Origin: a virus
Length of the DNA stretch: 64,000 nucleotides
Strand: one strand, 5' to 3'
IMG/VR virus record: IMGVR_UViG_3300049847_000416
Coordinates: 1 to 64,000 of that record
In this document: piece by piece, positions 1 to 64,000 of the stretch
Numbering within the stretch: position 1 is the stretch's first letter
How the letters are laid out: every line of letters starts with the position of its first letter
The notes under the pieces: generated by a model
The model's database searches: none
What the model saw: the letters and a program-made list of their open reading frames with translations, nothing else
Told to the model about the DNA's origin: nothing
Made by a program: the position numbers and the translations under genes

Positions 1-1112
1 GGCGGTGGGGGAGCCGCGTTCTTACGAGCCGGAGGCGGCGGGGGAGCCGGAGCAGCCGTCTTACGAGCAGCAGGTGCAGCAGGCGGGGTCGCCACAGGAG
101 TAGCCGCACGAGCAGCCGTAGGCGGAGCAGCAGCCGCTGTAGGGCGAGGCGTAGGGCGCGGAGCCGTGGTCTGGACAGGAGCAGCCGTGGGCGGAGGCGG
201 AGGGACCTCGAACGGAACTTCTTCAGCTTCAGCTTCAGTTTCCGCTTCAGTTTCCGCTGGGGCGTCAACCGGTTCATCCCAAGTGGAGTAATCCACTTCC
301 TCAACGGGAGCCTCTTCCTCAGGAGTCTCGTCCTCAGGAGTCTCGTCCTCAAGGTAGTCGTAGGTGGGACCACCGTCCCCGTCACTGCTGGGCATGGTTG
401 CCGCAGTGTACCGCTGAACCTTCACATCCTTGCTCCACGCGGCTCCATCCGCCGCGAGTTGCGCCATGTCCTCAGAGTAGGCTGCCACTTCTACTTCCGG
501 TCTAGCCGAGAAAATTTCTTTCGGCACAGCCGGAATGTCCGACAGGATCGAACTCTTGTAGGACGCACGGTTCTCGCCGCCGAATCCTTCGCCCTTCTTG
601 TTGATGTTGAGCGCTGCGCCGCTCGCCGGATGGCAAGCGTCACCAGGGAAGTCCATGATTAGGCGGAAGTAGGAGGCACCCCAGGAGGCTGCCCCACCGA
701 TGGTGATGGAGAAAATTTTCGCCGGGCTGAACTTTCCGTCGGCTCCGAATTCCGTGATGCAGCACAAGCCATCTTTCTTGGCTCGGCTGTCATCGGCCAA
801 CTTGCCCGCCATCACATCCGGCTTTCCGTTGGGCAACTTGCGGGATGTCAGATCCGGCAGCATGGTGTCACAGATGAGGCACCCAGCCCCATTTGAGCCA
901 AGGACCTCGTCGTACCCGCAGGTAACGTATCCTTTGAACTCGCCGTACTTGATATAGTGCCTCAAGACGACGATGAAAGGCGGCAACTCCGAATTCGGCT
1001 TCCAGCCCTTGATGGGGGGAACCAACCGATGGGGATTATCTCCCTGTTTCGGCTTGAAAAACGCCGTAGCGGCTCCCACCTTCGAGCGCATTTGATCGCG
1101 CCAGTTAATCAT
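1..1112 (-). CDS. T4 gp32-like single-stranded DNA-binding protein (3' end runs off window)
   Basis: Not in the ORF track. Manual translation from ATG 1112: MINWRDQMRSKVGAATAFFKPKQGDNPHRLVPP...RHYIKY...VTCGYDEVLGSNGAGCLICD, matching the FFK..G.N..R..P plus H/C/CxxC zinc pattern of gp32-like SSBs. An acidic tail (EDETPEDETPEEE) and a Pro/Ala-rich tail follow. Confidence 0.75.
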   Translation of the reverse strand, partial: MINWRDQMRSKVGAATAFFKPKQGDNPHRLVPPIKGWKPNSELPPFIVVLRHYIKYGEFKGYVTCGYDEVLGSNGAGCLICDTMLPDLTSRKLPNGKPDVMAGKLADDSRAKKDGLCCITEFGADGKFSPAKIFSITIGGAASWGASYFRLIMDFPGDACHPASGAALNINKKGEGFGGENRASYKSSILSDIPAVPKEIFSARPEVEVAAYSEDMAQLAADGAAWSKDVKVQRYTAATMPSSDGDGGPTYDYLEDETPEDETPEEEAPVEEVDYSTWDEPVDAPAETEAETEAEAEEVPFEVPPPPPTAAPVQTTAPRPTPRPTAAAAPPTAARAATPVATPPAAPAARKTAAPAPPPPPARKNAAPPP

Positions 1113-1563
1113 GATTATTGTTTGCTTTCTCGCTGATTCCGGGCTCAGACGCAGCCACACATGAAGTGTCTAACGAGGCGATGGCTTCCGCCATCGTCTT
1201 GAACTTGGGACGCCCGTCGGTTGCTAGGAGGTGGAGATTCTCCCCGCGTACGATAAATGGCAGTGCGCCCCAACCGTTCCTAGTATAGTATAGCATAACC
1301 GGGTGACCGTCTCGGGTTCCTCGGGCGATCACCTGGAAGGTTTTGGCCAGCCAACCTGACGGCGTCCAGGGCCGGCGATCCCACATGATGTTGTGGGTCT
1401 TTACCGGGTAGGCGTGAAACAGATTGAGAATTGCGAGCGCTGCCCTTGCCGTTCCAACGCCGATGATCTCCACCACCAGCAGGATGGTTCGGATCACGAG
1501 GTAGGCTACGCCAAAGACCAGAAAGAGTAGGATATTCCAGAGTCCCTTGAAAAACTTCTTCAC
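1105..1563 (-). CDS. hypothetical membrane protein
   Basis: GTG 1563 overlaps the upstream stop (GTGA); long hydrophobic N-terminal segment. Confidence 0.6.
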   Translation of the reverse strand: MKKFFKGLWNILLFLVFGVAYLVIRTILLVVEIIGVGTARAALAILNLFHAYPVKTHNIMWDRRPWTPSGWLAKTFQVIARGTRDGHPVMLYYTRNGWGALPFIVRGENLHLLATDGRPKFKTMAEAIASLDTSCVAASEPGISEKANNNHD

Positions 1564-1967
1564 GTGGTGGCCCTCTGTGAGTAGTGCAGCGACTTGAGTA
1601 TTTCCAACCGTTCCTTGTGCAACTCGCGGGCAAGCCGCAAGCACTCCAAGTTCGTCTTGGCCACGTCGATAGCTTCCTGCGCCCCTTGGACACAGTGATG
1701 ACCCTGGAGCATGGATTTCATGGCGTCTGCCGTGTACTTCACGCCGTCTGCCAGGAACTCAGACCGAATTTGCTCATACACGAAATCGTAGTTCCGGTCC
1801 GCCGTCGCCACATTCGCGTGCGCCGTGCGGAACACTTGCATCCAATCTGAAAACGGAATTACGTGGGTCTGGAGAGCCGCGTCGATATCAGCGTCCACGC
1901 GGAAATCAAGCTGGTCGCAGAAAATTTCTGGAGTCAGCGGTTCGGGGATAGGGAGTTTCTTCTTCAT
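1560..1967 (-). CDS. UvsY-like recombination mediator
   Basis: ATGA-coupled start at 1967; 135-aa helical protein with KYTADAMKSML...AKTNLECL...ERLEILKSL pattern; close to the SSB gene. Confidence 0.55.
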   Translation of the reverse strand: MKKKLPIPEPLTPEIFCDQLDFRVDADIDAALQTHVIPFSDWMQVFRTAHANVATADRNYDFVYEQIRSEFLADGVKYTADAMKSMLQGHHCVQGAQEAIDVAKTNLECLRLARELHKERLEILKSLHYSQRATT

Positions 1968-2236
1968 TTGCCGTCCTTGAGTCCGAGGTAGGGAGCCAGG
2001 GCTTCTGTGTTGCGGTCCACAGAAGCCAAGATAATTTGCTCCATGTTCCACAGTTGAGCGTGCGGATCGTCGCCCATGGGCTCAGACATCCCGCTCTCGA
2101 CCTCGATTACTTGGTAGTTCTTGCATAGCTGCACCCGCACTTTGCACCACACTTTCCCGGCGTCGGTGCCAGATGCGCTGTCTTTGGTATCGAAGTCTTG
2201 CGCTGTTGCAACGACCTCAGTTTTCTTCGCCATCAT
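1964..2236 (-). CDS. hypothetical protein
   Basis: ORF track; stop overlaps the next start. Confidence 0.6.
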   Translation of the reverse strand: MMAKKTEVVATAQDFDTKDSASGTDAGKVWCKVRVQLCKNYQVIEVESGMSEPMGDDPHAQLWNMEQIILASVDRNTEALAPYLGLKDGK

Positions 2237-2327
2237 GTCCTTTCAATCTTCGTTCTAGCCACTCGTATAAGCAGATGCAGCCGACTGCAAAGCCACCTAC
2301 CAAACCGAAGAATACAAGCACCATCAT
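2217..2327 (-). CDS. small hypothetical membrane peptide (36 aa)
   Basis: MMVLVFFGLVGGFAVGCICLYEWLERRLK...; fills the gap after the polymerase gene. Confidence 0.4.
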   Translation of the reverse strand: MMVLVFFGLVGGFAVGCICLYEWLERRLKGHDGEEN

Positions 2328-2329
2328 TG

Positions 2330-5182
2330 TTAGATTAGCCTGTTCTGGTAGCCATACTCGATGGACTGGAAGTACTCGTCCTGCCAGTACTTGATCAGCC
2401 AGTTCAAAAGCAGGTCACCGGGCTCAGTCAGTTCCTTGTCAAACATCGCTTCCGTTCCCATCGTGTAGCCATAGGATGGCTCCGCGACCACGGGGATGTC
2501 AAAATTCACACCAAAGACTTCACGGGAGTAATCCACGTTGGCTTGCTCCATGAGGTGCTGGATCTGGTCACGGCCTTCTAGAATATCTCGCAGCGCCACC
2601 TTGGCGTAGAACGCGTCATGGACTTCGAGACTCAAGCCGGAATTGGTGCCCGTGACAATCAACGGGTAGTCATCAGGCCGCTCGGCCAGCACGGCCAGGG
2701 AGCACAACATGAGTTGGTGAGCAGAGCCCTGTACTTCTGTATTGACGCTGACATTCGCCATGTTGGTTTTCACCACTTTGGAGTTAATGTGTCTTACAAA
2801 TCCCCACTCTGTGACAATCTGTCCGGTGGCTTCGTATTCCGCGTGCTGAGCGTCGATAAATTGCTTGACCAGCGGGAATGCTTCGAAGTAGGCTGCGTGC
2901 AGAGCGGCAGCTTCCGCCTGCGTAATGTCTGGCACCATGGGTTTCATGTAGTAATACAGACCTGTGGGTGAGAGACCGTAGGCTAGACCAAAGTTGAGAT
3001 TCTTGACGCGGGTGCGGAGCTTCTTATTGCTGAGCACGTACTCATACGTGCCCAATCCCATCATCTCGCCGACAGCGGCATGGATGTCGCGTCCACTCTC
3101 AAAGATGGCTTTGAGATTGGGATCCTGTGACAGCCAGGCAATAACACGAGACTCTGCACCACCCAAATCGGAAATCAGCAGAGTGTTCATCGCCAGCAAC
3201 CACTGTGGTAATGCCAACTTCTTCCGCATCTTGGTGAAGTCGTTCTTGATAGCTTCTTTGAACAGTTTGTGTTCGTCGGCGTTCGAACTCGGGCGCGGAG
3301 CTTTCCGCAGCATTTTCAACACGGGTTCCGCGTGGGTCAACACGCGCCGCCAGTGGGCGTCCGAACAAATGCAATTTTTGACAAACCCAGCACGAGGAAC
3401 GTTCTGAAGATTGAGCTTCCGCGTAAGGCCCGTTGGCTTATCTTTCTCACCAGACGAGCGGAGGCGTCCCGACGCTGCGCCGGCCACCTGGAAACGTGTA
3501 CGAACTTCCCCATTGTAGAAAGACGCAGACTCCTGGAATTTCAGAGCATACTGGGCGTGCTTAGAAATCGTGCGATATTCGAGAATGGCTTTCGGGAATG
3601 GGTGATCCGTTTCGTGTGCGATGCGGGTTAACGCGTTGGCATCCGTAACGTTGGGATCGTCTTCGTCATCCACGTCATCATCAATGTCTCCCAGGCGAGG
3701 AAGCTTGAAGACATCAAACATGTACTTCTTCACCGCTGGCCCGGATCCTGGATTGAACGTGGTGTCCTTGGTAAGCTGGATCAAGTCTTCCTGGATCGTC
3801 AGCAACTTCAGTTGAGCCGTCTGGGCGACCAGTTTACAGTGATCCGGGTCCGCGTATAGGCCGTTGTCCTCCGCCCTGCGAAGGGCGATAGACGCTCCGA
3901 TATAGCACCGCATGAGCGGAGCCGGCACGTCGTCGGAGTAGAGCACGTCGGCTTTGTGGGTGAGGATCCCGTCAGCCCCGTTGTATTGGACCAAAATATC
4001 TAGGGGGCAGTTGGCAAGACCGACGAATCCTCGATCACTCGACGCCGACTCTTCATCGGTTCCGTCTGCTTTCGCATAGTATTGTGAGACGACGGTTTTG
4101 TAACCCGCGAATAGGGGGAACTCCCGTTGTGCAATCGCTTCCAAGCCGTGTTTGCGATGGTATGACTCTCGCAGGTAAGAACCAATGAGCGTGTCGAACT
4201 GATACCCATTGACAACAAACTGGAACTTGTCTTCCAGTTCGATGGAGTCATACGCTCCGTATTGAAAAGTCTTGGGAATAGTTTCATCCGCCAAGAATTC
4301 GTAGAATAGCTGCCAGATTCCGTTTTTCTCAGACTCCCAGTATTCATTATCCGGGTGGTCCATGACCAACACGTGACTGTATTCATCAGTAACCGTAAAG
4401 CAGCAGCACAACAAGCGCCCGTGTCCATCGTCTTCGATGTCCAAGGTCACGCGCCGATCAATGCTTTTCAGCCAGTCCTTAAGTTCCCGAAATTCGGCGG
4501 CTGTGTAGATGGGCCGCACGTCCAGGGAGTGCAACCAGGCGTACCGGCCAGGATTGTTGACGTGCCAGGCAGCCGCATTCAACAGGCGAAAGAACGCAGG
4601 ACTATCCTCCGCTACGCCGGTGAGCACCGACTTGGTGGGCAGCGGTAGAACATACACGGTCGCTTGCAAGTCTTCGCGCCAGAATACCGGAGCGTCCATC
4701 TTGTACACGCCGGGACTGTGCGTCTTTCCCGCGTGGTAGCCAAACATCACGATAACTGACGGACTCGTCCGTCGTTGTGCTTGAACCGCCGTGATCGTTT
4801 GAGTGTGGGTCGAACACGAGTTATAGTCTGCTTCGGTCGGCTTGGACAGCAGCCGGTTTCCGTTCATCTCATGAACCGGCGCACACTTCACAGAGTAGTG
4901 AAGCTGGAAGCGCTCAAAAGGCAACCCATAGTCCGCCATGACGCGGCTGAGTTGGTTCCAATCAGACGTAGGATGCCCTGTCATGCCAGGGTAAGGCAAC
5001 CACAATTCTGGCTTGTCGCTGATCACAGCGGTATCCAGAAATTTTCGGGAACCGCAGTCGGTGAGTGCACACTCCTCGCACCCCGTCTGCACGCCTTCAA
5101 TCCGGCGTGACATCGGCTTCCCTGCCGATGAGAGGGTGATAGGTTCTCCATCCAGGAACGATTTCCAGATTGACTTTGCCAT
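2330..5182 (-). CDS. polA: family A DNA polymerase with N-terminal uracil-DNA-glycosylase-like domain and 3'-5' exonuclease
   Basis: ExoI TLDIED, ExoII YGAYD, ExoIII YNGAD; SGRLRSS...NLQNVPR; motif A ISDLGGAESR; motif B RTRVKNLNFGLAYG; NTEVQGSA; motif C EVHDA. N-terminal CEECAL...VKC...C fits the family-4 UDG Cys pattern seen in SPO1-type polymerases. Confidence 0.92.
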   Translation of the reverse strand: MAKSIWKSFLDGEPITLSSAGKPMSRRIEGVQTGCEECALTDCGSRKFLDTAVISDKPELWLPYPGMTGHPTSDWNQLSRVMADYGLPFERFQLHYSVKCAPVHEMNGNRLLSKPTEADYNSCSTHTQTITAVQAQRRTSPSVIVMFGYHAGKTHSPGVYKMDAPVFWREDLQATVYVLPLPTKSVLTGVAEDSPAFFRLLNAAAWHVNNPGRYAWLHSLDVRPIYTAAEFRELKDWLKSIDRRVTLDIEDDGHGRLLCCCFTVTDEYSHVLVMDHPDNEYWESEKNGIWQLFYEFLADETIPKTFQYGAYDSIELEDKFQFVVNGYQFDTLIGSYLRESYHRKHGLEAIAQREFPLFAGYKTVVSQYYAKADGTDEESASSDRGFVGLANCPLDILVQYNGADGILTHKADVLYSDDVPAPLMRCYIGASIALRRAEDNGLYADPDHCKLVAQTAQLKLLTIQEDLIQLTKDTTFNPGSGPAVKKYMFDVFKLPRLGDIDDDVDDEDDPNVTDANALTRIAHETDHPFPKAILEYRTISKHAQYALKFQESASFYNGEVRTRFQVAGAASGRLRSSGEKDKPTGLTRKLNLQNVPRAGFVKNCICSDAHWRRVLTHAEPVLKMLRKAPRPSSNADEHKLFKEAIKNDFTKMRKKLALPQWLLAMNTLLISDLGGAESRVIAWLSQDPNLKAIFESGRDIHAAVGEMMGLGTYEYVLSNKKLRTRVKNLNFGLAYGLSPTGLYYYMKPMVPDITQAEAAALHAAYFEAFPLVKQFIDAQHAEYEATGQIVTEWGFVRHINSKVVKTNMANVSVNTEVQGSAHQLMLCSLAVLAERPDDYPLIVTGTNSGLSLEVHDAFYAKVALRDILEGRDQIQHLMEQANVDYSREVFGVNFDIPVVAEPSYGYTMGTEAMFDKELTEPGDLLLNWLIKYWQDEYFQSIEYGYQNRLI

Positions 5183-6211
5183 TTACAGAGTCCGAGTCAA
5201 CATCAATGCTGGGTGCGCCAGCCCTTCTTCCTCAAACAAGCATAGCGCCACTGGGGACGTTGGGTCAACCCCGAGTGTACACGCCAGTCCGGGGGGCGCG
5301 AACGCCATAAATTTGAGTAATGGCGCAATCGGAATCGTCATCTCAAACGTTCCGGTAGCTGAGCACGGAATCTCCAGAGTGACTTGCGACCCAGCACTCT
5401 TGAGAGATAGGATGGCTTGCCCCGTGGGGTCCGCTTGAACGTGGAGAGCTTGGTCTTCCGCAGACCACGGCTTTAGCGCTTCCAACAAGTCTGCCGGCCA
5501 GAAGGTCAGCATGTTCGCCAGATTCTCGTAGGCGCGAGCGTACACCTTCGCCACTTTCCCAAACACGGGATGTGGGTCGTACGCGCTGCGTAGTCCGAGA
5601 TACCAGCCGTGCTCGTCGATGACCGCCAACTCGTTGTTTGCCTGCTCGTAAACAGTGACTTCAGTATCTACGTCAAACAAACGCGCTGGCAGATACGCAG
5701 ACGTGGTTGTCAAGTTTTGTGGCACAAAAACTGCGGCCACCGCATCCGTAGCGACTAAGTTACCATTCAACAGAGCCACCCCTGCCATCGTGCGATTGTT
5801 CGAGCGGTAGGCTCGGATCATGCGGGTTACCGCTGGCGTGAGTTCAAACACGCTGCGCGCCATCTCTTTGTATCGCGCAAGATCCGCCGGCGGCTTTGTG
5901 TGTATGTGGGGAATCGGGCTAATGGGCATCTTGGCCGTGCCCTTTCCCTTCACGTTCAACGCAGTTTCTGAAAACTTGAGGGTGATCGCATCCACTCCGT
6001 TGGATACCCGGAGAAGGGTGGGCATCACCACCGTAGTGGACGGATGATCGGTCACGTCTGTGATTTTGCATTGGGTCACCCCGAGGGTATTTGCCCACAG
6101 GTGGCCTTGCACAAAACTGGCTGTAGCTCCAGCTTTGAGAGCAGCATAGCCGGAGATGAAATCAATCGCGGCAGTCAACCGCGAAGCATCGAGAGTAAGA
6201 GAACTGGTCAT
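5183..6211 (-). CDS. beta-clamp-like DNA sliding clamp
   Basis: 342 aa, ATGA-coupled start at 6211; GVALLNGNLVATDA resembles the DnaN VATDG motif; directly upstream of the polymerase. Confidence 0.55.
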   Translation of the reverse strand: MTSSLTLDASRLTAAIDFISGYAALKAGATASFVQGHLWANTLGVTQCKITDVTDHPSTTVVMPTLLRVSNGVDAITLKFSETALNVKGKGTAKMPISPIPHIHTKPPADLARYKEMARSVFELTPAVTRMIRAYRSNNRTMAGVALLNGNLVATDAVAAVFVPQNLTTTSAYLPARLFDVDTEVTVYEQANNELAVIDEHGWYLGLRSAYDPHPVFGKVAKVYARAYENLANMLTFWPADLLEALKPWSAEDQALHVQADPTGQAILSLKSAGSQVTLEIPCSATGTFEMTIPIAPLLKFMAFAPPGLACTLGVDPTSPVALCLFEEEGLAHPALMLTRTL

Positions 6212-6570
6212 ACGTTTTCGTCCGTAAAGGGGCGCAGATTGCGAAGTTTCAAGTGGGTGGGGGTGATGAGGATGTCCCACATCCATCCGTTCTTAGTAAC
6301 ACCAGCGGTCAAGCGGCGGCGGAGCCAGGCGGCATCCACTTCGGCCCAGGTGCAAATAGCATGGAAGTCTTTCCAGGCAACCCCTTCAGGCTTCAATGCC
6401 TGCCGCATAAATGCCGCTGTCAAGCTGCATTCTGCGACCGGAAAGTCAGGGCGCTGTTCCAGGTTCTCCCCTTTGAGTACCCATTGCCGGTATTTTTGCA
6501 CACGGTCATGGTTTGCTTTCACCGTGGCAGCACGAGCTTTTGCTATAGCTCGGAGATCAGTCGAAGACAT
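6208..6570 (-). CDS. hypothetical protein
   Basis: ORF track; coupled to the next gene. Confidence 0.6.
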   Translation of the reverse strand: MSSTDLRAIAKARAATVKANHDRVQKYRQWVLKGENLEQRPDFPVAECSLTAAFMRQALKPEGVAWKDFHAICTWAEVDAAWLRRRLTAGVTKNGWMWDILITPTHLKLRNLRPFTDENV

Positions 6571-6572
6571 GG

Positions 6573-6758
6573 TTACCTTTCTTGAATGCGCTTCAGCAAC
6601 ACGTGATGCTCAGGCGATGTAGCGGGCGCGTGCTCTGCACAAAGATTCAACTGGGCGGAAGCAACCAGGGCGTACACCTCCGCTACGGTGTAGGGACAAA
6701 AACACCGTGAACACATCCCAGCGATGTCAGGATATGATGCTTCAGAAAAAGGACTCAT
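6573..6758 (-). CDS. small Cys/His-rich (possible zinc-binding) protein
   Basis: CSRC...LCAEH; ATGA overlap at 6758. Confidence 0.45.
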   Translation of the reverse strand: MSPFSEASYPDIAGMCSRCFCPYTVAEVYALVASAQLNLCAEHAPATSPEHHVLLKRIQER

Positions 6759-7678
6759 ACAGGTCTCCACTTGTTGACGACATCAGCATATTGTAGCAGT
6801 TCCCGTGCGTCAACGTCGTAAACGCTCAGATTTTGCTGGAGTTGTTGGAGGCGTGCACGATGCGTAGCGGTACACGATACCCATTGGTTGAAGTGCTCCA
6901 GGTCCCGCAGGGCCTGATTAACTCCGTATTGTTCTTTCGCGTCTGGGAGATCGTAGACACGGCGGGGGACGTTCACCAAGGCAAACGTTTGCCGCCCCTG
7001 CTCCCACTGTTCCGGTGTCAGCAACTCCTGGAATTCTTCGCTTTGATCCCGGTCCAAGCGGACGCCGGCTTGAATGAGGGTAGTCGCTTTCACTGGCCCC
7101 AGGCCCGCGATACCACGGAGCGTATCGCTAGAGTCCCCGGTGATCGCCTTGAAGTGTGGGAACACGCTGGGCTCGAATCCGTACGTGCTTCGGAACGTGT
7201 CGGGCGTGAGCGTGCGGTAGTTGTTATCGCCAGCCCCCGGACACAAGATGCTTACCGTTTCAGATAGCAGACTTTGGTAGTCGCCGTCGTTCGACACAAT
7301 GACCACGGGAATTTTCCATACCCGTGTAATCCGGGTGGCCAGAATGCCGATAATGTCGTCTGCTTCCACGTAGGGGACTTCGATCACCGGGTGGCCCGCC
7401 GTGCGAAACATGTCCAAGATTTCGGGCATCAACTCATTTACGTGCACCTTATTTTTCTGCAATTGAGGTGCGTCCCTCTTCTTGTAGCCGGCGAACAGCC
7501 GACGACGCCAGGTCGGCATGATGCCATCATTGCAGATCACCACGCGCGTAGACCGCAACCTATGCATTACGCACTGCATCTTGTACAGGATGTCCAAGTG
7601 GGGAGCGTTTGCTCCCGCCCCGAATAGCGAGCGATACACCATGTTGCGTATGTCAACAAGGATTATAGGTTCGAGCAT
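6755..7678 (-). CDS. 5'-3' exonuclease / flap endonuclease
   Basis: IILVD..N..YR, EADDIIG, SNDGDY and GDSSD...GIAGLGPVKA (H3TH) motifs. Confidence 0.92.
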   Translation of the reverse strand: MLEPIILVDIRNMVYRSLFGAGANAPHLDILYKMQCVMHRLRSTRVVICNDGIMPTWRRRLFAGYKKRDAPQLQKNKVHVNELMPEILDMFRTAGHPVIEVPYVEADDIIGILATRITRVWKIPVVIVSNDGDYQSLLSETVSILCPGAGDNNYRTLTPDTFRSTYGFEPSVFPHFKAITGDSSDTLRGIAGLGPVKATTLIQAGVRLDRDQSEEFQELLTPEQWEQGRQTFALVNVPRRVYDLPDAKEQYGVNQALRDLEHFNQWVSCTATHRARLQQLQQNLSVYDVDARELLQYADVVNKWRPV

Positions 7679-8568
7679 TGTTCCATCCAGTCGTCCAGCT
7701 TTTCCTGCGTGACGAGAGCCACGCTATCCAGTACGTCGAAAACCCGTGGAGCAGTATCCTCATCGGCTTGCAGCAGCGGAAAAGGATCGGGGGCGTACAG
7801 TGTGACGCCATAGTCACGGGCCAACTGCCACGTCAATTTCATTCCAGTCACGCTAGGAATTGACAGAGGATCAGGGTAGTATACCATCTCGGTACAGCCC
7901 CCGTCCACTAGTTGCTCCATCTGAAACTCGGTCACCATGTTCCCGAGGCTGGCGGTCATTCCCAGTGTCGGGCTGGAGCAATACCGCTGGAGCGCCAAAG
8001 CCTTGAAAATCCCTTCCGCCACGACTGTGTACCGCTTCACACGGCCCCACAAAGCACGTTGCCCGCCAGGGGCCATGAGATACTTTGGCTCACTGTCTGG
8101 GTCTGTGGCACGTGCACACCAACTGTACAAGGTGCCCCCGCCAAAAACGGGAAAGACCAGTCGGTGATTGACTCGCGTGTCTGCGATCACGCCCCCAACG
8201 TACCATTCTTCATACTGGGCTGGCGTGATACCTCGGGCATCCCCGTACGCCCGAATCCGTCCGAGGCCCAAGCTGCTGGGACTAACGCCGGCCAATGGCG
8301 CAAAACCTTTGGGGAGGTCCATCACTGGCGCGGCAGCCGGAGCGAGGTTGGAGGCCAGGAGAACCACACCAGGGGTGGCTCCTAGCTGATGTAACAGGCT
8401 CCGAAGACTCCCACGCGTCCCACAATTGAAACAGTGGTAGGCATTCTTGGTGGTAGTGATCCCCAACCGGTATCGGGTGTCTCCACAATGGAAACAACAC
8501 AGTTGAAACCCATGAGGTTTCACCTTGAACCGAATACCCTTCGTGATGAAGAACTGGTCTAGCGTCAT
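7663..8568 (-). CDS. DnaG-type DNA primase (zinc finger + TOPRIM)
   Basis: CCFHC...YHCFNCG zinc finger; RLVFP; PKY; VVAEG; near the helicase gene. Confidence 0.8.
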   Translation of the reverse strand: MTLDQFFITKGIRFKVKPHGFQLCCFHCGDTRYRLGITTTKNAYHCFNCGTRGSLRSLLHQLGATPGVVLLASNLAPAAAPVMDLPKGFAPLAGVSPSSLGLGRIRAYGDARGITPAQYEEWYVGGVIADTRVNHRLVFPVFGGGTLYSWCARATDPDSEPKYLMAPGGQRALWGRVKRYTVVAEGIFKALALQRYCSSPTLGMTASLGNMVTEFQMEQLVDGGCTEMVYYPDPLSIPSVTGMKLTWQLARDYGVTLYAPDPFPLLQADEDTAPRVFDVLDSVALVTQEKLDDWMEQCSNL

Positions 8569-8786
8569 TCGGACACCGCAAACCACGCACGAACTCGGTT
8601 AGATTCAAAGAACCGTCGAATAACGAATCGCCGTCCGAAAGAAAGGGCAGTAAACGCGGGCATGCCCATCAGTGCCTGCCAGAAGCTGACCTTGAAAATC
8701 AGCATATTCAAAAACACGCCCAGCAGCACGCCCACAAGGCTGTCCAAGATTGTCTCGACCCACGACCCCAGCTTTGACTGTTTCAC
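8565..8786 (-). CDS. small membrane protein (DUF7220-like)
   Basis: QSKLGSWVE...G, two hydrophobic helices, then RFVIRRFFE. Confidence 0.6.
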   Translation of the reverse strand: MKQSKLGSWVETILDSLVGVLLGVFLNMLIFKVSFWQALMGMPAFTALSFGRRFVIRRFFESNRVRAWFAVSE

Positions 8787-10216
8787 TTCTTGCGACCTTT
8801 CTTTTTCGGCGAGTCGGCGGCAGCTTCCGCCTTTTTCATACTAGCACTCACGGCGTACTGTTGGGTGAGGTTGTTGTCAAAAAACGTACTTAGATCGAGG
8901 TTTCCGACCACCTGGACCGGTTTGCCTTGCGGGATGATCTTACTGCGCATCACACTCAAGGTGCGACTATGATGCCCGTTTGGCTCGGCTTCCTCCACGT
9001 AGGCCCCGTACCCAATGGACAAGGCTATGTCCACAGTGCGGATAACACCCTTGGCTTCCGCGATATCGCTGGGTTCCAACATCATTTTCTTGAGCGCCTT
9101 TTCTTCCAGCGTGGACTGACAGGCAGTCCACAACAGCAAGTTCTCGCCAGTCGCGACCTCGCGCAACTCGGAGGAGATGAGTTGCAGGTCTTCGTGCCGC
9201 TTCTCCAGGGGACGGCCCCGGTTGTTCGACATTTCACCCAGGTAGTCTACGACGCACACGTCGAACTTCACACCCAGGGCGGATTCTTGCCGGCGGATCT
9301 CTTCCCGGATCTGGCTGCTACTCCACTTCTGGCCCGACGCTGGCACAAACTGGATGACCGCGTTACTGCCCACTAGAGCGCGGCGCTGCGCTACAGCGGC
9401 CCGAATTTGGGTCAAGCGCTCCCGGTGTTCCGTCGGCAACATCTTGTCAGCCTGCGGATACTCTATCTTCGAGAGAAACGCGGCAGAACGCTGCTGGACA
9501 GTGTCTTCCGTGTCCTCAAACGAAAAGTGGATGACGTTCCTCCGCATGAACCAGTAGCCCCACGACAAGTTCAGCAGCAGGAAGGACTTGCCAGATTTTG
9601 TGGGACCGACAATCACGCTGTACTTGGGCTTGGTCAGGCCCCGGCCCAGCAAGGTGTCAAACAGAAATATACCCGAGTACAGGATACTCCGCCAGTCTTG
9701 CGCTTCCGTGTTGTCCAAAAACGCCAAGAGGTTGTCCACACCAGGAACAACCGCAACGCGTGGCTCTGTCTTGGCGACCAACGACGCATATAGGTCCATG
9801 CTGGCACCCAGAGCCGTCAGCTTTACTTCTGGGTTCTCCAGATCCGCCCGAAGCCTAGCCTTGACAAAGTTGGTTTGGAGTCCCTGAACAATTTCTCGCA
9901 TCGTGTCAGGAGCTACCAACTCGGCAGTAGACAGCGCGTTCGCATAGCCTTGCGCCGCTTTCCATTTCGCGGAACTGTACGCGTTGGCTTGAGCGTAGTT
10001 TGACAGTAGGGCGCGTAGTGCCGAAACCCCTAACGCTTGTTGGTGTGTCTTGCCATAATCAATGGCCCGAAACAGGATTTCACGCTTGTGGTTGGTGAAA
10101 TCACCACTCATCGCCAGGAACAAATCGGCGTTGAGTAGTTCGGGGTACGTTTGGACGAACGCGTCACTCCGCACTATGTGAGCCAGCAAGAAATCTAGTG
10201 TTTCTAGTTCAGGCAT
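8783..10216 (-). CDS. DnaB-like replicative helicase
   Basis: Walker A GPTKSGKS, HFSFE, Walker B VVDYL, WTACQ. Confidence 0.88.
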   Translation of the reverse strand: MPELETLDFLLAHIVRSDAFVQTYPELLNADLFLAMSGDFTNHKREILFRAIDYGKTHQQALGVSALRALLSNYAQANAYSSAKWKAAQGYANALSTAELVAPDTMREIVQGLQTNFVKARLRADLENPEVKLTALGASMDLYASLVAKTEPRVAVVPGVDNLLAFLDNTEAQDWRSILYSGIFLFDTLLGRGLTKPKYSVIVGPTKSGKSFLLLNLSWGYWFMRRNVIHFSFEDTEDTVQQRSAAFLSKIEYPQADKMLPTEHRERLTQIRAAVAQRRALVGSNAVIQFVPASGQKWSSSQIREEIRRQESALGVKFDVCVVDYLGEMSNNRGRPLEKRHEDLQLISSELREVATGENLLLWTACQSTLEEKALKKMMLEPSDIAEAKGVIRTVDIALSIGYGAYVEEAEPNGHHSRTLSVMRSKIIPQGKPVQVVGNLDLSTFFDNNLTQQYAVSASMKKAEAAADSPKKKGRKK

Positions 10217-10706
10217 TCGCCCACTTTTCCACTGCCATACTGATCTGGTTGTAGAGGTCTGTCCGTGCCTGCATGGCGGCTTGCACTGACTGCTGATACT
10301 GGTGGTGAGCCACGTCAGCAGACTGCCCGGAAACCAACGTGTCGGCGAAGTCTACGGGTGTGGAGAGGCGAGCTTCCAAGGTGCCAGACTTCAGCAGGTT
10401 CTGGACCACGACACTCACTACCCTCGAATTCGTCAATTGGGCGATGCTCAGGCCCAGCCCGGCGTTCGTGCGAAACGCATAGTGTCCCCGGATCTCGGCC
10501 ACCAGCCGGAGCACTGGAATGTTGAGCGCGTGGGCAATGGAAAACAAGAGAAACGCCCGGATCCGCGTGTCTGCTGTCTGCGCTGAGGCCAAGTTCGTAC
10601 TGTACTTTCGATCAATCGCTGTGAGAACGTGTGTGGCACAACGCATCATGTGCTGATACTGCGCGGTGGCCGTTCTCTCAGAGACCACGTTGGAATGTCG
10701 GACCAT
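10209..10706 (-). CDS. hypothetical protein, first gene of the replication operon
   Basis: ORF preceded by TGGTATACT 6 nt upstream of the ATG. Confidence 0.65.
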   Translation of the reverse strand: MVRHSNVVSERTATAQYQHMMRCATHVLTAIDRKYSTNLASAQTADTRIRAFLLFSIAHALNIPVLRLVAEIRGHYAFRTNAGLGLSIAQLTNSRVVSVVVQNLLKSGTLEARLSTPVDFADTLVSGQSADVAHHQYQQSVQAAMQARTDLYNQISMAVEKWANA

Positions 10707-10712
10707 GCTTAG

Positions 10713-10721
10713 AGTATACCA
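10713..10721 (-). promoter_or_regulatory. extended -10 promoter (TGGTATACT), leaderless
   Basis: TGnTATACT followed by 6 nt and the ATG at 10706. Confidence 0.7.
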
Positions 10722-10742
10722 TGAGCCCTACGTTATAGCACG

Positions 10743-10778
10743 AAAAAGAGAACGGCCCCGGAAGAAAACCGGGGCCGT
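10743..10778 (-). terminator. Rho-independent terminator
   Basis: ACGGCCCCGG-loop-CCGGGGCCGT followed by TCTCTTTTT. Confidence 0.8.
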
Positions 10779-10821
10779 CAACCACAGGAGAGAGAGAGAG
10801 AGAACTAACGACTGAACAATT

Positions 10822-11424
10822 CTAGGATACCACAGCCCTCGGAATGCTGTCAAGGGGGGCCAAAGTGCCCATCCACCCGAGGACTTTGTTTTGGTGTTGG
10901 GTAATCTGTATCTGGAGTTGAACGCTTGATCCATCCAGCAAGACCGCTGAACACAACCAGGTAGAGTTGGTGCGGACCGCGTCTGCCCAGTCTTCACGGA
11001 GATCCGTCGAGTTCTTGAAGGCACCCAACCAGCCGCTGCCCTTGTAATCTAGCCGCTCCAAGCGGAGGCGCTCAAGCGCCGGCTGGTTGATCCACGTACA
11101 CTGCCCTTCCCGATCAAAGAGTAAGACTGGGGTGGTAGCTTGGTTGGTGGTCAACTTGACCAACTGGGAAATGAACATCACTTCATCGTGCGAGCGAGTT
11201 ATCGCATCGCGCATGGAACTCCCGCCGTTCGGCTGTATTTCTTTTTCCATTGCAGTGATACGTTGTTGAATATCGTCGATCTTGGCAAACCGGGCTGCGA
11301 TCCCGGAAAGCTTGTTGTGGACGACAAGTAGATGACTGGCCACTACCGTCACCCCGCCGGCGATAGCGGAGTAGTCGGAGAGCCACCCGGAGATTGTAGA
11401 CAGGTCCAGTGTCAATTTCTGCAA
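10822..11424 (-). CDS. membrane-anchored PAS-domain protein (holin-like N-terminus)
   Basis: Hydrophobic N-terminus, coiled coil, PNGGSSMRDAI motif, then PAS-like PVLLFDREGQCTWIN...YKGSGWLGAF...W. Confidence 0.6.
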   Translation of the reverse strand: MQKLTLDLSTISGWLSDYSAIAGGVTVVASHLLVVHNKLSGIAARFAKIDDIQQRITAMEKEIQPNGGSSMRDAITRSHDEVMFISQLVKLTTNQATTPVLLFDREGQCTWINQPALERLRLERLDYKGSGWLGAFKNSTDLREDWADAVRTNSTWLCSAVLLDGSSVQLQIQITQHQNKVLGWMGTLAPLDSIPRAVVS

Positions 11425-11525
11425 GTTCCTTTAACAAATGGGGCGGGCAGACAATAACTGATGTCTAACCCGCCCCTGGCTTAGATGTGGATCACCCCCT
11501 TAAGACAGGAAGGACATACCCACTT

Positions 11526-14051
11526 TTATGATCGTAGGCTGGAAGCCGCTACGTTCCAAACGCGCTTGGCTTCCGCCACGGGATCTTTGTAGCTGTCTAC
11601 CACAATCTCCTGGTATGGATAGGTAGCTTGCACATGTTTCCGGCGATTGTGTGCGGATATCGCGAACGGGTGCGGCAACGAGATGCCGTACCGGCCCGGT
11701 GGGGACGTTAGAGCCACGTCGAAATACACGGCGTAGGGCTTTGTTTCGTGGAGCCGCATCAATCGGCCAATGGACTGGATCGTACCTTCCCAGTTGCCTT
11801 GAGACACGCCGACGCCGGCACTCAGGGTGTGCACAGACGCGCCCTTCGCAAACGTAGCATTGGTGGCTACCAGAACGTCTTCGGTCTTTGTCGCCGACAT
11901 CTCTTTGCGCTTACTGTACCGCCGCGATTTCGATATCCGGCCCGAGTGCTCAAATGGATGCAGGCCATACGGACGCAGTGCCGCACAGACTCGGCTAATG
12001 TGCTCGCGGTAGTGGCAGAACACGACTGGAGAAAATTTCTCCAGACTCAGTTGAAACGTCAGTTCCGCAGTGAAAGCGTGGAGCCACTCATTTTCCATGA
12101 TGTACTTTTTGTGGAGGTCCAGGGGTCGCAGATCGCCATCCGTTGCCACCACCATAGGAATGCTGACACCAAAAGTAAGCACCTTAGTAACGACTTTCGC
12201 CGCCAGGGCTTCCCCAGGAGTGTAGTAAATGATTTCAGGACTTGAGAGTAATTGAAGAAGTTGGCCTTTCTTATAGGGTTTATCGAGATCAAACGTGCCC
12301 GTCAGACCGAACACGACTTTGGGTTCTACCGCGTGCACAGCACGCAGAGCCCTTGCATTTATCTGAGTATGTACTTCGTCAACAAACACAACGTCGGCTC
12401 CCTGAAGGAGCTTTGCGGCTTTGGTGTGTGAACTCTGAAACAAGCAGACCGTCACCCGCTGAACGTCGTGCTTACCGGCCCCAACGAGCCCCACCGGCTC
12501 CTGGAGAACTCGCTGAAGGTCGTCACGCGTCTGCTGGCCCAAAAGTTGGTCGTCTACGAAGAATACAGCACGACCTTTCAACTGCCGGCAGTAGTGGCCA
12601 GCGATGAACGTGTTGTGTGTCAGGATGCAGTGATCCGTAACATACAAGCGATCAGGTGCCGCTACACGGATGCACTGCTGCTCCACGTCTCTCACGTACT
12701 CAACGGATATAACTGGACGTTGCGGTTCAGCACACTTTCCCCTGACTTTAGCGGCTATGAGGGCTTTGCGCACAAGACGGAATGGAGCAATCGCTGTTGG
12801 CAACTTCAGTACCAACTCGTATTCCACGCTCTTGCGCACGTACTGCTTATCACCAACCCTGTAGGTCTGGCCACGCCGGTCGTAAGACCTAACGCGCACC
12901 GATCCTCCGAGCCCCTCAACAAGCTCTGACACTTGCTGCACTAGGGGCTCCACACACGTGGAAAAGCTGAGAGACCCGCTGGACTTAGAGATGGTACCAT
13001 CTGCATCCATGAGGCCCTGCAACAGGGCAACACGGAAGGCAGGAGAAGCGTGGAGAGCTTCCCGAGGAATGTGCTTGTACTCAGCGTCCTCCCGACTAAA
13101 GTGGGTCCACACATACTGCTGTAGCTCAAGTCCGGGAGCAAACCGGTGAGAACGGGTTCCCTTAGGCGTGTACCCGTCAGTAGCGCTACTGAACTGATTC
13201 TTCACGTCGTCCGCATCACGGGAGTCACAGTAGATAACCACTTGGCAGTTTCGGTTAGTTAACAAAGACCCGTTCCCGATGAAGTACCCGAGTTCGTAGC
13301 CAGAGATTCCTGCGGGGTCTGCACCCGCGAACTCCACAGGAGCAGAGAGCATGGGGATGCGATCTTTCCACACGAGTCTGTTTGTGGCGTTCAACACGGC
13401 TGGTCGCAGATCCTGTGTGCGGACGGTGTGGTACCGTCCAGTACTAGAGCGCTCAACCGTCCATAAGTGATCGGCCCCTGCCTCGACTGAAGCACCGTCT
13501 CCAAATGTAACACGGTAGGCAGGCTTGACACCTTGAGGGTAGATAGCCAGCACCTGGGTGGGCTTTCCGTTGCTCCCGACTACGTAGTCCCCGACCTTCA
13601 GCGCCCCCATGGTCGTCCAACCTTCCGGGGTGAGAATAGGCGTGTCTACTGGCTGCTCTTTGCCACTGCTGGTGGAGGCTAGGATGAGACCACCCCAACC
13701 CATCCGCCCGTCAATCATCTCAGTCAGAATCTCATGCTGCTTACCGACAAGCTGGCTAGGGTCTAAGCCATCCATGGTGACATCGGGTGGAGTGCGCGTA
13801 TCTTCCCACCCGGTGTAGTACTCCATGATCGCGTCGTAGTGGTGCAGAAACGTCGCTGTGGGGATCTCGTCCCTGTGCACCGGAACAATCGGAGGGACAG
13901 GCCGCTCACTCTTGTAAACGTGCTTCATTTTGTACTCTTCCGGCGTATCTGGGTACGACAAACGCATGTGCAGCCGGTCATCATGTTGCACCAAGTCCGA
14001 TAGACCCGGCACGAACGTAAGCATGTTGCCGATTTGGACCATGGACGACAT
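11526..14051 (-). CDS. superfamily 2 helicase (UvsW-like) containing an intein
   Basis: STSSGK[intein]T, VFVDEVH, GLTGT, QSIGRLMR; start coupled by TGATG overlap at 14051. Confidence 0.88.
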   Translation of the reverse strand: MSSMVQIGNMLTFVPGLSDLVQHDDRLHMRLSYPDTPEEYKMKHVYKSERPVPPIVPVHRDEIPTATFLHHYDAIMEYYTGWEDTRTPPDVTMDGLDPSQLVGKQHEILTEMIDGRMGWGGLILASTSSGKEQPVDTPILTPEGWTTMGALKVGDYVVGSNGKPTQVLAIYPQGVKPAYRVTFGDGASVEAGADHLWTVERSSTGRYHTVRTQDLRPAVLNATNRLVWKDRIPMLSAPVEFAGADPAGISGYELGYFIGNGSLLTNRNCQVVIYCDSRDADDVKNQFSSATDGYTPKGTRSHRFAPGLELQQYVWTHFSREDAEYKHIPREALHASPAFRVALLQGLMDADGTISKSSGSLSFSTCVEPLVQQVSELVEGLGGSVRVRSYDRRGQTYRVGDKQYVRKSVEYELVLKLPTAIAPFRLVRKALIAAKVRGKCAEPQRPVISVEYVRDVEQQCIRVAAPDRLYVTDHCILTHNTFIAGHYCRQLKGRAVFFVDDQLLGQQTRDDLQRVLQEPVGLVGAGKHDVQRVTVCLFQSSHTKAAKLLQGADVVFVDEVHTQINARALRAVHAVEPKVVFGLTGTFDLDKPYKKGQLLQLLSSPEIIYYTPGEALAAKVVTKVLTFGVSIPMVVATDGDLRPLDLHKKYIMENEWLHAFTAELTFQLSLEKFSPVVFCHYREHISRVCAALRPYGLHPFEHSGRISKSRRYSKRKEMSATKTEDVLVATNATFAKGASVHTLSAGVGVSQGNWEGTIQSIGRLMRLHETKPYAVYFDVALTSPPGRYGISLPHPFAISAHNRRKHVQATYPYQEIVVDSYKDPVAEAKRVWNVAASSLRS
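12612..13658 (-). mobile_element. class 3 intein with LAGLIDADG endonuclease (349 aa) in the helicase P-loop
   Basis: Begins EQPVDTPILTP; block B DHLW; block F QQCIRV; ends ILTHN/T (WCT triplet); endonuclease motifs LGYFIGNG and LQGLMDADG. Confidence 0.9.
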
Positions 14052-15277
14052 CAGCCACCCACCTTTGTGCGGCTGCTGAAGTAGGATACGCCCCCCGTTT
14101 CGCGAGCGGTGTGTAACCGAACGATGTACAGTCCCGATGCGTCCGTAGGACCATCTGTCTCGAAACCAAACACGTAGGGGAATCCGACCGACACGAATTG
14201 TGACTCCAACCAATCAACTGAGGTGTACGGGTTCTTTGGGAACACAAGATCGTAATTGAAGTAGTCCCCGGTCATGGTTTTCCAGGGACTGAAGAACGTA
14301 GCGGACCGGGCTGGGTCCGACACAACGCCACGGATCCGGGTAGGCGTGGCCGTCGTCGCCTTGGCGGTCACTCTGATAGACAATGCGTGGATCGGTCCCA
14401 CCGGCGTGCACTTGTCGATCCCAAAGAGCGCCAGGCCTTGGCCTGAGATCAGGGCATGGTTGTCTGTGATGTTGGGGTAGGAAGGCCCCCAGGGGGCTAC
14501 ATTCCGCGCTCGCAGCACGCCGCCCACGCGTGGGGGCTCCTGGGTGGCCAGAAAGGGCCACTGAAAGGTTGGTGTCCACCCGGTTACCTGCACGTCCGCA
14601 GTTTCCCAGGGTGCAATCAGAGCGACCGAAACTCTACCGTAGTCTACATTAAAGTCGCTGGCTGCATAGAAGTGTGCCACCGCAACGCCTGCGCTGCCGA
14701 AGTTTTCCAACTCGTGCACGGTCATGCTGTTGTACAGTGGGGTATTGGCCCAGCATTGGGCGTTGACGGTTGCAAACAGTACCCGGTTCCGGTAGATACG
14801 GACCCGATTGTTTGGAGCATCCACTTTCAGATCGAGATGTACCCAAGTTGGGGTGGACGACGGCCCGCTGTCCAAAAAGAAATTCGGCGGGGAGGTATAG
14901 ATGATCGTCCCAGAGAACTGCCCACCCGGTCGTCCGACGTACAGTTCCAGCCGGCGGTCAGGCGTAACCGCCAGGGCCAGGGACTGCACGTTGTTGTAAC
15001 TCAGGTGAGAGAACACGGTGCGGAGATTCCAGGATCCCGACAGGTTGATGGGGGCGCACCACATGCCCCAGTCCACCACCCCACTGGCGACGGTGTCGTA
15101 CCCGTTCGTATTGAAAAACGACTGTCCAAAGCCCGAGTTGAACACGAGGATGCCCTGCTGCAAGTACTGCCCGGCCTGCGGAAAAGCATCCTGTGTAAAA
15201 GTGAACTGCGTGAACCCAATGTTCCCGTATTGCAGGGACATGTTGGAGGTCGTCGAGAACGAGTCAAAGTACAGCAC
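14051..15277 (-). CDS. putative virion/tail protein with LamG/lectin-like beta domain
   Basis: Beta-rich; WVHLDLKV...RVRIYRN and NPYTSVDW segments resemble 17947..18951. Confidence 0.5.
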   Translation of the reverse strand: MLYFDSFSTTSNMSLQYGNIGFTQFTFTQDAFPQAGQYLQQGILVFNSGFGQSFFNTNGYDTVASGVVDWGMWCAPINLSGSWNLRTVFSHLSYNNVQSLALAVTPDRRLELYVGRPGGQFSGTIIYTSPPNFFLDSGPSSTPTWVHLDLKVDAPNNRVRIYRNRVLFATVNAQCWANTPLYNSMTVHELENFGSAGVAVAHFYAASDFNVDYGRVSVALIAPWETADVQVTGWTPTFQWPFLATQEPPRVGGVLRARNVAPWGPSYPNITDNHALISGQGLALFGIDKCTPVGPIHALSIRVTAKATTATPTRIRGVVSDPARSATFFSPWKTMTGDYFNYDLVFPKNPYTSVDWLESQFVSVGFPYVFGFETDGPTDASGLYIVRLHTARETGGVSYFSSRTKVGG

Positions 15278-15283
15278 GTGTTC

Positions 15284-15292
15284 AGTATAGCA
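15284..15292 (-). promoter_or_regulatory. extended -10 promoter (TGCTATACT), leaderless
   Basis: 6 nt upstream of GTG 15277; CGTGCTATACTGAA is identical to the site at 60604. Confidence 0.65.
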
Positions 15293-15297
15293 CGCTG

Positions 15298-17943
15298 CTA
15301 TACGAAGCCACGTAGCACGACCGAAACGTCGGTCACCGCATTGGAACTGATTTGAACGATGTCGATGGTTATCAGATCACCCTCGAACAAATTGGACTGA
15401 AGCCAGGGGCCACCATAAGTAAGCAGAGTGCCACCCAAGTTCCCCACTGGGATTTCCACAGGGTACTGATTGATGAGCAGGCCATTGCGCTTCAGATTGA
15501 ATTTCACCGACGCGCCAGAGACGGCAGTTGCAGACTTGAATGTAACCGCGATATCCCGGACGGACACAGACTTCTGCCGTACTGGGAAGGCGTTCGTAAC
15601 ATTCACGCCCACCTCGATGCCCGTATTGGCTACCGACGGAGACGAGGACGCCGCCAAGTTGAACATAGCCACGTCCGTGGACGGCTTGGACTGGTTGGAC
15701 AGCCGCTTAATGAGACGCGAGAACGCAGCGATTCCGTCGCGTTGAGCGATGGTGTTCGAGACTTTCAAGGAAGTCCGCAGCAGGGTCATTGCCTCTTCCC
15801 TCCACGACATGGACTCCACCTTGTACAGTGTATCGGTCAAGATGTTCAACTTAGGCAGATTCACCATGCAGGACTGACCGGGATCCCAGTCCACTGTGTC
15901 GGTGTCGAATGTGATCTCGCTACCCATGCGGTTGTAACGTGCCAGCAACGCCTGCGCATACTGGAGCACCACTGCCGCATCCGTGTAGGTAGAGAAGTCT
16001 TCCACAGCTTCGTAGATGCCCGTGCCGAAGCCTTCGATACTCTGCCGAAGCGCGATCTCTGTTGGATCCGAGATCAGATCTGGAGGTGGTGAGCCGCTGG
16101 GGATCTCGATCACCACAGTCAATACGTCGCCGGCTTTCGGCCAATTGAAACTGGGTGTCAGAACGTCATACAGCAACTGAATGGTGTTGTTGCTCATCAC
16201 AGTCCATTTGTATGACGCAGGGGCCGGATCGCCAACCACATAAAACGGCTGAGGTACGCCGTTGAGACGGATCTCCACAATGCGTTGCACCTGTCCATCG
16301 TACGTGGTGTCGATCAGGAATGGAGCCCGCACGTTGGTGCCGCTCCCATCGACGAAAGTGTTGAGTTGCCACTGCTTGAAAAACGGGGTGGCTTCATCTA
16401 CACCAGCATTGTAGGTCAGGGTCAGCGTGTTCGACTGCACGGCAAAGATACCGGAGATACGTTGCTGGTTCCGGTACAATGCTCTGCTCTGCAACACTTT
16501 CAAATCCCGGAAAATTTCGGACTGCGGTCCTACTGTGACTTCGCGCACGTCAAACGGTGCAGCGGTGACGGCGGACGGCAGATCAAAGATACGCACATTG
16601 CGGTCGTTGTCTACCCGGAGATTGTAGTTCGTGAGGTTAGCCAGGTTCTGTAGGGCTTCAAGCAACGTAATGTTGTTGAATTCCACATCACCTGTCATCG
16701 CTACGTCTACCGGTGCATCTACCCACGTGAGCCCTTCAGGCGTGAGATAGTGCACGGCGATGTCTTGCATGATGGCGTTCAATGTCGGGAACTGCAAACG
16801 CGGGTACTTCGCCTTGATCACGCGGCGTTGCAGTGTGTAGTCGAATCCCGACAGGTTGATGTCGAACTTGACCTCGCTGGTAACGTCAGACTGGTAGCTC
16901 GATGCCACCTCATAGATCTGTCCCGCAAACTGCTTAACCCACTTGTTCGTGCGGTGTGGCATATCGCAGTAGTCCCCATCGTAATACCAGATGACTACGG
17001 GCATCCCGACTTCGGGGAAGAAAGGCATCGGCGGAACAAAGTCGGCACTCACAATCTGGTGGTCCACCGTCGCGCCAGCCAAGTGAGACGCGGGGGTGGA
17101 ACTGTAGTAACCAGGAGTGACAGAGAGCACGTTTCCAACACGCGCGTACACCCAGAAGTATTCGTTGTCCACCTTAACCAGGAAGTTATCGGAGGGGAAC
17201 GTCGCCGCGCTCACGACCGTCATAGTGGGATTCCCCACCGTGAAAGGCAGTGCCAACGTCGTGCGGTGTGTCGGAAAATTGTAGATAGCGTTCGGACGAT
17301 TCTTTACCTGAAACAACGTCATCCGCGCACGGGGAGTGAAGTTGAGTTGGACATCGCCTGACGCCGAGTTGGGAGCCACCCACTTGGTAAACTCCACACC
17401 CTTCACGTAAAACTTGAACCGCGTCTGGGTGGCTGGATCAAAGATGGCTCCGCCTTCACCCATGCGGATACGGAGTTTGAGACTCGTGTTACCCAGGGCA
17501 ACCGGAATGATCTCTGCGCCAGTGCCTTGCCGGATACGGAGGTTCTCCGAGACCAGAAGCTGGGCCGTCGGTCCAGCGAAGGTTCCGGTGTTTGGAACAT
17601 ACTCGACAACCAGCGTGTTTTGGACGGTGGCGGTTGGCGAGAGAAGCAGGGTCGTTCCCGGCTGGGGCACATACTCGACCACCAACGTGTTTTGAACGGT
17701 AGCAATGTACGCCACCTGAGAAAAGGTGGTAGAAAAGATCTGAGAAACGCGCCCTCGAACCGCATTCGCCGCCGCGCTGGAAAGCACTTCAGACGCGAAA
17801 ATCTCCGACGCCCGAGCGAGCGGGGTTGTACCCGTACTCGCTACAGCCGTGGAGATAATGTCCGACACCCGAGCAGCAGGATCAGTGCTGCTCGATTGGA
17901 CGGACGTGTCAATTATTTGAGATACGAGAGCTTCATCAGCCAT
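15298..17943 (-). CDS. tail tip / baseplate hub protein
   Basis: 881 aa downstream of the tape measure; hub-like segment (FAGQI...LLEALQNLA...LRVDNDR); N-terminal repeat ATVQNTLVVEYVP x2. Confidence 0.65.
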   Translation of the reverse strand: MADEALVSQIIDTSVQSSSTDPAARVSDIISTAVASTGTTPLARASEIFASEVLSSAAANAVRGRVSQIFSTTFSQVAYIATVQNTLVVEYVPQPGTTLLLSPTATVQNTLVVEYVPNTGTFAGPTAQLLVSENLRIRQGTGAEIIPVALGNTSLKLRIRMGEGGAIFDPATQTRFKFYVKGVEFTKWVAPNSASGDVQLNFTPRARMTLFQVKNRPNAIYNFPTHRTTLALPFTVGNPTMTVVSAATFPSDNFLVKVDNEYFWVYARVGNVLSVTPGYYSSTPASHLAGATVDHQIVSADFVPPMPFFPEVGMPVVIWYYDGDYCDMPHRTNKWVKQFAGQIYEVASSYQSDVTSEVKFDINLSGFDYTLQRRVIKAKYPRLQFPTLNAIMQDIAVHYLTPEGLTWVDAPVDVAMTGDVEFNNITLLEALQNLANLTNYNLRVDNDRNVRIFDLPSAVTAAPFDVREVTVGPQSEIFRDLKVLQSRALYRNQQRISGIFAVQSNTLTLTYNAGVDEATPFFKQWQLNTFVDGSGTNVRAPFLIDTTYDGQVQRIVEIRLNGVPQPFYVVGDPAPASYKWTVMSNNTIQLLYDVLTPSFNWPKAGDVLTVVIEIPSGSPPPDLISDPTEIALRQSIEGFGTGIYEAVEDFSTYTDAAVVLQYAQALLARYNRMGSEITFDTDTVDWDPGQSCMVNLPKLNILTDTLYKVESMSWREEAMTLLRTSLKVSNTIAQRDGIAAFSRLIKRLSNQSKPSTDVAMFNLAASSSPSVANTGIEVGVNVTNAFPVRQKSVSVRDIAVTFKSATAVSGASVKFNLKRNGLLINQYPVEIPVGNLGGTLLTYGGPWLQSNLFEGDLITIDIVQISSNAVTDVSVVLRGFV

Positions 17944-17946
17944 GCG

Positions 17947-18951
17947 TTACACAGTGATTTCGTAACCGATTTCAGCCGCATTATAGGCAGCGGCGGTCCA
18001 GGGCAAGCCTGTGTTGGGATCCACCAGGAAGGTGGCCCGGACTTCCCCGTACGTGGATGCCAGATCAAGATCTGGGCTGAGACTGACCGTGGGACCGCTC
18101 TTGGTGACCAGCGCAATCTTTCTGGTGCCAGGGTCCACTTTGCGAGCGAACACCGTATTCTGTACAGCCTTGATAGACTGCCCAGTGATGAGGGTGAGCG
18201 GCGGCTTGGTAAACAGGTCCCGTGCCCCCACCGTGTTGGCCTGATTGTAGGAGCCATCAAAGTCGAAGTTGGGGAGAGGGTCATCCACTTCGGTGTAATT
18301 GTTGGGGCCAGCCAGCGGAGTCCATTGGATCGTGGACCCGTCGCCCGTAGGCAGCCGGTGGGTGCTGGTGATCTCACCTTCCCACGTGTTGTTGGCTGCA
18401 CCCGACGCGTCATTGAGGTACACGTCTTGGAAGAACTGACCGCTGTACCAACAGATGCGGTCAAAGTCAGAATACGCACCACCGTACGAGGTGTCTCCCA
18501 CGAACGTGATGATCGGCGTATTGTGCAATCGGACTTCAATCGTGCCGGCTGCATTGACCAGCAGGTGAGCTTCCAGGTAGTACCACTGGCTGTAAGCAAT
18601 GGGGGCCGTAGACGTAGCAATGATGGTGTTCGCATTGTTGAGAACAACCACAAACCCCGATGCGTTGATTCCCACCTGGTATAAGATGTTTGTGCTGTTC
18701 TGGAAGGTCAAGAATGTAGCCTGACTGCTCACAAAGCTCTGCAACGCCCACCCGACGTACCCTTCAGAGATAGGGGTAAACGCAAAGAACGTGTTCCCAT
18801 TTCCGGTGGGACCACCGGAGTACGTCCCAGGAAACCGGCCCGGTTGGCCCACAACCACTGAGGCCGAAATAGACCAGCCCGGCGCGGCGGTAACCGCGTA
18901 AGTCTGAAACGGGCTGGGGTACATGATGGAATCGAATAGGAGGTTCGCCAT
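17947..18951 (-). CDS. putative tail protein with LamG-like domain
   Basis: WYYLEAHL...GTIEVRL and DPNTGLPWT...EIG; located in the tail module. Confidence 0.55.
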   Translation of the reverse strand: MANLLFDSIMYPSPFQTYAVTAAPGWSISASVVVGQPGRFPGTYSGGPTGNGNTFFAFTPISEGYVGWALQSFVSSQATFLTFQNSTNILYQVGINASGFVVVLNNANTIIATSTAPIAYSQWYYLEAHLLVNAAGTIEVRLHNTPIITFVGDTSYGGAYSDFDRICWYSGQFFQDVYLNDASGAANNTWEGEITSTHRLPTGDGSTIQWTPLAGPNNYTEVDDPLPNFDFDGSYNQANTVGARDLFTKPPLTLITGQSIKAVQNTVFARKVDPGTRKIALVTKSGPTVSLSPDLDLASTYGEVRATFLVDPNTGLPWTAAAYNAAEIGYEITV

Positions 18952-18954
18952 GGG

Positions 18955-19401
18955 TTATCCTTGCTTCAACTTGATGATGCCTGTCACCGGCCAGACAACG
19001 CCGAAGCTACTGCCGTTGACCAGATAGGGAAGGCCTGTGACACCGGGGGACGACAGCCGCGCGATGAGGCGAGAAGTCGTGGGCACGCCGGTGTAAATGC
19101 ACAACACGAGTGAGTCCACGTTCTGCCCAGCAATTCCAGTCACACTGGGGAACGTGTAGTCGTCCGCATCCAGGATAACGTCATTTCCGACCACCGTACG
19201 CGTCTTGTTCAGTAGATTCGCGGCATTGAGTTGTGCACCAGCCGGGATGTCCGACAAAAACGTGTCGGTCAGTGCGTTAGGTGTGTACTGGGGAATCGTC
19301 CCTGACTCGTTCACCAAGACGAGACGGATGTTGTCGGTCACCCAGTTGAAGGATCCAGTAGCCTGCCACTGGAGGAATGGTGTGTAAATGATGTCTGCCA
19401 T
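18955..19401 (-). CDS. tail protein (paralog of 19401..19844)
   Basis: Shares LVNE.G..P.YTPN...D.F, LDA.D..FP.VTG and TSRLI with its neighbour. Confidence 0.6.
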   Translation of the reverse strand: MADIIYTPFLQWQATGSFNWVTDNIRLVLVNESGTIPQYTPNALTDTFLSDIPAGAQLNAANLLNKTRTVVGNDVILDADDYTFPSVTGIAGQNVDSLVLCIYTGVPTTSRLIARLSSPGVTGLPYLVNGSSFGVVWPVTGIIKLKQG

Positions 19402-19844
19402 TAGATGTCCGATAGGCTGAGGAGCTTGTCAACGCTGTTGGGCAGCAAGAAGATGAGGGCTGCACCAAATGGCGTAAAAGGGAAACCACTCACTGACGTG
19501 TAGTGGCAGATCAAGCGGGACGTGGCCGGGTTGCCAGTGTCGATCCAGAAGATGGCAGCGTCCACCTTGGACCCCGTCACTGCGGGAAAAAGCACGTCGG
19601 CAGCGTCCAGCACCACCTTCCGCGCGATCTGGGTAAGCGTCTTGCTCGTAACCGGAGCAGACACGAGAATGCTGCCGGCTGGCAACACATTGATGAATTC
19701 GTCCGCCGCGATATTCGGCGTGTATGTCGGGGCGGCTCCGGTCTCGTTTACCAGGCTGCACATGAGAGTGTCAGTGAGCGGATTGAAAGCTCCACCGCTC
19801 CACTGCCACATCTCAAATTTCGTGTATACAAAGTCCACATTCAA
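19401..19844 (-). CDS. tail protein (paralog of 18955..19401)
   Basis: First gene after the tape measure; same motifs as its neighbour. Confidence 0.6.
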   Translation of the reverse strand: MNVDFVYTKFEMWQWSGGAFNPLTDTLMCSLVNETGAAPTYTPNIAADEFINVLPAGSILVSAPVTSKTLTQIARKVVLDAADVLFPAVTGSKVDAAIFWIDTGNPATSRLICHYTSVSGFPFTPFGAALIFLLPNSVDKLLSLSDI

Positions 19845-19852
19845 TAGAATCG
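19845..19852 (-). promoter_or_regulatory. putative late promoter CGATTCTA
   Basis: CGATNNTA motif in a 14-bp intergenic gap. Confidence 0.6.
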
Positions 19853-19858
19853 TTGGAC

Positions 19859-22800
19859 CTACACGGGAACGCCCGCAGATCGCACAACCTGCATGATCTG
19901 CGTGGCGATGTCCGCTGGATTAGTCACGCCAGGCGGGACGTGTACCGTGATGTTGAACGTCTGCGGAGTACTGCCGACAGACGGCTGACTGGCGATCAGG
20001 CCCGCCCGTACGCTACCTTCAGCGTAGTTCGGGCGCGTCAAGGCTCCCGTTTCGTAGCTGATCGGCGTGTACACCGGCAGTGGGTTTGACGCATTCCACG
20101 GGATCACGGGTGGCAACACCGGCAGATTAGACTGAGACATGCCCGGTCCATTCCAGCCAGTATAGTTGGCGATCCACTGTGATGGATCCGGTTCTGGCTG
20201 ACCAACGCGCGAGCGCTCCTCTTCGCGCCGCGTCTGCTGAAGCAAGTCCTCCAGAGTGGGCATGATCGTCCGGGCATTCCTGGTGTCAATCACTGGACCC
20301 GGAGGAGTCAAGCTGTTCGCCGACTGAAAACCTACTGGACCTTCGCCAGGGCCGTACCACGGGCGATTTGGTTGTGAGACCTGATTGGTGCTTGGTCCCG
20401 GATACGGGGGCAGGCCACTCGGGCCTGACGAACCGGCTTGGGAAGATCCCATGGGCTCCATCGCAGTCCCTGTACCACCCTGACCAGACTCAACCTTCCC
20501 GGCTGCGCCCGGTGCATAAAATTCAACCGGAGCGGTGTACGCTGTTTGTTTGTCCACTTTTGCCGCTACGGCACCCACCGCTCCCGCCAGGGAGTTGGCA
20601 GCCTGCCCCACAGCATCCAGGGAGTCTCCAGCGTTCTGGGCCGCGTACGCCAAGTTGCTAGTGGCCTGTGTGGCTCCAGCCGCTGTGTCGCCCGCTTTGA
20701 CAAATTCGGCAGCAACCGCGTTGGTCGCAGCGGTCAAATACTCGTCACTGCGCAGCACCCGGACAATCTGATTGTCGTAGGCGTTCACGAGGAACCGGAC
20801 GTGCGTTGTGGTGTCCTCAATGATCGCGTGCATGCCATTGTCATACAACTGATTGGACGTGCGAAGATTGGACCCAAACTGCGTAACGTAGCTGTGCAAC
20901 TCCTTGCTCGACTTATCTACGAAGTCTCCCAGCTTTTCGGTGTACTTCACAGTCGTGGCCGACAAGCCGTAGGACGCGATGGCTTCGCTGGCGGATACAG
21001 CAGAAGCAGCCGTCCCCGCAAGAGCGGTGCTGGTCATATCGGCGGCGGCACTCACAGCGGTAGCAGACACAGCCCCGGCCTGATTGGCATAGGCACTGGT
21101 TTGTAGCGCCGTGTCCAATTGACGCAAGTTGTCTTCGGTATCAGTCATAGACGCACCGAGAGACGCGGTATACTGTGCAGCGAGCTTCGCCGCTTCTTCC
21201 ACGTATGGATTCGTTACGCTGGGAGAAAAAGTACCGGCTGGCGGGACGGGCGTATTGGGAGTGCCCGTCTCTGTATCCGGGCGTGCCGACTCTCCACCAC
21301 CGCCGCCACCGACTCCGCCGGCGAGGATAGCTTCGTAGATCCGCACCAAGTCCCCATTCAAGATGCTGCTCATGGCTTCAATGTGGTTCACCATTGCATT
21401 GAAACCTTCTACCATGTTTAGCTGGAGTTCAAAAATCCGGCCATTGATCGTCTCATTGATTTGGGCGAGGTTGTCTTCCAGCATTCCTTGCCCCATCGCC
21501 TTTTTCGTGAGTGCAATAAGGTCCTGGAGCAACCCTTTAGTCCATCGGGTGGACTCTTCAATGCGGGCGATATCTTTCTCCATCCGTCGCTGTACTGTGT
21601 AAGATAAGATCCCCGTTACAAACGTACCGATCTGGGAGATCATACCCGCGATAGACATCACCGACGACATGATCGACGACACGGATTTCGTCGCGGAGAT
21701 GGTAGCGTTCGTCGCGGCGGCGGTTCCTTCTGCCACCTTGGCCGAAGCTGTGGTAAGTGCGGTTCCTGCCTGACCGACTGAGGAAACACTATCCCACATC
21801 TTGTTTGCGGCTGCACCAATAGCTTCGGTGCCCTGCGCGGTCATCGCAGCGGCTTTAGCCGTCTGAACGGCTGCGCTGGTGGCGGCGTTCGCGGCTCCAA
21901 CGATGTCTTTCGCCCCGCCGAATGCGGACGCCAGTGCGCCCGACAGAGAAGGAATGTGCCCAACAATCTGCTGCATCCCTTTGTACAGGGTGCCCAGAAC
22001 TACGTCACTCACGAACTTACCGACAAGGCCAGTGATTCCGTTCAGCAAATTGTTGAACATATCGTTGACGGGATCGCTGAAAGACTTCTTCAGCGCATGC
22101 CACATCTTCGTGCCCATCTTCCCGATGCTGTCAATCGCCCCTTTTCCATCGAATTTGAATATGTCGATGTTGAAGAGGCTGCCCATCGTCTTCACGAACA
22201 TGGCGCTCGTGTCAGAAAATGCCTTAGTGAAACCTGCCACGCCCGTCTGAATGGTCTTGTCCCACAGACCTTTGTACATGTCAGCAGCAGTTGATGTACC
22301 GATTCGGAGATGATCAAAATACGTATCGACGGCGGCCAATTTCTGCTGCTCGATCATCGCCACAGACGCCATGATCTGCTCATTCGAGAGCATGCCAGCT
22401 TGGCCGTACTTCACCAGGTTGGCGGTAGCTTCCTGGATGCCATCAGAAATTTTCTGGAAGCGCAATTCACTCCAGACCGACTCCATGGACAATCCAATGG
22501 TTTTTAGTTCTGCATCAACTTCCGCTAAGCTTGCTTTGAACTTCGCAGAGAAGCCAGCGTCCTGCATGTCGTTGTACAGCTTCCGCAGATAGGCCGCAGA
22601 GATGCCGGCGGTCTTGGAGGCTTTGTTATACATCTCCGTCGCGGCTTCGTACGTCTGCTGGAAGCGGTCTGGACCAGCCGCTACCTGATCAAAAAATTCC
22701 TTGGTAGATATGCCCAGCGCAGTCATCTTCGTGTGGAACTCTTCCAGGTGGACGCCAGCATTGGTGGCCCACTCACGGAGGCGCACGTTCTCTGCCTGCT

Positions 22801-25800
22801 TTTGCAGTTCGGCAAATCCCAGCCCAGTGAGCTTCACCCGCTTCTCGATATCTGCATACAGCGTCTTAGCGGCTTCCAGATCATTCGCCTGCGCCGGAGT
22901 CATGGAAGCGTTCTTCCACACGTCTTTGATTTCCGTGCCCAGTTCGCGTGCTTGGGCTTGCAGGTCTTTGAAGCTTTTCCCGGTGGCTTCGTCCAACTTG
23001 GCATTCGCCAACTGATTCTTGGCGTTTACCAATGCTTCAGGGATTGTCAGCAAACCGGCCCGCATCAGGTCTTCCACCATCTTCAGGTTCGTTTCCGCAG
23101 TTTTGCGGAGTCCAGTAAACCCGGCTTCCCCACCCTGCTTAATCGCTGAACCCAACTCTTTGGCTTTTACCCCAAGCGTGGAAAAGCGAGCTTCCACTTC
23201 TTTGAACGACATGCCGGCTGCGGCGGCAATCTGTGCCTCGCGGACTTTTTCGTCTAGCTTATCTTTACCACCCGGCGTCATCTCCCGGCCACCTGAGAAC
23301 TTCAGGCCTCGGAGAATGTCCGCAGCTTTCTTCGCCTCGTCGGCCACCACCTGCAAATCACTGACACTGCCAGTGATGTCTTTCTTGAAGAAGTCCTTGA
23401 TGGGATCCAGGCCCGCCTGCGCCAGATGCTTCCATGCTGCGACAGATGCGTTGATCTTTTCAGTGGCCGAAGAAAATGACCCTTCCACCGTCAAACCTGC
23501 GTTGTCAGCCATCTCCATCAGTGCGTCTTCCTGCGCCTTGACAGCAGAGGTCAGAGAGTCTTTAGCCTTCGCGGTAAGGTCTTTGTTGTTCAGGACACCT
23601 ACCCGAAATTTCTCTAGGCTCTCCAACGCCGTCTGCACCGACTTCGGATTCATAAACTTGTTGGCGAAATCCTCGGCGTCCGTGGGAACGGTGCTGATCA
23701 TGATTTCCAACTGCTTGTGAGCCGCTGCGAAGGCGTTCTCGGCGGCTTTGGCCCCTCGCGTCACGCCCCCAGTGGTGCGGTTAAGGGTCTCACCAAATCC
23801 AATGTACCGCTGAGAGAAGTCAGTGACGACTGCCGCTGTCTCCGAAATTTTCTGTTTGAAAGCCTCGAACTCTACGGGAGTGACCTTCCCCGCCTTTTGC
23901 AAGGCTTTCAGATCCAGAGCCAGTTTTCCCAACTCACGAGACGCTGCATTGGCCCCCGGCAGGAAAGCCGCTGCCCCCGCCTGCGTCTTCGTCCCTATGG
24001 CGATTTCGTTGTTGATCGCTGCATACTGGGCTCGAATCGCAGAAATTTTCGCGTTCCACCCAGTTAGAGCCCCAGTCTCGATATCAGGAGCACCCGACTT
24101 AAACTTGGCGTTGAAGTCATTTGGACGCAGACCGACAAACGCGTCTTGGAGGCCAGCCTTCGCGCGAGTGGATGGATCCACAACACTGTTGAAGACTTCT
24201 GACACCAACCCACCAAAACCCGAGTTTTGCAAGTCGGCACGCAACTTCGGCACCAACCCCTTGAACGGATTTACCTCCAAAATGGCAGAGGCCACGCTGT
24301 ACACCGTGCGGCGCACGGCATCGCCCCACGACATAAACTCCCCGATGTTGGCCTGCAACACTTGGCGTAACCCAATGAACTGGGGAAACAAAGTGTCGAA
24401 ATAGCCTGCGATCACCGGGATCAGCTTCGAGATCTCTGAACCAAGGATATGGAAGTCCTCTTTCAGATCCCCGAACATAACCTTGACATTTTCCCAGTCG
24501 GAAATAATCGTATAAGCGACGACACCCAAGGTGCCGGCAGCAATCCCCATGGAGACCATGGCGGCAGTGGTCATCTCGAAACCTAACACCACCTGGGACA
24601 ACCCAGCAGCAGTCCGCCCTTGCTGGGTCTGAAGCGCGGCCTGTGCCGCCGCTTGGGCGTTGGTTTCAATCGTGGCTGCCCGGAGGGCTGCTGCTTCCGC
24701 CGCAGCGGCTCGCTCCAACTGGGTAGTCGTTTGGATGGTTTGGAGCTTGGCGGCATTGACCGCCAGTAGCTCAGCTTCCGTAAACAGCCCTTGCTGAACC
24801 GGGCTGGTCACGGAGGGCTTTGTAAAAAAGCTCAGTTGCTCTGCGACTTTGGCTCCTGGTCCCGTCAAGTTCGCAAGCTGCCCCTGCTGTTTCACGGTCA
24901 AGGCCGCTCGGGCTGCTACCGCTTCTTCAGCTTCTGCTGCCGCCAGGCGCTGGGTAGCCACGGTCATGGCATTAACCGACTGGGTGGCTGCCCCAATGGC
25001 TACGGCGGATGTGGTAGCCGTTGTCTGCATGGCCTGAAATCCACGTGCCGCCATGAACAACGCTTCTAGGCCCGCTCGCATTGAGTTAAACGCACTCATG
25101 CTGCGAACCAGGCCCGCCACCGCAAGGAATGCAGGACCGACCACCGCAGCCAAGCCACCGATCACTGTGGCAAACGTCCGCGTTTCTAGACTGAGAGACC
25201 CGAACCACCGCGCCGCGTCTACCGCAAAGTTGGCGACCTTGATCCCAATGTCTAACAGGGATTGTGCAATGGGAGCCAACGCGGTGCCAAACTCGATGAA
25301 AGCCACGTTGATGGTGGCCGTGAACTTTTTCCAGGAGTTCACGACGTTATTCATCATGATGTCGGCCATCTCTTTGGCCGACCCCTTGAAAGCATCGAGT
25401 TCTTCGATTTTTTGTTTCAGCCCCATGGAGTTGGAGATGATAATGTCCACAGAGCTAAACTGCCGACCAAAAATCTTCCAGCCCACCGACGCATTCTCGA
25501 CAAGGGGCTGAAGCGCATTCACCACGTCAGAGAAGCTTTTCATGTGCCCAGTAGCGTCAAACACATTGATGCCCAGTTCCTTGAGCATCGCGGCTTTCTT
25601 GGGGCTGAGAGACTCCAGGGCCGATTCCAGAAGTCGAACTGCGGTACCAGCGGATGTGGCGCGGATACCAGAGTCACCGAGAACAGCCAGACCTGCGGCA
25701 ACCTCTTTCAGACTCCAACCAGCGATCTGGGCTGCCGGCGCAGCATACTTCAAAGAGTTTGTGAGGTTGGTGAGTGTGACCGCAGAGATAGCGGAAGTTT

Positions 25801-26311
25801 TCGCCAGGATGTCCACTACGTCACTCGCGCCTTCCGCAGAAATGTGGAAGCCCTTCATCACGTTAGAGAGAGCGATGGACGCTTTCTCTAGGCTGATGCT
25901 TTCAATCTGCGCCAAGCGCATCGTAGCGGGAATCGTTTGAAGGACGCTCTCTGCTGAGAATCCAGCCGCCGACAATTCGGCCATGGCGTCCGCGACATTC
26001 TTGGCTGAGAAAACACCTTGCCTGCCAAACTCTTTTGCCGCCTCGGTCATCTGGCCGAACAGTTCGCGGTCCGCGACAGAGCCCAAGGCTTTGACACGCG
26101 CCATCGCGGCATCAAATTCGCCAAAGGCTGTCAGGCTTTCCCGCACCGCACCGATGATGGGCGCACTGATGGCCGTACTGAGGACGAGCCCGGCTTCCGC
26201 GAAGCCTCGGGAGATCTCGTTCAACCGCCGAGACGTTTGCAACAACTGGCTGTTGAAGTCCGTGGGGTCTAACGACAGCGTTGCAATGAGTTCGCCTACA
26301 GTGATGGACAT
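19859..26311 (-). CDS. tail tape measure protein (TP901 family core)
   Basis: 2150 aa, Ala-rich helical; FDAAMARVKA...FSAKNVADAM..L..AGF...LKYAAPAA...GIRATSAGTA. Confidence 0.93.
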   Translation of the reverse strand: MSITVGELIATLSLDPTDFNSQLLQTSRRLNEISRGFAEAGLVLSTAISAPIIGAVRESLTAFGEFDAAMARVKALGSVADRELFGQMTEAAKEFGRQGVFSAKNVADAMAELSAAGFSAESVLQTIPATMRLAQIESISLEKASIALSNVMKGFHISAEGASDVVDILAKTSAISAVTLTNLTNSLKYAAPAAQIAGWSLKEVAAGLAVLGDSGIRATSAGTAVRLLESALESLSPKKAAMLKELGINVFDATGHMKSFSDVVNALQPLVENASVGWKIFGRQFSSVDIIISNSMGLKQKIEELDAFKGSAKEMADIMMNNVVNSWKKFTATINVAFIEFGTALAPIAQSLLDIGIKVANFAVDAARWFGSLSLETRTFATVIGGLAAVVGPAFLAVAGLVRSMSAFNSMRAGLEALFMAARGFQAMQTTATTSAVAIGAATQSVNAMTVATQRLAAAEAEEAVAARAALTVKQQGQLANLTGPGAKVAEQLSFFTKPSVTSPVQQGLFTEAELLAVNAAKLQTIQTTTQLERAAAAEAAALRAATIETNAQAAAQAALQTQQGRTAAGLSQVVLGFEMTTAAMVSMGIAAGTLGVVAYTIISDWENVKVMFGDLKEDFHILGSEISKLIPVIAGYFDTLFPQFIGLRQVLQANIGEFMSWGDAVRRTVYSVASAILEVNPFKGLVPKLRADLQNSGFGGLVSEVFNSVVDPSTRAKAGLQDAFVGLRPNDFNAKFKSGAPDIETGALTGWNAKISAIRAQYAAINNEIAIGTKTQAGAAAFLPGANAASRELGKLALDLKALQKAGKVTPVEFEAFKQKISETAAVVTDFSQRYIGFGETLNRTTGGVTRGAKAAENAFAAAHKQLEIMISTVPTDAEDFANKFMNPKSVQTALESLEKFRVGVLNNKDLTAKAKDSLTSAVKAQEDALMEMADNAGLTVEGSFSSATEKINASVAAWKHLAQAGLDPIKDFFKKDITGSVSDLQVVADEAKKAADILRGLKFSGGREMTPGGKDKLDEKVREAQIAAAAGMSFKEVEARFSTLGVKAKELGSAIKQGGEAGFTGLRKTAETNLKMVEDLMRAGLLTIPEALVNAKNQLANAKLDEATGKSFKDLQAQARELGTEIKDVWKNASMTPAQANDLEAAKTLYADIEKRVKLTGLGFAELQKQAENVRLREWATNAGVHLEEFHTKMTALGISTKEFFDQVAAGPDRFQQTYEAATEMYNKASKTAGISAAYLRKLYNDMQDAGFSAKFKASLAEVDAELKTIGLSMESVWSELRFQKISDGIQEATANLVKYGQAGMLSNEQIMASVAMIEQQKLAAVDTYFDHLRIGTSTAADMYKGLWDKTIQTGVAGFTKAFSDTSAMFVKTMGSLFNIDIFKFDGKGAIDSIGKMGTKMWHALKKSFSDPVNDMFNNLLNGITGLVGKFVSDVVLGTLYKGMQQIVGHIPSLSGALASAFGGAKDIVGAANAATSAAVQTAKAAAMTAQGTEAIGAAANKMWDSVSSVGQAGTALTTASAKVAEGTAAATNATISATKSVSSIMSSVMSIAGMISQIGTFVTGILSYTVQRRMEKDIARIEESTRWTKGLLQDLIALTKKAMGQGMLEDNLAQINETINGRIFELQLNMVEGFNAMVNHIEAMSSILNGDLVRIYEAILAGGVGGGGGGESARPDTETGTPNTPVPPAGTFSPSVTNPYVEEAAKLAAQYTASLGASMTDTEDNLRQLDTALQTSAYANQAGAVSATAVSAAADMTSTALAGTAASAVSASEAIASYGLSATTVKYTEKLGDFVDKSSKELHSYVTQFGSNLRTSNQLYDNGMHAIIEDTTTHVRFLVNAYDNQIVRVLRSDEYLTAATNAVAAEFVKAGDTAAGATQATSNLAYAAQNAGDSLDAVGQAANSLAGAVGAVAAKVDKQTAYTAPVEFYAPGAAGKVESGQGGTGTAMEPMGSSQAGSSGPSGLPPYPGPSTNQVSQPNRPWYGPGEGPVGFQSANSLTPPGPVIDTRNARTIMPTLEDLLQQTRREEERSRVGQPEPDPSQWIANYTGWNGPGMSQSNLPVLPPVIPWNASNPLPVYTPISYETGALTRPNYAEGSVRAGLIASQPSVGSTPQTFNITVHVPPGVTNPADIATQIMQVVRSAGVPV

Positions 26312-26319
26312 ATCACTAG

Positions 26320-26327
26320 TAAGATCG
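26320..26327 (-). promoter_or_regulatory. putative late promoter CGATCTTA
   Basis: 8 nt upstream of the tape measure ATG. Confidence 0.6.
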
Positions 26328-26328
26328 T

Positions 26329-26354
26329 GAAAGGCCCTGGTAGCTCCAGGGCCT
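26329..26354 (-). terminator. terminator after tail chaperone
   Basis: AGGCCCTGG-AGCTA-CCAGGGCCT followed by TTC. Confidence 0.6.
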
Positions 26355-26356
26355 GG

Positions 26357-26820
26357 TCAGCTTTTCTTCAGGATTCGGAGGGCTTCTTCGGGCGTGACTT
26401 TACTGACGGTGGGAGCTACATAACCACCCATAGCGGAGGTGATATAGGCTGCGTGCGCCTTGACCTTTTCCCAGTCAGGAGCTTGTGCAGCGGCTTTGGC
26501 GTCGGCTGCCTTCCCAGCGTTCTCCGGCATGCCCCCAAATGGGAATACCACGTCAGCATACACGGGAGCTACGTAATCAGCCGCCTCTTTGTTCAAGTGT
26601 GTAGTAAGATACAGGTACCGCAGATTAGCGACTTGGTACTGTTGGAGATCGAGGAACTCTTTGTGTGACCGACGCAGCAACTGGATCTCGTGAAAGGTGC
26701 GAGACAAAAACTCCTCGTCCGTCAGGCGGAGATGCACGCGGCAGTCAGCCCAGAGGTCTTCCAGGCTCTCTGCGGCTGACTTCTGAGGAACTACCCGGCC
26801 AGCATCTCGTGGCCCAGGCG
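26357..26820 (-). CDS. tail assembly chaperone, frameshift extension (gpT-like)
   Basis: The -1 frame is open from the slippery site: SPGPRDAGRVVPQKSAAESLEDLWADCRVHLRLTDEEFLSRTFHE... Confidence 0.8.
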
Positions 26821-27165
26821 AAAAGGGCGAACACGCTCGGGGTCTCCCTCGTTCGAGGTCTGAAACGCCCCCTGCAAGGCGGTAATCACTGCATACGCCG
26901 ATGGGGCATCCAGTAGTTCCAAAAAGTCCGACGCCGTCCGTTTGGGGGTGACGTGTTCGGTGGCCATCACGAGTAGCTCTGCTACGTCTTCGATGGGAAG
27001 GCTATTCCAGTCTTCCATGTTCATAATCGAGCGGCCATCTTTCTCCAGCACGTTGACCACAGAACGCATGGTAAAGCGGAGAGGAAAGTCGATTCCCCCG
27101 ATGCGGACATTCACGAAGGGCGTGATGTATGCCACGTCTGGGATGAGTTGCAATTGGTCTGACAT
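26791..27165 (-). CDS. tail assembly chaperone (gpG-like)
   Basis: Between the major tail and tape measure genes; carries a slippery heptamer near its end. Confidence 0.8.
   Translation of the reverse strand: MSDQLQLIPDVAYITPFVNVRIGGIDFPLRFTMRSVVNVLEKDGRSIMNMEDWNSLPIEDVAELLVMATEHVTPKRTASDFLELLDAPSAYAVITALQGAFQTSNEGDPERVRPFRLGHEMLAG
26821..26827 (-). other. programmed -1 ribosomal frameshift site C CCT TTT
   Basis: In-frame X XXY YYZ heptamer (Pro-Phe); a -1 shift joins the downstream ORF. Confidence 0.85.
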
Positions 27166-27172
27166 CAGTTCT

Positions 27173-27208
27173 AGTATAACAGAAAAAGGCCACCCGGTGG
27201 GGTGGCCT
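27173..27208 (-). promoter_or_regulatory. terminator fused to extended -10 promoter (TGTTATACT)
   Basis: AGGCCACCC-CACC-GGGTGGCCT, TTTTC, TGTTATACT, then 7 nt to ATG 27165. Confidence 0.7.
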
Positions 27209-27233
27209 CTTTGTCAGTCACGTACTGGCTGGG

Positions 27234-27677
27234 TTAGGCAATAACTAGGTTGCCCGCGATCTTGAAAGTGCAGGAGGCACTGAGGATCGCGGCGGGGTCA
27301 GCGGTCACGTCAAAAGACGTAATGAACGCCGAGAAGGCCCACGTGGTCTGCGTCGGATCCGGGAAGACCAGTTGGAAATTCCGGCATGCTCGCGTAACGA
27401 CACAGAACGTCAATCCACCCGTCGCGCCGTGGGTCGGCTCTTTGGGGTTGAAGTTGATGGTGGTGCTGACATCACCGAAATTGATGAGACCCGGCACGTA
27501 GCGGCGGGTAGGACTCGCCGAATTGTGCACGGTGGTTTCGAGCGCGTCGGTGCTGATCTTGGGACCAGACAAGGTCTTCAGTTCCGCGATACGCATAAAC
27601 GTTTCGGGACTGCCCCCATCTCCCATTTTCAGCAGCATTCCGAACGCGGAGAGGGCTGCGGAGCTAGAACAACTCAA
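27234..27677 (-). CDS. major tail tube protein
   Basis: GDGGSPETF..IAE....GP....D.LETT......RYVPGL..FG...NF.P; FQLVFPD...WAFSAFIT; lambda gpV-like. Confidence 0.88.
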   Translation of the reverse strand: MSCSSSAALSAFGMLLKMGDGGSPETFMRIAELKTLSGPKISTDALETTVHNSASPTRRYVPGLINFGDVSTTINFNPKEPTHGATGGLTFCVVTRACRNFQLVFPDPTQTTWAFSAFITSFDVTADPAAILSASCTFKIAGNLVIA

Positions 27678-27712
27678 AGTGTGTGTTTCCTTTCTTCAGA
27701 GATGGTGGAGAG

Positions 27713-28042
27713 TTAGAGCCGAACCACTGCGTACGACAACGTCGCGGCAGAACTCGTGATCTTGATGCCTTGCGATCCGATCCACCCGATGGTGGTGTCG
27801 AACAGCTTGAAACGGTATTCACCCGCCGCACTGGTGTGCACTTCATTCAGCGAGCGAGCTTCCAAATCAGGAGTTCCCTCGATGGTGGCCGTGCCAACCC
27901 CTTTGATGACGAGCAAGTCGTAGCCGCTCGGGTTGAAGAAGTTACCGTTGACAGTGTCGCCAGCGGTGAACGTCAAAGCATGGATGTTTGCGGCAGTCGG
28001 GTAATTTCCCGTGCCTTGCGTGATGGCAATAGCGGTAGCCAT
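27713..28042 (-). CDS. small putative virion protein (paralog 1 of 3)
   Basis: AGDTVNGNFF...LL...G.GTATI...D...R. Confidence 0.6.
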   Translation of the reverse strand: MATAIAITQGTGNYPTAANIHALTFTAGDTVNGNFFNPSGYDLLVIKGVGTATIEGTPDLEARSLNEVHTSAAGEYRFKLFDTTIGWIGSQGIKITSSAATLSYAVVRL

Positions 28043-28386
28043 TATTTCTTGTTGACCTCCATAACGCGGACGACGGTGTCAGCCGGTGTGCCGGCGATAA
28101 TGTTGATTTTGCCCGAGGGCGTGGCCCAACCAACGGGGAACTTGAACGGTCCCAACACAATGTCCGATCCCGCTGGGATCGAAAATGTGGTATCCACCGC
28201 TCGGTCCGAACCATCCGGTTCACCCTTAACGGTGAAGTTCACCGCACCTGCGCCCGTGTTCGTCACGTGGAGCAATGTGAACCCCAAGCCAGGGACGCTG
28301 TCTCCGGTCGCTACCGGAGTTTGGGCCGGAACAAGGCTACCCTGCCCCCGCCCGGAATCCAATTCAGTACTTAGCAAAGCTGCCAT
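28042..28386 (-). CDS. small putative virion protein (paralog 2 of 3)
   Basis: GD.....LLHVTNTGAG...TV...PDG..R. Confidence 0.6.
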   Translation of the reverse strand: MAALLSTELDSGRGQGSLVPAQTPVATGDSVPGLGFTLLHVTNTGAGAVNFTVKGEPDGSDRAVDTTFSIPAGSDIVLGPFKFPVGWATPSGKINIIAGTPADTVVRVMEVNKK

Positions 28387-28412
28387 TTGTCTTTCAGACC
28401 TCTTTCATCTAA

Positions 28413-28420
28413 TATGATCG
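28413..28420 (-). promoter_or_regulatory. putative late promoter CGATCATA
   Basis: CGATNNTA immediately after the upstream stop codon. Confidence 0.55.
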
Positions 28421-28753
28421 TTACCGCGCGACGGTGAGAAAGGCTACGTCCACCAAACCCACGGAGTCAATGTACAGTGATCCGTCAAGTTGTTGGAATC
28501 CAGTCTGGACCAGAGGAGCCACAATCTGGACGTTGGCACCCGGCACCACCGTAATGTCGTTGGTTCGGCCAAACGGATCCGCCACACTGCGAATCGTGGC
28601 TGTACCCGCACCCCGGAACAGCAGAATGTCGCCGTAGGTGTATTGCAGAAAATTTCCGTTCAACGAGTCCAGTGGAACCCACGTTATGGTGGACTGGTAC
28701 GGAGCCGCGTACATGCTGCTGACCGGCTGCCGTGTGATGTATGTTCTAGCCAA
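28421..28753 (-). CDS. small putative virion protein (paralog 3 of 3)
   Basis: DSLNGNFL...ILL.RGAGTATI....DPFGR. Confidence 0.6.
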   Translation of the reverse strand: MARTYITRQPVSSMYAAPYQSTITWVPLDSLNGNFLQYTYGDILLFRGAGTATIRSVADPFGRTNDITVVPGANVQIVAPLVQTGFQQLDGSLYIDSVGLVDVAFLTVAR

Positions 28754-29120
28754 TTCCGAGATCCTCCAGGCTCAATGCGCCTTTGTTGATTAGGTCGTTC
28801 AACGCGCTGTCCAGCACAGAATCAGCCGCCTTTATCTGTTCTTCGACGCTCGGCAGGGCGGGAACTTTTTCTTTGTCGGGTACAGGATTCGCGTTCTTGT
28901 AGGGAATCCAGTGCCGAACAACTAGGTGTTCGAGCACGTCTGCCAGCAACCCGGAGTCATACGCACAGAAGTTGCAGCAGAACAAATCGACATCTACGCC
29001 CCACTTGCGGAGATGCCACCCCTTGGAGTAGCTGTCTTCCGGGGGTATCCGGTCGGCCATGGCCAAAATATTGGGGTAGTCAGGCCGTGGGATGGGAGTG
29101 TAATCGAATTTGTAAGCCAT
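28746..29120 (-). CDS. hypothetical protein with C2H2-like zinc finger
   Basis: TAATG-coupled start at 29120; CNFC-x12-H-x4-H. Confidence 0.55.
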   Translation of the reverse strand: MAYKFDYTPIPRPDYPNILAMADRIPPEDSYSKGWHLRKWGVDVDLFCCNFCAYDSGLLADVLEHLVVRHWIPYKNANPVPDKEKVPALPSVEEQIKAADSVLDSALNDLINKGALSLEDLGIG

Positions 29121-29560
29121 TAGGGAGTAGGTTGTCCTTTGACCCGGAATCGCATAATCCCGTGTCGGTTGTTGTCGCCGGTGGTCAGCACGTTCTGTGA
29201 CTGCTTGACCATCATGATGGTGCACCAACCGGGCGTTTCCAGTTGGGCTTCTTGCCGATGCAACAGCAAGTGAATTCTATCGCAGATCGTAAGAACTTCT
29301 TTCGAGCCACGATAGTTGGAAAATACTTCGATGAGCAAGAAGGTATCGCTGCCAGTCCGGTTCAACGTGTCCTTCATCCGCTCATCTGTTTCTCCGATGA
29401 TGACGTAGGGCATCTTTGCTGACGCCCCATGATTCGTTTCTACTAGCCCGTCGTGGATCCCACCCGGACACATAGCCCGAAGCGTAGAATCCTGAGACAG
29501 GCGTTTGTACACGCCAGTCAACAGCGGGAGAATGAACGAACCACCCAGAACAATATCCAT
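29120..29560 (-). CDS. tail terminator (DUF3168 / SPP1 gp17-like)
   Basis: YKRL..D..L...IHD...PYVIIG...GSKEV..I...I..LLH...HG. Confidence 0.82.
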   Translation of the reverse strand: MDIVLGGSFILPLLTGVYKRLSQDSTLRAMCPGGIHDGLVETNHGASAKMPYVIIGETDERMKDTLNRTGSDTFLLIEVFSNYRGSKEVLTICDRIHLLLHRQEAQLETPGWCTIMMVKQSQNVLTTGDNNRHGIMRFRVKGQPTP

Positions 29561-30153
29561 TAGCGACCTCCCCGCTGTTCCACGTATGCCAGAAAATTTC
29601 TCAACGCCGCTTCGTACTTCGGTTTGACGGTCTTAAGGGCTGGCACCAAATATGGGCGGGCCTCAATGCCGTTGCGGGCGATCTCTCGCGCGATCAAGTA
29701 CGCAATCTGCTGCGTCGTCTGGGATCCGTCCCCCATGCCTTTACGGCGTACCCAAGCTTCAATGATGTCGAGTGGCGGCATCCCACCTGATCCTGTGTGG
29801 TGTTCATACACCTCAGGAACGTCTTCCGCTGTAGCCCGGCCTTTGGGGCCAGTGCCCCATTCCAAATACGCCGCATGATCCGCGTTGGAAACGACGTGCC
29901 AAGAAACACCGTCGGCATCGTCTCGGACTTGAATCCCCGCGAGCAGGCGTCCTTGGTCCACAGGGGCAGACAAACCACGTGGACCATCCAGGATGTTCGC
30001 TCGCGCTTGCGCTGCCAAGTCCAAAGCGTACATGTGCGTGAGCTTGCTGGCACCCTCTTTAACGAGCTTCGTGGTGCGTAAGGACTTGTCCTGAAAGTCC
30101 GCGATGTTCTTCAGTTCAAAAGAAACCTGGAGCACTTTAGGAGAGCCCCGCAA
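29560..30153 (-). CDS. HK97 gp10-like neck/tail completion protein
   Basis: APVDQGRL..GI, HAAYLEWGT and ARPYLVPA motifs. Confidence 0.85.
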   Translation of the reverse strand: MRGSPKVLQVSFELKNIADFQDKSLRTTKLVKEGASKLTHMYALDLAAQARANILDGPRGLSAPVDQGRLLAGIQVRDDADGVSWHVVSNADHAAYLEWGTGPKGRATAEDVPEVYEHHTGSGGMPPLDIIEAWVRRKGMGDGSQTTQQIAYLIAREIARNGIEARPYLVPALKTVKPKYEAALRNFLAYVEQRGGR

Positions 30154-30529
30154 AATTGTGGGTGTCGAGGTCTTTGCGGACCCGCGTTTCTACGATCACC
30201 CGGCGCTTCTCTAAGCTCTGTTGCCGGATGCCTTCAATGGCAAATACAATCAATTGTTGTCGCGTCTGGAATACGATGACGTGCTCAGACTTGAGACGCG
30301 GATTGTACAAGATGTCCCACTGTGCGTAGGACTCTTGCAGATTCGCCTGCCGGGTTTCAATAGTCTCGAAACTGTCATTCCAGATGAGTGCGCCGTACCC
30401 TGAGTAAACGGGGGTCCAGGTGATGCCACCGCCGCCGAGTTCGTCAGGAACGCGAGTCTCTTCGTAGACCGTAAATTTGTGGCGACGTAAGCCCGCGCAC
30501 GTGGTGATGTCTTGTCTGGGGTAGGCCAT
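30137..30529 (-). CDS. head closure / head-tail adaptor (SPP1 gp16-like)
   Basis: LRRH......DELGG....W; position in the neck module. Confidence 0.75.
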   Translation of the reverse strand: MAYPRQDITTCAGLRRHKFTVYEETRVPDELGGGGITWTPVYSGYGALIWNDSFETIETRQANLQESYAQWDILYNPRLKSEHVIVFQTRQQLIVFAIEGIRQQSLEKRRVIVETRVRKDLDTHNFAGLS

Positions 30530-31266
30530 TACACCAGCCCATCCAAACGCATACCACCACGCGGCCCCAACAGGAGCGAGATGATGTTGGGCGTCAAATC
30601 GCTCAGCTTAGCTTCCGCCTGATACTTGGTAGGAATCGCCTTGTCACCCTCGCGTGACTCGAACAAAAAGCCCATCAGGTTGTAGGCAGCCATGCGGTCG
30701 AGTGGATTCACCTGACTCTGCGCTAAAGCGATGTCGGGCGCAGTCGGCACCAGGGGATAATCCACGTCCCCGCTGTTGTATGTGGCTACAAGGCCCGAGG
30801 TAGCCCGAAGTGGAGCCGGCGGAGTGTTGACAATCTGAATCGTGCCACGATCCGCAATGTAGTACTCGGTGGGAGCCAGCGTCACCAAGGTCGTGGGATC
30901 GCCCGCTAGGTAATAGCCGACCGTGAGTTGCGGGTTGCTCTCCATGATGGGATAAACCACTCGGATACAACTTCCCTCGAACCGGTTGCTCGTCATCTGC
31001 CAGCGACTCCGTAACATGGGTTCAGCCGTGTAGTGCTCGATGAACTCCACTACAGTTGCGATGATCTCCAGGGCGTGCTTGTCGTCGTCTGTGATCTCAG
31101 GACCCACCGGGGTGTCTGTGCGGAGATGGCTGGCGAAGTCCTGCAATGTGAACGGCAGGAAGGGCGCTGGAACAATCCGCTTGTGCTTGCGGTTTACCGG
31201 ACTGGGCCGGTTGTGCAGGGGCGCATTGAAAAACTCGTTGATCTGAGGCGGGAACGTTACAGGCAC
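30529..31266 (-). CDS. head-tail connector (gp6/gp15-like)
   Basis: TL.....HLR.D...DD......IEHYT...LFESRE. Confidence 0.75.
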   Translation of the reverse strand: MPVTFPPQINEFFNAPLHNRPSPVNRKHKRIVPAPFLPFTLQDFASHLRTDTPVGPEITDDDKHALEIIATVVEFIEHYTAEPMLRSRWQMTSNRFEGSCIRVVYPIMESNPQLTVGYYLAGDPTTLVTLAPTEYYIADRGTIQIVNTPPAPLRATSGLVATYNSGDVDYPLVPTAPDIALAQSQVNPLDRMAAYNLMGFLFESREGDKAIPTKYQAEAKLSDLTPNIISLLLGPRGGMRLDGLV

Positions 31267-31271
31267 AATAG

Positions 31272-31279
31272 TAATATCG
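31272..31279 (-). promoter_or_regulatory. putative late promoter CGATATTA
   Basis: 5 nt upstream of GTG 31266. Confidence 0.6.
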
Positions 31280-31286
31280 CCAGCCT

Positions 31287-31324
31287 AAAAAGCAGATGGC
31301 CCCGCTGCTCAAAAGCGGGGCCAT
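31287..31324 (-). terminator. terminator after the capsid operon
   Basis: ATGGCCCCGCT-loop-AGCGGGGCCAT followed by CTGCTTTTT. Confidence 0.75.
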
Positions 31325-31371
31325 ACTGCCGGGAGGAGAACTGAACTTCCTCTAGAGTACCACAGGTCTGC

Positions 31372-31869
31372 TTACGACACAACCGTGGTGGTCGGCTGCG
31401 GCATGTTGCGGGGCTTCGCGAACGCGTAGACCGAGTGCGTGTAGTTCGGCGCACCGGCAGCGGTCAGGTTCAAGCGGACGTACCGCTTAACTCCTGCCCT
31501 GTAGGTGAAGAAGTGCAGCGCATTCGCCACGACGCCGGCGTCGGCGACGAACGGACCTGAACCGTACAGATCGGTGCCCAACGGCATCGGAGTGACGGGC
31601 TGCGGATTGAAGGTCGAGCGATTCTTCGGCGTGACGTACTGCTGGCTGTCCGCTAGCGGGGTCCAGGTGGCGTTGTCATCCGACTCTTCGATGGTGTAGG
31701 TGACCTTGTTAACCGCTGAGAGAGCAGTCACAGTCGGGAAGTGGACCAAAAATTCCACCTTGTCCATCGTGTTAAGCAAATCGATGGAAGGAAGCGCGGC
31801 AGAAGCATTCACGGTAGCGTTAAACGCGACCAAGAAGGGCTTCATGTTGTTGGTGAGATTGTTAACCAT
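31372..31869 (-). CDS. putative capsid decoration protein
   Basis: Directly after the major capsid gene; EESDDNATW...Y.G.KRYVRL. Confidence 0.6.
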   Translation of the reverse strand: MVNNLTNNMKPFLVAFNATVNASAALPSIDLLNTMDKVEFLVHFPTVTALSAVNKVTYTIEESDDNATWTPLADSQQYVTPKNRSTFNPQPVTPMPLGTDLYGSGPFVADAGVVANALHFFTYRAGVKRYVRLNLTAAGAPNYTHSVYAFAKPRNMPQPTTTVVS

Positions 31870-31896
31870 GTCTTGTTTTCCTTTCTGGTCAGCCGA

Positions 31897-33180
31897 TTAC
31901 GCGGAGATGACCAACTTGACCAGAGCTTCCGGCACCATGACAGCGCCGCCGACGCGCTTCCACGCGTAGATGACGGTGACAGCCTGATTCGCCCTGCTAT
32001 AGGGGTCAACCATGAAACGAACGCTCAACTGGTCAACCAGGAGATAACCCACCTTCAGGTTACCGAAGAGAACAGCGGCGTTGCCGTTGGCGACATTCGG
32101 CATCTGCTGGCTGCGCTTATACGGGAAACCCAGAACCATATTCGGTTCTTTTCCCGTATAATCCATATTCCACAGGTACCTCCCTTCCCCGTCCTTGAGG
32201 GTCCGCAACCGACGTGCGGTATCACGAGAGAACATGAAGCTGGCACCGTTCAGGTACATGGACTTCGGAGTCTCCGTGATGGAGATAAACGCGTCTGCCG
32301 AGATGTTGCTCGCATCACCCGAGAGAACAATCGGGATATCGACGTTGTTGAGAATGCCTTCCGGCTTGTTCCCAACGTTCGCGCCGGTCAGGATCTCGAT
32401 GTCTTCGGTCAGCGAGAAGGCCACGCCGATCTCGTTGCGGATGTCGCCGAGAATATCGAACATCGGATTCTGCTGGTCTTCACGCGTGATCTCCGCCTTG
32501 GCCGACAATTCAGCGGTGCGGATGATCTTTGCACCGTACTGCACGGTAGGAGTCTCGGGACGAACGTCGAGTTCGCCAACCCAGGTCGCACCACCGTGAC
32601 GCTGCCGGGTGGGACGGTGAGTCTCCACAGCCATCGTCGAGTACGTGCCGACAAGCGAACGCATGTCCGACAACTCAACCTGATTCAGGTTGATCAGATC
32701 GTTCACGAAATCCACCGGGGTGAAATAGCCACCCGAGGTATCGTTCGCGTTGGTCAAAGCCTTGACAGCTTCGACGCCGAACTCCGCTTCGAGGACGGCT
32801 TGTCTCTCGACGATGTGCTCAGCCTTGTAGCCCTTTCGCACGACGTGATCAAACGCCTTGATCACGGGATTGATGTGCTTTTGGTCGGAGGTATTAGCAC
32901 GCCGGCCAAGCTTGGCCTCAAGCGCCTCCAGCTTCTCGCCGAACTCACGTCCGTACTTGTCGATCAGTTGCTCGTTGTTCGCTTTCAGCTTCTCGTCCAG
33001 CTTGTCAGTGGTAAGAACTTTGTCGAACTTCGACTCGTGGGCGTCGATCACTGCGTTCATCTTGGTGATCTTTTCCAACGTATCGGACGACGCGGCGCGA
33101 TTGTTTTTCGTCGCTTCCTCGACCGAGGAGCGAAGCGCTGCTACGCCACTCGCGAGGTCGTCAATGGTCTTGCTATCCAT
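31897..33180 (-). CDS. HK97-family major capsid protein
   Basis: AGGAG RBS before ATG 33180; coiled-coil delta domain; GGY..P; ATWVGE; KPEGIL; LKDGEGRYLW; KRVGG. Confidence 0.95.
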   Translation of the reverse strand: MDSKTIDDLASGVAALRSSVEEATKNNRAASSDTLEKITKMNAVIDAHESKFDKVLTTDKLDEKLKANNEQLIDKYGREFGEKLEALEAKLGRRANTSDQKHINPVIKAFDHVVRKGYKAEHIVERQAVLEAEFGVEAVKALTNANDTSGGYFTPVDFVNDLINLNQVELSDMRSLVGTYSTMAVETHRPTRQRHGGATWVGELDVRPETPTVQYGAKIIRTAELSAKAEITREDQQNPMFDILGDIRNEIGVAFSLTEDIEILTGANVGNKPEGILNNVDIPIVLSGDASNISADAFISITETPKSMYLNGASFMFSRDTARRLRTLKDGEGRYLWNMDYTGKEPNMVLGFPYKRSQQMPNVANGNAAVLFGNLKVGYLLVDQLSVRFMVDPYSRANQAVTVIYAWKRVGGAVMVPEALVKLVISA

Positions 33181-33290
33181 GATTACTCCTTGAAAATTTT
33201 CGTGAGCACTTGATCTCTCTGTGGAAGTGGAGTAACCCGGCTTCGACAAGCGGCTTCAGCCCGGCTGAAGTGCGATCTGGCTCTACCAAA

Positions 33291-33298
33291 TACTATCG
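33291..33298 (-). promoter_or_regulatory. putative late promoter CGATAGTA
   Basis: Intergenic, upstream of the capsid gene. Confidence 0.6.
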
Positions 33299-33302
33299 AA
33301 GC

Positions 33303-34199
33303 TTACAGAACCGCGATATGCGCCATCACCAAATTGGCTTTGATCGCACTCAGTTTATCCCGCATTTGGGCGTCCGCGTCCAACCCGGTCGCCGGATTCT
33401 CCAGAGTCAGGCCGATTCCTTTCGCATGCGCGGCTAACAGATCCACCAGCGTGGACTTGGCCACAGGGGTAGAAGCGTCTGTGATCAAAGCTGAGTGAAT
33501 GGCTTTGAGCGCCGCCGGCACAACTACCGGTCGGTCATCCACAATGTCCACAAACTGGTAGGCGGGGCCGTCGGTGTCGTCAAATACCAGGGAACCGAAA
33601 CCTCGCATTGAGTCGTGCTTGTTTTGAACCCATTTCTGGTATCGTGCAGTCGCCGCCACTGCGTCCCAGGGAGTGTCCCCCGGAGCAACCGGGAAGTACG
33701 ACGTGTGATTGTTGAGGGATTTCACGGCGTCCATGCGGCATTCCATGTTCGCTGGATCCATAACGACAGAAATTTCTTTGAGGCCACACTCGGTGATGTC
33801 GCGGCAGTCTGCGTCCGCGTTATATTGGTGCTTCACCAACCAAATGCCCACAGAAAAGTCTTTGAGCATGTCAGCCTGACACAGCTTCCGAATTTCTTGG
33901 GCTGCTTCCGTGGGGGCAAATGCGGCAGTAATGTGGAGTCCATGATTGTCTTCGTGGCCCATTTCCACCATGCCAAGGACGGACTGGTGCAAAGCACCAT
34001 ACGTCTGATGATTGTTCACAAGGCGGACCCGCTTTGTTGCCACCCGCTCTTGCAGGGTTTTTGTATATGCGCCCTTGGCGATCCGGTCGCCCGTGAGGTC
34101 AATACTCCAAGTAGAAGCGTAACCAGAGATGTACCCATGCGGGTACTGATCACTGGCCTTTACCTCAAACGCACCGCTTAGAACCTTTTCTTGTTTCAA
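33303..34199 (-). CDS. HK97-type prohead protease with C-terminal extension
   Basis: GYISGYAS...D..GD.I..GA; NH; FSVG; LKEISVV..PAN. Confidence 0.92.
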   Translation of the reverse strand: MKQEKVLSGAFEVKASDQYPHGYISGYASTWSIDLTGDRIAKGAYTKTLQERVATKRVRLVNNHQTYGALHQSVLGMVEMGHEDNHGLHITAAFAPTEAAQEIRKLCQADMLKDFSVGIWLVKHQYNADADCRDITECGLKEISVVMDPANMECRMDAVKSLNNHTSYFPVAPGDTPWDAVAATARYQKWVQNKHDSMRGFGSLVFDDTDGPAYQFVDIVDDRPVVVPAALKAIHSALITDASTPVAKSTLVDLLAAHAKGIGLTLENPATGLDADAQMRDKLSAIKANLVMAHIAVL

Positions 34200-34214
34200 A
34201 TCTTTCCTCTTCTA

Positions 34215-34222
34215 TAGAATCG
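34215..34222 (-). promoter_or_regulatory. putative late promoter CGATTCTA
   Basis: In the 25-bp gap upstream of the protease gene. Confidence 0.6.
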
Positions 34223-34224
34223 TC

Positions 34225-35115
34225 TCAAAGTACTGGGACGATCAAGGTCATTGAACACCGGCAGTTGACCAGTTCCTCATACGGCAAGGCCGGATCTCCC
34301 GGATACTGGCACTCGTATCCACCCACCATGAATGGCTGATCAAATGGAATCCGTTTTTGAGTCACCCCTGCGGTCTCGTGGGTGGGGCGCACCCGGTCGT
34401 CTTCTGTAGCTTTCCAGGTCTTGAGAAGCCCGTTTTGCCGATAGGACAGGGCTGCAATCTCGTACTGTCCTGCCATGCCCGCCGAGTGAATCTGCGTGCG
34501 CACCATTTGCAGTGCGCGAGCACTGCTGAATCCGAAAAACTGTTGGATCTTGAGAACAATCTGCTCTACAGTGAGCTTGGCGATGATGGCAGCCGTGATC
34601 ATCCGTTTCAATTGCAACTGGAGAGACAGCGCTACGCTAGACACAATCTCGGAGGCCTTCGCCCGGAAGCGATTGGCAAACCCGGTAATACTCCAGGGTT
34701 CTTGAGTCGCGGCCTTGCTGTTGTATTGGGTGAACAGCGCTACGAGGGGGCCGACCTCCGTGGACGCATCCCGGAATAGCCGAACCAAGAGAGGTTCCAA
34801 GTGTAGCCTCAGGTGGGTGACTATGACGTGATAAAGATTGTCAGGATTCTTTCTGGTCCGGTAGGCGGTGGCGGTAGCCCGAGCCAGGTCAGCATACACC
34901 CGAATGAAAGCCCGGCCATACTTCCGCTCTATCTGTGCATTGGTCCGCTGGAGATACAACCAACTTTGCGCAAAGCTGAGTTGGCCTTTAGTGACAAGAG
35001 AGCGAGGGAAGTACTCTCGCACGAGGGCAGAGGCGTACGGTCCGCTTTTAGGAGTGGTCAGGCACATTGTCTTCGCAGCCCATTGGGCACGTGGCACTCC
35101 ACACGGGAGTGCCAC
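34225..35115 (-). CDS. minor head protein (SPP1 gp7 / Mu gpF family)
   Basis: RA....RT....A; KTW.AT.DDRVRPTH; YPGDP.....E.VNCRC. Confidence 0.9.
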   Translation of the reverse strand: MALPCGVPRAQWAAKTMCLTTPKSGPYASALVREYFPRSLVTKGQLSFAQSWLYLQRTNAQIERKYGRAFIRVYADLARATATAYRTRKNPDNLYHVIVTHLRLHLEPLLVRLFRDASTEVGPLVALFTQYNSKAATQEPWSITGFANRFRAKASEIVSSVALSLQLQLKRMITAAIIAKLTVEQIVLKIQQFFGFSSARALQMVRTQIHSAGMAGQYEIAALSYRQNGLLKTWKATEDDRVRPTHETAGVTQKRIPFDQPFMVGGYECQYPGDPALPYEELVNCRCSMTLIVPVL

Positions 35116-35142
35116 AGAATGGGCAGTGCTTGTGCGGGGGTT

Positions 35143-35799
35143 TCACCCGCACAGCCAATCTTGGTCTACGAGAACACCAGTGTCCCACTTCCAAGACACA
35201 AAATTGTGGTGCGCCACAATTCCTTTGTGGCTGCACGCCAGGGCGGGACACACGTCTAATCGCTGAGCTTTGGGAAGCGGGACGAGCGGGATATTCCAGC
35301 GCTTCGCGAGCATCTGCACCAACTCTTTGAGGGCTTGTTGCTGCGGTGGGGTGATTGCAGCCCAGAAGTCAAATCCCCGCCATGCCTTCGCCACATACTT
35401 CGTGGGTTCGTCCAGCGAACAATAGACTTTCCCGTACGTGTCCAGGAGTTGCTTGCCCTTCAGCTTCAGCGGTCCTTCACACACGACTTCAATTCCTATG
35501 GACCGTGTGTTAACGGATGTGGGACATACGTCCGTTCCGCCAATGTGCCAAGCCCACCCCTTGGCTGGATCAAAACATTGGTAGACCACGGACACACCTT
35601 TGACAGGTTTGTCTACCAAATAGGGGGTGGCGACTCTCACTTCGTGCCCGTCTTGCTTGTCTGCGACCCAGCCAGCGTATGCGCCGGCTGCTGTGTACCC
35701 AGCGGTGTAGTGCAACAAGATACGGTCATAGGTGGGAGTCCCTACGTGCGCCACCCATTGATTGGGTGCCAGAGAAAATTTCTGAGTGTCCAAAATCAC
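35143..35799 (-). CDS. N-acetylmuramoyl-L-alanine amidase (Amidase_2), probable endolysin
   Basis: ILLHYTAG, AWHIG, NTRSIGIE and IVAH......KWD motifs. Confidence 0.88.
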   Translation of the reverse strand: MILDTQKFSLAPNQWVAHVGTPTYDRILLHYTAGYTAAGAYAGWVADKQDGHEVRVATPYLVDKPVKGVSVVYQCFDPAKGWAWHIGGTDVCPTSVNTRSIGIEVVCEGPLKLKGKQLLDTYGKVYCSLDEPTKYVAKAWRGFDFWAAITPPQQQALKELVQMLAKRWNIPLVPLPKAQRLDVCPALACSHKGIVAHHNFVSWKWDTGVLVDQDWLCG

Positions 35800-37163
35800 G
35801 TTTTCGAGCCCTCTACCAGGTCTTCAGCTTGGGGGTTGTCCCGGCTGTCTGCGGTGCTGTCGGGCTGATTGTTCGGATCCTCGCCACCCAGCACATCCAG
35901 TTCAGGTCCATCAATCGGCTGGACATTACCCATCCACGCCACGTCTCCCCAGGGAACGGGGTCGAAGCCCAGACCAAGCCGCTCATTCACGGCATTGATT
36001 GGCCAACCAGTGCTCACCAAGACCTTGGCCGTGTTGGCTTTGTCCATGAGCGCTTTGCGCATGGCCGTGTTCTTGGTGAGATCATACCGAATCTCGATGT
36101 CGTCACCCCAGTGTGGGGTGAGTGAGTTATTGAAACTCGCCGCGATCCAGTCCAGCATCGGCACCAGCCGGTCTTCCAGGAAGCTCAAACGCGCGGTCTG
36201 GGCATTGGAATAGTTGGGATCAGGAGTTGCGCCGACCAAGATGGCAGGCACTTGACAGATGGCGCAAAGTTCGTGCTTGGCGATCTCTCGGCCCTGCGTG
36301 AATTGCAGATCCGTGTGAGTCATCATCGTCTGCTGCCACTTCAGACCGCCCGTCAAGAGCATGGGGCTGTACAGATTCGCACCCGAGTACTGCTCTCGGA
36401 CCGATTCTTTCAGGTCCTCTCGCTGTTCGGGGGTGACAAACGAATCGGTGTAGAGCACACCGCTAGGCTGGGCGAAATTTTCCAGGAGGGCGGTATTCCA
36501 GGTGTGGGCGGCGTCTTCGTTCTGGATAGCTCGCACTGCCGCCGAGATGGGAGACAGGGACGTATATGGATTCAGGGGATCAGCATACCGCATGTACGAG
36601 ACTTCCTGCGGCGGGAAAGTGACATCAGGAGCCGAGCTAGACTCCATCCCCGATACCAACCGAAATCCCTTGATGAATTGGAGGGGATCGGTCACGACCT
36701 CCACCCAGTCAGGCCGCATGGGCCACAATTCTTTGACTTTGGTCCCACTGCGGGTGGTCTTTTTCTGGTCAGTAACCAGCACCTTCTGTGTGTACGACGC
36801 ACCAGCCAAAAATAACGAATACAACATCACAGAGAACAGGTCCCGCTTAGTCATGTGCGGGTTCGGTTTCTGGATCAAGAGTTCCAGTTCGTGATCTCGG
36901 ATAACCGTGTTCGTGCCCTTGTGGTGCACTTTCCAGTCAGGAGACACTAGCGACGTAGCCCAGTACTCCAGGCACGCACGAATCCACACAATCTGCTTCA
37001 CGCCGTGCTGGATGCTCTGTTGAAACGACAGAGGCGCACCCTGATTGGTGCGGATGCCAAATCCGCTACCAAACCCAGATGTACTACCGTACAACTGGTT
37101 CAGGCTGGCGAGCCACAGGTTCGCCTTACTCCGTCTGGGTTTCAGAAGACTGGTGAGATTCAT
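35796..37163 (-). CDS. HK97-family portal protein
   Basis: L...PNPHMT; LWPMRPD.V; N.AQPSGVL; GGLKWQ; IC.VP..LVG; YSN. Confidence 0.93.
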   Translation of the reverse strand: MNLTSLLKPRRSKANLWLASLNQLYGSTSGFGSGFGIRTNQGAPLSFQQSIQHGVKQIVWIRACLEYWATSLVSPDWKVHHKGTNTVIRDHELELLIQKPNPHMTKRDLFSVMLYSLFLAGASYTQKVLVTDQKKTTRSGTKVKELWPMRPDWVEVVTDPLQFIKGFRLVSGMESSSAPDVTFPPQEVSYMRYADPLNPYTSLSPISAAVRAIQNEDAAHTWNTALLENFAQPSGVLYTDSFVTPEQREDLKESVREQYSGANLYSPMLLTGGLKWQQTMMTHTDLQFTQGREIAKHELCAICQVPAILVGATPDPNYSNAQTARLSFLEDRLVPMLDWIAASFNNSLTPHWGDDIEIRYDLTKNTAMRKALMDKANTAKVLVSTGWPINAVNERLGLGFDPVPWGDVAWMGNVQPIDGPELDVLGGEDPNNQPDSTADSRDNPQAEDLVEGSKT

Positions 37164-37175
37164 TGGTTCACTGTT

Positions 37176-37183
37176 TAAGATCG
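37176..37183 (-). promoter_or_regulatory. putative late promoter CGATCTTA
   Basis: In the 20-bp gap between the sigma and portal genes. Confidence 0.6.
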
Positions 37184-37753
37184 CTACTTTTTCATCCGGC
37201 TGCGTAGGATCATAAGCGCACGGGTATGGGCTTCAGCCGCTTCCGCTTTCGTGATCCCCAATTTTTGGGCGATCTGGCCCATGGGACTATCCTGGAAGTA
37301 CTTGTGATAGATGACCGCGCGTTGAAGGGCAGTCAAGTGGGGCAGGGCATCCCGCAGTTGCTTCTTCAGGACCTGCATGTCGTGTGCTTCTTCCACAGCC
37401 GGGATACCGCCAAGCGTGGGGTCTGCCCGCTGCTGGTGAGGCGCGCCCCAGGGTTCGGTCCGCTTCATGTAGTTCATCTCAACGCGCATCAAGTCGAGAT
37501 ACGCCCCTTTGATGTGGGGGATCAGGAAAGAGGATAACGCGGAAGACTGGTCGTACCGATTGTGCGCTCGCATCACGCGAACTACCGCCGCACTCAGAAA
37601 GTCTTCGAATGTTGACGTGCCCGGATCCGCCGCCTTGAAGCTCTTGCAAGATCGCATGACGTACTGAACGATCATGGGGTAGACCTCGCGGGGCTGGCCG
37701 TCTTTGCCTTTAAGTTCGAGACTGAGGCGTGGGAACTGTTTGTGAGTTCTCAT
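37184..37753 (-). CDS. phage RNA polymerase sigma factor (FliA/WhiG-like, regions 2 and 4)
   Basis: EDFLSAA......A..RYD....SSF....IKGA.LD.MR; LT..QRAVI...YF......IAQKLGIT......HTRAL..LR; AAGGA RBS before ATG 37753. Confidence 0.85.
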   Translation of the reverse strand: MRTHKQFPRLSLELKGKDGQPREVYPMIVQYVMRSCKSFKAADPGTSTFEDFLSAAVVRVMRAHNRYDQSSALSSFLIPHIKGAYLDLMRVEMNYMKRTEPWGAPHQQRADPTLGGIPAVEEAHDMQVLKKQLRDALPHLTALQRAVIYHKYFQDSPMGQIAQKLGITKAEAAEAHTRALMILRSRMKK

Positions 37754-37764
37754 GTATTCCTTTG

Positions 37765-40209
37765 TTACGGATTCACACGGGAAATTCCCGGTGTGGACAT
37801 CAAAAATTCGGTGCACATGGTGTTGAACGCGCCAGCGGTAGCGTCCCCGATATCATCGTGCAGATCGTTGTCGCCGGTCAGCCCGCAGATTTCCTGGAGC
37901 CAGTCTGTGGCCCAGACGCTATTGACCAACCAAACGTTTTGGTTCTGGGCTTGAGCCGCGAAGGGACTCCACCGGGCGCGTTTCGGTCCGCCTGGTGCTA
38001 CGCCCATGATGTTATATCCCGGCAAGGACCGGACGAAGTGGGACACCAAAGACTTACCGGACGCGCCAGGTTCCCGCTCAATGCGCTGAAACACGTTAAC
38101 ACCATCGGACTTCATCGTGCCAATCACCCGCTGTTCAACAATGGCGGGGTTCGACCGGAACCGCTGCATGTCTTCCACGACGATCCTGCCGATGGAATCA
38201 CGCGCCATGAGAATGCCCACGGTGTAATCAGGATCCGTGTTGGGCTTGGGATCGGTCGCCGCCAAATCCCAAAACCGCAAGCGCAGGCACTTTCCGGCAA
38301 CGGGCACCGGCTGCATCAGGAACCACTCGCGCTGGAACACCGCATCAGTACGGGTGGCCATCCAATCGCCATACCGGCGTTGCCGGTAAGTGAGAGGATC
38401 CAGGTTCTTCAGCGACTTCTCATATTGCACTAAGTCAATTGCGGGGTTGTCCTCGATATAGAACGGAATGTACGCAATGTCAGGGTCTTTTCCCTGGTTC
38501 AAAACGTATTTGTCCCGCAGGAAGATGTGCGAGATGCCACCCGGATTACTGACGAGTCTATAGCGCAACGGGATCGGATCCGTGATGACTTTGCGCAATC
38601 GCAGGAAGATGAACTCTAGCTGAGTCTGAGAAAACTGCCCGGCTTCGTCAATGCCGATGAAGTGGAATTCGGGACCGTCGTACTGGAACTTGTCTTGTTC
38701 CGTATTCATGTGACCGAACTTTAACACGGCCCCAGCCGGAAAGCGCACCTCATGGGTATCGCTGTTGAAGTGGAATGGGACGCCTGCCGCCTGCATCCTC
38801 CGCAAGGTGCGGTCCATAATCGAATTGGGAGACGCCAACTGACCAAGAGTTCGGCGCAGGATGAGCGCCCGGTAATTGGGCCGCGTCACATACTGCAACG
38901 CCGCCCGGATCAGGACTTCTGAATTGTGAGTCAGGATGTAGTGCTTCGTGCAGAACAAGTGGTCTTCGGCTTCCACCGCAATGCACGTACACTCTTCGGG
39001 CGCAACTGGCTCCACCGTGCGCACACTGCGCTTGGGCGCTACCATGCCCTTCTTTTTGGTGTAGTCAGGTTGATATAGTGCAACCTTGCGCGGAAGCCGG
39101 AACGGCTGGACCCACGATGGGAGCCTCAAGCTGATCGGGTACTCTATGCCCTTACCCGCCGCTGTGCGGTCGGCTGTGCTGATGACGGCTCTACCGCCCA
39201 GTCCTTCCACAAGCTCCCGGAAATTTTCTGCCAACTTATGGGAGGTAGTGTCAAACCGGATTTGGTGCGTGTTCTTCTTTCGGAACGCCATCCCGTCCGA
39301 GTCCATTAACCCCTGGAGAACGGCGATTCGGTAGGCGGGGGACGCACGGAGTGCGACTTCTGGGATAAACCGCTCGCCGGAGTATAGGCCGAGCAGACCG
39401 AGCTTATCCAGCGCATCGCGCTTACTGGCTCCGTAAGTTACGTGGAAAGAGTGCGTCCCTTGAGCCAAATACGTGCGGTCAGGAGATCCCAAGTGCACAA
39501 GGATGTCAGGTGCGTCCCGGTCGTCCATCGCGATGCTAACTTGCCGCCCAGCTAAAGAAGTAAGCTCACCATTACCGATGGCGTATCCTAGGAAGTACCC
39601 GTCTAGCTCAGGATCTGGTCCACAATCAAACTCCACTGGACCGCTTAGCATCGGGATCGTGTCAGCCTTGCGGGCGCTGAGGCCCCGCAGTTCATCCGTG
39701 CGTACCACTCGTGTCTGAAGAGGCTTCCGCCCCGTTACTTCCCGAGACACCGTCCACAAATGATCGTCGGCGGCAGTCACCGAACTGCCGTCAGAGAATG
39801 TAACACGGCTGCAAGGCCGAATACCCTGCGGATACACTCCGATGACCTTGGTGGGTTTGCCGTTGGAGCCGATGACGTAGTCACCTTCCCGGATGTTTCC
39901 GAAGCGTCGGTAACCCTGTGGAGTCGGTATAAGTTGTTGATTACAAAGGGCTTTGCCGTTACCACTTGCACCTCCGGCCATTGCTTGGTAGTGTGGCAAC
40001 ATGCAGAATGCCTTCTGCTTCGGGAACATAGGAAACACTTTCGTGTAGATGTTCTCCGTCTGCAAGTACTCTGCTTGGAACTTGCGCACGTCCACCATCC
40101 CCGCTCTCACTTTTTCCAGATTGGCTTGAAAAACAGAGAGGGGGAGCCCAGCCTTCCGGGCCATGTCTGCGTAGTCTATCGTGGGCAACTTAGTACTATC
40201 GTACCACAC
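37765..40209 (-). CDS. terL: terminase large subunit containing an intein (true start may be TTG 40188 or ATG 40163)
   Basis: GGASGNGK[intein]S, IGIDEA, SNPGG, RFWDLA, HDDIGDA. Confidence 0.93.
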   Translation of the reverse strand: MWYDSTKLPTIDYADMARKAGLPLSVFQANLEKVRAGMVDVRKFQAEYLQTENIYTKVFPMFPKQKAFCMLPHYQAMAGGASGNGKALCNQQLIPTPQGYRRFGNIREGDYVIGSNGKPTKVIGVYPQGIRPCSRVTFSDGSSVTAADDHLWTVSREVTGRKPLQTRVVRTDELRGLSARKADTIPMLSGPVEFDCGPDPELDGYFLGYAIGNGELTSLAGRQVSIAMDDRDAPDILVHLGSPDRTYLAQGTHSFHVTYGASKRDALDKLGLLGLYSGERFIPEVALRASPAYRIAVLQGLMDSDGMAFRKKNTHQIRFDTTSHKLAENFRELVEGLGGRAVISTADRTAAGKGIEYPISLRLPSWVQPFRLPRKVALYQPDYTKKKGMVAPKRSVRTVEPVAPEECTCIAVEAEDHLFCTKHYILTHNSEVLIRAALQYVTRPNYRALILRRTLGQLASPNSIMDRTLRRMQAAGVPFHFNSDTHEVRFPAGAVLKFGHMNTEQDKFQYDGPEFHFIGIDEAGQFSQTQLEFIFLRLRKVITDPIPLRYRLVSNPGGISHIFLRDKYVLNQGKDPDIAYIPFYIEDNPAIDLVQYEKSLKNLDPLTYRQRRYGDWMATRTDAVFQREWFLMQPVPVAGKCLRLRFWDLAATDPKPNTDPDYTVGILMARDSIGRIVVEDMQRFRSNPAIVEQRVIGTMKSDGVNVFQRIEREPGASGKSLVSHFVRSLPGYNIMGVAPGGPKRARWSPFAAQAQNQNVWLVNSVWATDWLQEICGLTGDNDLHDDIGDATAGAFNTMCTEFLMSTPGISRVNP
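38923..39951 (-). mobile_element. class 3 intein with LAGLIDADG endonuclease (343 aa) in the terminase P-loop
   Basis: Starts with Ala (ALCNQQLIPTP); DHLW; CTCIAV; ILTHN/S; LGYAIGNG and LQGLMDSDG. Confidence 0.92.
40194..40201 (-). promoter_or_regulatory. putative late promoter CGATAGTA
   Basis: 5 nt before the in-frame TTG 40188 of the terminase gene. Confidence 0.5.
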
Positions 40210-40276
40210 TTAGAGGACAGTGTGGGAAAGCACGAAAGCACCCTGGGTTACAGAGTGCTTTTAGGGATGGGGTGGA

Positions 40277-40399
40277 CTACTTGTTCTTCCAGGCGGATTT
40301 ACAGTCCGCCCACCAATACCGGACTTCCCGGATAGCGCCGGGAAGACCAGGTAACAAACCGACGAGGAACGCGATCAGGCCGGCGATGACGATTTCCAT
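40277..40399 (-). CDS. small membrane peptide (40 aa)
   Basis: MEIVIAGLIAFLVGLLPGLPGAIREVRYWW...; starts just after the thyX stop. Confidence 0.45.
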   Translation of the reverse strand: MEIVIAGLIAFLVGLLPGLPGAIREVRYWWADCKSAWKNK

Positions 40400-40400
40400 G

Positions 40401-42242
40401 TTACTTTCGGAAGCCGACCAGGGCTTGTCCCGCTCCTCGGGCTGGATGGTGTCTCCATTGTGTCCAGCCTACGAAATTTCCCTTGCCGGAACCAGGGGTG
40501 CAGGCATGTTCGAACGGCGACCCATGCTCCGGCTCCGCTGTGCTCAGATCGTTGTACAACCGGAGGTCTTCCTTATAGTCAATCTTCCCGGACTGGGTCA
40601 AGTAGGACGTGCGGGCGCTCCGAGCGCACGAGATCTGGATCCGCATCAAGATGTCTGCCAACTCCGTTGGTGGTTTATCAGCCAACGTCGCCGGAATGAA
40701 CGGAAGGTGCCACTCTCCCTTTTTGACCAGTTTGGGAATACTGGCCGCGAGGGCTTTGCGCATCTCGCGGGATGGCGCAGCAATCTCCGGTTGCGCCAAC
40801 TCGGAATCTCGCTGGGCAAAGTAGTTGTCCCACTCAGTACTGGTGACAAGAACCGTATGCCACAAGAACGGTTCCAGCACCCGGTTGGCAATCTGCTTGT
40901 GCAGACCCAGCACGTCCAGAGTGAAAGCAATTCCACAGGCGAGTAGCGCGCCGACGCGCCAGGCCACGCGGGCTACAAACTGTTTCCACCCAGTGATGGG
41001 TTGCCCAGCCTGCATGCCCTTTTTGTTCCGACCCCAATCCAAGGGGAAGGCGCAGTCGAACAGAACACTCTTAATGCGTTTGCGGATAGGGATAGCGCGT
41101 GAAGATGCGGAGTTCCGGGAATTGTGAACCACTACTCCGTTTGCGAAGAAATTGGGATATTCGCTGTCTATCTCAAGATCATAAGTAGGTTCGTCGCCTC
41201 GATAGGTCACTGACTCAACCTGGGCGGGTGCCGCGTACAGGTGATTACCACTGTCCTGCCAGCCCTGTACTTTGTGTTCTGTTTGATGACAAGAGGAGCA
41301 AAGCAACGTCACATTCGTCGGATCATACACACGCTCAGGAGCTTGGTAGACTGGGATGACGTGGTGAACTTCGACCCCGAGGTTATCACACCTTCGACAA
41401 GAGGGATTCTCTTTCTGCAACCGAGTCCGCTGCTCACGCTGCCACTGGGCTCGCCACCGCCCATCAAGGTACTTTAACCGGTTCGCGTCTTTCCGCTCAG
41501 ACGCAGGGCGACCAAACTTCTGCGTGAGGATAAAATCTGCCGTGGTCAAGTCGCCAATGGTCTTCCAACCTGCCGTAGTTAAAACGCGGTGGTCCAAGCT
41601 CCCAGCTACGCAAAAGGCACCGGCTTTGACTTCGTACACCGGTTTCGTTCCTGAAACCTGCACGTTCTTCACACGTGCCCACTGAACAACGCCAGTCTGT
41701 TCATTAACCTGGCGAATTCGCATGGACTGCAAACGTGCCCGCATGTCAAAACGCGTGTGTGGCGGAACAGCACTCCGCCATGCCTTCAAGTCCTTCCCCA
41801 AAACCTGCCAATCCTCACTGCGTTGTGTTTTGGTCCCTAGGCATGCTCCTGACCGGCATGCCACCCGAATAGGTCCCGGCGTAGCCATACCCATTTTTTC
41901 CGCAGCATCTTTCGCGGTGTACACAGCCGAATCTTCACACCAACTTAGATCATACGCGAGTTTGGGATTGGCTCCATGTCGGTTCGCACCGTGTAGCCAC
42001 CGATCCACAAAAGTGTCCAAGCGCACTCGGTGCGAACGTCGAGAGCCGCCCTTCTGGGGCGTGGGTAAATCAAACTCTAGCTCAGCATCTCCCGCTAAGC
42101 AGAAGGTTCTGTGAGTGTTAAATTCCGGCAATACAAATCGGTGCATGACTACCAGTAGAGTAGTCACGCGCACGCCGGCGGTAGAAATCGAGTCTGCAAT
42201 CACCTCGGCAGACGGCTTTGTTCGGTTGTAGAGATTGATCAT
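40401..42242 (-). CDS. thyX: flavin-dependent thymidylate synthase ThyX containing an intein
   Basis: EFNTHRTF[intein]SRNSASSRAIP; HKQIANR.LEPF; AQPEI; SARTSY; H.SPFEH. Confidence 0.92.
   Translation of the reverse strand: MINLYNRTKPSAEVIADSISTAGVRVTTLLVVMHRFVLPEFNTHRTFCLAGDAELEFDLPTPQKGGSRRSHRVRLDTFVDRWLHGANRHGANPKLAYDLSWCEDSAVYTAKDAAEKMGMATPGPIRVACRSGACLGTKTQRSEDWQVLGKDLKAWRSAVPPHTRFDMRARLQSMRIRQVNEQTGVVQWARVKNVQVSGTKPVYEVKAGAFCVAGSLDHRVLTTAGWKTIGDLTTADFILTQKFGRPASERKDANRLKYLDGRWRAQWQREQRTRLQKENPSCRRCDNLGVEVHHVIPVYQAPERVYDPTNVTLLCSSCHQTEHKVQGWQDSGNHLYAAPAQVESVTYRGDEPTYDLEIDSEYPNFFANGVVVHNSRNSASSRAIPIRKRIKSVLFDCAFPLDWGRNKKGMQAGQPITGWKQFVARVAWRVGALLACGIAFTLDVLGLHKQIANRVLEPFLWHTVLVTSTEWDNYFAQRDSELAQPEIAAPSREMRKALAASIPKLVKKGEWHLPFIPATLADKPPTELADILMRIQISCARSARTSYLTQSGKIDYKEDLRLYNDLSTAEPEHGSPFEHACTPGSGKGNFVGWTQWRHHPARGAGQALVGFRK
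41121..42101 (-). mobile_element. class 1 intein with HNH endonuclease (327 aa)
   Basis: CLAGD start; block B SLDHRVLT; ends NFFANGVVVHN/S; HNH motif CRRC...VHHVIP...NVTLLCSSCH..EH. Confidence 0.92.
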
Positions 42243-42433
42243 CGCAGCATCAGTTGAACGACTTTGGCCGTGAGGCCGATGTACAAGGGGAGGGCAACAA
42301 CCACAGCCACGCCCAGGGCGACCAGTCGCCACTGACCCACGTTCTCAGCGTGCTCCTCGGCATCAGCTTGAAGTTTCAGAACATACTCCGCCAACTGCTG
42401 CGGCGTGAGTTTGGATAAATCAGGTTGGTTCAT
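42239..42433 (-). CDS. small membrane protein
   Basis: C-terminal hydrophobic helix; ATGA coupling to thyX. Confidence 0.55.
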   Translation of the reverse strand: MNQPDLSKLTPQQLAEYVLKLQADAEEHAENVGQWRLVALGVAVVVALPLYIGLTAKVVQLMLR

Positions 42434-42445
42434 GCAACTCCTATG

Positions 42446-42892
42446 TTAGGGGTGGACCACTCGGTAAGGAACGTCCGCCCAGAGCAAGTATTTCTTGCCC
42501 GCTTCTTGGGCTGTATGCAGCCCGCCCGTACCGGCCATGGTAGCGGCTACCACGCGGCGGATTCCCGCTGCCACAATCATTTTCGCGCACACGTCACAGG
42601 GACCGTGCGTCAAGTACAGCGTACTCCCGGCTGTGGCGTGCCCGGCTGCGGCAGCCGCGCCCAACGCGTTTTGCTCAGCATGCAGGACCAAAAAGTACTT
42701 CAGGTCTCGGTTGTTCCACAGTTCGGGAGTCTCGGGAATACCTGCGGGAAACCCGTTGTACCCGGTGCCAATGATATGCCGACTGTCATTCACCAGCACG
42801 GCTCCCACCTGCGTGGAAGGGTCTTTGGACCGGGTGGCCACCACCTCAGCAATGTTCAGAAAGTATCGATCCCAACATGGGATACTTCGCAT
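42446..42892 (-). CDS. dCMP deaminase
   Basis: WD.YF..IA..VA.RSKDPSTQVGA; GYNG; HAEQNA; PCDVC. Confidence 0.93.
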   Translation of the reverse strand: MRSIPCWDRYFLNIAEVVATRSKDPSTQVGAVLVNDSRHIIGTGYNGFPAGIPETPELWNNRDLKYFLVLHAEQNALGAAAAAGHATAGSTLYLTHGPCDVCAKMIVAAGIRRVVAATMAGTGGLHTAQEAGKKYLLWADVPYRVVHP

Positions 42893-42893
42893 G

Positions 42894-43139
42894 TCATCTC
42901 CTACTACGTTCTATTTCATCTTCTGGCTCCTCTACGGTTTTGGCCGTGAAAGAGCCCGCATACTCAGGCAGAGGGCGGGAAACGTATTCCCGAATCGGAA
43001 TAGCCAATGGGGGAATGGGGATTGTCCAGTAAACTTCCATGCCCCATCCTATCACGTTTTCCGCCCAGTTACAAGGTCTAGGTCTGCCAGGGGCCAGCGG
43101 AACCCTCGACCACGATATGCGACCACACCGGAGTGACAA
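42894..43139 (-). CDS. hypothetical protein (start uncertain)
   Basis: Fills the gap in the operon. Confidence 0.35.
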   Translation of the reverse strand: MSLRCGRISWSRVPLAPGRPRPCNWAENVIGWGMEVYWTIPIPPLAIPIREYVSRPLPEYAGSFTAKTVEEPEDEIERSRR

Positions 43140-43446
43140 TGCCGCTCATCCCGTTCCGGCAAACCACATGATGGTTACCCGACTTGCGGATATGGACGGT
43201 GGTGACATTCGAAAAACAGACACGACTTCCGTTGTGCAGCCAGTAGGTCCGCAAGCGTTCATTCACGTGCAGCGTGCGCTCTTGATGCTGAACCGGACAT
43301 TGAACCGGACAGGGCCGGCATTCCTGCTGGTACTTCGCTGCGAGTTCGATAGCTTCATCGCGCTGGCGCAGGATGGCGTCCCGGTCTTTGCGGGCAGCCT
43401 CCAACTGGAGTTCACAGACCGTGGGGTAGTGACAACTCGTAGGCAT
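43078..43446 (-). CDS. hypothetical protein
   Basis: ORF in operon orientation. Confidence 0.5.
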   Translation of the reverse strand: MPTSCHYPTVCELQLEAARKDRDAILRQRDEAIELAAKYQQECRPCPVQCPVQHQERTLHVNERLRTYWLHNGSRVCFSNVTTVHIRKSGNHHVVCRNGMSGIVTPVWSHIVVEGSAGPWQT

Positions 43447-43449
43447 AGG

Positions 43450-43881
43450 TTATTCGTCATCTTTCTGGGTCACCCACGCGGGGACCTCGGTAGTAGCAAC
43501 ATAGCCAACAAAACTCGCGTGGTTGGCGAAGTACGCCAGCGGCGAGCCTGCAAAATCGGGATTCACCCGAGCATCAGCAAGCAGCGTGTCGAACCACATT
43601 GCCTTAGCCAAGTGATCGGCTGTATGGATGTCGTCCTCACCCGGCGTTTTCAAAAGCTCGCGCAAGTACGGCATTTGCCACATCAACCGGTGGCGAGCCG
43701 CGTGCATCACCCGGTCTCGCACCCAGGCAATATTCCATGCCCCGTAATGCCAGTTCGGTCGATCCCCTGAGGGGGGATATTTGATGTGACCCTCAGCAAA
43801 CACCGCGCCGACGGCGAACAGCGCGCCTCCAGGGATCAGTTCCACGCCGCTTTGGGTTACAACAGACGTGCCCCCTTTCAT
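43450..43881 (-). CDS. dATP/dGTP diphosphohydrolase-domain protein (DUF5664-like)
   Basis: LIP..AL..V..V...G..KY.....NW..G......A.RH...W.....D.....HLA.A.W. Confidence 0.72.
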   Translation of the reverse strand: MKGGTSVVTQSGVELIPGGALFAVGAVFAEGHIKYPPSGDRPNWHYGAWNIAWVRDRVMHAARHRLMWQMPYLRELLKTPGEDDIHTADHLAKAMWFDTLLADARVNPDFAGSPLAYFANHASFVGYVATTEVPAWVTQKDDE

Positions 43882-44789
43882 TCAGACACCCTGAAGATCT
43901 GGTTGGCCAGACTAACCGCGATCAACTCGTGGTCTTCTGTGGTCATGTTGTCGATGTCGATAGTGTGACTGGAGTGCTCCCCAACCACGAAGTGGTACAT
44001 GCGGTGTCTAACGCCCTGAAAGGTCTCGGTGACAACCGCCTGAGGATCCCACCCCGTAGGAATAAAATCATGCATGATGAAGTGGGTGCCTGCTGGTGTC
44101 CGCTTGAACTGTTCCGCCATGGCTGCCACGATATCAGGCATGAGGTACATGAATACGGCGCTATTCGGCGGCAGGGTGGAAAAGTCGAATTCGAGGGCGT
44201 TCTGCTGCTTGACAGTGGCAGTGGTTACTGCCACTCCCAGTTTTGCTTGCACCTGAGCCAAGAGATGCGTGGCTGTAGCCACCTGATCAGAGTTGGTATC
44301 CACGCCGGCGACATTGGGAATACCCCGCTTCAACGCCAACGCCAGCGCCCGCCCGTCGCCGCACCCAATATCAAAGAAGTGCTGGACGCCAGCCGGCAGC
44401 ATGTCCAAGCCCTTCGTCAGGAAATCGATGGGTGTAGGGACGTAGGGAGCCGTCAGCTTGGTGATTTCCCTGGGTCTGTTTTCGATGAGTTCACCCATGA
44501 CACTCGTCATGTCCTGTAGGTGACAGGCGTAGATGCAGTCCAGGAACTTTTCGAAGCTGACGGTTCCGTGGATGTGCTGATCACTCATACTGGCGGCATA
44601 CAAGATCGTAGCCACGTCTCGGATACAAGCGGGGGTCCATCCCGACTTCAGGTCACAGTTAGCGATCCGCAGATACTTGAGCGCGGGTCCATTGAGTTGC
44701 AGATCGCGCGGCTTGTCCAATAGCACCCGGATTTTGATGCGTCCAGTGGTACGTCTGGCGGTGGACTTTAGGTAGATTGTTTTTGCCAT
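43878..44789 (-). CDS. class I SAM-dependent methyltransferase (FAM173-like)
   Basis: APYVPTP, FFDIGCGDGR, VFMYLMP and GT.F..HDF....W.P motifs. Confidence 0.8.
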   Translation of the reverse strand: MAKTIYLKSTARRTTGRIKIRVLLDKPRDLQLNGPALKYLRIANCDLKSGWTPACIRDVATILYAASMSDQHIHGTVSFEKFLDCIYACHLQDMTSVMGELIENRPREITKLTAPYVPTPIDFLTKGLDMLPAGVQHFFDIGCGDGRALALALKRGIPNVAGVDTNSDQVATATHLLAQVQAKLGVAVTTATVKQQNALEFDFSTLPPNSAVFMYLMPDIVAAMAEQFKRTPAGTHFIMHDFIPTGWDPQAVVTETFQGVRHRMYHFVVGEHSSHTIDIDNMTTEDHELIAVSLANQIFRVSE

Positions 44790-44977
44790 TGAGCTTTCTG
44801 GAGTAACAGATTGAGATTGGTTTGGTTGAAGGTAATGATAGCGACAAGGGAAGCATGTGCGTCTGCGTATTCTAGCAGACGGTCTGGAGAAATTTTCGCC
44901 AACTCCCCCGATGCCCGAGACATGCACTCTTGCATGTCTCGGATCACACTGGCGAGTGTAGGAGCTATGGGGGCCAT
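44768..44977 (-). CDS. hypothetical protein
   Basis: Short ORF filling the operon gap. Confidence 0.5.
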   Translation of the reverse strand: MAPIAPTLASVIRDMQECMSRASGELAKISPDRLLEYADAHASLVAIITFNQTNLNLLLQKAQWQKQST

Positions 44978-44978
44978 G

Positions 44979-45884
44979 TTAGCGGCTGAACAGCGTCACT
45001 GGTCGGGGAAGCGGGGCAGCCGGGGCAGCCGGGGCAGCCGGGGCGTTCATGTTCAGCAGCGTTAGACGCCGCACGGTACCTTCCAACGCGGCTACCCGGT
45101 CTTCTAGGGATGCGGCAGACGGGGCGTCAGGTGAGGGAAGCGCACCCTTTACACCCACCAACCACGACCCTGTGAGTTCGAATCGCGCCCACTCCTCATC
45201 CGCGCGGAGCATTCGCTCCCGGACCGGAATTGAAACCGTGTTTGAGCCAAACACGTCCTCCGGGCGAGGACTGACGAATACCACAGTGTCCACTGGACCG
45301 GGCTCCGCGAAACGACCGGGATATCCGACACCGTTTTGTGTCTGGAGCGCCCGCAAGTCCCCACAATTAACCCAAAACGGGGCAGTCTTCGGACCGGTGA
45401 CCTGGAACATGAACTGCCGACGGGGATCTCCGGCATCATACATCACCTCGAACGGACCCGCAACACCATAATCCTGGACGGGACCAACTTGCCAGCCGGC
45501 CTGTGTCAGCGCAGCCGACAAGCTCGCCGCTTCCTCGGGGGTCGTCAGTTCCGCTGGGTTGATGGTGACCGGCAGCATTCCCGGTCCCTGGAATGTTTTG
45601 TGCTTGGTTGGTGGCAGTTCGAGCGGAAGGTACTTGCCACCCGGAAGATTGGGGCGCGAGAAATCTTCAAACGGGGACACCTTCTGGTCTTTGTAGACCG
45701 GAGTTAGCGCCCCGCCCTCCGAATAGTATCCATACGCCTCGATTCCTTTCGGCAAACTGAGGTCCACCCAGTCTCTGTGCGGACGGGTGGGATCAAACGG
45801 CGGGAGATCGCTGCCGAACTTGGCTCGCCAAGTGTCGCGCGTGTACCGCGTAGCGGTGGTAAGAATTGTGCGAGGAGAGATCAT
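44979..45884 (-). CDS. hypothetical Pro-rich protein
   Basis: AAGGA RBS and TGGTATACT upstream of ATG 45884. Confidence 0.7.
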   Translation of the reverse strand: MISPRTILTTATRYTRDTWRAKFGSDLPPFDPTRPHRDWVDLSLPKGIEAYGYYSEGGALTPVYKDQKVSPFEDFSRPNLPGGKYLPLELPPTKHKTFQGPGMLPVTINPAELTTPEEAASLSAALTQAGWQVGPVQDYGVAGPFEVMYDAGDPRRQFMFQVTGPKTAPFWVNCGDLRALQTQNGVGYPGRFAEPGPVDTVVFVSPRPEDVFGSNTVSIPVRERMLRADEEWARFELTGSWLVGVKGALPSPDAPSAASLEDRVAALEGTVRRLTLLNMNAPAAPAAPAAPLPRPVTLFSR

Positions 45885-45908
45885 GCTTATGTTTCCTTCT
45901 ACGGTTTT

Positions 45909-45953
45909 AGTATACCACAAATAAAAGTGAGGCTGCCGGGTAAGGGCAGCCTC
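45909..45953 (-). promoter_or_regulatory. terminator fused to extended -10 promoter (TGGTATACT)
   Basis: GAGGCTGCC-loop-GGCAGCCTC, ACTTTTATTTG, TGGTATACT. Confidence 0.7.
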
Positions 45954-45975
45954 AAAAACAGACGCGAGATGAAAC

Positions 45976-46470
45976 CTATCGTTCTTCGTACTTGATCGAG
46001 ATGGTGACGACACCCGTCATCACACCTGTGTGAATGGCGAAGGCCTGGTTCATTCCGATTGAAGCATCCACGGGGATCGTCGTGGAACCACCGGCTCCCA
46101 GTGAAAACGCCTTGAAGATGATTTGCCCGGACGCAGCCGCCTGTGGCATGTTCGTCCGCACTTCCGAAAACCCCTGGAGGGTGTCTTGTAGGCCGACCGC
46201 CGCAATCACCGTTCCAGTAGTGGCAACAGTGTGGCGGATCTTTTGGGTAACCACACACGCCGCTGAGCACTCGATGTAAAACGACTGAATGCGGACTTGG
46301 CGTCCACCGTCTTTCAGAACGGTGGATACGGGGTTTACGATGGACAACGCCGCTACCGAAGCAGCGGGAGACAGCGTAGCCGTCGCGACGAACGTTCGCG
46401 AGGTCAAAGAGGACTGGGCAAAGACACAGCCCCCCAGAGCGAACGCTACTAACAGCATTCGCGCGATCAC
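45976..46470 (-). CDS. exported beta-rich protein with Sec signal peptide
   Basis: MIARMLLVAFALGGCVFA/Q; CSAAC pair in the mature part. Confidence 0.65.
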   Translation of the reverse strand: MIARMLLVAFALGGCVFAQSSLTSRTFVATATLSPAASVAALSIVNPVSTVLKDGGRQVRIQSFYIECSAACVVTQKIRHTVATTGTVIAAVGLQDTLQGFSEVRTNMPQAAASGQIIFKAFSLGAGGSTTIPVDASIGMNQAFAIHTGVMTGVVTISIKYEER

Positions 46471-46472
46471 GA

Positions 46473-46949
46473 TTACACTCGCTCCACGGAGAATTCAACC
46501 ACGATGCCAACAGGCACAGTGGTAACGATGGATCCACCGGTGACAGTCACCGTCAGGGCTCCACCATTGGCTCCCGCCGCTTTGTCCGGGGTGATAGACA
46601 GCGGAATCGCGACTCCAGCAGCCACCGCCGCCGTCAGGTTAACGGCTGCCTTGGCAACACCACCCACGTTGAGGGTGACGGTGAGCCCGCCGGCGAGCGG
46701 GGCAATGGCAGCGTCCGCAACCGCCGACACGCTATGAATGCGAATGCGCTTGGTGCTGGGCGGAACGTTCAGGTTGAGCGCCGGCTGACCGGCACGGGCG
46801 TTCAACAAGGCTTGACTGAAGTTATACACATACTTCAGGACCTGATCCTGGTTTCCCAGCTTCTTGTGGTTCTGGTCGTCATGACCGCCAGGAATCAGCA
46901 TACCGCTGTTCATCTGACGGTTGTAGTCGGCAATGTAGTTGGTGCTCAT
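46473..46949 (-). CDS. putative virion decoration protein
   Basis: Ala/Val/Gly beta-rich C-terminal domain; preceded by the late-type motif. Confidence 0.5.
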   Translation of the reverse strand: MSTNYIADYNRQMNSGMLIPGGHDDQNHKKLGNQDQVLKYVYNFSQALLNARAGQPALNLNVPPSTKRIRIHSVSAVADAAIAPLAGGLTVTLNVGGVAKAAVNLTAAVAAGVAIPLSITPDKAAGANGGALTVTVTGGSIVTTVPVGIVVEFSVERV

Positions 46950-46958
46950 GTCACTTTA

Positions 46959-46966
46959 TAAGATCG
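46959..46966 (-). promoter_or_regulatory. putative late promoter CGATCTTA
   Basis: 9 nt upstream of ATG 46949. Confidence 0.6.
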
Positions 46967-46967
46967 C

Positions 46968-47357
46968 TCAAAACATGCTCAACGAAAAACTCTCGTACCA
47001 CTGAATCTCCAACACGAGAGATTCCATCGCCGACTCGAACACCTTATCGATACTCAAACTGGTTTCCATCACGTCTCCCAGGCTGTCCTTGAGGAGAAAT
47101 TTTCCGTTCTGATGCTGGATCTGCACACTCCAGAGCATTTCAGACAGCTTGCCAGCCGTCTCCTCCCAGAACGCCAGGTAACACTTTTCCTTGTGCATCA
47201 TCAATCCCACGACAAACTGAAACCCATTGAACCGGTATCGACAGGCGTACATGTTGGGTTGATCTGTGGCCGTGAACTGAATCTGAAACTTGACTTGCGC
47301 CCGTTGCGCAAACATCGGGAGACCTTCAGGGATCAAAAATCGCTGCCAAATCTTCAC
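46968..47357 (-). CDS. hypothetical protein
   Basis: GTGA-coupled ORF. Confidence 0.55.
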   Translation of the reverse strand: MKIWQRFLIPEGLPMFAQRAQVKFQIQFTATDQPNMYACRYRFNGFQFVVGLMMHKEKCYLAFWEETAGKLSEMLWSVQIQHQNGKFLLKDSLGDVMETSLSIDKVFESAMESLVLEIQWYESFSLSMF

Positions 47358-47563
47358 GCGCCGTACCCCACACGGACCGTCTGACCGGGGTACCAGCGTT
47401 GCACCATCGCGATCTTGCTGGCGATGTCTTGGTCCATCTCCCGGAGAGGTAGGACCCGGCGAGGAGGGCCGTCCCCATACACATACACGCCGTACTTGGT
47501 TGTGTGGCTGGAAAGTTGCTGTTTAGCGAGTTTGCGAAACTCGTCCGTGGTGATGACTGACAT
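47354..47563 (-). CDS. hypothetical protein
   Basis: TGCTATACT 8 nt upstream of ATG 47563. Confidence 0.55.
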   Translation of the reverse strand: MSVITTDEFRKLAKQQLSSHTTKYGVYVYGDGPPRRVLPLREMDQDIASKIAMVQRWYPGQTVRVGYGA

Positions 47564-47571
47564 GAACTTAT

Positions 47572-47615
47572 AGTATAGCAGAAAAAGCAAACGGACCCCG
47601 CTGCGGAGTCCGTTT
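47572..47615 (-). promoter_or_regulatory. terminator fused to extended -10 promoter (TGCTATACT)
   Basis: AAACGGACTCCG-loop-CGGGGTCCGTTT, GCTTTTTC, TGCTATACT. Confidence 0.7.
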
Positions 47616-47643
47616 CAAATTGCTGACGGGAAATGTACGGGAC

Positions 47644-47994
47644 CTACGAGGGGCGGATAGCCGCGCCCAATGCAGCGATCTTGTCAGCGATGCTGTCAAA
47701 ACGGGCTGCGACGGCATCTTCGGCTTCCGCCGAAATCCCACCAGCCGCCAGCGCCTTGACCAACTCTTCCTTCGTGCTGTTCAACTCTGCCAAAATGGCG
47801 TTGACGCCAGCTTCGACCTGTTGTTCGCCCTGTTCCAGCCTAGCTGCGATTTCATCGAACTTTGTTTTGGTTGCCATGTGTCCTTTCTGCACCTCGCGTT
47901 GGAGATGCTTAATTTCATTTAGAACCACGTCCAATGTGTTCCGAACACCTTCGACATCTTTGGACGCCACAATCTTCCACATACCTGAGTTCAT
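47644..47994 (-). CDS. coiled-coil hypothetical protein
   Basis: ATGA-coupled start at 47994; heptad-rich. Confidence 0.55.
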   Translation of the reverse strand: MNSGMWKIVASKDVEGVRNTLDVVLNEIKHLQREVQKGHMATKTKFDEIAARLEQGEQQVEAGVNAILAELNSTKEELVKALAAGGISAEAEDAVAARFDSIADKIAALGAAIRPS

Positions 47995-48314
47995 GATACC
48001 ACAGGTTTGCGCCGACGCCGGGCCGGGTAGGCTCGTAGAAAGGCATTCGTCAAATGCTCGACGGTGGACTCCACCGCAGCTTTGGGTTTGTCCCAGCGAT
48101 GCATCAGGATATGACACAACTCATGGACAAGTACCCGCTCCATAATGCGGGGGTTGCCAGGCAGCAAACTGATCTTTGCAGAGTAGTTCGGATCCCACTC
48201 ACAATGGCCAGCGGTGGGCAAGGTCGCATCAACGACGACGGTGATGCTCCAGTCGTCGAGCAGCATTCGCTCTTGCCAGACTATCGCCAGTGCTCCGACC
48301 TGTTTCTTGGTCAT
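47991..48314 (-). CDS. small zincin-type (HExxH) metallopeptidase-like protein
   Basis: LVHELCH; ATGA-coupled start at 48314. Confidence 0.65.
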   Translation of the reverse strand: MTKKQVGALAIVWQERMLLDDWSITVVVDATLPTAGHCEWDPNYSAKISLLPGNPRIMERVLVHELCHILMHRWDKPKAAVESTVEHLTNAFLRAYPARRRRKPVVS

Positions 48315-48589
48315 TGCCCCAACCACCGTACTGACCCAAGAATCCCCACGACGGTGCCCAGCACACCGCCCGCCGCGTAGAAGAACCACAGGAGCAAAGA
48401 GTCTTCGTCCTTGTTTTTGATGAGTCGCCGAAACACGAAGAATTGAAGAGACGCGAGGGTGAAGTCTACGACGATGGAAGTGGGTATGTTGGCCTGACTC
48501 ACCGAGCGCCAAGATACTGTGCAGAGGCCCCAGCTTAGAAACTGGGACAGGCCCATGTAGCAGGCCTCTTTCCAGGGATAGTTTTTCAC
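48311..48589 (-). CDS. small multi-pass membrane protein
   Basis: Three hydrophobic segments; YAAGGVLGTVVG. Confidence 0.6.
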   Translation of the reverse strand: MKNYPWKEACYMGLSQFLSWGLCTVSWRSVSQANIPTSIVVDFTLASLQFFVFRRLIKNKDEDSLLLWFFYAAGGVLGTVVGILGSVRWLGQ

Positions 48590-49863
48590 ATCCCCTCCGA
48601 CACGTTGAAGATGGCAGTGGCGATCAACCCGTGTTCCGCATTGTAGACAAAGGCCTCAGCCCTACGCAGGTTGCCAATGTAGAACTTTGCCGCATGCCAG
48701 ATGTCTGACGGGGTTAAAGAACTGATGCGGCGAACAATGCAGCCGGGGAACTCGTCCACCTGGGTCTTGTGGAGATGTCCCAAAAACACCTCGTGGAATT
48801 TGGTAGCCCCCCAGATTTTTGGCTGGTCTGCCGCGAAGATCTGGGCATAGTTGGTAGAGCGTGGCGCATCGCCGTGGGTGAACATAAATGCACATTGTCC
48901 CCAGGTGAAGTACTTGCGGTTGACCGGGGCGTTCCACACTTCGACAGAGGGAGTCGCACGATAAGCCAGTTCCAGACTGTGGCCCAAGTGCCACACGGAA
49001 TTGGCATCATGATTGCCGGCTACCGGGATTACCACGACGCGGGGAGCATACTCCCGGCACCGGGCGATGGCCTGTTCGACCATGCGGAACCCTCGCAGGA
49101 AATTTTCGTGGTATGTGGAGCTATAATCAATGCGGGTGCCACCCGTGGTCATGCCTTGCGGATTGTCAATGTGGAGGAAGTCGTTTCCCACGACCAGGAC
49201 AATCGTCTGCGGGTTGTAGTCTTTCGTACGTTCCAGAAGAGAGTGCGCCGACGTGTGAAACAGGGTCTCGGCAATCTCGGGCGTGTAGGCCGCGCAACCT
49301 GTTTCAGCGGATACGCCGGGTTTCCCAATGTGCAGATCTGAGATGCTGAGAACTACGCAGTTCTGCTTGACATTCTTGGCGCAGAAATTTTCTGTGAACT
49401 TCCGGGGTCTGACAATCACTTCGGCGGAAAGCCGAGCGATCTCATCGAGCGCGATACTCGCTTCGACATTCAGGACAAACTTGGCTTGACAGCGGCGCAG
49501 CAAGGTCTTGACGAGTTTTTGCGACCGCTTGTCTTTGATGAAGCCTTCCCAATCGGTTCCGTTCCATTGCACGCACTTCCATCTACGCAGGTCAATCCCA
49601 CGTTGAACCGCCATCTCTTCCGGCGTCAGGGCTGGCCCGACATAATGGACGGATACGGTGTCCGCTGTGCGCGTTTCAGTAACCTGCGTTTCTACAGCTA
49701 CACTGGGGGCAGAGTCCTGGGGTTCGTCCTTGGGGGTATGCGGCTTCTGCTTCGATAGCGCCAGCGCACAACGCCGGCTGCACACCTTTGTGCGGGAGTC
49801 TCCCGCAACAAAGTCACGGGAGCATACCTCGCAAGGCTTTAGTATATCTTTCTTTCTCGCCAA
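48586..49863 (-). CDS. calcineurin-like metallophosphoesterase with N-terminal zinc finger
   Basis: SDLHIG, GNDFLH, GNHD, THGD, GHLH; CEVC...CSRRC. Confidence 0.88.
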   Translation of the reverse strand: MARKKDILKPCEVCSRDFVAGDSRTKVCSRRCALALSKQKPHTPKDEPQDSAPSVAVETQVTETRTADTVSVHYVGPALTPEEMAVQRGIDLRRWKCVQWNGTDWEGFIKDKRSQKLVKTLLRRCQAKFVLNVEASIALDEIARLSAEVIVRPRKFTENFCAKNVKQNCVVLSISDLHIGKPGVSAETGCAAYTPEIAETLFHTSAHSLLERTKDYNPQTIVLVVGNDFLHIDNPQGMTTGGTRIDYSSTYHENFLRGFRMVEQAIARCREYAPRVVVIPVAGNHDANSVWHLGHSLELAYRATPSVEVWNAPVNRKYFTWGQCAFMFTHGDAPRSTNYAQIFAADQPKIWGATKFHEVFLGHLHKTQVDEFPGCIVRRISSLTPSDIWHAAKFYIGNLRRAEAFVYNAEHGLIATAIFNVSEGM

Positions 49864-49895
49864 TATAACCTCACAGATAAAGATCGTTAGGGGAT

Positions 49896-50429
49896 CTAGG
49901 GGATCAGTTTGGCGAACGGAGCCACCGTACCACGGTACTCACCAAAAAACAGGCGAGTGTCACAGCCCCCGACAGGGAGACTGATTGTGCGGTTTGGAAC
50001 CGCGAGAGCTTGCACAATAGACGCCGGCGTCTGCACCGGTCTGAATTCCTGGGCCAGGCGGCGGAACGTCGCGCCACCCAAAGCACTGAAGTACCGCATC
50101 TGCGGCCCCTTGGACGGACCCGGCAAGGTACTCAATGCATCAGACAGGAATCCAAGAGCCAGAAACAGCTTGTGCTTCTTGTTGGGCTTGTGGGCTGTCT
50201 CTAAAATCGTAAGATTCAGTGCTGGCGAAATCACGGAGATCTGATCCACCTGGATCAGCCGACCTTCATCTACCGCGAGGGCTGCCGTAGTTGGGTTGCA
50301 TACTGTGACCGAGTACAAACCAACACGGTGCTGCTTTTCTCCCACGGCTGACCGGAACGTGCTCAGCGGTACGTGAGAGTATTGGGCCACCGCCTGCGCC
50401 AGCGTAGCAACGACAAGGGGAAGGATCAT
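49896..50429 (-). CDS. putative exported protein
   Basis: MILPLVVATLAQAVA/Q; two Cys in the mature part. Confidence 0.55.
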   Translation of the reverse strand: MILPLVVATLAQAVAQYSHVPLSTFRSAVGEKQHRVGLYSVTVCNPTTAALAVDEGRLIQVDQISVISPALNLTILETAHKPNKKHKLFLALGFLSDALSTLPGPSKGPQMRYFSALGGATFRRLAQEFRPVQTPASIVQALAVPNRTISLPVGGCDTRLFFGEYRGTVAPFAKLIP

Positions 50430-50518
50430 CTACGCCTCTTGGCGGCTGCGTTCACGCAGAAGCAAAAGGCGGCAGCGACCGCCCAACCGAGACAGAACTG
50501 TAGTATGGTGATGATCAT
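50426..50518 (-). CDS. small hydrophobic peptide (30 aa), leaderless
   Basis: TGATACACT (50525-50533), 6 nt, then ATG; stop overlaps the next start (ATGA). Confidence 0.5.
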   Translation of the reverse strand: MIITILQFCLGWAVAAAFCFCVNAAAKRRR

Positions 50519-50540
50519 ACGCTTAGTGTATCACACTGTG

Positions 50541-50567
50541 GAAAAGGACGGGAGAAAGCTCCCGTCC
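50541..50567 (-). terminator. terminator closing the exported-protein operon
   Basis: GGACGGGAG-CTTT-CTCCCGTCC followed by TTTTC. Confidence 0.75.
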
Positions 50568-50591
50568 CAGCCCAGAACAAACCAAACAAAA

Positions 50592-50792
50592 TCAAGACAG
50601 CTTTTCCCACGCGGCTTGCACACGCTTCCACTGCTGGATGTCGCGGATCCCCGATTCCAGACGTGCAATATACCGGTTGAACTCGACCCCGAATGCGTTG
50701 AGACGCACGTCGTCCGTGGGAGCAGCCGCCGGCACTTCCTCTGCCTTCCGGCGAGCCCACTGGATCCATGCCCTACGCGTAATACTGATCAC
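50592..50792 (-). CDS. hypothetical protein
   Basis: GTGA-coupled last gene of the operon. Confidence 0.55.
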   Translation of the reverse strand: MISITRRAWIQWARRKAEEVPAAAPTDDVRLNAFGVEFNRYIARLESGIRDIQQWKRVQAAWEKLS

Positions 50793-51085
50793 GGAGCCAG
50801 GAGAGTGATCTCAGGCAGACTGTCCACAGTAGGACTGTCCATCACCCACCCCTGGTTTTGAAAGGCGTCCCGGAGGATGCTATACAAATCCCCTTGCTGG
50901 CTGGACGCCCACAGAGGAGCAGTCTCAACCAGAGTCGCGTAGGAGAAAGGCACAACAACCCCGGACGGAGCCCCGAGCGCTTGCATTGTCGCGAGCAGCT
51001 TGGCTGCTAGCACGTTCCCTTGCTTGACCAGAGCAGCCCCCTGGACATCGCTGGGTTTCGGAATCGTTAGTGTGATAGATGGCAT
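50789..51085 (-). CDS. hypothetical protein (possible fibre partner or chaperone)
   Basis: Starts 2 nt after the stop of the Gly-rich protein. Confidence 0.55.
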   Translation of the reverse strand: MPSITLTIPKPSDVQGAALVKQGNVLAAKLLATMQALGAPSGVVVPFSYATLVETAPLWASSQQGDLYSILRDAFQNQGWVMDSPTVDSLPEITLLAP

Positions 51086-51087
51086 GA

Positions 51088-52308
51088 TTACATTGACACC
51101 ACGAACACCCGACCTGCGCCACCTGCGCCACCTGCGCCAGAGGTAGTAGGAGGCCCTCCAATACCAGCGCTACCGCCGCCGCCGCCGCCACCAGGAACAC
51201 CACCGGCACCACCGGCACAACCAGAAGTAGTAGTGGTCGAACCTCCACCTCCGCCCCCTTCGCCTCCACGCAGATCTGTATAGCTAGTCCCGGCTGTTCC
51301 AGCCGTGCATGTGATACCGTTGTTGCCTGTAGCTGTTCCAATGATGACGGCTTCAATGGCTCTAGCAGACGCACGAGCGGAAGCCGAAGTGGTACCAGCC
51401 GCACTCGTCCCACCGCCGCCACCTCCTGCACCTGCTCCACGCAAACTAGATTGGGCGGTAACAACAGGTGCTGCTACAGCAGCAGCCCCATTACCCCCAT
51501 TCACTCCTGGGATCTGGTTAGGGGACACCCCAAGCACGGCACCGGCACCACCAGCAGCGGCAGCAGTGCCACCACTTCCACCACTAGGCGCATTAGCCGG
51601 AGCGAAAAGAGTACCAAAGCTGCTCAAGCCTCCTGTACCTCCTGAAGCCCCATTAGCTGGTGAAATGGCGGGTGCCCCCGCACCCCCACCGGCACCTACA
51701 GTAATGGTCACCTGTGAAGGGAGTGCCGAGCACGCGAAGTCCATGAAGAACATCGGAGAACTTGCGCCACCTCCCCCGCCACCATGAATCTGCACGGCCA
51801 CGTTGTCAACACGGCCTGATCCCCCGCCACCACCTCCATGCCAGAGGTACACAGACACCTTACCGCATTTATCCGGTTTCTTCCACGTGCCGTTTGCCGC
51901 GAACATCTGATAGTTAGCGCCGTTATCCGCTACAGATTGCTGAGTAATCAACTGCCACAAGTTCTGCTCCCCATTCCACTGACAAGTGAAACTTGGGTAA
52001 ACCGAGGTGGGTACCCCGTCGGGGGCGGCGGGGAGCGCCGTAGGGCAGTCCCAGTTGGAAGAGATTGTAATCGTCGAGATCGGGAAACCGCTAACGTTAG
52101 AAATCGTGATGCGCTGACCATCTACAATCCCAACGTCCACTACCACCGGAAGGGCGGCGGCAGACGGATTCAACCGAACGTTGATCTGCTTGTCACCAGT
52201 TATCGGGACCGTAAACCCGGCTGTGAGATTGGTGATGTTGTAGGTAACTGTGTCGGTCTGACCAACCAAAACTGATGAAGCCACACAGGCGAGGAAAAGT
52301 AGTCTCAT
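51088..52308 (-). CDS. glycine-rich fibre-like protein with Sec signal peptide
   Basis: MRLLFLACVASSVLVG/Q; F.ANGTWKKP...V.V...GGGGGGSG...ITVGAGG...SSFG...GGAGRVFVV, the Gly-rich domain typical of phage fibres. Confidence 0.75.
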   Translation of the reverse strand: MRLLFLACVASSVLVGQTDTVTYNITNLTAGFTVPITGDKQINVRLNPSAAALPVVVDVGIVDGQRITISNVSGFPISTITISSNWDCPTALPAAPDGVPTSVYPSFTCQWNGEQNLWQLITQQSVADNGANYQMFAANGTWKKPDKCGKVSVYLWHGGGGGGSGRVDNVAVQIHGGGGGGASSPMFFMDFACSALPSQVTITVGAGGGAGAPAISPANGASGGTGGLSSFGTLFAPANAPSGGSGGTAAAAGGAGAVLGVSPNQIPGVNGGNGAAAVAAPVVTAQSSLRGAGAGGGGGGTSAAGTTSASARASARAIEAVIIGTATGNNGITCTAGTAGTSYTDLRGGEGGGGGGSTTTTSGCAGGAGGVPGGGGGGGSAGIGGPPTTSGAGGAGGAGRVFVVSM

Positions 52309-52322
52309 AGTAATTTCCATAT

Positions 52323-52781
52323 CTAGAGCTTGTTCACAATGAAACGAATGTTGTAGCTTGCCGTGCCAGTGGTGCAAGTATTCCCAACCGTAGTTTCGTA
52401 GGAGATATCTTGGCCTGAGGCCAAATGAACGAGGATGCTACCAGACACATACCTCCGAGTAATACCAACTACTCCGCTACTCGCCTGCACAGAGGGACTA
52501 CTGAAGATTCTGGCACCACCATCATTCCAGCGCAAGCGAATAAAGTTGGTGGTGAATCCAGTTGTGCAAGCCGCATTCATCCACATGTGGTAGTCAATTC
52601 TACGCAAACCAACCGCGCCGCTCGTGACGAGATTGGTCTGTGCAACAGACGCTGAAGACGCACTAATTGTAATGTCTGCCTCAGGAGGAGCGGCTGCCCC
52701 ACCTCCACCGCCACCCGTGCTGCCCGTCGATTGTGCGAGGAGTGCTGTTGCCAGCACTCCAATCATGAAAAGGTATCGCAT
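52323..52781 (-). CDS. exported beta-sandwich protein with Sec signal peptide
   Basis: TAATG-coupled start at 52781; MRYLFMIGVLATALLA/Q; two Cys. Confidence 0.75.
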   Translation of the reverse strand: MRYLFMIGVLATALLAQSTGSTGGGGGGAAAPPEADITISASSASVAQTNLVTSGAVGLRRIDYHMWMNAACTTGFTTNFIRLRWNDGGARIFSSPSVQASSGVVGITRRYVSGSILVHLASGQDISYETTVGNTCTTGTASYNIRFIVNKL

Positions 52782-55700
52782 TACTTTACCTGACCTCCGA
52801 AGAACACGGACGCGGACGCTGTCTGAGTGAAACACCCGGTCGTCGAGAACACGGCCACAATTCCTGTGGAGAAGTGGGCTGGGTACGTTTGATGGCTGAG
52901 ACTCGTGGTCTGGTTGGCTGGAGCCACCACGCAGTGCACCGGAGTAACCGGCCCATCGGCGGGTGCTGTAGTTGAGTTGAACAGCATCAGATACCCGGCT
53001 GTGGCTCCCACCGTCACGTGCAGGCTGTACAGATTACCTGCACTCGTCTTCAGTGCGATGCTGGACGTAATCGCAGGCGAGGCCACCGGCAACAGAGCGT
53101 TTGCAGCCAACGAAGTTGGTGCGTTGATAATCTCCGTGCGTCCGCTGGCGTCACGAACTTCGGGGTTCGCCACTGCGATGGGGCCTTGCCCCTGGGAGGG
53201 ACTCGTGAACCATGACAAATTCACAGAACCCGACGTATAAGAAGTGGCTCTCAAACGCACGTCCACCAAACCCACGGTGTTGATCGTGCCAATAACCGGC
53301 CCAGTAAAAGGCCCGTATGTGAGAACTTCGCCACCCGTGGCCCCACTGACTTGCACCGGAATGCGAATCCATGCAGTGCCACCCTGTCTACCCTCAACTA
53401 CCAGCGAGGCCACAAATGGACCCGCGTTGGACAATCTAAAGGACATGCTGGGAGACCCTGGGGGCACAATCAAAGACGCTGACGAATTGGCTGTTGGTGT
53501 ACCTGTGATGAGCGTTTGACCAAACCCGGTTGACGTGGTCACTGACGCCACGTCAGCAGCAGATATCACGGCACCCGCCGATCCGTTGGCGTAGCTACCC
53601 TGCACTGCAAACAGCGGTTGACTAGCCGTACCACCCTGCCCATTCGGAGACAGGCTAACAGGTACTGAGGTTTCTGTGCCATCCGTGGAAGTGGATGGGG
53701 GCACAAGCGTCAGGCTATTGATCCCGTCTGACTGCTGCACAGTGAAAGGTGTTGCGGCATCGTTTTGATCGACCTTCAAACCATCCTGAACCTTTACAGC
53801 GTTCAAGACAGCTTTCAACACGCCATCGGGCATCGTTGCGAACTGAACATCCGCTTGACCAGTCATCGGTGCAATCGAACGAACGCGGATACGAATCATA
53901 CCCGAAGTGCTAACCAATCCAGAGAAAGGGCTTGTGAAAGTTGAAGCAGCAGTCGTTACTCCCATCTGGTGTAGAGGCAACCGGGTCCAGTAGGCATTGT
54001 CAAACGTACCTTCGACTGCTAGAGTGCCCGTGAACGTATTTGTCACCTGAATGTAAGCCGCGTTCACCTGAGACAGTCCGCCAAGATCATGGAAAGACAG
54101 GGCCGTCGGTGTTCCAGTGACGACGATCTGCCCATTTGCAACCGCCACAGCGGTTGACCCTGCGTCTTGAGTGGTGATGGCCGTGATGCTGGTAAGAGCC
54201 TGTCCACGGTTAGCGAGAACTGTACGCAGCGTACCGGCGTCAGAAACTCCGTAGTTGACGGAAGGCGCGATGTTGTTGATCCCCAGCAAATTCGTAGAAG
54301 ATACCAGAGCGTCAGGAATGTGGTCCCCGGAGTACAGCGTAGTAACCGTAAGCAGACCTCCGGTAATCGCACTGTTTACCCGCATTTTCACAAAGCGATA
54401 TGGCGTGTTAACAACGAAGAACTTAGCTGTGTTATTTGCCACAACCGGCTGGAGCGCGACAAAACCAAACTCCTCATCTCTCACAGAAAGAGTATAGTAG
54501 TCCGTCCCGTTGTTGGACCCTTGGAAGACGTAGGAGCCGCCAGTGACACCAGAGCCGGTAACGCCAATGCGCAAAGAGCGCACCGCATAACCCACGCCGG
54601 TCTGCTGAAGGTCCACAGCATCAGCCGATCCATCCTTAGCCAGGAGATTACCACCCACTACGGTTACGCCCGTGGTGGTCACGGTAATTTCCTTGGATGG
54701 CGGAACGTTGCGATACCCGCCGATTTCGATGTACCCGGTCCAGGTTGCCAAAGACGGATCCGCTGCTACGCTCGCACGCAAATAAGGTGCGTCGGTCACG
54801 AAGCTGAAAAATCGATTCCACGCATTAAACTTGTATGTGGTAGTTGGACGCCACGTAACTGCGTCGTTGCTTTCTTCCACTGTGATCGTCGATGTCAGCG
54901 CATCCGATGTTGCGGAAGCTTGAGCCGGAATAGACACCTGCCAATAACGGCAACCCCGCATTGAAGCAGGCTGCCCACTCGGGGTAGCAATACCCGTGTT
55001 CTTGTCAATCGTCTGATCGTAGCTCCACGGTGTACCTCCGCCCACGCCGGGATTCCAGGTATCCCGGCAAAGTGCTTCATTGGCGGTATACAGCGTGTTC
55101 TGCTGATTGCTAATCGGACGGGTGCCAGACCCATCTGCTTTGGAGCTTGCGTACTGATCATGGGCAGCATACTTGAACTGTCCGCTTGCTAGATTCCACT
55201 CAACAGGAACATGCGCCTGTCGCCAACCATCCAAACGGACGGTGTAAACCGCACCAATCGGACCAGTGCTGTTAACACGAAGTTGGTTTGCACCAAAGCC
55301 GAGGACAGACGGCTGAATAGCGAAGTCTCTGTAGCCCGGTGAAACGAGAGTTCCGCTCAGGTTGACTCCCCCAAATCCGGCGGCGGTGTGCAATTCGTAC
55401 ACCCCAGAGGAGCTAACCGTACCAGCCGCGTTCGCAGCTTCAATAAATGTGGCATGTGAACCCGCCGTGTTCACACCAGGTAGAATCATTCTCCAGAACA
55501 TGCACCCGCGAACATCGGAGACAGACTGGCTCTTGTTGTCGTAGAAGGCTGACGCAACCGGCGCGCCGGTACCTGTGAAGGTGTACGTGATGGAGCAATC
55601 TGGCACCGGCTGAGAAGAAGAGCTACTCACTTGAACCAGACCGCCCAGGATCGGCAGCTTTTCAGATACCGTAACGTAGGATTTCGTGATCACAACATTC

Positions 55701-58700
55701 GCAGTTCCAGTCATAACAGCGGTTGACCGAACGCGGACGTTCGTCATGCCCACCGTGCTCACGGTTCCTTGGAAATTCTGAGTGAACGACGTACCAGGGG
55801 CAACCATCTCCGTTTGAGAAACAACCGCAGGCGTCCAGGTAGTTCCATTGTCCGCTGAGACTTCCAGACGAACCGTACCCGTCCAGGTTCCTTTGACCAG
55901 GACATGCACGGATGGGACGCTCACGAGGCTGATTGCCGCAGCAGAGAGCGCTGTAGGCGCTCCCGTGATGAACAACTGACCGTTGGCACCAACAGACTGC
56001 ACAGAAACGATGTCCTGTGTGCTGATCGAGATGCTATTCACCTGATCCTGTGGGCCGACAGTGTCCACCAACAGGCGATTGGTGAGAGGGGACTTCGGGA
56101 GATTGTTCACCGACACATCATTGACGCCGACTGTCTTGATGATGGAAACGCCCACCGTACCTGAAGTCCAACTCAACAGGCGAATGCGGTAGTGGGTCGC
56201 ACCCAAGGTGGATACCACGCCCACGAACGAATTTTCGTTGGCAACAGGGGACACAAAAGACGTAGCATTGTAAGCCACTCCATTCTGCTGAACAGAGGCG
56301 GGTGTGTAGGTCAAGCCACCGTCGAAGCTGATCTCTGAACTGATAGCCGACACACCAACCTGAACCGCAGTCACCCGGATAGCGGAAACAGACGACAGAG
56401 GGAACACCGCTGCGGAACCGGCGTCAGGGACACCAGCAAACGTCTGTTGACCATTCGCCAGAGTGGTGGTAACCACTGTAGCGTCATTCACCGTCAAGGT
56501 GATCGGACCAGCCGTTGTGTCAGCAGCAGCCGCTGTATTGACCTGGAGCACACCTCCCGAAATGGGGAGCTTTTCCTGCAAAGGGCTGTAGGTCGCCAGG
56601 AGTACAACGTTAGCCGTACCAGTCATGACAGCGGTGGAGCGCACGCGAATGTGTGTAGCACCATTCACAGAGACAGCGCCCACGAAGTTGGCAATAAAGG
56701 AAGTCGCCGGAGCCGTAGTATTGGTTTGGGAAACGGCTGTAGGCACCCACGTGGTTCCACCATCAATGGAGGTTTCCACCTGCAAAGTACCGGTCCAGAT
56801 TCCGGTCACTTGGATACGCGCCGTCTGGTTGCTGGTAAGCGTGGCCTGCACGAAGGACGCAACGGTAGGAACACCCGTAATCAAAGACTGCCCGTTCGCT
56901 CCAGCAGTTGATACAGACACAATGTCCTGGGCTGTGATCGCCGCAGAAGTGGAGGTGTCGGGCGGGTTCTGAGCATCCACTTGAACGCGGCTGGTGACCG
57001 TGTTCTGGGGCAGATTCGAGATAGACACAGAGGACGGCCCTGCCGTCTTGACCACGGTAACACTGAGTGTACCAGAGGTGAACGTGGTGACACGAACTCG
57101 CAGATGAGTTGCACCCTGCGTGTTGACCGTACCCACCAAGTTCATCTGGGTGCCGACTGCACCGGTCCAGGCCGAGAAAGGCTTGACAACCTCAGGCTGC
57201 AATATGTCTGCCCGGTAGAATCTAACACCACCGTCGAAGCTGACTTCAGCCACCGCAGTACCGATCATGTTTCCAGTCGTTTGCAACTTCACAAGGGGAA
57301 CGGACGCCAGAGTGAACAAAGCTTCAGAGCCGGCAGTAGCCAAGCTTCCGTTGGTGAAAGTTTTTCCGTTGGCGAGAGTGCCTGAGGTGGTTCCGCTGTC
57401 ATCGACGGTAAGAACAACCGGACCTGCGGTGGTGTCCGCAGCCGATGCCGTGTTCACCTGAACCTTGCCGCCCACGATGGGCATTTTGTCTTTGGCTGTG
57501 GTATAGCGGGCGTACAGCGCAACCTGCGCAGTTCCGGTATGAACAGCCGTCTCGCGGATTCGGACGCCCACGGCACCCTGGGTGTCCACGGTTCCAGCAA
57601 AATTCTGCGTAAACAGTGTGGAAGGCGCAACGGTGTCAGTCTGAGACACGGCTACAGGGATCCAGATGGTTCCGTCATAGGTGATTTCCGCTTGCAGGCT
57701 GCCCGTCCAGGCGTTTGATGCCTGAACCACCACTGAAGGAATGTTGTTCAGTGTGGCGGTTGCGAAAGATGCAGCGGTAGGAACACCAGTCACAAAAGAC
57801 TGGCCGTTCGCCCCGGCTGCGGTAACCGAAACAACGTCCCGTGCGGTGATGTTGCTGGTGCTGAGCAGCGCATCGGGAACAGGAGCCGTCTCCACCTGAA
57901 CGCGGTTGAGAGCGCTCTTGGGTAAGTTGTTGATGGAAACGACGCCGGCAGTCGGGCTCTCCACAATGGAGACAGCCGCATTTGCGGCGGTGAACGAGGT
58001 GCAACGAATCCGGTAGTGAGTGGCTCCCGCCGTGTTCACCTTACCCGTGATCTGGTCTTCAGTACCTGTGGTGGTAAAAGCCGAGCTACCGATGGAGGTG
58101 CCTTCTTGGAGCACGGGGGCCGGGAACCAAGTCCCGCCTCCGTCAAAGCTGATTTCAGACAGCAACGTACCAGCGAAACCACCGGTGACCATGTTCACCT
58201 GTACAGAGGCGGCAGACGCCAGTACGAAGGCCGCAGCGGATCCCGCTGTGGGAACACCAATCGTGTAAGTCTGGCCATTCACGCCGGTGGTAGTAACCGC
58301 CACGGCGTCTTGCGCACTGATGTTGATCGTGGCAGACGGGATGTTTGCGGGAGCGCTGGCCCCGCTCACCTGGAGCTTGCCGCCCAAGATGGGCAACACC
58401 TGTGGTCCCGGCTGGTAAGACGGGACGAGGGACACAATCGCTGTGCCAGTCATAGCGGCGACCGCACGGATACGCAGGTTCGTCGCACCAACCGTATTCA
58501 CTTGGCCGATGAAGTTCTGGGTGAAGGAAGAGGACGTGGCCGTAGAATCGGCCTGCACAACGACTGCCCGCGTCCAGGTGACGCCGCTGTCAATCGAAGT
58601 TTCTACCTGGAGGGTACCGCTCCACGTACCCTTCGCCTGAACCATGGTCGTTTGGTTGCCGATCAAGGCAACCTGTGCAAAAGAGTTCACGGTCGGCGGT

Positions 58701-60295
58701 CCATTGGTGAAGAACGGTTGCCCATTGGCTCCCGCTGAAGTGACAACCACGGCGTCTTGAGTCGTGATGTTGATGGCGCTCGCAACACCGTCAACCGGAA
58801 CGCTCACCTGAACTTTATTGTTCGAGATGGGCAGCTTGTCGGGGACCGCACCTGAGGACTTCACGAACGCCACTGACGCGGAACCCGTCATGACAGCAGT
58901 CGAGCGCACGCGCACGTCGGTTGCGCCAATAGTCGTCAAGGAAGCGATGAAATTCTGGGTGAAAGAACTGGCTGGAGCAGTGGTGCCAGTCTGTGAGACA
59001 ACAGTCGGGGTCCAATTCGCCCCGTTGTCCATCGAAGTTTCGACCTGGAGGTTTCCCGTCCAGGTTCCGGTGACTTGGATCCGTGTGGTTTGGGTACCAC
59101 TGAGGGTAGTCGCCGCGAAGGATGCGGCAGTCGGAACACCAGTCACCAAGCTTTGGCCATTGGCAGCGGCAGCAGTAGCGGACACGATGTCCTGCGTAGT
59201 AACCGCAACGGCGGCAACTGCTGTGTCTGCTGTACTGGTGGCAGCGGCGTAGCGCCACTCGTTAGCGGTTGAGTTGTAAGTTACCGGAACCGGAGCCGTG
59301 CGCCAGCCATCGACCCTAATTTGATACACGATACCCGTGCCGCCACGAGTGCGGACGCGCAACATACCTACACCATTGGAGGTAGCAGTGACGTTCGGAA
59401 CAACCGCAACGTCTTGGTACCGGCTGGTGGCGTGGGTACCAATCAAAGACGGCACACCTCCGCCGTCCAGGCGATAGAACCCGTTGACGCTGGTCGTACC
59501 AGCCAATGTTCGCCCCTCAAGCGTTAAAGCAGCCATCAAAGCCGCAGAGGTATTCGGCAGCATGACGATACGCCAGAAAGTGCAACCCCGTCGATCCGCA
59601 GCCGACTGCGGAGCATTCGAGTAATCAGCGCTAAACAAATCCGTTGCCGCACCGGCTCCCGTGAATGTGGTGGTAAAAGAACAGTCGGGCGTGCTCAAAC
59701 TCGCTTGTGGAACGGTGGAGAGCAGTTCGGCGGGGGGTGTTCTGAAACCAAACAACTTGGCTTCGAGTGTCGTAGCTCCCGCAGCCGTATACGTCAGGCG
59801 CAGCCAGGGCGTGTAGCCAGACAGTACGGCTGCGCCGTAGCCAACGGCTTCAGTGGAAGTCTGAGACCCGTTGACGGGGGTGAGACCAGACGTGGCGTAC
59901 ACACCAGGAGTACCGCCCACATCCGCCGCCGTTTGGAGGTTGACGGTAGTGGACGTGGTGTTAGGGTGGTTCCACACCAGCACCCAATACCGGCAGGACG
60001 TAGTCGCGGCGCTGTTCGTGCGATTGTCCAAATCGGTGGACGTACCGCTGGTGGCGGCGGCTGTGACAGAGTAGGTCAGAGCGCAGTCGGCAGAAGCGGT
60101 GGACCCAGCCACCAGCAAATTTCCAGACGCGTCCACCTTGAGCGTTTGTAGGACTAGGCCGGGGTCAATGCCCTGGACCGCGACGGGATTCGTCACCGTA
60201 ACCGCACCCGAAGCACCCGAACCACCCCCGGACGGGGGAAACTGAGCGAACGCCGAAGCGGTCAATAGCGAAACAGCAATCCAAATCTTGCGCAT
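52781..60295 (-). CDS. giant (2504 aa) multi-repeat beta-sandwich protein with Sec signal peptide
   Basis: MRKIWIAVSLLTASAFA/QFPP; 10 repeats of about 150 aa (QD...ANGQ...TGVPT...GTW.G.L.VE.S.DGG..W...GAT..RVR); 4 Cys-pair domains (C...[RS]GC.[FY]W-like); distinct C-terminal domain. Confidence 0.85.
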   Translation of the reverse strand: MRKIWIAVSLLTASAFAQFPPSGGGSGASGAVTVTNPVAVQGIDPGLVLQTLKVDASGNLLVAGSTASADCALTYSVTAAATSGTSTDLDNRTNSAATTSCRYWVLVWNHPNTTSTTVNLQTAADVGGTPGVYATSGLTPVNGSQTSTEAVGYGAAVLSGYTPWLRLTYTAAGATTLEAKLFGFRTPPAELLSTVPQASLSTPDCSFTTTFTGAGAATDLFSADYSNAPQSAADRRGCTFWRIVMLPNTSAALMAALTLEGRTLAGTTSVNGFYRLDGGGVPSLIGTHATSRYQDVAVVPNVTATSNGVGMLRVRTRGGTGIVYQIRVDGWRTAPVPVTYNSTANEWRYAAATSTADTAVAAVAVTTQDIVSATAAAANGQSLVTGVPTAASFAATTLSGTQTTRIQVTGTWTGNLQVETSMDNGANWTPTVVSQTGTTAPASSFTQNFIASLTTIGATDVRVRSTAVMTGSASVAFVKSSGAVPDKLPISNNKVQVSVPVDGVASAINITTQDAVVVTSAGANGQPFFTNGPPTVNSFAQVALIGNQTTMVQAKGTWSGTLQVETSIDSGVTWTRAVVVQADSTATSSSFTQNFIGQVNTVGATNLRIRAVAAMTGTAIVSLVPSYQPGPQVLPILGGKLQVSGASAPANIPSATINISAQDAVAVTTTGVNGQTYTIGVPTAGSAAAFVLASAASVQVNMVTGGFAGTLLSEISFDGGGTWFPAPVLQEGTSIGSSAFTTTGTEDQITGKVNTAGATHYRIRCTSFTAANAAVSIVESPTAGVVSINNLPKSALNRVQVETAPVPDALLSTSNITARDVVSVTAAGANGQSFVTGVPTAASFATATLNNIPSVVVQASNAWTGSLQAEITYDGTIWIPVAVSQTDTVAPSTLFTQNFAGTVDTQGAVGVRIRETAVHTGTAQVALYARYTTAKDKMPIVGGKVQVNTASAADTTAGPVVLTVDDSGTTSGTLANGKTFTNGSLATAGSEALFTLASVPLVKLQTTGNMIGTAVAEVSFDGGVRFYRADILQPEVVKPFSAWTGAVGTQMNLVGTVNTQGATHLRVRVTTFTSGTLSVTVVKTAGPSSVSISNLPQNTVTSRVQVDAQNPPDTSTSAAITAQDIVSVSTAGANGQSLITGVPTVASFVQATLTSNQTARIQVTGIWTGTLQVETSIDGGTTWVPTAVSQTNTTAPATSFIANFVGAVSVNGATHIRVRSTAVMTGTANVVLLATYSPLQEKLPISGGVLQVNTAAAADTTAGPITLTVNDATVVTTTLANGQQTFAGVPDAGSAAVFPLSSVSAIRVTAVQVGVSAISSEISFDGGLTYTPASVQQNGVAYNATSFVSPVANENSFVGVVSTLGATHYRIRLLSWTSGTVGVSIIKTVGVNDVSVNNLPKSPLTNRLLVDTVGPQDQVNSISISTQDIVSVQSVGANGQLFITGAPTALSAAAISLVSVPSVHVLVKGTWTGTVRLEVSADNGTTWTPAVVSQTEMVAPGTSFTQNFQGTVSTVGMTNVRVRSTAVMTGTANVVITKSYVTVSEKLPILGGLVQVSSSSSQPVPDCSITYTFTGTGAPVASAFYDNKSQSVSDVRGCMFWRMILPGVNTAGSHATFIEAANAAGTVSSSGVYELHTAAGFGGVNLSGTLVSPGYRDFAIQPSVLGFGANQLRVNSTGPIGAVYTVRLDGWRQAHVPVEWNLASGQFKYAAHDQYASSKADGSGTRPISNQQNTLYTANEALCRDTWNPGVGGGTPWSYDQTIDKNTGIATPSGQPASMRGCRYWQVSIPAQASATSDALTSTITVEESNDAVTWRPTTTYKFNAWNRFFSFVTDAPYLRASVAADPSLATWTGYIEIGGYRNVPPSKEITVTTTGVTVVGGNLLAKDGSADAVDLQQTGVGYAVRSLRIGVTGSGVTGGSYVFQGSNNGTDYYTLSVRDEEFGFVALQPVVANNTAKFFVVNTPYRFVKMRVNSAITGGLLTVTTLYSGDHIPDALVSSTNLLGINNIAPSVNYGVSDAGTLRTVLANRGQALTSITAITTQDAGSTAVAVANGQIVVTGTPTALSFHDLGGLSQVNAAYIQVTNTFTGTLAVEGTFDNAYWTRLPLHQMGVTTAASTFTSPFSGLVSTSGMIRIRVRSIAPMTGQADVQFATMPDGVLKAVLNAVKVQDGLKVDQNDAATPFTVQQSDGINSLTLVPPSTSTDGTETSVPVSLSPNGQGGTASQPLFAVQGSYANGSAGAVISAADVASVTTSTGFGQTLITGTPTANSSASLIVPPGSPSMSFRLSNAGPFVASLVVEGRQGGTAWIRIPVQVSGATGGEVLTYGPFTGPVIGTINTVGLVDVRLRATSYTSGSVNLSWFTSPSQGQGPIAVANPEVRDASGRTEIINAPTSLAANALLPVASPAITSSIALKTSAGNLYSLHVTVGATAGYLMLFNSTTAPADGPVTPVHCVVAPANQTTSLSHQTYPAHFSTGIVAVFSTTGCFTQTASASVFFGGQVK

Positions 60296-60310
60296 ATGAT
60301 GTCTACCTGA

Positions 60311-60318
60311 TAGTATCG
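60311..60318 (-). promoter_or_regulatory. putative late promoter (GC)CGATACTA
   Basis: 15 nt upstream of ATG 60295; GCCGATAC resembles the sigma28 -10 consensus GCCGATAA. Confidence 0.6.
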
Positions 60319-60374
60319 GCAGCCTCACATCTGTGTGGGCTGAACAAGCGGTTCAGAAATTTTCTGAGCCCACC

Positions 60375-60598
60375 AAAAGAATTGGACCAAGGATGTCCTT
60401 GGTCCGTGGAGATAAACTACTTAGGTCAGTTGAAACCGCCGACGGGGTCATCCCGCATTACCCCAGGCTTGTGGGGGGTTTCTTTGAACTTACAGCGGTT
60501 CGAATGGGGCAGGAAGATGTGGTCGGTTTTCTGGGATAGAGGTTGATACCTCGCATGTTCCAGTAGAATCCGGTTAGTAAGACCCTGCCCACTCGACA
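60375..60598 (-). ncRNA. candidate structured ncRNA (about 220 nt)
   Basis: TGCTATACT at 60604-60612; long stems; terminator hairpin 60384-60405 with a U-rich tract. Confidence 0.5.
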
Positions 60599-60616
60599 CT
60601 TTCAGTATAGCACGTT

Positions 60617-61258
60617 CTAGAGCAGCGAAATGCGGTAGTGCTTCACTTCCGTGGCGATCTTATCCCGCTTGAGCGCGTCCACGTCGGCTTTGAGCTTGGA
60701 GATCGTCTCATAGTCAGCTAGCGCTTGTTTCGCGTAGGCTGTGCAATGCGTACGCAAAGAGTGGATCTGTTGACGGAGCGTCTGGGCGTCCAGCACGTCG
60801 GTTTGCCACGACTTCCACCGTTGGACCTCCTCGTGGAGAGCCGCGTTTTCGGTCATGTACGACTGCAAAGACTTGGTCTTGCGGTCTCCTTCCGCGCTTA
60901 GCGTTTCCCGTGCGTCTTGTTCCCGGCGTAACTGCTGCTTGAGGGAGGCGATTTGAGCGTCCTTCATAACAATGGCCTCGCAGAGTTCCTTTTCTGTCTC
61001 AGCGTTACCCTCGTTCAGGTGCTTCTGTGCAAGTAATTGCCGCGTCAGGTCCTCCACCTCGGCACTGCTTTTGGCAAGCTTCTGCTGGAGTTCCTGCTCG
61101 GCTGCCTCCTCGCGGTTTGCGGCGGTCTTCCAGGACTCTACCAGGGCTTCCCAGCGCCAAGTCTCTTGGTGCAGGCCCTGAATGGTGTCAGTTTGGCGCT
61201 GGGCTACACCTTTCCAGTAATCACGCTCTTGTTGGATGGAATCGTTAAGTGATGGCAT
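60617..61258 (-). CDS. coiled-coil protein
   Basis: TTGCAA-18-TATACT, 6 nt, then ATG 61258; heptad-rich. Confidence 0.7.
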   Translation of the reverse strand: MPSLNDSIQQERDYWKGVAQRQTDTIQGLHQETWRWEALVESWKTAANREEAAEQELQQKLAKSSAEVEDLTRQLLAQKHLNEGNAETEKELCEAIVMKDAQIASLKQQLRREQDARETLSAEGDRKTKSLQSYMTENAALHEEVQRWKSWQTDVLDAQTLRQQIHSLRTHCTAYAKQALADYETISKLKADVDALKRDKIATEVKHYRISLL

Positions 61259-61301
61259 GCTCTTAGTATACGAGGAAGCGTGACAAGTTTGCAAGCCTTT
61301 T

Positions 61302-62114
61302 CTACAGCGGAGAAATTTTCCGCAACTGTTCCAACACCGCCCACAGCCCGTGCCGCTCACGAAAGGCCACTGGCATTGGCACGCGGGATCCGAAAGCGGT
61401 AGTCCGCGCGTAAGTCAAGTACCGCATGCACCAGCTTCGCGTCCTTACAGGCATTGAAATTTTATGCTGGCTGATCAAGGAATCCAATTCCAGCCAGTCT
61501 AGCGGCATGTCGTTGTTCCATTTCTCCCGAGCTTCAGCGTACGCTTGATTGCGTTGTTTCCGGTGCAGCACCCGCATCTTCCGCTCAAACCCAATTGACT
61601 TCACCCGTTTATTGGTCGGGAGAGCAGCATTCCGGTCCCGGATCCATTCTTCCGGGTTCTCCCACAGATGCAGCAACCAGGTCTTGTAGAGAGTCAGTTC
61701 GTCCTTGGTGACTTTTTCCGGCATTGGAAACCAACCAATCACACCGTCGGCGATCTCGATGAACCGGCTGTCCTTGAGCATCTCCCCTGTTCTCCTGTGA
61801 TTTGGTGGCTTCCAGTAATCTGGCATAGGCCAGGAATCCGTGGTTTTCTCCAGCTTCCAGAGCTTCATCCCATGCAGCTTACTTCTGACCAATGAGAGAT
61901 CAGTCTTGCTGACTGTGCGAACATCCACGTACAGAGCTTCAGCCTGCTTCGATATAACTGGAAGAACGACTTTCAGAAGATCAGATTGCTTGATTTCCAG
62001 GAGTTTGTCAACGATCTGAGAAACCAGGCTTTCATCGAATGAAAGAACGGGTGAAATTTCAGATGGCTGTGACTTTGGTGTTTCATGATGAGTCTGACGA
62101 GTAGATGGTTTCAT
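61302..62114 (-). CDS. hypothetical basic protein
   Basis: 270-aa ORF downstream of the structured region; no family recognised. Confidence 0.65.
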   Translation of the reverse strand: MKPSTRQTHHETPKSQPSEISPVLSFDESLVSQIVDKLLEIKQSDLLKVVLPVISKQAEALYVDVRTVSKTDLSLVRSKLHGMKLWKLEKTTDSWPMPDYWKPPNHRRTGEMLKDSRFIEIADGVIGWFPMPEKVTKDELTLYKTWLLHLWENPEEWIRDRNAALPTNKRVKSIGFERKMRVLHRKQRNQAYAEAREKWNNDMPLDWLELDSLISQHKISMPVRTRSWCMRYLTYARTTAFGSRVPMPVAFRERHGLWAVLEQLRKISPL

Positions 62115-62247
62115 GGTTAGATCAATGAATGGGTGAAATTTCAGATGTCAGTGATAGCTGTGATTTAAGTTGGGACTGTGTCCTTTGATCATGGAATGCT
62201 GATCTCTTCGAGATCAGATTCTGCTGATCGGAGATCTCTTCGAGATC
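62049..62247. repeat. direct repeats and palindromes
   Basis: GGGTGAAATTTCAGATG at 62049 and 62131; palindromic GATCTCTTCGAGATC at 62201 and 62233. Confidence 0.75.
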
Positions 62248-62360
62248 TCTTTGAAGAGATGGAGCTATCCTTAAACCCATCTATCAGTCTCACGTCTAGC
62301 CATCCAGGTGTTCAGCCATCCAGCAGCCAGACGGGAAGGAGTTTGACCGCTCATGAACGG

Positions 62361-62831
62361 GAAAAGGGCATGGGAATAGCCTAGGAGTAGCATCAGAATG
62401 GTTAGATTCTTAACACTAAACCCAGACTATTCCCATGCCCCTCTCACTTCTACAAAGTACCTTGGACTTGACCAGCCCAAGTTACGATGAATGAGGGTGA
62501 AACGTTCTCGACCCGGCGTCACGTGGAGTCATTGGAAGAGCCGCTGAACACCATCGCTGGCCCAGGCTGGTTGGTCTCCTGCTTGCGCAAGAATCGAACC
62601 AGTTGGTCCTGTTTGAGTCTTTAGACCTATCACCCCCATCGGTTGCCCGAATCGTGTGTAGGAAGATGCCCCGTCGTTCCAATTATCTTGAGTGGGTGCT
62701 GCTCAGCATCATTGCCCATGGTATGGACCATCCCGTCTCCAGGACAACCCACCGGGGAATCTCACCCCGACAGCGCTTGCGTACATCTCAGCCCACCGCC
62801 ATCGTTTTATATGCCGACCCAGTGAACCTAC
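62361..62831 (-). ncRNA. candidate large structured ncRNA or leader (about 470 nt)
   Basis: Consensus-like promoter upstream; several G-U-rich stems with GNRA tetraloops; terminal long hairpin. Confidence 0.55.
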
Positions 62832-62837
62832 ATACAC

Positions 62838-62866
62838 AGTATCTCACATTTCAGGATTTCTGTCAA
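62838..62866 (-). promoter_or_regulatory. sigma70 promoter TTGACA-N17-GATACT
   Basis: Perfect -35, 17-bp spacer and near-consensus -10. Confidence 0.75.
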
Positions 62867-62904
62867 GCCCTCGTGCAAAGAAACCTTAGGGAGCTATTTT
62901 CTGC

Positions 62905-62933
62905 TTGCGTCTGTGGCCTACATCTGGCATGAT
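62905..62933 (+). promoter_or_regulatory. divergent sigma70-like promoter TTGCGT-N17-CATGAT, leaderless
   Basis: 6 nt upstream of ATG 62940. Confidence 0.5.
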
Positions 62934-62939
62934 TGACTT

Positions 62940-63236
62940 ATGAACTTGGACAACTTCCAGAAAGTGCTAGACCAGATCGAAGCACATCCTGAGACTTGGG
63001 AGCAAGCAGTTTGGCATACGTCCTGCGGGACGGCTCACTGTTTTGCCGGCTGGGCTCAGCTTCTCGCTGGGGACGAAATGTCAGAAGATGCCGTTGCAGA
63101 TGACGCGATCCGGTTTCTGGACTGCACCGAGGATGAAGCAGACTACCTGTTCGAGCCCGAGCGCACCCTGGCGGACTTCCGGCACGTTCTCCAAACGGGA
63201 ACGGTCCCAGGCTACGGATGGGGCGATGAGTCTTAA
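62940..63236 (+). CDS. hypothetical phage protein
   Basis: W.Q..W...CGTAHCFAGWA motif, recurrent in small phage proteins. Confidence 0.7.
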   Translation: MNLDNFQKVLDQIEAHPETWEQAVWHTSCGTAHCFAGWAQLLAGDEMSEDAVADDAIRFLDCTEDEADYLFEPERTLADFRHVLQTGTVPGYGWGDES

Positions 63237-64000
63237 GCGCAAGGCGGCAAACACCACCACCACCGCCGCCGCCGCGTGGCCCGAGCCGGCAGCCATTGCT
63301 ACGTGGATGCGGGCTCGCGTGGCTGGGCAAGACGAAGCTATCGACATTCTCGCCAATTACGTACACATGTACATGGCGGGATTGAACCCAGACCACCGCC
63401 CAGTGGGAGTCATACTCCTGCTTGGAGTATCAGGTTCCGGCAAAACTCACCTCGTGAAAACCCTGGCGCACGCCATTCACCGGGATCCTCGAAAAATGCT
63501 GTACATTAACTGCGGGGAATACACAGCAGGACACGAAGTGGCGCGCTTGATAGGAGCGCCTCCGGGTTACTTGGGCCACAGAGAGACCCAGCCACTGCTC
63601 ACCCAATCCGTCCTGAACGGACTCACTACGGAGCACAGTTCGCTCCAAATCGTGCTGTTAGACGAAGTGGAGAAAGCGCACCCGAAGTTTCATCAAGCTT
63701 GGCTGAGTCCGTTTGATGAAGCACGGTTACAACTTGGTGACGGTGCTATCACGAACTTTCAACACACCTTGTTTGTGCTCACGTCAAATCTCGGGTCTAG
63801 AGCCTTGCAACAGCGGTTCACGGCATACTCCCCCTTTGACTCAGTAGAACGGGTGGTAACCCCGGCCAAGTTTGGGGCCACCGTGGTGGGAAAGGAATTT
63901 CCACCGGAGTGGATAAACAGGCTGGACGAAACCATCACGTGCAACGTGTTGGGCCGACCGCAGTATGAGCAGATCCTGACTCTAGAACTCCGGGCTGTTG
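63226..64000 (+). CDS. stand-alone ClpA/B D2-type AAA+ ATPase (partial)
   Basis: Not in the ORF track. From ATG 63226: RVAGQDEAI...RPVGVILLLGVSGSGKT...RLIGAPPGYLGHRETQP...VLLDEVEKAHP...TSNLG...FPPEWINRLDE. Confidence 0.9.
   Translation, partial: MSLKRKAANTTTTAAAAWPEPAAIATWMRARVAGQDEAIDILANYVHMYMAGLNPDHRPVGVILLLGVSGSGKTHLVKTLAHAIHRDPRKMLYINCGEYTAGHEVARLIGAPPGYLGHRETQPLLTQSVLNGLTTEHSSLQIVLLDEVEKAHPKFHQAWLSPFDEARLQLGDGAITNFQHTLFVLTSNLGSRALQQRFTAYSPFDSVERVVTPAKFGATVVGKEFPPEWINRLDETITCNVLGRPQYEQILTLELRAV

What the first reader, a model, noticed from the sequence alone, without database searches (positions are those of the whole stretch)
50541..60318. Putative late operon of Sec-exported, Cys-paired, fibre-like phage proteins
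Seen: a translationally coupled five-gene unit bounded by the CGATNNTA motif that also precedes portal, capsid and tape-measure genes (60311) and by a terminator (50541-50567). The first three products (2504-aa repeat protein, 152-aa beta protein, 406-aa Gly-rich protein) start with classical signal peptides cut before Gln (AFA/Q, LLA/Q, LVG/Q). Their mature cysteines come mostly in pairs (11, 2 and 6 Cys). The canonical head and tail proteins in this window lack signal peptides. Known: tailed-phage virions assemble in the reducing cytoplasm, and Gly-rich fibre domains are normally cytoplasmic virion parts. Inference: the phage exports fibre-like parts for oxidative folding. They may dock onto virions at or after lysis, or be displayed on the infected cell (adhesion, decoy or superinfection shield). 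This is the best candidate for an undescribed system.
Basis: partly seen in the sequence, partly recalled or inferred. Interest (0 to 1): 0.9.

Follow-up and report, generated by a model that had tools for sequence, protein, structure and literature searches.

The report
Exported XepA-like fibre proteins of a phage
A 95-kb uncultured tailed phage makes three adjacent late proteins, one of them 2,504 residues long, that carry conserved bacterial secretion signals and paired cysteines, so they very probably mature outside the cytoplasm where the virus particle is built; the giant one belongs to a large, unnamed family of exported phage proteins whose job is still untested.

Summary
On the minus strand, 60295-50592 is a tightly packed five-gene unit (A 2504 aa, B 152 aa, C 406 aa, D 98 aa, E 66 aa). 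A CGATACTA motif of the late-gene type sits in front and a hairpin terminator behind. A, B and C start with classical Sec/SPase-I signals cut before Gln.

The only close relatives of A and B, and a third at 33% identity, keep the signal and the mature N-terminus while the signal sequence itself drifts.

New here:
- A's last ~115 residues define a large viral family: 2039 cluster representatives, with no Pfam, PHROG, PDB or GenBank-phage match. About 80% of its members carry a signal peptide.
- In that family the signal co-varies with a Cys pair in the domain, and with a signal on the next gene.
- Members sit among terminase, portal and capsid genes.

Export and disulfide folding are therefore well supported. 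What the proteins do afterwards (act on the envelope at lysis, join virions, or be displayed) is not shown. This scan has reported similar exported fibre cassettes on other phage DNA. Host unknown.

The parts
60311..60318 (-). CGATACTA motif 15 nt upstream of the ATG of gene A; same motif class as in front of tape measure, portal and protease genes
52781..60295 (-). Gene A, 2504 aa: signal peptide, Gly linker, N-terminal LxxDxxGNLxV motif, 4 Cys-paired domains, 10 XepA-C/YomS-like beta-sandwich repeats, C-terminal jelly-roll domain
60245..60295 (-). Signal peptide of A (aa 1-17, AFA/Q)
59225..60118 (-). Cys-paired domains X1 and X2 of A (aa 60-357; Cys71/101 and Cys205/238)
55616..59218 (-). 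Repeats R1-R8 of A (about 145-155 aa each, most with an Asp-box-like SxDxGxTW)
54596..55618 (-). Cys-paired domains X3 and X4 of A (Cys1567/1598 and Cys1743/1782)
53126..54193 (-). Repeats R9 and R10 of A
52784..53158 (-). C-terminal domain of A (last ~115-125 aa, Cys2455/2488): 8-strand jelly roll that defines a large family of mostly signal-bearing phage proteins
52323..52781 (-). Gene B, 152 aa: signal peptide (LLA/Q), Gly-rich linker, C1q/BclA-like knob look-alike, 2 conserved Cys; start overlaps the stop of A (TAATG)
51088..52308 (-). Gene C, 406 aa: signal peptide (LVG/Q), N-terminal beta domain, Gly_rich_2 (PF21722) tail-fibre-type domain, 6 mature Cys
50789..51085 (-). Gene D, 98 aa, no signal peptide, no family found
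50592..50792 (-). Gene E, 66 aa (GTG start overlapping the stop of D), helical and charged, no signal peptide; reality as a gene not tested
50539..50567 (-). Intrinsic-terminator-like hairpin plus T run closing the unit
45976..46470 (-). Fourth gene with a signal-like N-terminus ending before Gln (164 aa; LGGC could instead be a lipobox), in a second unit behind a CGATCTTA motif at 46959-46966

Best explanation
A, B and C are phage proteins made with the late (virion) genes. They are exported by the host Sec pathway, cut by signal peptidase I before Gln, and locked by disulfides outside the cytoplasm. In a two-membrane host, which the short signals suggest, that compartment is the periplasm.

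A is a greatly expanded member of a large, unnamed viral family. A typical member is 125-400 aa: a signal, often an N-terminal LxLDxxGNLRV motif, then a ~110-aa C-terminal jelly roll with one disulfide pair. A has this same head and tail. Between them lie 4 Cys-paired domains and 10 copies of the beta-sandwich seen in YomS and in the C-terminal half of XepA.

By analogy with XepA, a late PBSX protein that is exported and absent from particles, I think the three most likely stay apart from cytoplasmic virion assembly. They would then act on or bind the cell envelope around the time of lysis, for example by helping release, or by coating receptors and debris.

Shown: the gene unit, the signals and their conservation, the folds, the family and its covariations.
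Inferred: actual export, disulfides, late timing, and above all the function.

My odds: export and oxidative folding about 0.85; a non-virion, envelope-acting role about 0.45.
For: Gene unit and signals.

Signal kept in relatives: P0005 (54% identity) and P0279 (33%) both have a signal followed by QFP(P)SGGG; P0003 (63% to B) has a signal followed by QSTGSTGGGGGG.

Cys pairs are conserved between A and P0005.

Repeat fold: the AF2 model has pLDDT 82. VIA gives YomS 6i5o at Z 12.4 (rmsd 2.0 A over 99 residues) and XepA 6i56 residues 177-279 at Z 11.9 (2.2 A over 100). The next hit scores 7.6. Foldseek also ranks YomS first. XepA is late, exported beyond the membrane and not in particles (PMC6834076).

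C-terminal domain family:
- 2039 representatives at E<1e-3, and 124 of the best 149 carry a signal.
- 98 IMG/VR contigs hold it; 60 of 80 ORFs have a signal.
- The nearest Atlas clusters are viral.
- Neighbours are terminase, portal, adaptor, tail, virion structural and capsid genes.

Covariation: both Cys motifs occur in 173 of 186 signal-bearing members against 13 of 43 without a signal (Fisher p 2e-17). The next gene has a signal in 24 of 35 cases against 2 of 11 (p 0.005). Genes one place downstream carry signals in 54% of loci, against 0-7% at most positions further off, 5-17% just upstream and 8-27% further downstream.

No other gene in this phage shares A's domains.

Late-type motif in front of A.
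Against: No SignalP run and no experiment: export, cleavage and disulfides are inferred.

My signal test is a simple hydrophobicity-and-charge rule. ORFs in the fetched loci were called naively.

Family members are related to each other, so the Fisher p-values overstate independence.

XepA itself has no reported Sec signal, its function is unsettled, and the similarity is in fold only. No Pfam family matched any part of A beyond two borderline whole-protein rows, BNR/Asp-box and Mo-co_dimer.

About 20% of the family lacks a signal and sits in the same kind of two-gene module inside virion operons. That is what one would expect if the ancestral job were a virion part.

The host and its envelope type are unknown.
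Confidence: 0.55

Rival explanations
1. Periplasm-folded virion appendages. A, B and C fold and form disulfides in the periplasm. They join the cytoplasm-built particle only when the holin opens the inner membrane, or at lysis, and serve as long fibres or host-recognition parts. B would be A's partner or tip.
For: All three are built from phage fibre-type modules: Gly_rich_2 in C, a C1q/collagen-fibre knob look-alike in B, and repeats most like uncharacterised Caudovirales proteins in BFVD.

Family members sit inside head, neck and tail operons.

Signal-free and signal-bearing versions occupy the same two-gene module, and the compartment of the two genes switches together.

A carries the same late-type motif as the virion genes.
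Against: In this phage the unit is about 13 kb from the tail genes, and no tail gene shares a domain with A.

The strongly conserved part (45-64% identity) is shared between a 95-kb siphovirus-like genome and ~40-kb contigs whose neighbouring genes include one T7-type tail protein. That fits a host-directed or self-folding role better than a virion socket.

Some members are only a signal plus the C-terminal domain, about 125 aa.

I found no precedent for such assembly in tailed phages in the papers searched.
Confidence: 0.2
2. Moron-type envelope proteins. The unit is an accessory cassette whose products are displayed on, or retained in, the envelope of the infected or lysogenic cell. They would act as an adhesin, a receptor mask or a superinfection-exclusion factor, as with lambda Lom/Bor, T5 Llp, Cor, or the Gln-exposing signal proteins noted in Porphyromonas phages.
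For: It is a self-contained unit with its own upstream terminator (60405-60384), a motif and a downstream terminator.

It lies outside the virion module.

Family copies occur in Sphingobium, Sphingomonas, Stellaceae, Rhodospirillales and Rhodoferax genomes, most likely in prophages.

Precedent for exported phage proteins of unknown role: PMC10367356.

Secreted, surface-displayed phage-like fibres exist in Bdellovibrio (PMC10769870).
Against: No integrase was seen among the genes scanned, and the phage carries its own polymerase, primase and helicase, which suggests a lytic lifestyle.

The motif in front of A is the one in front of virion genes, not a host-type promoter.

No outer-membrane anchor, lipobox, autotransporter or T9SS domain was found in A-C.

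2504 aa is far larger than known exclusion proteins.
Confidence: 0.15
3. The hydrophobic N-termini are not cleaved export signals. A, B and C would be ordinary cytoplasmic virion fibres whose first residues merely look like signals, or are removed by a phage protease.
For: There is no experimental or SignalP evidence here. Capsid proteins with signal-like ends, thought to be cut by the prohead protease, have been reported (PMC10367356).
Against: Three adjacent genes, three relatives and about 80% of a 2000-cluster family all show the n-h-c layout with small residues at -1 and -3.

The mature start is conserved while the signal drifts.

The Cys pair tracks the signal.

Most relatives of C lack such an end.
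Confidence: 0.07

Closest known systems
XepA (XkdY/P31, 'PBSX exported protein', PDB 6i56) and YomS (SPbeta, PDB 6i5o) of Bacillus subtilis prophages
   Same: A's repeat unit superposes on YomS and on XepA residues 177-279 at Z 12.4 and 11.9, well above all other chains. XepA is a late protein encoded beside tail and lysis genes. [quoted passage not shown]
   Different: There is no detectable sequence similarity.

XepA and YomS are small (279 and 112 aa) single or double domains that form pentamers, in a one-membrane host, with no Sec signal reported.

A has ten tandem copies plus other domains, a classical Sec signal and paired cysteines. Its oligomeric state is unknown.
Phage tail-fibre and minor-tail proteins with the glycine-rich domain PF21722 (Gly_rich_2; PHROGs 863, 356, 754, 6202)
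   Same: C matches PF21722 at 56 bits (cut-off 24.3) and several tail-fibre PHROGs.
   Different: About 115 of 119 relatives found have no signal peptide. C has one, plus 6 mature cysteines, and it is not next to the tail genes.
Exported phage accessory proteins: lambda Lom/Bor, T5 Llp, Cor, T4 RI, and the Gln-exposing signal-peptide genes of Porphyromonas gingivalis phages (PMC10367356)
   Same: They are phage-encoded, use the host Sec pathway and work in the envelope. In the Porphyromonas case cleavage exposes Gln, as here.
   Different: Those proteins are small, mostly lipoproteins or membrane proteins, and are often expressed early or from the prophage. A-C are fibre-like and multi-domain (up to 2504 aa), and sit behind a late-gene motif. 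No sequence relation was found.
Bdellovibrio bacteriovorus MAT (mosaic adhesive trimer) fibres (PMC10769870)
   Same: They are phage-like fibre proteins that are secreted, displayed outside the cytoplasm and bind glycans. A Bd2133 fibre domain appears among the weak fold matches of A's repeat, at Z 6.0.
   Different: They are cellular, not viral. The fold match lies within the noise range and no sequence relation was tested.

Membership tests
Sec/signal peptidase I substrates | Basic n-region, 7-15-residue hydrophobic h-region, small uncharged residues at -1 and -3, within the first ~15-30 residues | tested here: met
   Read directly for A, B and C. Heuristic scan of all ORFs. The layout is conserved in P0003, P0005 and P0279.
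Sec/signal peptidase I substrates | Prediction by a trained method (SignalP 6) and experimental cleavage or export | not testable with these tools
   No such tool is offered here, and no proteomics is available.
XepA/YomS family (Pfam XepA PF27453 as named) | Beta-sandwich fold of YomS and the XepA C-terminal domain | tested here: met
   Z 12.4 and 11.9, rmsd 2.0-2.2 A over 99-100 residues; the next chain scores 7.6. Foldseek's top hit is also YomS.
XepA/YomS family (Pfam XepA PF27453 as named) | Sequence match to the family profile | tested here: inconclusive
   No Pfam hit on the whole protein or on its segments at E up to 1. I could not confirm that the local Pfam copy holds PF27453. For the C-terminal domain the Atlas gives XepA only as a weak lead, score 0.75.
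XepA/YomS family (Pfam XepA PF27453 as named) | Pentameric disc assembly; exported and absent from particles | not testable with these tools
Gly_rich_2 (PF21722) phage fibre domain, for protein C | Profile match above the curated cut-off | tested here: met
   56.1 bits against a cut-off of 24.3, residues 141-403.
BNR/Asp-box repeats (PF02012), for protein A | SxDxGxTW-type motif; score above the cut-off | tested here: inconclusive
   27.1 bits against a cut-off of 27, with no single stretch passing on its own. The motif is visible in most repeats, but each sits in a separate beta-sandwich, not in a propeller.
C1q/TNF-like or BclA_C knob, for protein B | Jelly-roll knob at the end of a fibre | tested here: inconclusive
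   Atlas look-alikes only: feature score 0.85-0.87 and TM 0.58 to phage collagen-repeat and C1q-bearing clusters. No Pfam hit.
New family defined by A's C-terminal domain | ~110-aa C-terminal domain with conserved P-x-DG-x-VTP and S-TTGCF-KT motifs | tested here: met
   45-64% identity to 98 viral contigs and to 2039 cluster representatives. Invariant and near-invariant columns are listed.
Two-component spanins (Rz/Rz1) | An inner-membrane protein with an N-terminal anchor and periplasmic coiled coil, plus an outer-membrane lipoprotein with a lipobox | tested here: not met
   A, B and C have SPase-I-type sites and no lipobox. They are beta-rich, not coiled coil.
Bacteroidetes Q-rule substrates | Gln at +1 of the SPase I site, in a Bacteroidota host with glutaminyl cyclase | tested here: inconclusive
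   Gln at +1 in A, B, C, the 164-aa protein and all three relatives. But the host is unknown. An x-[AG]-Q site also occurs in 148 of 231 family members, and the few family copies I could place in bacterial genomes are proteobacterial.

The most novel reading that the evidence does not exclude
Many uncultured tailed phages build part of their host-recognition or appendage set in a different compartment from the particle. Fibre modules with Sec signals fold and form disulfides in the periplasm. They meet the cytoplasm-built virion only in the seconds between holin opening of the inner membrane and rupture of the outer membrane. The two-gene module (a C-terminal-domain protein plus a small partner) would exist in a cytoplasmic and a periplasmic version of the same virion part, and A would be its largest known form.
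Probability: 0.2. Interest if true: 0.9.

Novelty: new variant of a known kind. Interest (0 to 1): 0.72.

Why it matters
Tailed-phage particles are taken to be assembled entirely in the reducing cytoplasm. The exported phage proteins known so far are small lysis, exclusion or conversion factors. Here a fibre-like protein of 2504 residues and two companions carry conserved export signals.

The giant one ties into a family of at least 2000 sequence clusters. That family is almost wholly viral, is embedded in virion operons, and is missing from Pfam, PHROGs, the PDB and 50,697 deposited phage genomes.

The link between signal peptide and cysteine pair gives a clean evolutionary argument that these proteins really work in an oxidising compartment.

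Whatever they do, whether helping release, masking receptors or arming particles after lysis, it is a common and unstudied step in the life of soil and freshwater phages. It could be tested in cultivable carriers such as Sphingobium olei and Sphingomonas melonis. It also gives a structural context for XepA, whose role has been unclear since 1984.

Tried and rejected
Searches that found nothing:
- Viral-contig scans with B and C.
- Viral and metagenome scans with P0003, so the 21,259-bp contig that holds the only close relatives of A and B could not be fetched.
- tblastn of C and of A's C-terminal domain against 50,697 GenBank phages.
- Pfam on seven segments of A at E up to 1.
- Pfam and PHROGs on 58 family members, apart from single stray hits.
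- A profile of the C-terminal domain against PDB sequences: only chance rows.
- phmmer of B, C, D, E, the N-terminus of A and its X3-X4 region against all ORFs of the 80 viral loci.

Host: unresolved. There are no tRNAs in the window and most late genes lack a Shine-Dalgarno sequence. Capsid relatives in cultured phages are at most 30% identical.

My own tests that failed:
- The random-position control for the CGATNNTA motif was uninformative, because internal start codons count.
- My cleavage-site finder for +1 residues was too crude to use.

Readings considered and rejected:
- Spanins: no lipobox or coiled coil.
- T9SS or autotransporter cargo: no such domain was found, but this is not excluded.
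- A bacterial adhesin picked up by the phage: the repeat and C-terminal domains are overwhelmingly viral.

The match of the C-terminal domain to the XepA N-terminal domain (Z 7.2, rmsd 7.8 A) is within the noise range, and I do not rely on it.


Full report
**Setting.** The window is the first 64 kb of a single 95,140-bp contig. It is a tailed-phage genome. PHROGs identify a DNA polymerase, primase, helicase and exonucleases. They also identify a 2150-aa tape measure (19859-26311), major capsid protein (31897-33249), prohead protease, portal (35796-37163), a sigma-like factor (37184-37816) and a large terminase. An Amidase_2 endolysin lies at 35143-35799. Capsid relatives among cultured phages are at most 30% identical. 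No tRNA and no integrase were seen. The host is unknown.

**The observation.** On the minus strand there are five genes: A (52781-60295, 2504 aa), B (52323-52781, 152 aa), C (51088-52308, 406 aa), D (50789-51085, 98 aa) and E (50592-50792, 66 aa).
- The A stop and B start overlap as TAATG. C follows B by 14 nt (or 2 nt), D follows C by 2 nt, and E overlaps D as GTGA.
- A GC-rich hairpin plus T run at 50567-50539 closes the unit.
- Upstream there is a terminator-like hairpin at 60405-60384, then CGATACTA 15 nt before the ATG of A.
- Taken as a raw count, CGATNNTA is not enriched (18 against 13.7). However, 15 of 18 copies are on the coding strand, and about eight lie 0-15 nt before start codons, including those of the tape measure, portal, protease and A. 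Several come directly after a hairpin and have no Shine-Dalgarno sequence. I take it as a real start-associated element of the late genes. It is the subject of other notes.

**Signals and cysteines.**
- A, B and C begin MRKIWIAVSLLTASAFA/Q, MRYLFMIGVLATALLA/Q and MRLLFLACVASSVLVG/Q.
- A rule-based scan of all ORFs and all starts of the genome flags these three, a 164-aa protein at 45976-46470, and little else that is a real gene. None of the head or tail proteins is flagged.
- Mature cysteines number 11, 2 and 6.

**Relatives.** A word-indexed search of 5.8 billion proteins finds one relative each for A (P0005, 2507 aa, 54% identity) and B (P0003, 63%), both on the same 21-kb JGI contig.
- Both keep a signal of different sequence, followed by an identical mature start (QFPPSGGG; QSTGSTGGGGGGAAAPPEAD).
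- A third relative at 33% identity, P0279, again reads signal, then QFPSGGGGG.
- Five Cys pairs of A are conserved in P0005. The unpaired Cys765 is not.
- C matches the phage fibre domain Gly_rich_2 and several tail-fibre PHROGs. About 115 of its 119 relatives have no signal.

**Anatomy of A.** Self-comparison gives this order:
- signal;
- Gly linker;
- a short motif, LQTLKVDASGNLLV;
- two Cys-paired domains (aa 60-357);
- eight ~145-155-aa repeats (aa 360-1560);
- two more Cys-paired domains (aa 1560-1900);
- an unassigned stretch;
- two more repeats (aa 2035-2390);
- a C-terminal domain (aa ~2385-2504).

**The repeat fold.** An AlphaFold model of the repeat, built from the ten copies, has pLDDT 82. 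[quoted passage not shown] Foldseek also ranks YomS first. In predicted viral structures the best matches are uncharacterised Caudovirales proteins (E 8e-7, 28% identity). XepA is the 'PBSX exported protein': late, exported beyond the membrane, not found in particles, and toxic to Bacillus when added from outside (PMC6834076).

**The C-terminal domain family.** An exhaustive phmmer search of 1.84 billion representatives with aa 1556-2504 found 2039 proteins at E<1e-3. Nearly all hits came through the last ~115 residues, at 45-60% identity, and mostly in proteins of 125-500 aa.
- Of the best 149, 124 have a signal peptide by my rule.
- The domain has no Pfam or PHROG model, no relative of known structure by sequence and no match in 50,697 GenBank phages.
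- It does occur in at least 98 IMG/VR contigs. The nearest Atlas clusters are viral.
- It occurs in Sphingobium, Sphingomonas, Stellaceae, Rhodospirillales and Rhodoferax assemblies.
- Its model (pLDDT 89) is an eight-strand jelly roll. It resembles, within the usual noise, TNF/C1q heads, BclA, Ena subunits and small capsid proteins.
- About a fifth of members also share A's N-terminal motif just after the signal (43 of 231 against 7 in shuffles). A therefore looks like a small family member with ~2300 residues of domains inserted.

**Three patterns in the family that bear on mechanism.**
1. In the viral contigs the genes sit among terminase, portal, adaptor, tail, virion structural and capsid genes.
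2. The two conserved cysteines of the domain go with the signal. Both motifs are present in 173 of 186 signal-bearing members against 13 of 43 without a signal, and several of those 13 are truncated gene calls (Fisher p 2e-17). Upstream mature cysteines are even in number in 170 of 186.
3. The gene immediately downstream carries a signal in 54% of loci, against 0-7% at most positions further off, 5-17% just upstream and 8-27% further downstream. Its signal co-varies with that of the domain gene: 24 of 35 against 2 of 11, p 0.005.

This mirrors A and B, whose reading frames are coupled. B looks like a phage C1q/collagen-fibre knob. These statistics use a crude signal rule, naive ORF calls and related sequences, so the p-values are optimistic. 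The direction is nonetheless clear.

**Reading.** Export and oxidative folding are well supported, at about 0.85. The function is not shown.
- I favour a non-virion, XepA-like role in the envelope around lysis, at about 0.45. In this phage the unit is ~13 kb from the tail genes. No other gene shares A's domains. The conserved domain is shared by genomes of very different size and gene content. Some members are only a signal plus the domain.
- The docking reading, in which fibres folded in the periplasm join particles once the holin opens the membrane, stays alive at about 0.2. The modules are fibre-like, they sit in virion operons, and they exist in matched cytoplasmic and exported versions.
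- A moron-type display or exclusion role gets about 0.15.
- A reading in which the N-termini are not signals at all gets about 0.07.

**Known and new.** Exported phage proteins are known: XepA, Lom, Bor, Llp, Cor and RI. Genes with Gln-exposing signals have been noted in Porphyromonas phages (PMC10367356). Secreted phage-like fibres exist in Bdellovibrio (PMC10769870). I found no description of this family, of Sec-signal-bearing XepA/YomS-fold arrays, or of the signal-cysteine covariation. This scan has already reported exported, Cys-paired fibre cassettes on other phage DNA, two of them with XepA/YomS as the closest known relative. Those are unchecked AI notes and not independent evidence, but they show the pattern recurs.

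**Limits.** SignalP was not available. The contig of the closest relatives was not retrievable. The reality of genes D and E was not tested.

Noticed in passing
window 45976-46470 (-): A 164-aa ORF starts MIARMLLVAFALGGCVFA/Q. It is either a fourth Sec signal cut before Gln or a lipoprotein (LGGC lipobox). It follows a 158-aa gene (46473-46949) that has a CGATCTTA motif 9 nt before its ATG.
   Followed up: partly
window 49896-50429 (-): The 177-aa gene just downstream of the unit starts MILPLVVATLAQAVA/Q. It has a hydrophobic core and an AVA/Q site but no basic residue, and carries 2 cysteines. It may be a fifth exported protein.
   Followed up: no
window 37765-40209 (-) and 11526-14213 (-): The 814-aa terminase ORF and an 895-aa helicase-like ORF both carry an N-terminal region that hits the same PHROGs (36964, 19299, 15, 510, 50). 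This could be a shared P-loop or intein-like insertion, or a duplicated module.
   Followed up: no
window 40401-42332 (-): A 643-aa ORF combines a thymidylate synthase match (aa 403-627) with an HNH endonuclease match (aa 285-360). It may be a fusion or a homing-endonuclease insertion.
   Followed up: no
window 60330-60612: The 320-nt gap upstream of gene A holds several hairpins: a 9-bp terminator-like stem at 60405-60384, and a hairpin containing the palindrome CAGAAAATTTCTG. Other first-stage notes flag a structured RNA and a dispersed GAAAWTTTC palindrome here.
   Followed up: no
L011:5301-9676 (IMGVR_UViG_3300028800_000097): Four consecutive genes carry signal peptides (618, 87, 306 and 456 aa). 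The third carries the C-terminal domain, at 64% identity to A, the best among the viral contigs. The fourth starts its mature part with a Gly run followed by SVSVT, like A.
   Followed up: partly
L027:6549-15863: A 66-kb viral contig has a 608-aa signal-bearing C-terminal-domain protein, followed by at least four more signal-bearing ORFs within 9 kb.
   Followed up: no
window, late genes (e.g. 26311, 37163, 46949, 60295): Most late genes lack a Shine-Dalgarno sequence. They start 0-15 nt after the CGATNNTA motif, which suggests very short or absent leaders.
   Followed up: partly

What the first reader, a model, noticed from the sequence alone, without database searches (positions are those of the whole stretch)
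62361..62866. Large, ornate structured RNA behind a consensus sigma70 promoter
Seen on the minus strand after TTGACA-17-GATACT, with no convincing ORF. Hairpins include UGGGUUGUCCUG-GAGA-CGGGAUGGUCCA (62724-62751), UCGG-GCAA-CCGA (62639-62650), UUCUUGC-GCAA-GCAGGAG nested in CUGGUU/AACCAG and CAGG/CCUG, and CGGGG-UGAGAUU-CCCCG. There is a long-range AUUGGAA/UUCCAAU pair, CUUGGGCU/AGUCCAAG, and a final ~85-nt hairpin with a perfect 14-bp core (62366-62379 with 62427-62440). GNRA loops and G-U pairs work on the minus strand, which points to selection at the RNA level. I do not recognise it as tmRNA, RNase P, SRP or an intron. Inference: a new phage ncRNA class, an RNA partner of the downstream 270-aa basic protein, or a replication primer RNA.
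Basis: partly seen in the sequence, partly recalled or inferred. Interest (0 to 1): 0.8.

Follow-up and report, generated by a model that had tools for sequence, protein, structure and literature searches.

The report
Uncatalogued folded RNA in a phage
A gene-free stretch at the strand-switch point of an uncultured freshwater phage most likely encodes a folded non-coding RNA of about 380-480 bases that matches no catalogued RNA family, but no relatives could be fetched, so its fold is only partly proven and its function is unknown.

Summary
The stretch (62355-62832, minus strand) folds far better than shuffles on the minus strand only (z -5.4 against -0.65). The two windows covering it are the best-folding of 620 windows scanned in the phage. 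Support is uneven. Domain II (62490-62640, z -3.5) and the 96-nt terminal hairpin (z -10.3) are strong. Domain I (62641-62828) is not more stable than chance, though its ensemble is unusually well defined. A near-identical strain in an independent freshwater metagenome carries five transitions within 26 nt. Four of them form two double-compensatory changes in one predicted Domain II hairpin, and the fifth lies in its loop (simulated chance 1e-4). No reading frame explains them. No Rfam family matches, even at E<=10, and the record holds no tRNA, tmRNA or reverse transcriptase. The promoter match is good (10/12, 17-nt spacer, TG), but such matches are no more frequent in this genome than chance predicts. 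The phage lineage is very sparsely sampled, so no homologues could be fetched and no family can be defined. My best reading is a discrete early non-coding RNA, placed like the Pleft RNAs of cluster A mycobacteriophages. A cis-acting leader or an origin-linked RNA remains possible. The scan has already noted similar uncatalogued RNAs in other phages.

The parts
62838..62866 (-). Sigma-70-type promoter-like site TTGACA (62866-62861), 17-nt spacer, TG (62846-62845), GATACT (62843-62838). Predicted start of transcription about 62833-62831.
   Evidence: 10 of 12 matches, TG present. Such matches are not enriched in the genome (8 found, 6.8 expected). Its activity is inferred, not shown.
62641..62828 (-). 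Domain I: a multi-branched 188-nt domain closed by GGUU/AACC and CUGGGUCG/CGAUUCGG. It contains the GAGA-looped hairpin GUCCUG/CGGGAU and a three-way junction. Weakly supported.
   Evidence: Fold. MFE z -0.92 and -1.2, not significant. The ensemble is unusually well defined on the minus strand only: diversity 0.088 per nt against 0.241 +/- 0.087 in shuffles; 2% of shuffles are as low, against 69% for the plus strand.
62490..62640 (-). Domain II: a 151-nt irregular rod closed by the 11-bp helix GAUGGGGGUGA/UCACCCUCAUU. It branches into the GCAA-capped hairpin (62563-62611) and the variable hairpin (62521-62557).
   Evidence: MFE -59.1 kcal/mol, z -3.53, 0 of 200 shuffles as stable. The plus strand gives z -0.82. 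Mean pair probabilities are 0.96-0.99. No shuffle has an ensemble as well defined.
62521..62557 (-). Variable hairpin of Domain II, carrying two compensatory pair changes in a natural variant: G62551-C62526 becomes A-U and A62545-U62531 becomes G-C. A fifth change, U62537 to C, lies in the apical loop.
   Evidence: The variant is a 151-nt contig of run X3, from an independent freshwater metagenome study. It was mapped onto the MFE fold. Pair probabilities are 0.93-0.99. Simulated chance of two or more compensatory pairs from five random transitions is 1.4e-4. In every frame at least 3 of the 5 changes alter the amino acid.
62457..62485 (-). Hairpin III: CUUGGGCU-GGUCA-AGUCCAAG flanked by GUA/UAC, followed by GUACUUUGUA. 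Terminator-like.
   Evidence: Pair probability 1.00. Listed as a terminator-like site, although such sites are at chance frequency in the region (4 found, 3.1 expected).
62355..62450 (-). Hairpin IV: a 96-nt hairpin with 25 contiguous pairs (4 G-U), a 2x2 internal loop and a 12-bp upper stem (3 G-U), followed by UUUUCCC. Candidate terminator, 3' protective stem or RNase III-type processing site.
   Evidence: Minus strand: -57.5 kcal/mol, z -10.3. Plus strand: -38.6, z -5.3. It is the largest inverted repeat in the 64-kb window. Only weak microRNA-precursor-like Rfam hits, far below gathering score.
62115..62340 (.). Context: a repeat-rich spacer between the RNA and the next gene. It holds CTGGATGGCT twice, the palindrome GATCTCTTCGAGATC twice, 7 GATC in 200 bp, a 58-nt direct repeat with TGAAATTTCA, and a candidate promoter TGATCA-17-TTAAAT (62191-62163, minus strand).
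   Evidence: The GATC density ties for highest in the genome. The promoter assignment was read by eye, with one regex match.
61302..62114 (-). Context: the 270-aa basic protein (pI 9.7) of unknown family, next gene downstream on the same strand.
   Evidence: One relative (P0122, 35% identity, E 2e-28) among 1.84 billion representatives. AlphaFold model pLDDT 44.

Best explanation
The stretch is a real structured RNA gene or element, read leftward on the minus strand by the host RNA polymerase.

Transcription is inferred to start about 62832, just downstream of TTGACA-17-TGnGATACT. This point is the head of a short early leftward unit (RNA, 270-aa gene, ~213-aa coiled-coil gene). It lies upstream of the first late-type CGATnnTA motif at 60311.

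The RNA folds into four parts:
- Domain I (62828-62641), a branched domain with weak support;
- Domain II (62640-62490), a well-supported rod-and-branch domain;
- hairpin III (62485-62457);
- hairpin IV (62450-62355), a very long, nearly perfect hairpin.

I commit to this reading: hairpins III and IV end and protect the transcript, so a discrete, stable non-coding RNA of about 380-480 nt accumulates early in infection and acts in trans, most likely by binding a protein of the host or the phage. The closest parallel is the abundant Pleft-derived non-coding RNAs of cluster A mycobacteriophages.

Shown: strand-specific excess folding, and selection for pairing in one Domain II hairpin.
Inferred: the promoter's activity, the 3' end, release as a separate RNA, and any function.
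For: (1) The minus strand folds far better than dinucleotide shuffles (z -5.38, 0 of 100). The plus strand does not (z -0.65).

(2) In a scan of 500-nt windows on both strands (1-77 kb), corrected for composition, the two windows covering the stretch on the minus strand are the two strongest of 620: -5.67 and -3.63 sd.

(3) Domain II has z -3.5 and hairpin IV z -10.3 on the minus strand, against -0.8 and -5.3 on the plus strand. Of 171 predicted pairs, 27 are G-U.

(4) A natural variant from an independent study carries five transitions in 26 nt. Four make two double-compensatory changes in one predicted hairpin and the fifth is in its loop. The energy of the fold goes from -203.8 to -203.3 kcal/mol. 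Simulated chance is 1.4e-4. No frame makes the changes synonymous.

(5) There is no long ORF.

(6) A 10/12 promoter with ideal spacing and an extended -10 sits exactly at the 5' edge.

(7) A repeat- and palindrome-rich spacer with its own promoter-like site separates the RNA from the next gene. This fits a separate transcript.

(8) Published precedent: the early promoter Pleft of L5, D29 and StarStuff drives a ~500-bp ORF-free region that yields the most abundant, stable RNA of infection (PMC5712189).
Against: - No transcript data. No RNA run listed holds the stretch.
- Only one variant sequence is available, from a depth-2 contig, and it tests a single hairpin.
- Domain I is not more stable than shuffles.
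- Promoter-like matches of this quality are at chance frequency in the genome.
- Hairpin IV has only four U after the stem, so termination is not assured.
- When the RNA is folded through to the ATG at 62114, part of Domain II re-pairs with downstream sequence, as a leader with alternative folds would.
- No homologue was found, so conservation beyond strain level is unknown.
Confidence: 0.45

Rival explanations
1. Cis-acting leader. The structured RNA is the 5' part of a ~720-nt leader of the 270-aa and ~213-aa early-left genes. Hairpins III and IV act as attenuators or terminators. Read-through into the genes (and perhaps onward into the 60-kb structural arm) would be set by the fold of Domains I and II or by a factor bound to them. 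Comparisons: riboswitch-type attenuation, the lambda PR' '6S' leader with Q, or the HK022 put RNAs.
For: - Same strand and same direction as every downstream gene to position 1.
- Two terminator-like hairpins lie in tandem.
- The segment just 3' of hairpin IV (62307-62339) is complementary to one arm of a Domain II hairpin (10 of 10) and to one arm of a Domain I hairpin (10 of 11). The 733-nt fold uses the first of these.
Against: - The variant strain keeps the local hairpin by compensation. It introduces an A-C mismatch into the alternative long-range pairing, and the covered partner segment shows no compensating change.
- 10-11-nt complementarities are near chance in 1.1 kb (my estimate: 0.6 to about 5 expected).
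- A promoter-like site and operator-like palindromes lie between the RNA and the gene.
- The late genes appear to have their own motif (CGATnnTA) and a phage ECF-type sigma factor.
Confidence: 0.25
2. Origin-linked RNA. Transcription from the strong promoter through a structured RNA primes or activates replication at an origin in the repeat- and GATC-rich spacer 62115-62340. Comparisons: ColE1 RNA II, or transcriptional activation of phage origins.
For: - The stretch sits at the point where the two gene arms diverge.
- The spacer just downstream holds iteron-like direct repeats, palindromes and 7 GATC in 200 bp, which ties for the densest GATC cluster in the genome.
- The RNA's length is close to the ~550 nt of RNA II (my own knowledge).
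Against: - No replication initiator, primase or polymerase was recognised nearby. The neighbours are orphan genes.
- The repeats fit operators equally well.
- GC skew shows no clear switch beyond what gene orientation would give.
- Nothing ties the RNA's fold to hybrid formation.
Confidence: 0.1
3. No selected RNA. The region is regulatory or spacer DNA. The long inverted repeat would be a DNA-level protein-binding site, the rest would fold well by chance, and the variant's pattern would be coincidence or sequencing noise.
For: - Domain I is at chance stability.
- Hairpin IV also folds significantly on the plus strand (z -5.3).
- The variant rests on a single depth-2 contig.
- No homologues, no expression data, and the promoter is not statistically distinctive.
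Against: - Strand asymmetry in every well-supported part.
- Seven G-U pairs extend hairpin IV from 14 to 37 pairs on the minus strand only.
- The two compensatory pairs have a simulated chance of 1.4e-4.
- The stretch ranks first and second of 620 windows in the genome.
Confidence: 0.15

Closest known systems
Pleft-derived abundant stable non-coding RNAs of cluster A mycobacteriophages (L5, D29, StarStuff; PMC5712189)
   Same: Both have a strong early promoter followed at once by a ~500-nt stretch without a credible ORF, ahead of the first early genes on that arm. [quoted passage not shown]
   Different: No sequence similarity to any deposited phage (blastn). Different host phylum (probably Acidobacteriota, inferred from the 41-47% identical ATPase homologues). 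Abundance, stability and toxicity are untested here. The mycobacteriophage element sits at a genome end, not at an internal strand switch.
Large 'ornate' RNAs often carried by phages or prophages: GOLLD (RF01998) and ROOL (RF03087) (PMC5737381; bioRxiv 10.1101/2024.12.08.627333)
   Same: Several hundred nucleotides, multi-domain, GNRA-capped hairpins, phage-borne, no known function.
   Different: No covariance-model match, even at E<=10. No neighbouring tRNA genes. No family of homologues. Nothing is known about self-assembly. The long, near-perfect terminal hairpin is not a feature of those families (my own knowledge).
Lambda PR' '6S' leader transcript and HK022 put RNAs (my own knowledge)
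   Same: A short RNA made from a strong promoter at the head of a long co-directional set of phage structural genes, ending at a terminator-like hairpin. The put RNAs are structured and act in cis on RNA polymerase.
   Different: Those RNAs are ~194 nt (largely unstructured) and ~70 nt. This one is 380-480 nt with selected internal structure. The late genes here seem to use a phage sigma factor and their own motif. No Q-like or Nun-like gene was recognised.
ColE1 RNA II replication primer (my own knowledge)
   Same: A structured RNA of about 500 nt from a sigma-70 promoter, upstream of a repeat-rich region that could be an origin.
   Different: No evidence for an origin, for RNase H processing or for an antisense RNA I partner. 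This is a phage rather than a plasmid.

Membership tests
Any Rfam 15 family (including GOLLD, ROOL, OLE, raiA, HEARO, group I/II introns, RNase P, 6S, tmRNA, pRNA) | Covariance-model score at or above the family's gathering threshold | tested here: not met
   No hit in the whole window or in the rest of the genome at gathering score. For 62452-62835 there is no hit even at E<=10. Only hairpin IV gives weak microRNA-precursor-like hits of 18-28 bits against cut-offs of 62-95. ARAGORN finds no tRNA or tmRNA.
Retron msr-msd RNA | A reverse transcriptase gene next to the non-coding RNA with its long msd hairpin | tested here: not met
   No RVT_1 (PF00078) match anywhere in the 95-kb record. The 270-aa neighbour has no Pfam, PHROG or PADLOC hit. 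The record is about 73% complete.
Sigma-70-type promoter | -35 and -10 hexamers close to consensus at 16-18 nt spacing | tested here: met
   TTGACA-17-GATACT with TG, 10 of 12. Matches of this quality are at chance frequency in the genome: 8 found against 6.8 expected.
Sigma-70-type promoter | Transcription actually starts there | not testable with these tools
   No RNA run holding the stretch was listed.
Intrinsic terminator (hairpins III and IV) | G+C-rich stem directly followed by a U-rich tract | tested here: inconclusive
   Hairpin III meets the scan's criteria. Hairpin IV has a very strong stem (-57.5 kcal/mol) but only UUUU then CCC, and the scan does not list it.
Pleft-type early phage ncRNA (cluster A mycobacteriophages) | ORF-free ~500-nt region directly downstream of the early promoter | tested here: met
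   The longest minus-strand frame is 66 codons from TTG, with no homologue.
Pleft-type early phage ncRNA (cluster A mycobacteriophages) | Sequence homology to the L5/D29 right-end region | tested here: not met
   blastn (word size 11) against 50,697 phage records gave no match.
Pleft-type early phage ncRNA (cluster A mycobacteriophages) | Very abundant, stable transcript during infection | not testable with these tools
   No host culture and no RNA data.
Conserved structured RNA (general criterion) | Statistically supported covariation across homologues | tested here: inconclusive
   Only one variant is available. It gives two compensatory pairs in one hairpin. No further homologues were found.

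The most novel reading that the evidence does not exclude
This is the founding member of a new family of large structured phage RNAs made at the very start of infection, with a host-takeover role: for example, sequestering a host protein or polymerase, or blocking a defence system. It would be one of several unrelated large RNAs that different phage lineages place at the same spot, beside the early promoters or strand switch, as earlier notes of this scan suggest for other phages.
Probability: 0.3. Interest if true: 0.7.

Novelty: new variant of a known kind. Interest (0 to 1): 0.5.

Why it matters
Large structured non-coding RNAs are rare, and most of those known have surprising functions or none yet assigned. 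If this one is real, it adds an uncatalogued RNA from a barely sampled phage lineage, probably infecting Acidobacteriota of freshwater sediments. It would also strengthen an emerging pattern: unrelated phages place big folded RNAs directly behind their early promoters. That points to a general, still unexplained step of early infection. On its own, as a single sequence with one informative variant, it is a candidate worth a Northern blot and a homologue search. It is not a discovery yet.

Tried and rejected
Homologue hunt (all blank):
- blastn against deposited phages and plasmids.
- The 270-aa neighbour has no word-sharing relative. It has one distant relative, P0122, on a 21-kb JGI contig.
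- The capsid protein, the 98-aa protein and the 270-aa protein found no relatives in viral contigs.
- The ATPase found only unrelated jumbo phages. In genome contigs it found only Chloroflexota at 30-34% identity.
- The nearest portal relatives are 48-51% identical and sit on short Logan contigs that I could not fetch. Deposited phages reach 30% at best.
- Purine/pyrimidine-coded RNA patterns: 0 hits in viral contigs and 0 in metagenome contigs.
- A loops-fixed, stems-free descriptor gave 61 hits in viral contigs, about what chance predicts. None could form the helices (best 13 of 18 pairs).

Expression: no RNA holder listed.

Protein neighbour:
- AlphaFold model of the 270-aa protein was too poor to search (pLDDT 44).
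- ESM Atlas gave only unnamed viral clusters.
- PDB profile search was blank. PADLOC was blank.

Ideas rejected:
- Group I intron, RNase P, tmRNA, 6S and the known ornate RNAs (no Rfam signal).
- Retron (no reverse transcriptase).
- A hidden coding region (stops in all frames; the variants are non-synonymous).
- An antisense or trans-pairing regulator of another phage gene: no complementarity of 14 nt or more elsewhere in the genome.

No covariance model was built, because nothing worth searching with it was available.

Full report
WHERE IT IS

The window is the first 64 kb of a 95,140-bp linear IMG/VR virus record, estimated 73% complete. It is a tailed phage:
- large terminase at 37765-40209;
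- portal at 35796-37163;
- major head protein at 31897-33249;
- head protease and tail genes.

Almost every gene from 1 to 62114 is on the minus strand. From 62940 onward the genes run on the plus strand. The flagged stretch fills most of the 826-bp gene-free gap at this divergence point.

The phage lineage is barely sampled. The best portal match in 50,697 deposited phages is 30% identical. In 5.8 billion proteins the best is 51%. The ClpA-like AAA ATPase just across the gap (63043-64257) has its closest relatives, at 41-47% identity, in Bryobacterales, Solibacter and Paludibaculum. So an acidobacterial host is a reasonable guess and no more.

THE OBSERVATION

The promoter-like site TTGACA-17-GATACT, with TG one base before the -10, is at 62866-62838 on the minus strand.

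Folded as RNA, 62350-62845 gives:
- minus strand: -203.8 kcal/mol, z -5.38 against dinucleotide shuffles, none of 100 as good;
- plus strand: z -0.65.

As a genome-wide control I folded 500-nt windows every 250 nt on both strands over 1-77 kb and regressed out composition. The windows 62001-62500 and 62251-62750 on the minus strand are the two strongest of 620, at -5.67 and -3.63 sd.

ANATOMY AND UNEVEN SUPPORT

With the predicted start near 62832, the MFE, centroid and MEA folds nearly coincide. They give four parts.

- Domain I (62828-62641). Its stability is at chance (z -0.8 to -1.2). Its ensemble, however, is unusually well defined on the minus strand only: 2% of shuffles are as good, against 69% for the plus strand.
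- Domain II (62640-62490). Solid: z -3.5 with 0 of 200 shuffles, against -0.8 on the plus strand.
- Hairpin III (62485-62457). Pair probability 1.00.
- Hairpin IV (62450-62355). It has 25 contiguous pairs plus a 12-bp upper stem. The minus strand gives -57.5 kcal/mol (z -10.3) and the plus strand -38.6 (z -5.3), because seven pairs are G-U. It is the largest inverted repeat in the window.

Without hairpin IV, the rest has z -1.97 on the minus strand and +1.35 on the plus strand.

A NATURAL VARIANT TESTS ONE HAIRPIN

Three public runs hold near-identical DNA. One is probably the source sample. The other two are freshwater metagenomes from other studies.

In run X3, a 151-nt contig over 62463-62613 differs by five transitions, all within 62526-62551. 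I mapped them on the fold that had been predicted beforehand:
- G62551-C62526 becomes A-U;
- A62545-U62531 becomes G-C;
- U62537 to C falls in the apical loop.

The energy of the same structure is -203.8 before and -203.3 after. These pairs have probability 0.93-0.99 in every fold that ends before 62290. In a million draws of five random transitions in that contig, two or more compensatory pairs arise with frequency 1.4e-4. In all six frames the region holds stops, and at least three of the five changes alter the amino acid.

This is direct evidence, though narrow and resting on a depth-2 contig, that pairing in this RNA is under selection.

WHAT IT IS NOT

- No Rfam 15 family reaches its threshold anywhere in the genome.
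- Domains I-III give nothing even at E<=10. Hairpin IV alone draws weak microRNA-precursor look-alike hits.
- No tRNA or tmRNA.
- No reverse transcriptase in the record, so it is not a retron.
- No similarity to deposited phages or plasmids.
- No extended complementarity to any other part of the phage.

SURROUNDINGS

Downstream of hairpin IV lies a 240-bp spacer with:
- CTGGATGGCT twice;
- the palindrome GATCTCTTCGAGATC twice;
- seven GATC in 200 bp, tied for densest in the genome;
- a 58-nt direct repeat carrying the dispersed TGAAATTTCA palindrome;
- a promoter-like TGATCA-17-TTAAAT.

Next come the 270-aa basic protein (pI 9.7) and a coiled-coil protein. The first CGATnnTA motif, at 60311, lies ahead of the giant fibre-like protein.

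The phage encodes an ECF-type sigma factor at 37184-37816. Fifteen of 18 CGATnnTA copies are on the minus strand, many just before gene starts. This fits earlier first-reader notes that the late genes have their own promoters. The RNA therefore heads a short early leftward unit rather than being needed to drive the structural arm.

The 270-aa protein is a real family of at least two members (35% identity, E 2e-28). Nothing links it to RNA, and its relative's contig could not be fetched.

HOW IT MOST LIKELY WORKS

I commit to the following, at 0.45. Host polymerase starts at the sigma-70-type promoter right after infection. The nascent RNA folds into Domains I and II. Hairpins III and IV stop or process the transcript and protect its 3' end. 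A discrete, stable RNA of about 380-480 nt accumulates and acts in trans on a protein.

The nearest documented parallel is the ~500-bp ORF-free region behind Pleft in mycobacteriophages L5, D29 and StarStuff. It yields the most abundant, stable RNA of infection and is toxic to the host when cloned (PMC5712189).

The promoter's activity, the RNA's ends, its release and its function are all inferred.

Rivals:
- A cis-acting leader or attenuator for the downstream genes (0.25). It is favoured by two complementarities between the RNA body and 62307-62339. It is disfavoured because the variant conserves the local hairpin while weakening the long-range alternative.
- An origin-linked RNA (0.10).
- No selected RNA at all (0.15).

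HOMOLOGUES

I could not obtain any, despite protein-guided and pattern-guided scans of the viral, metagenome and genome collections. The claim of a 'class' is therefore untested.

Earlier notes of this scan describe other uncatalogued 370-535-nt RNAs beside early promoters or strand switches in unrelated phages. One is also '~370 nt plus a long terminal hairpin'. These are leads, not evidence, and no sequence likeness to them was found.

VERDICT

This is probably a real, uncatalogued structured phage RNA. It has good support for its 3' two-thirds, weak support for its 5' third, no expression data, no family yet and no known function. It is moderately interesting and worth the homologue retrieval and a Northern blot.

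Noticed in passing
window 62115-62340: Repeat- and palindrome-rich spacer: GATCTCTTCGAGATC twice, CTGGATGGCT twice, and 7 GATC in 200 bp, which ties for the densest cluster in the genome. The RNA itself has no GATC. It could be operators, an origin or a pac-like site.
   Followed up: partly
window 62039-62096 and 62121-62178: A 58-nt direct repeat (72% identity). Each copy carries the dispersed palindrome TGAAATTTCA. One copy lies just upstream of the ATG of the 270-aa ORF and the other inside its first 25 codons. That N-terminal part is absent from the only homologue (the alignment starts at residue 35), so the true start of the gene is uncertain.
   Followed up: partly
window 62163-62191 (minus strand): Promoter-like TGATCA-17-TTAAAT ahead of the 270-aa gene, resembling the TTGATC...TAAnCT promoters of the early-gene cassettes near 91-92 kb of the genome.
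   Followed up: partly
window 62905-62942 (plus strand): TTGCGT-17-CATGAT ends 6 nt before the ATG at 62940 of the 98-aa gene (PHROG 889). The rightward early transcript may therefore be leaderless.
   Followed up: no
window 37184-37816 (minus strand) and the CGATNNTA sites: A 210-aa ECF-type sigma factor (Sigma70 r2 + r4) lies between the terminase and portal genes. Fifteen of 18 CGATNNTA copies are on the minus strand, many just upstream of structural gene starts, although the total count is not above chance (18 against 13.7 expected).
   Followed up: partly
window 62949-63053: The probable source sample holds a second, more abundant 14.9-kb contig that is 85% identical over the start of the 98-aa gene but unlike this phage just upstream. 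A related phage may have a different element at the same junction.
   Followed up: no
window 52781-60328 (minus strand): A 2515-aa repeat protein with a signal-peptide-like start, probably a fibre. It is preceded by CGATACTA at 60311.
   Followed up: no
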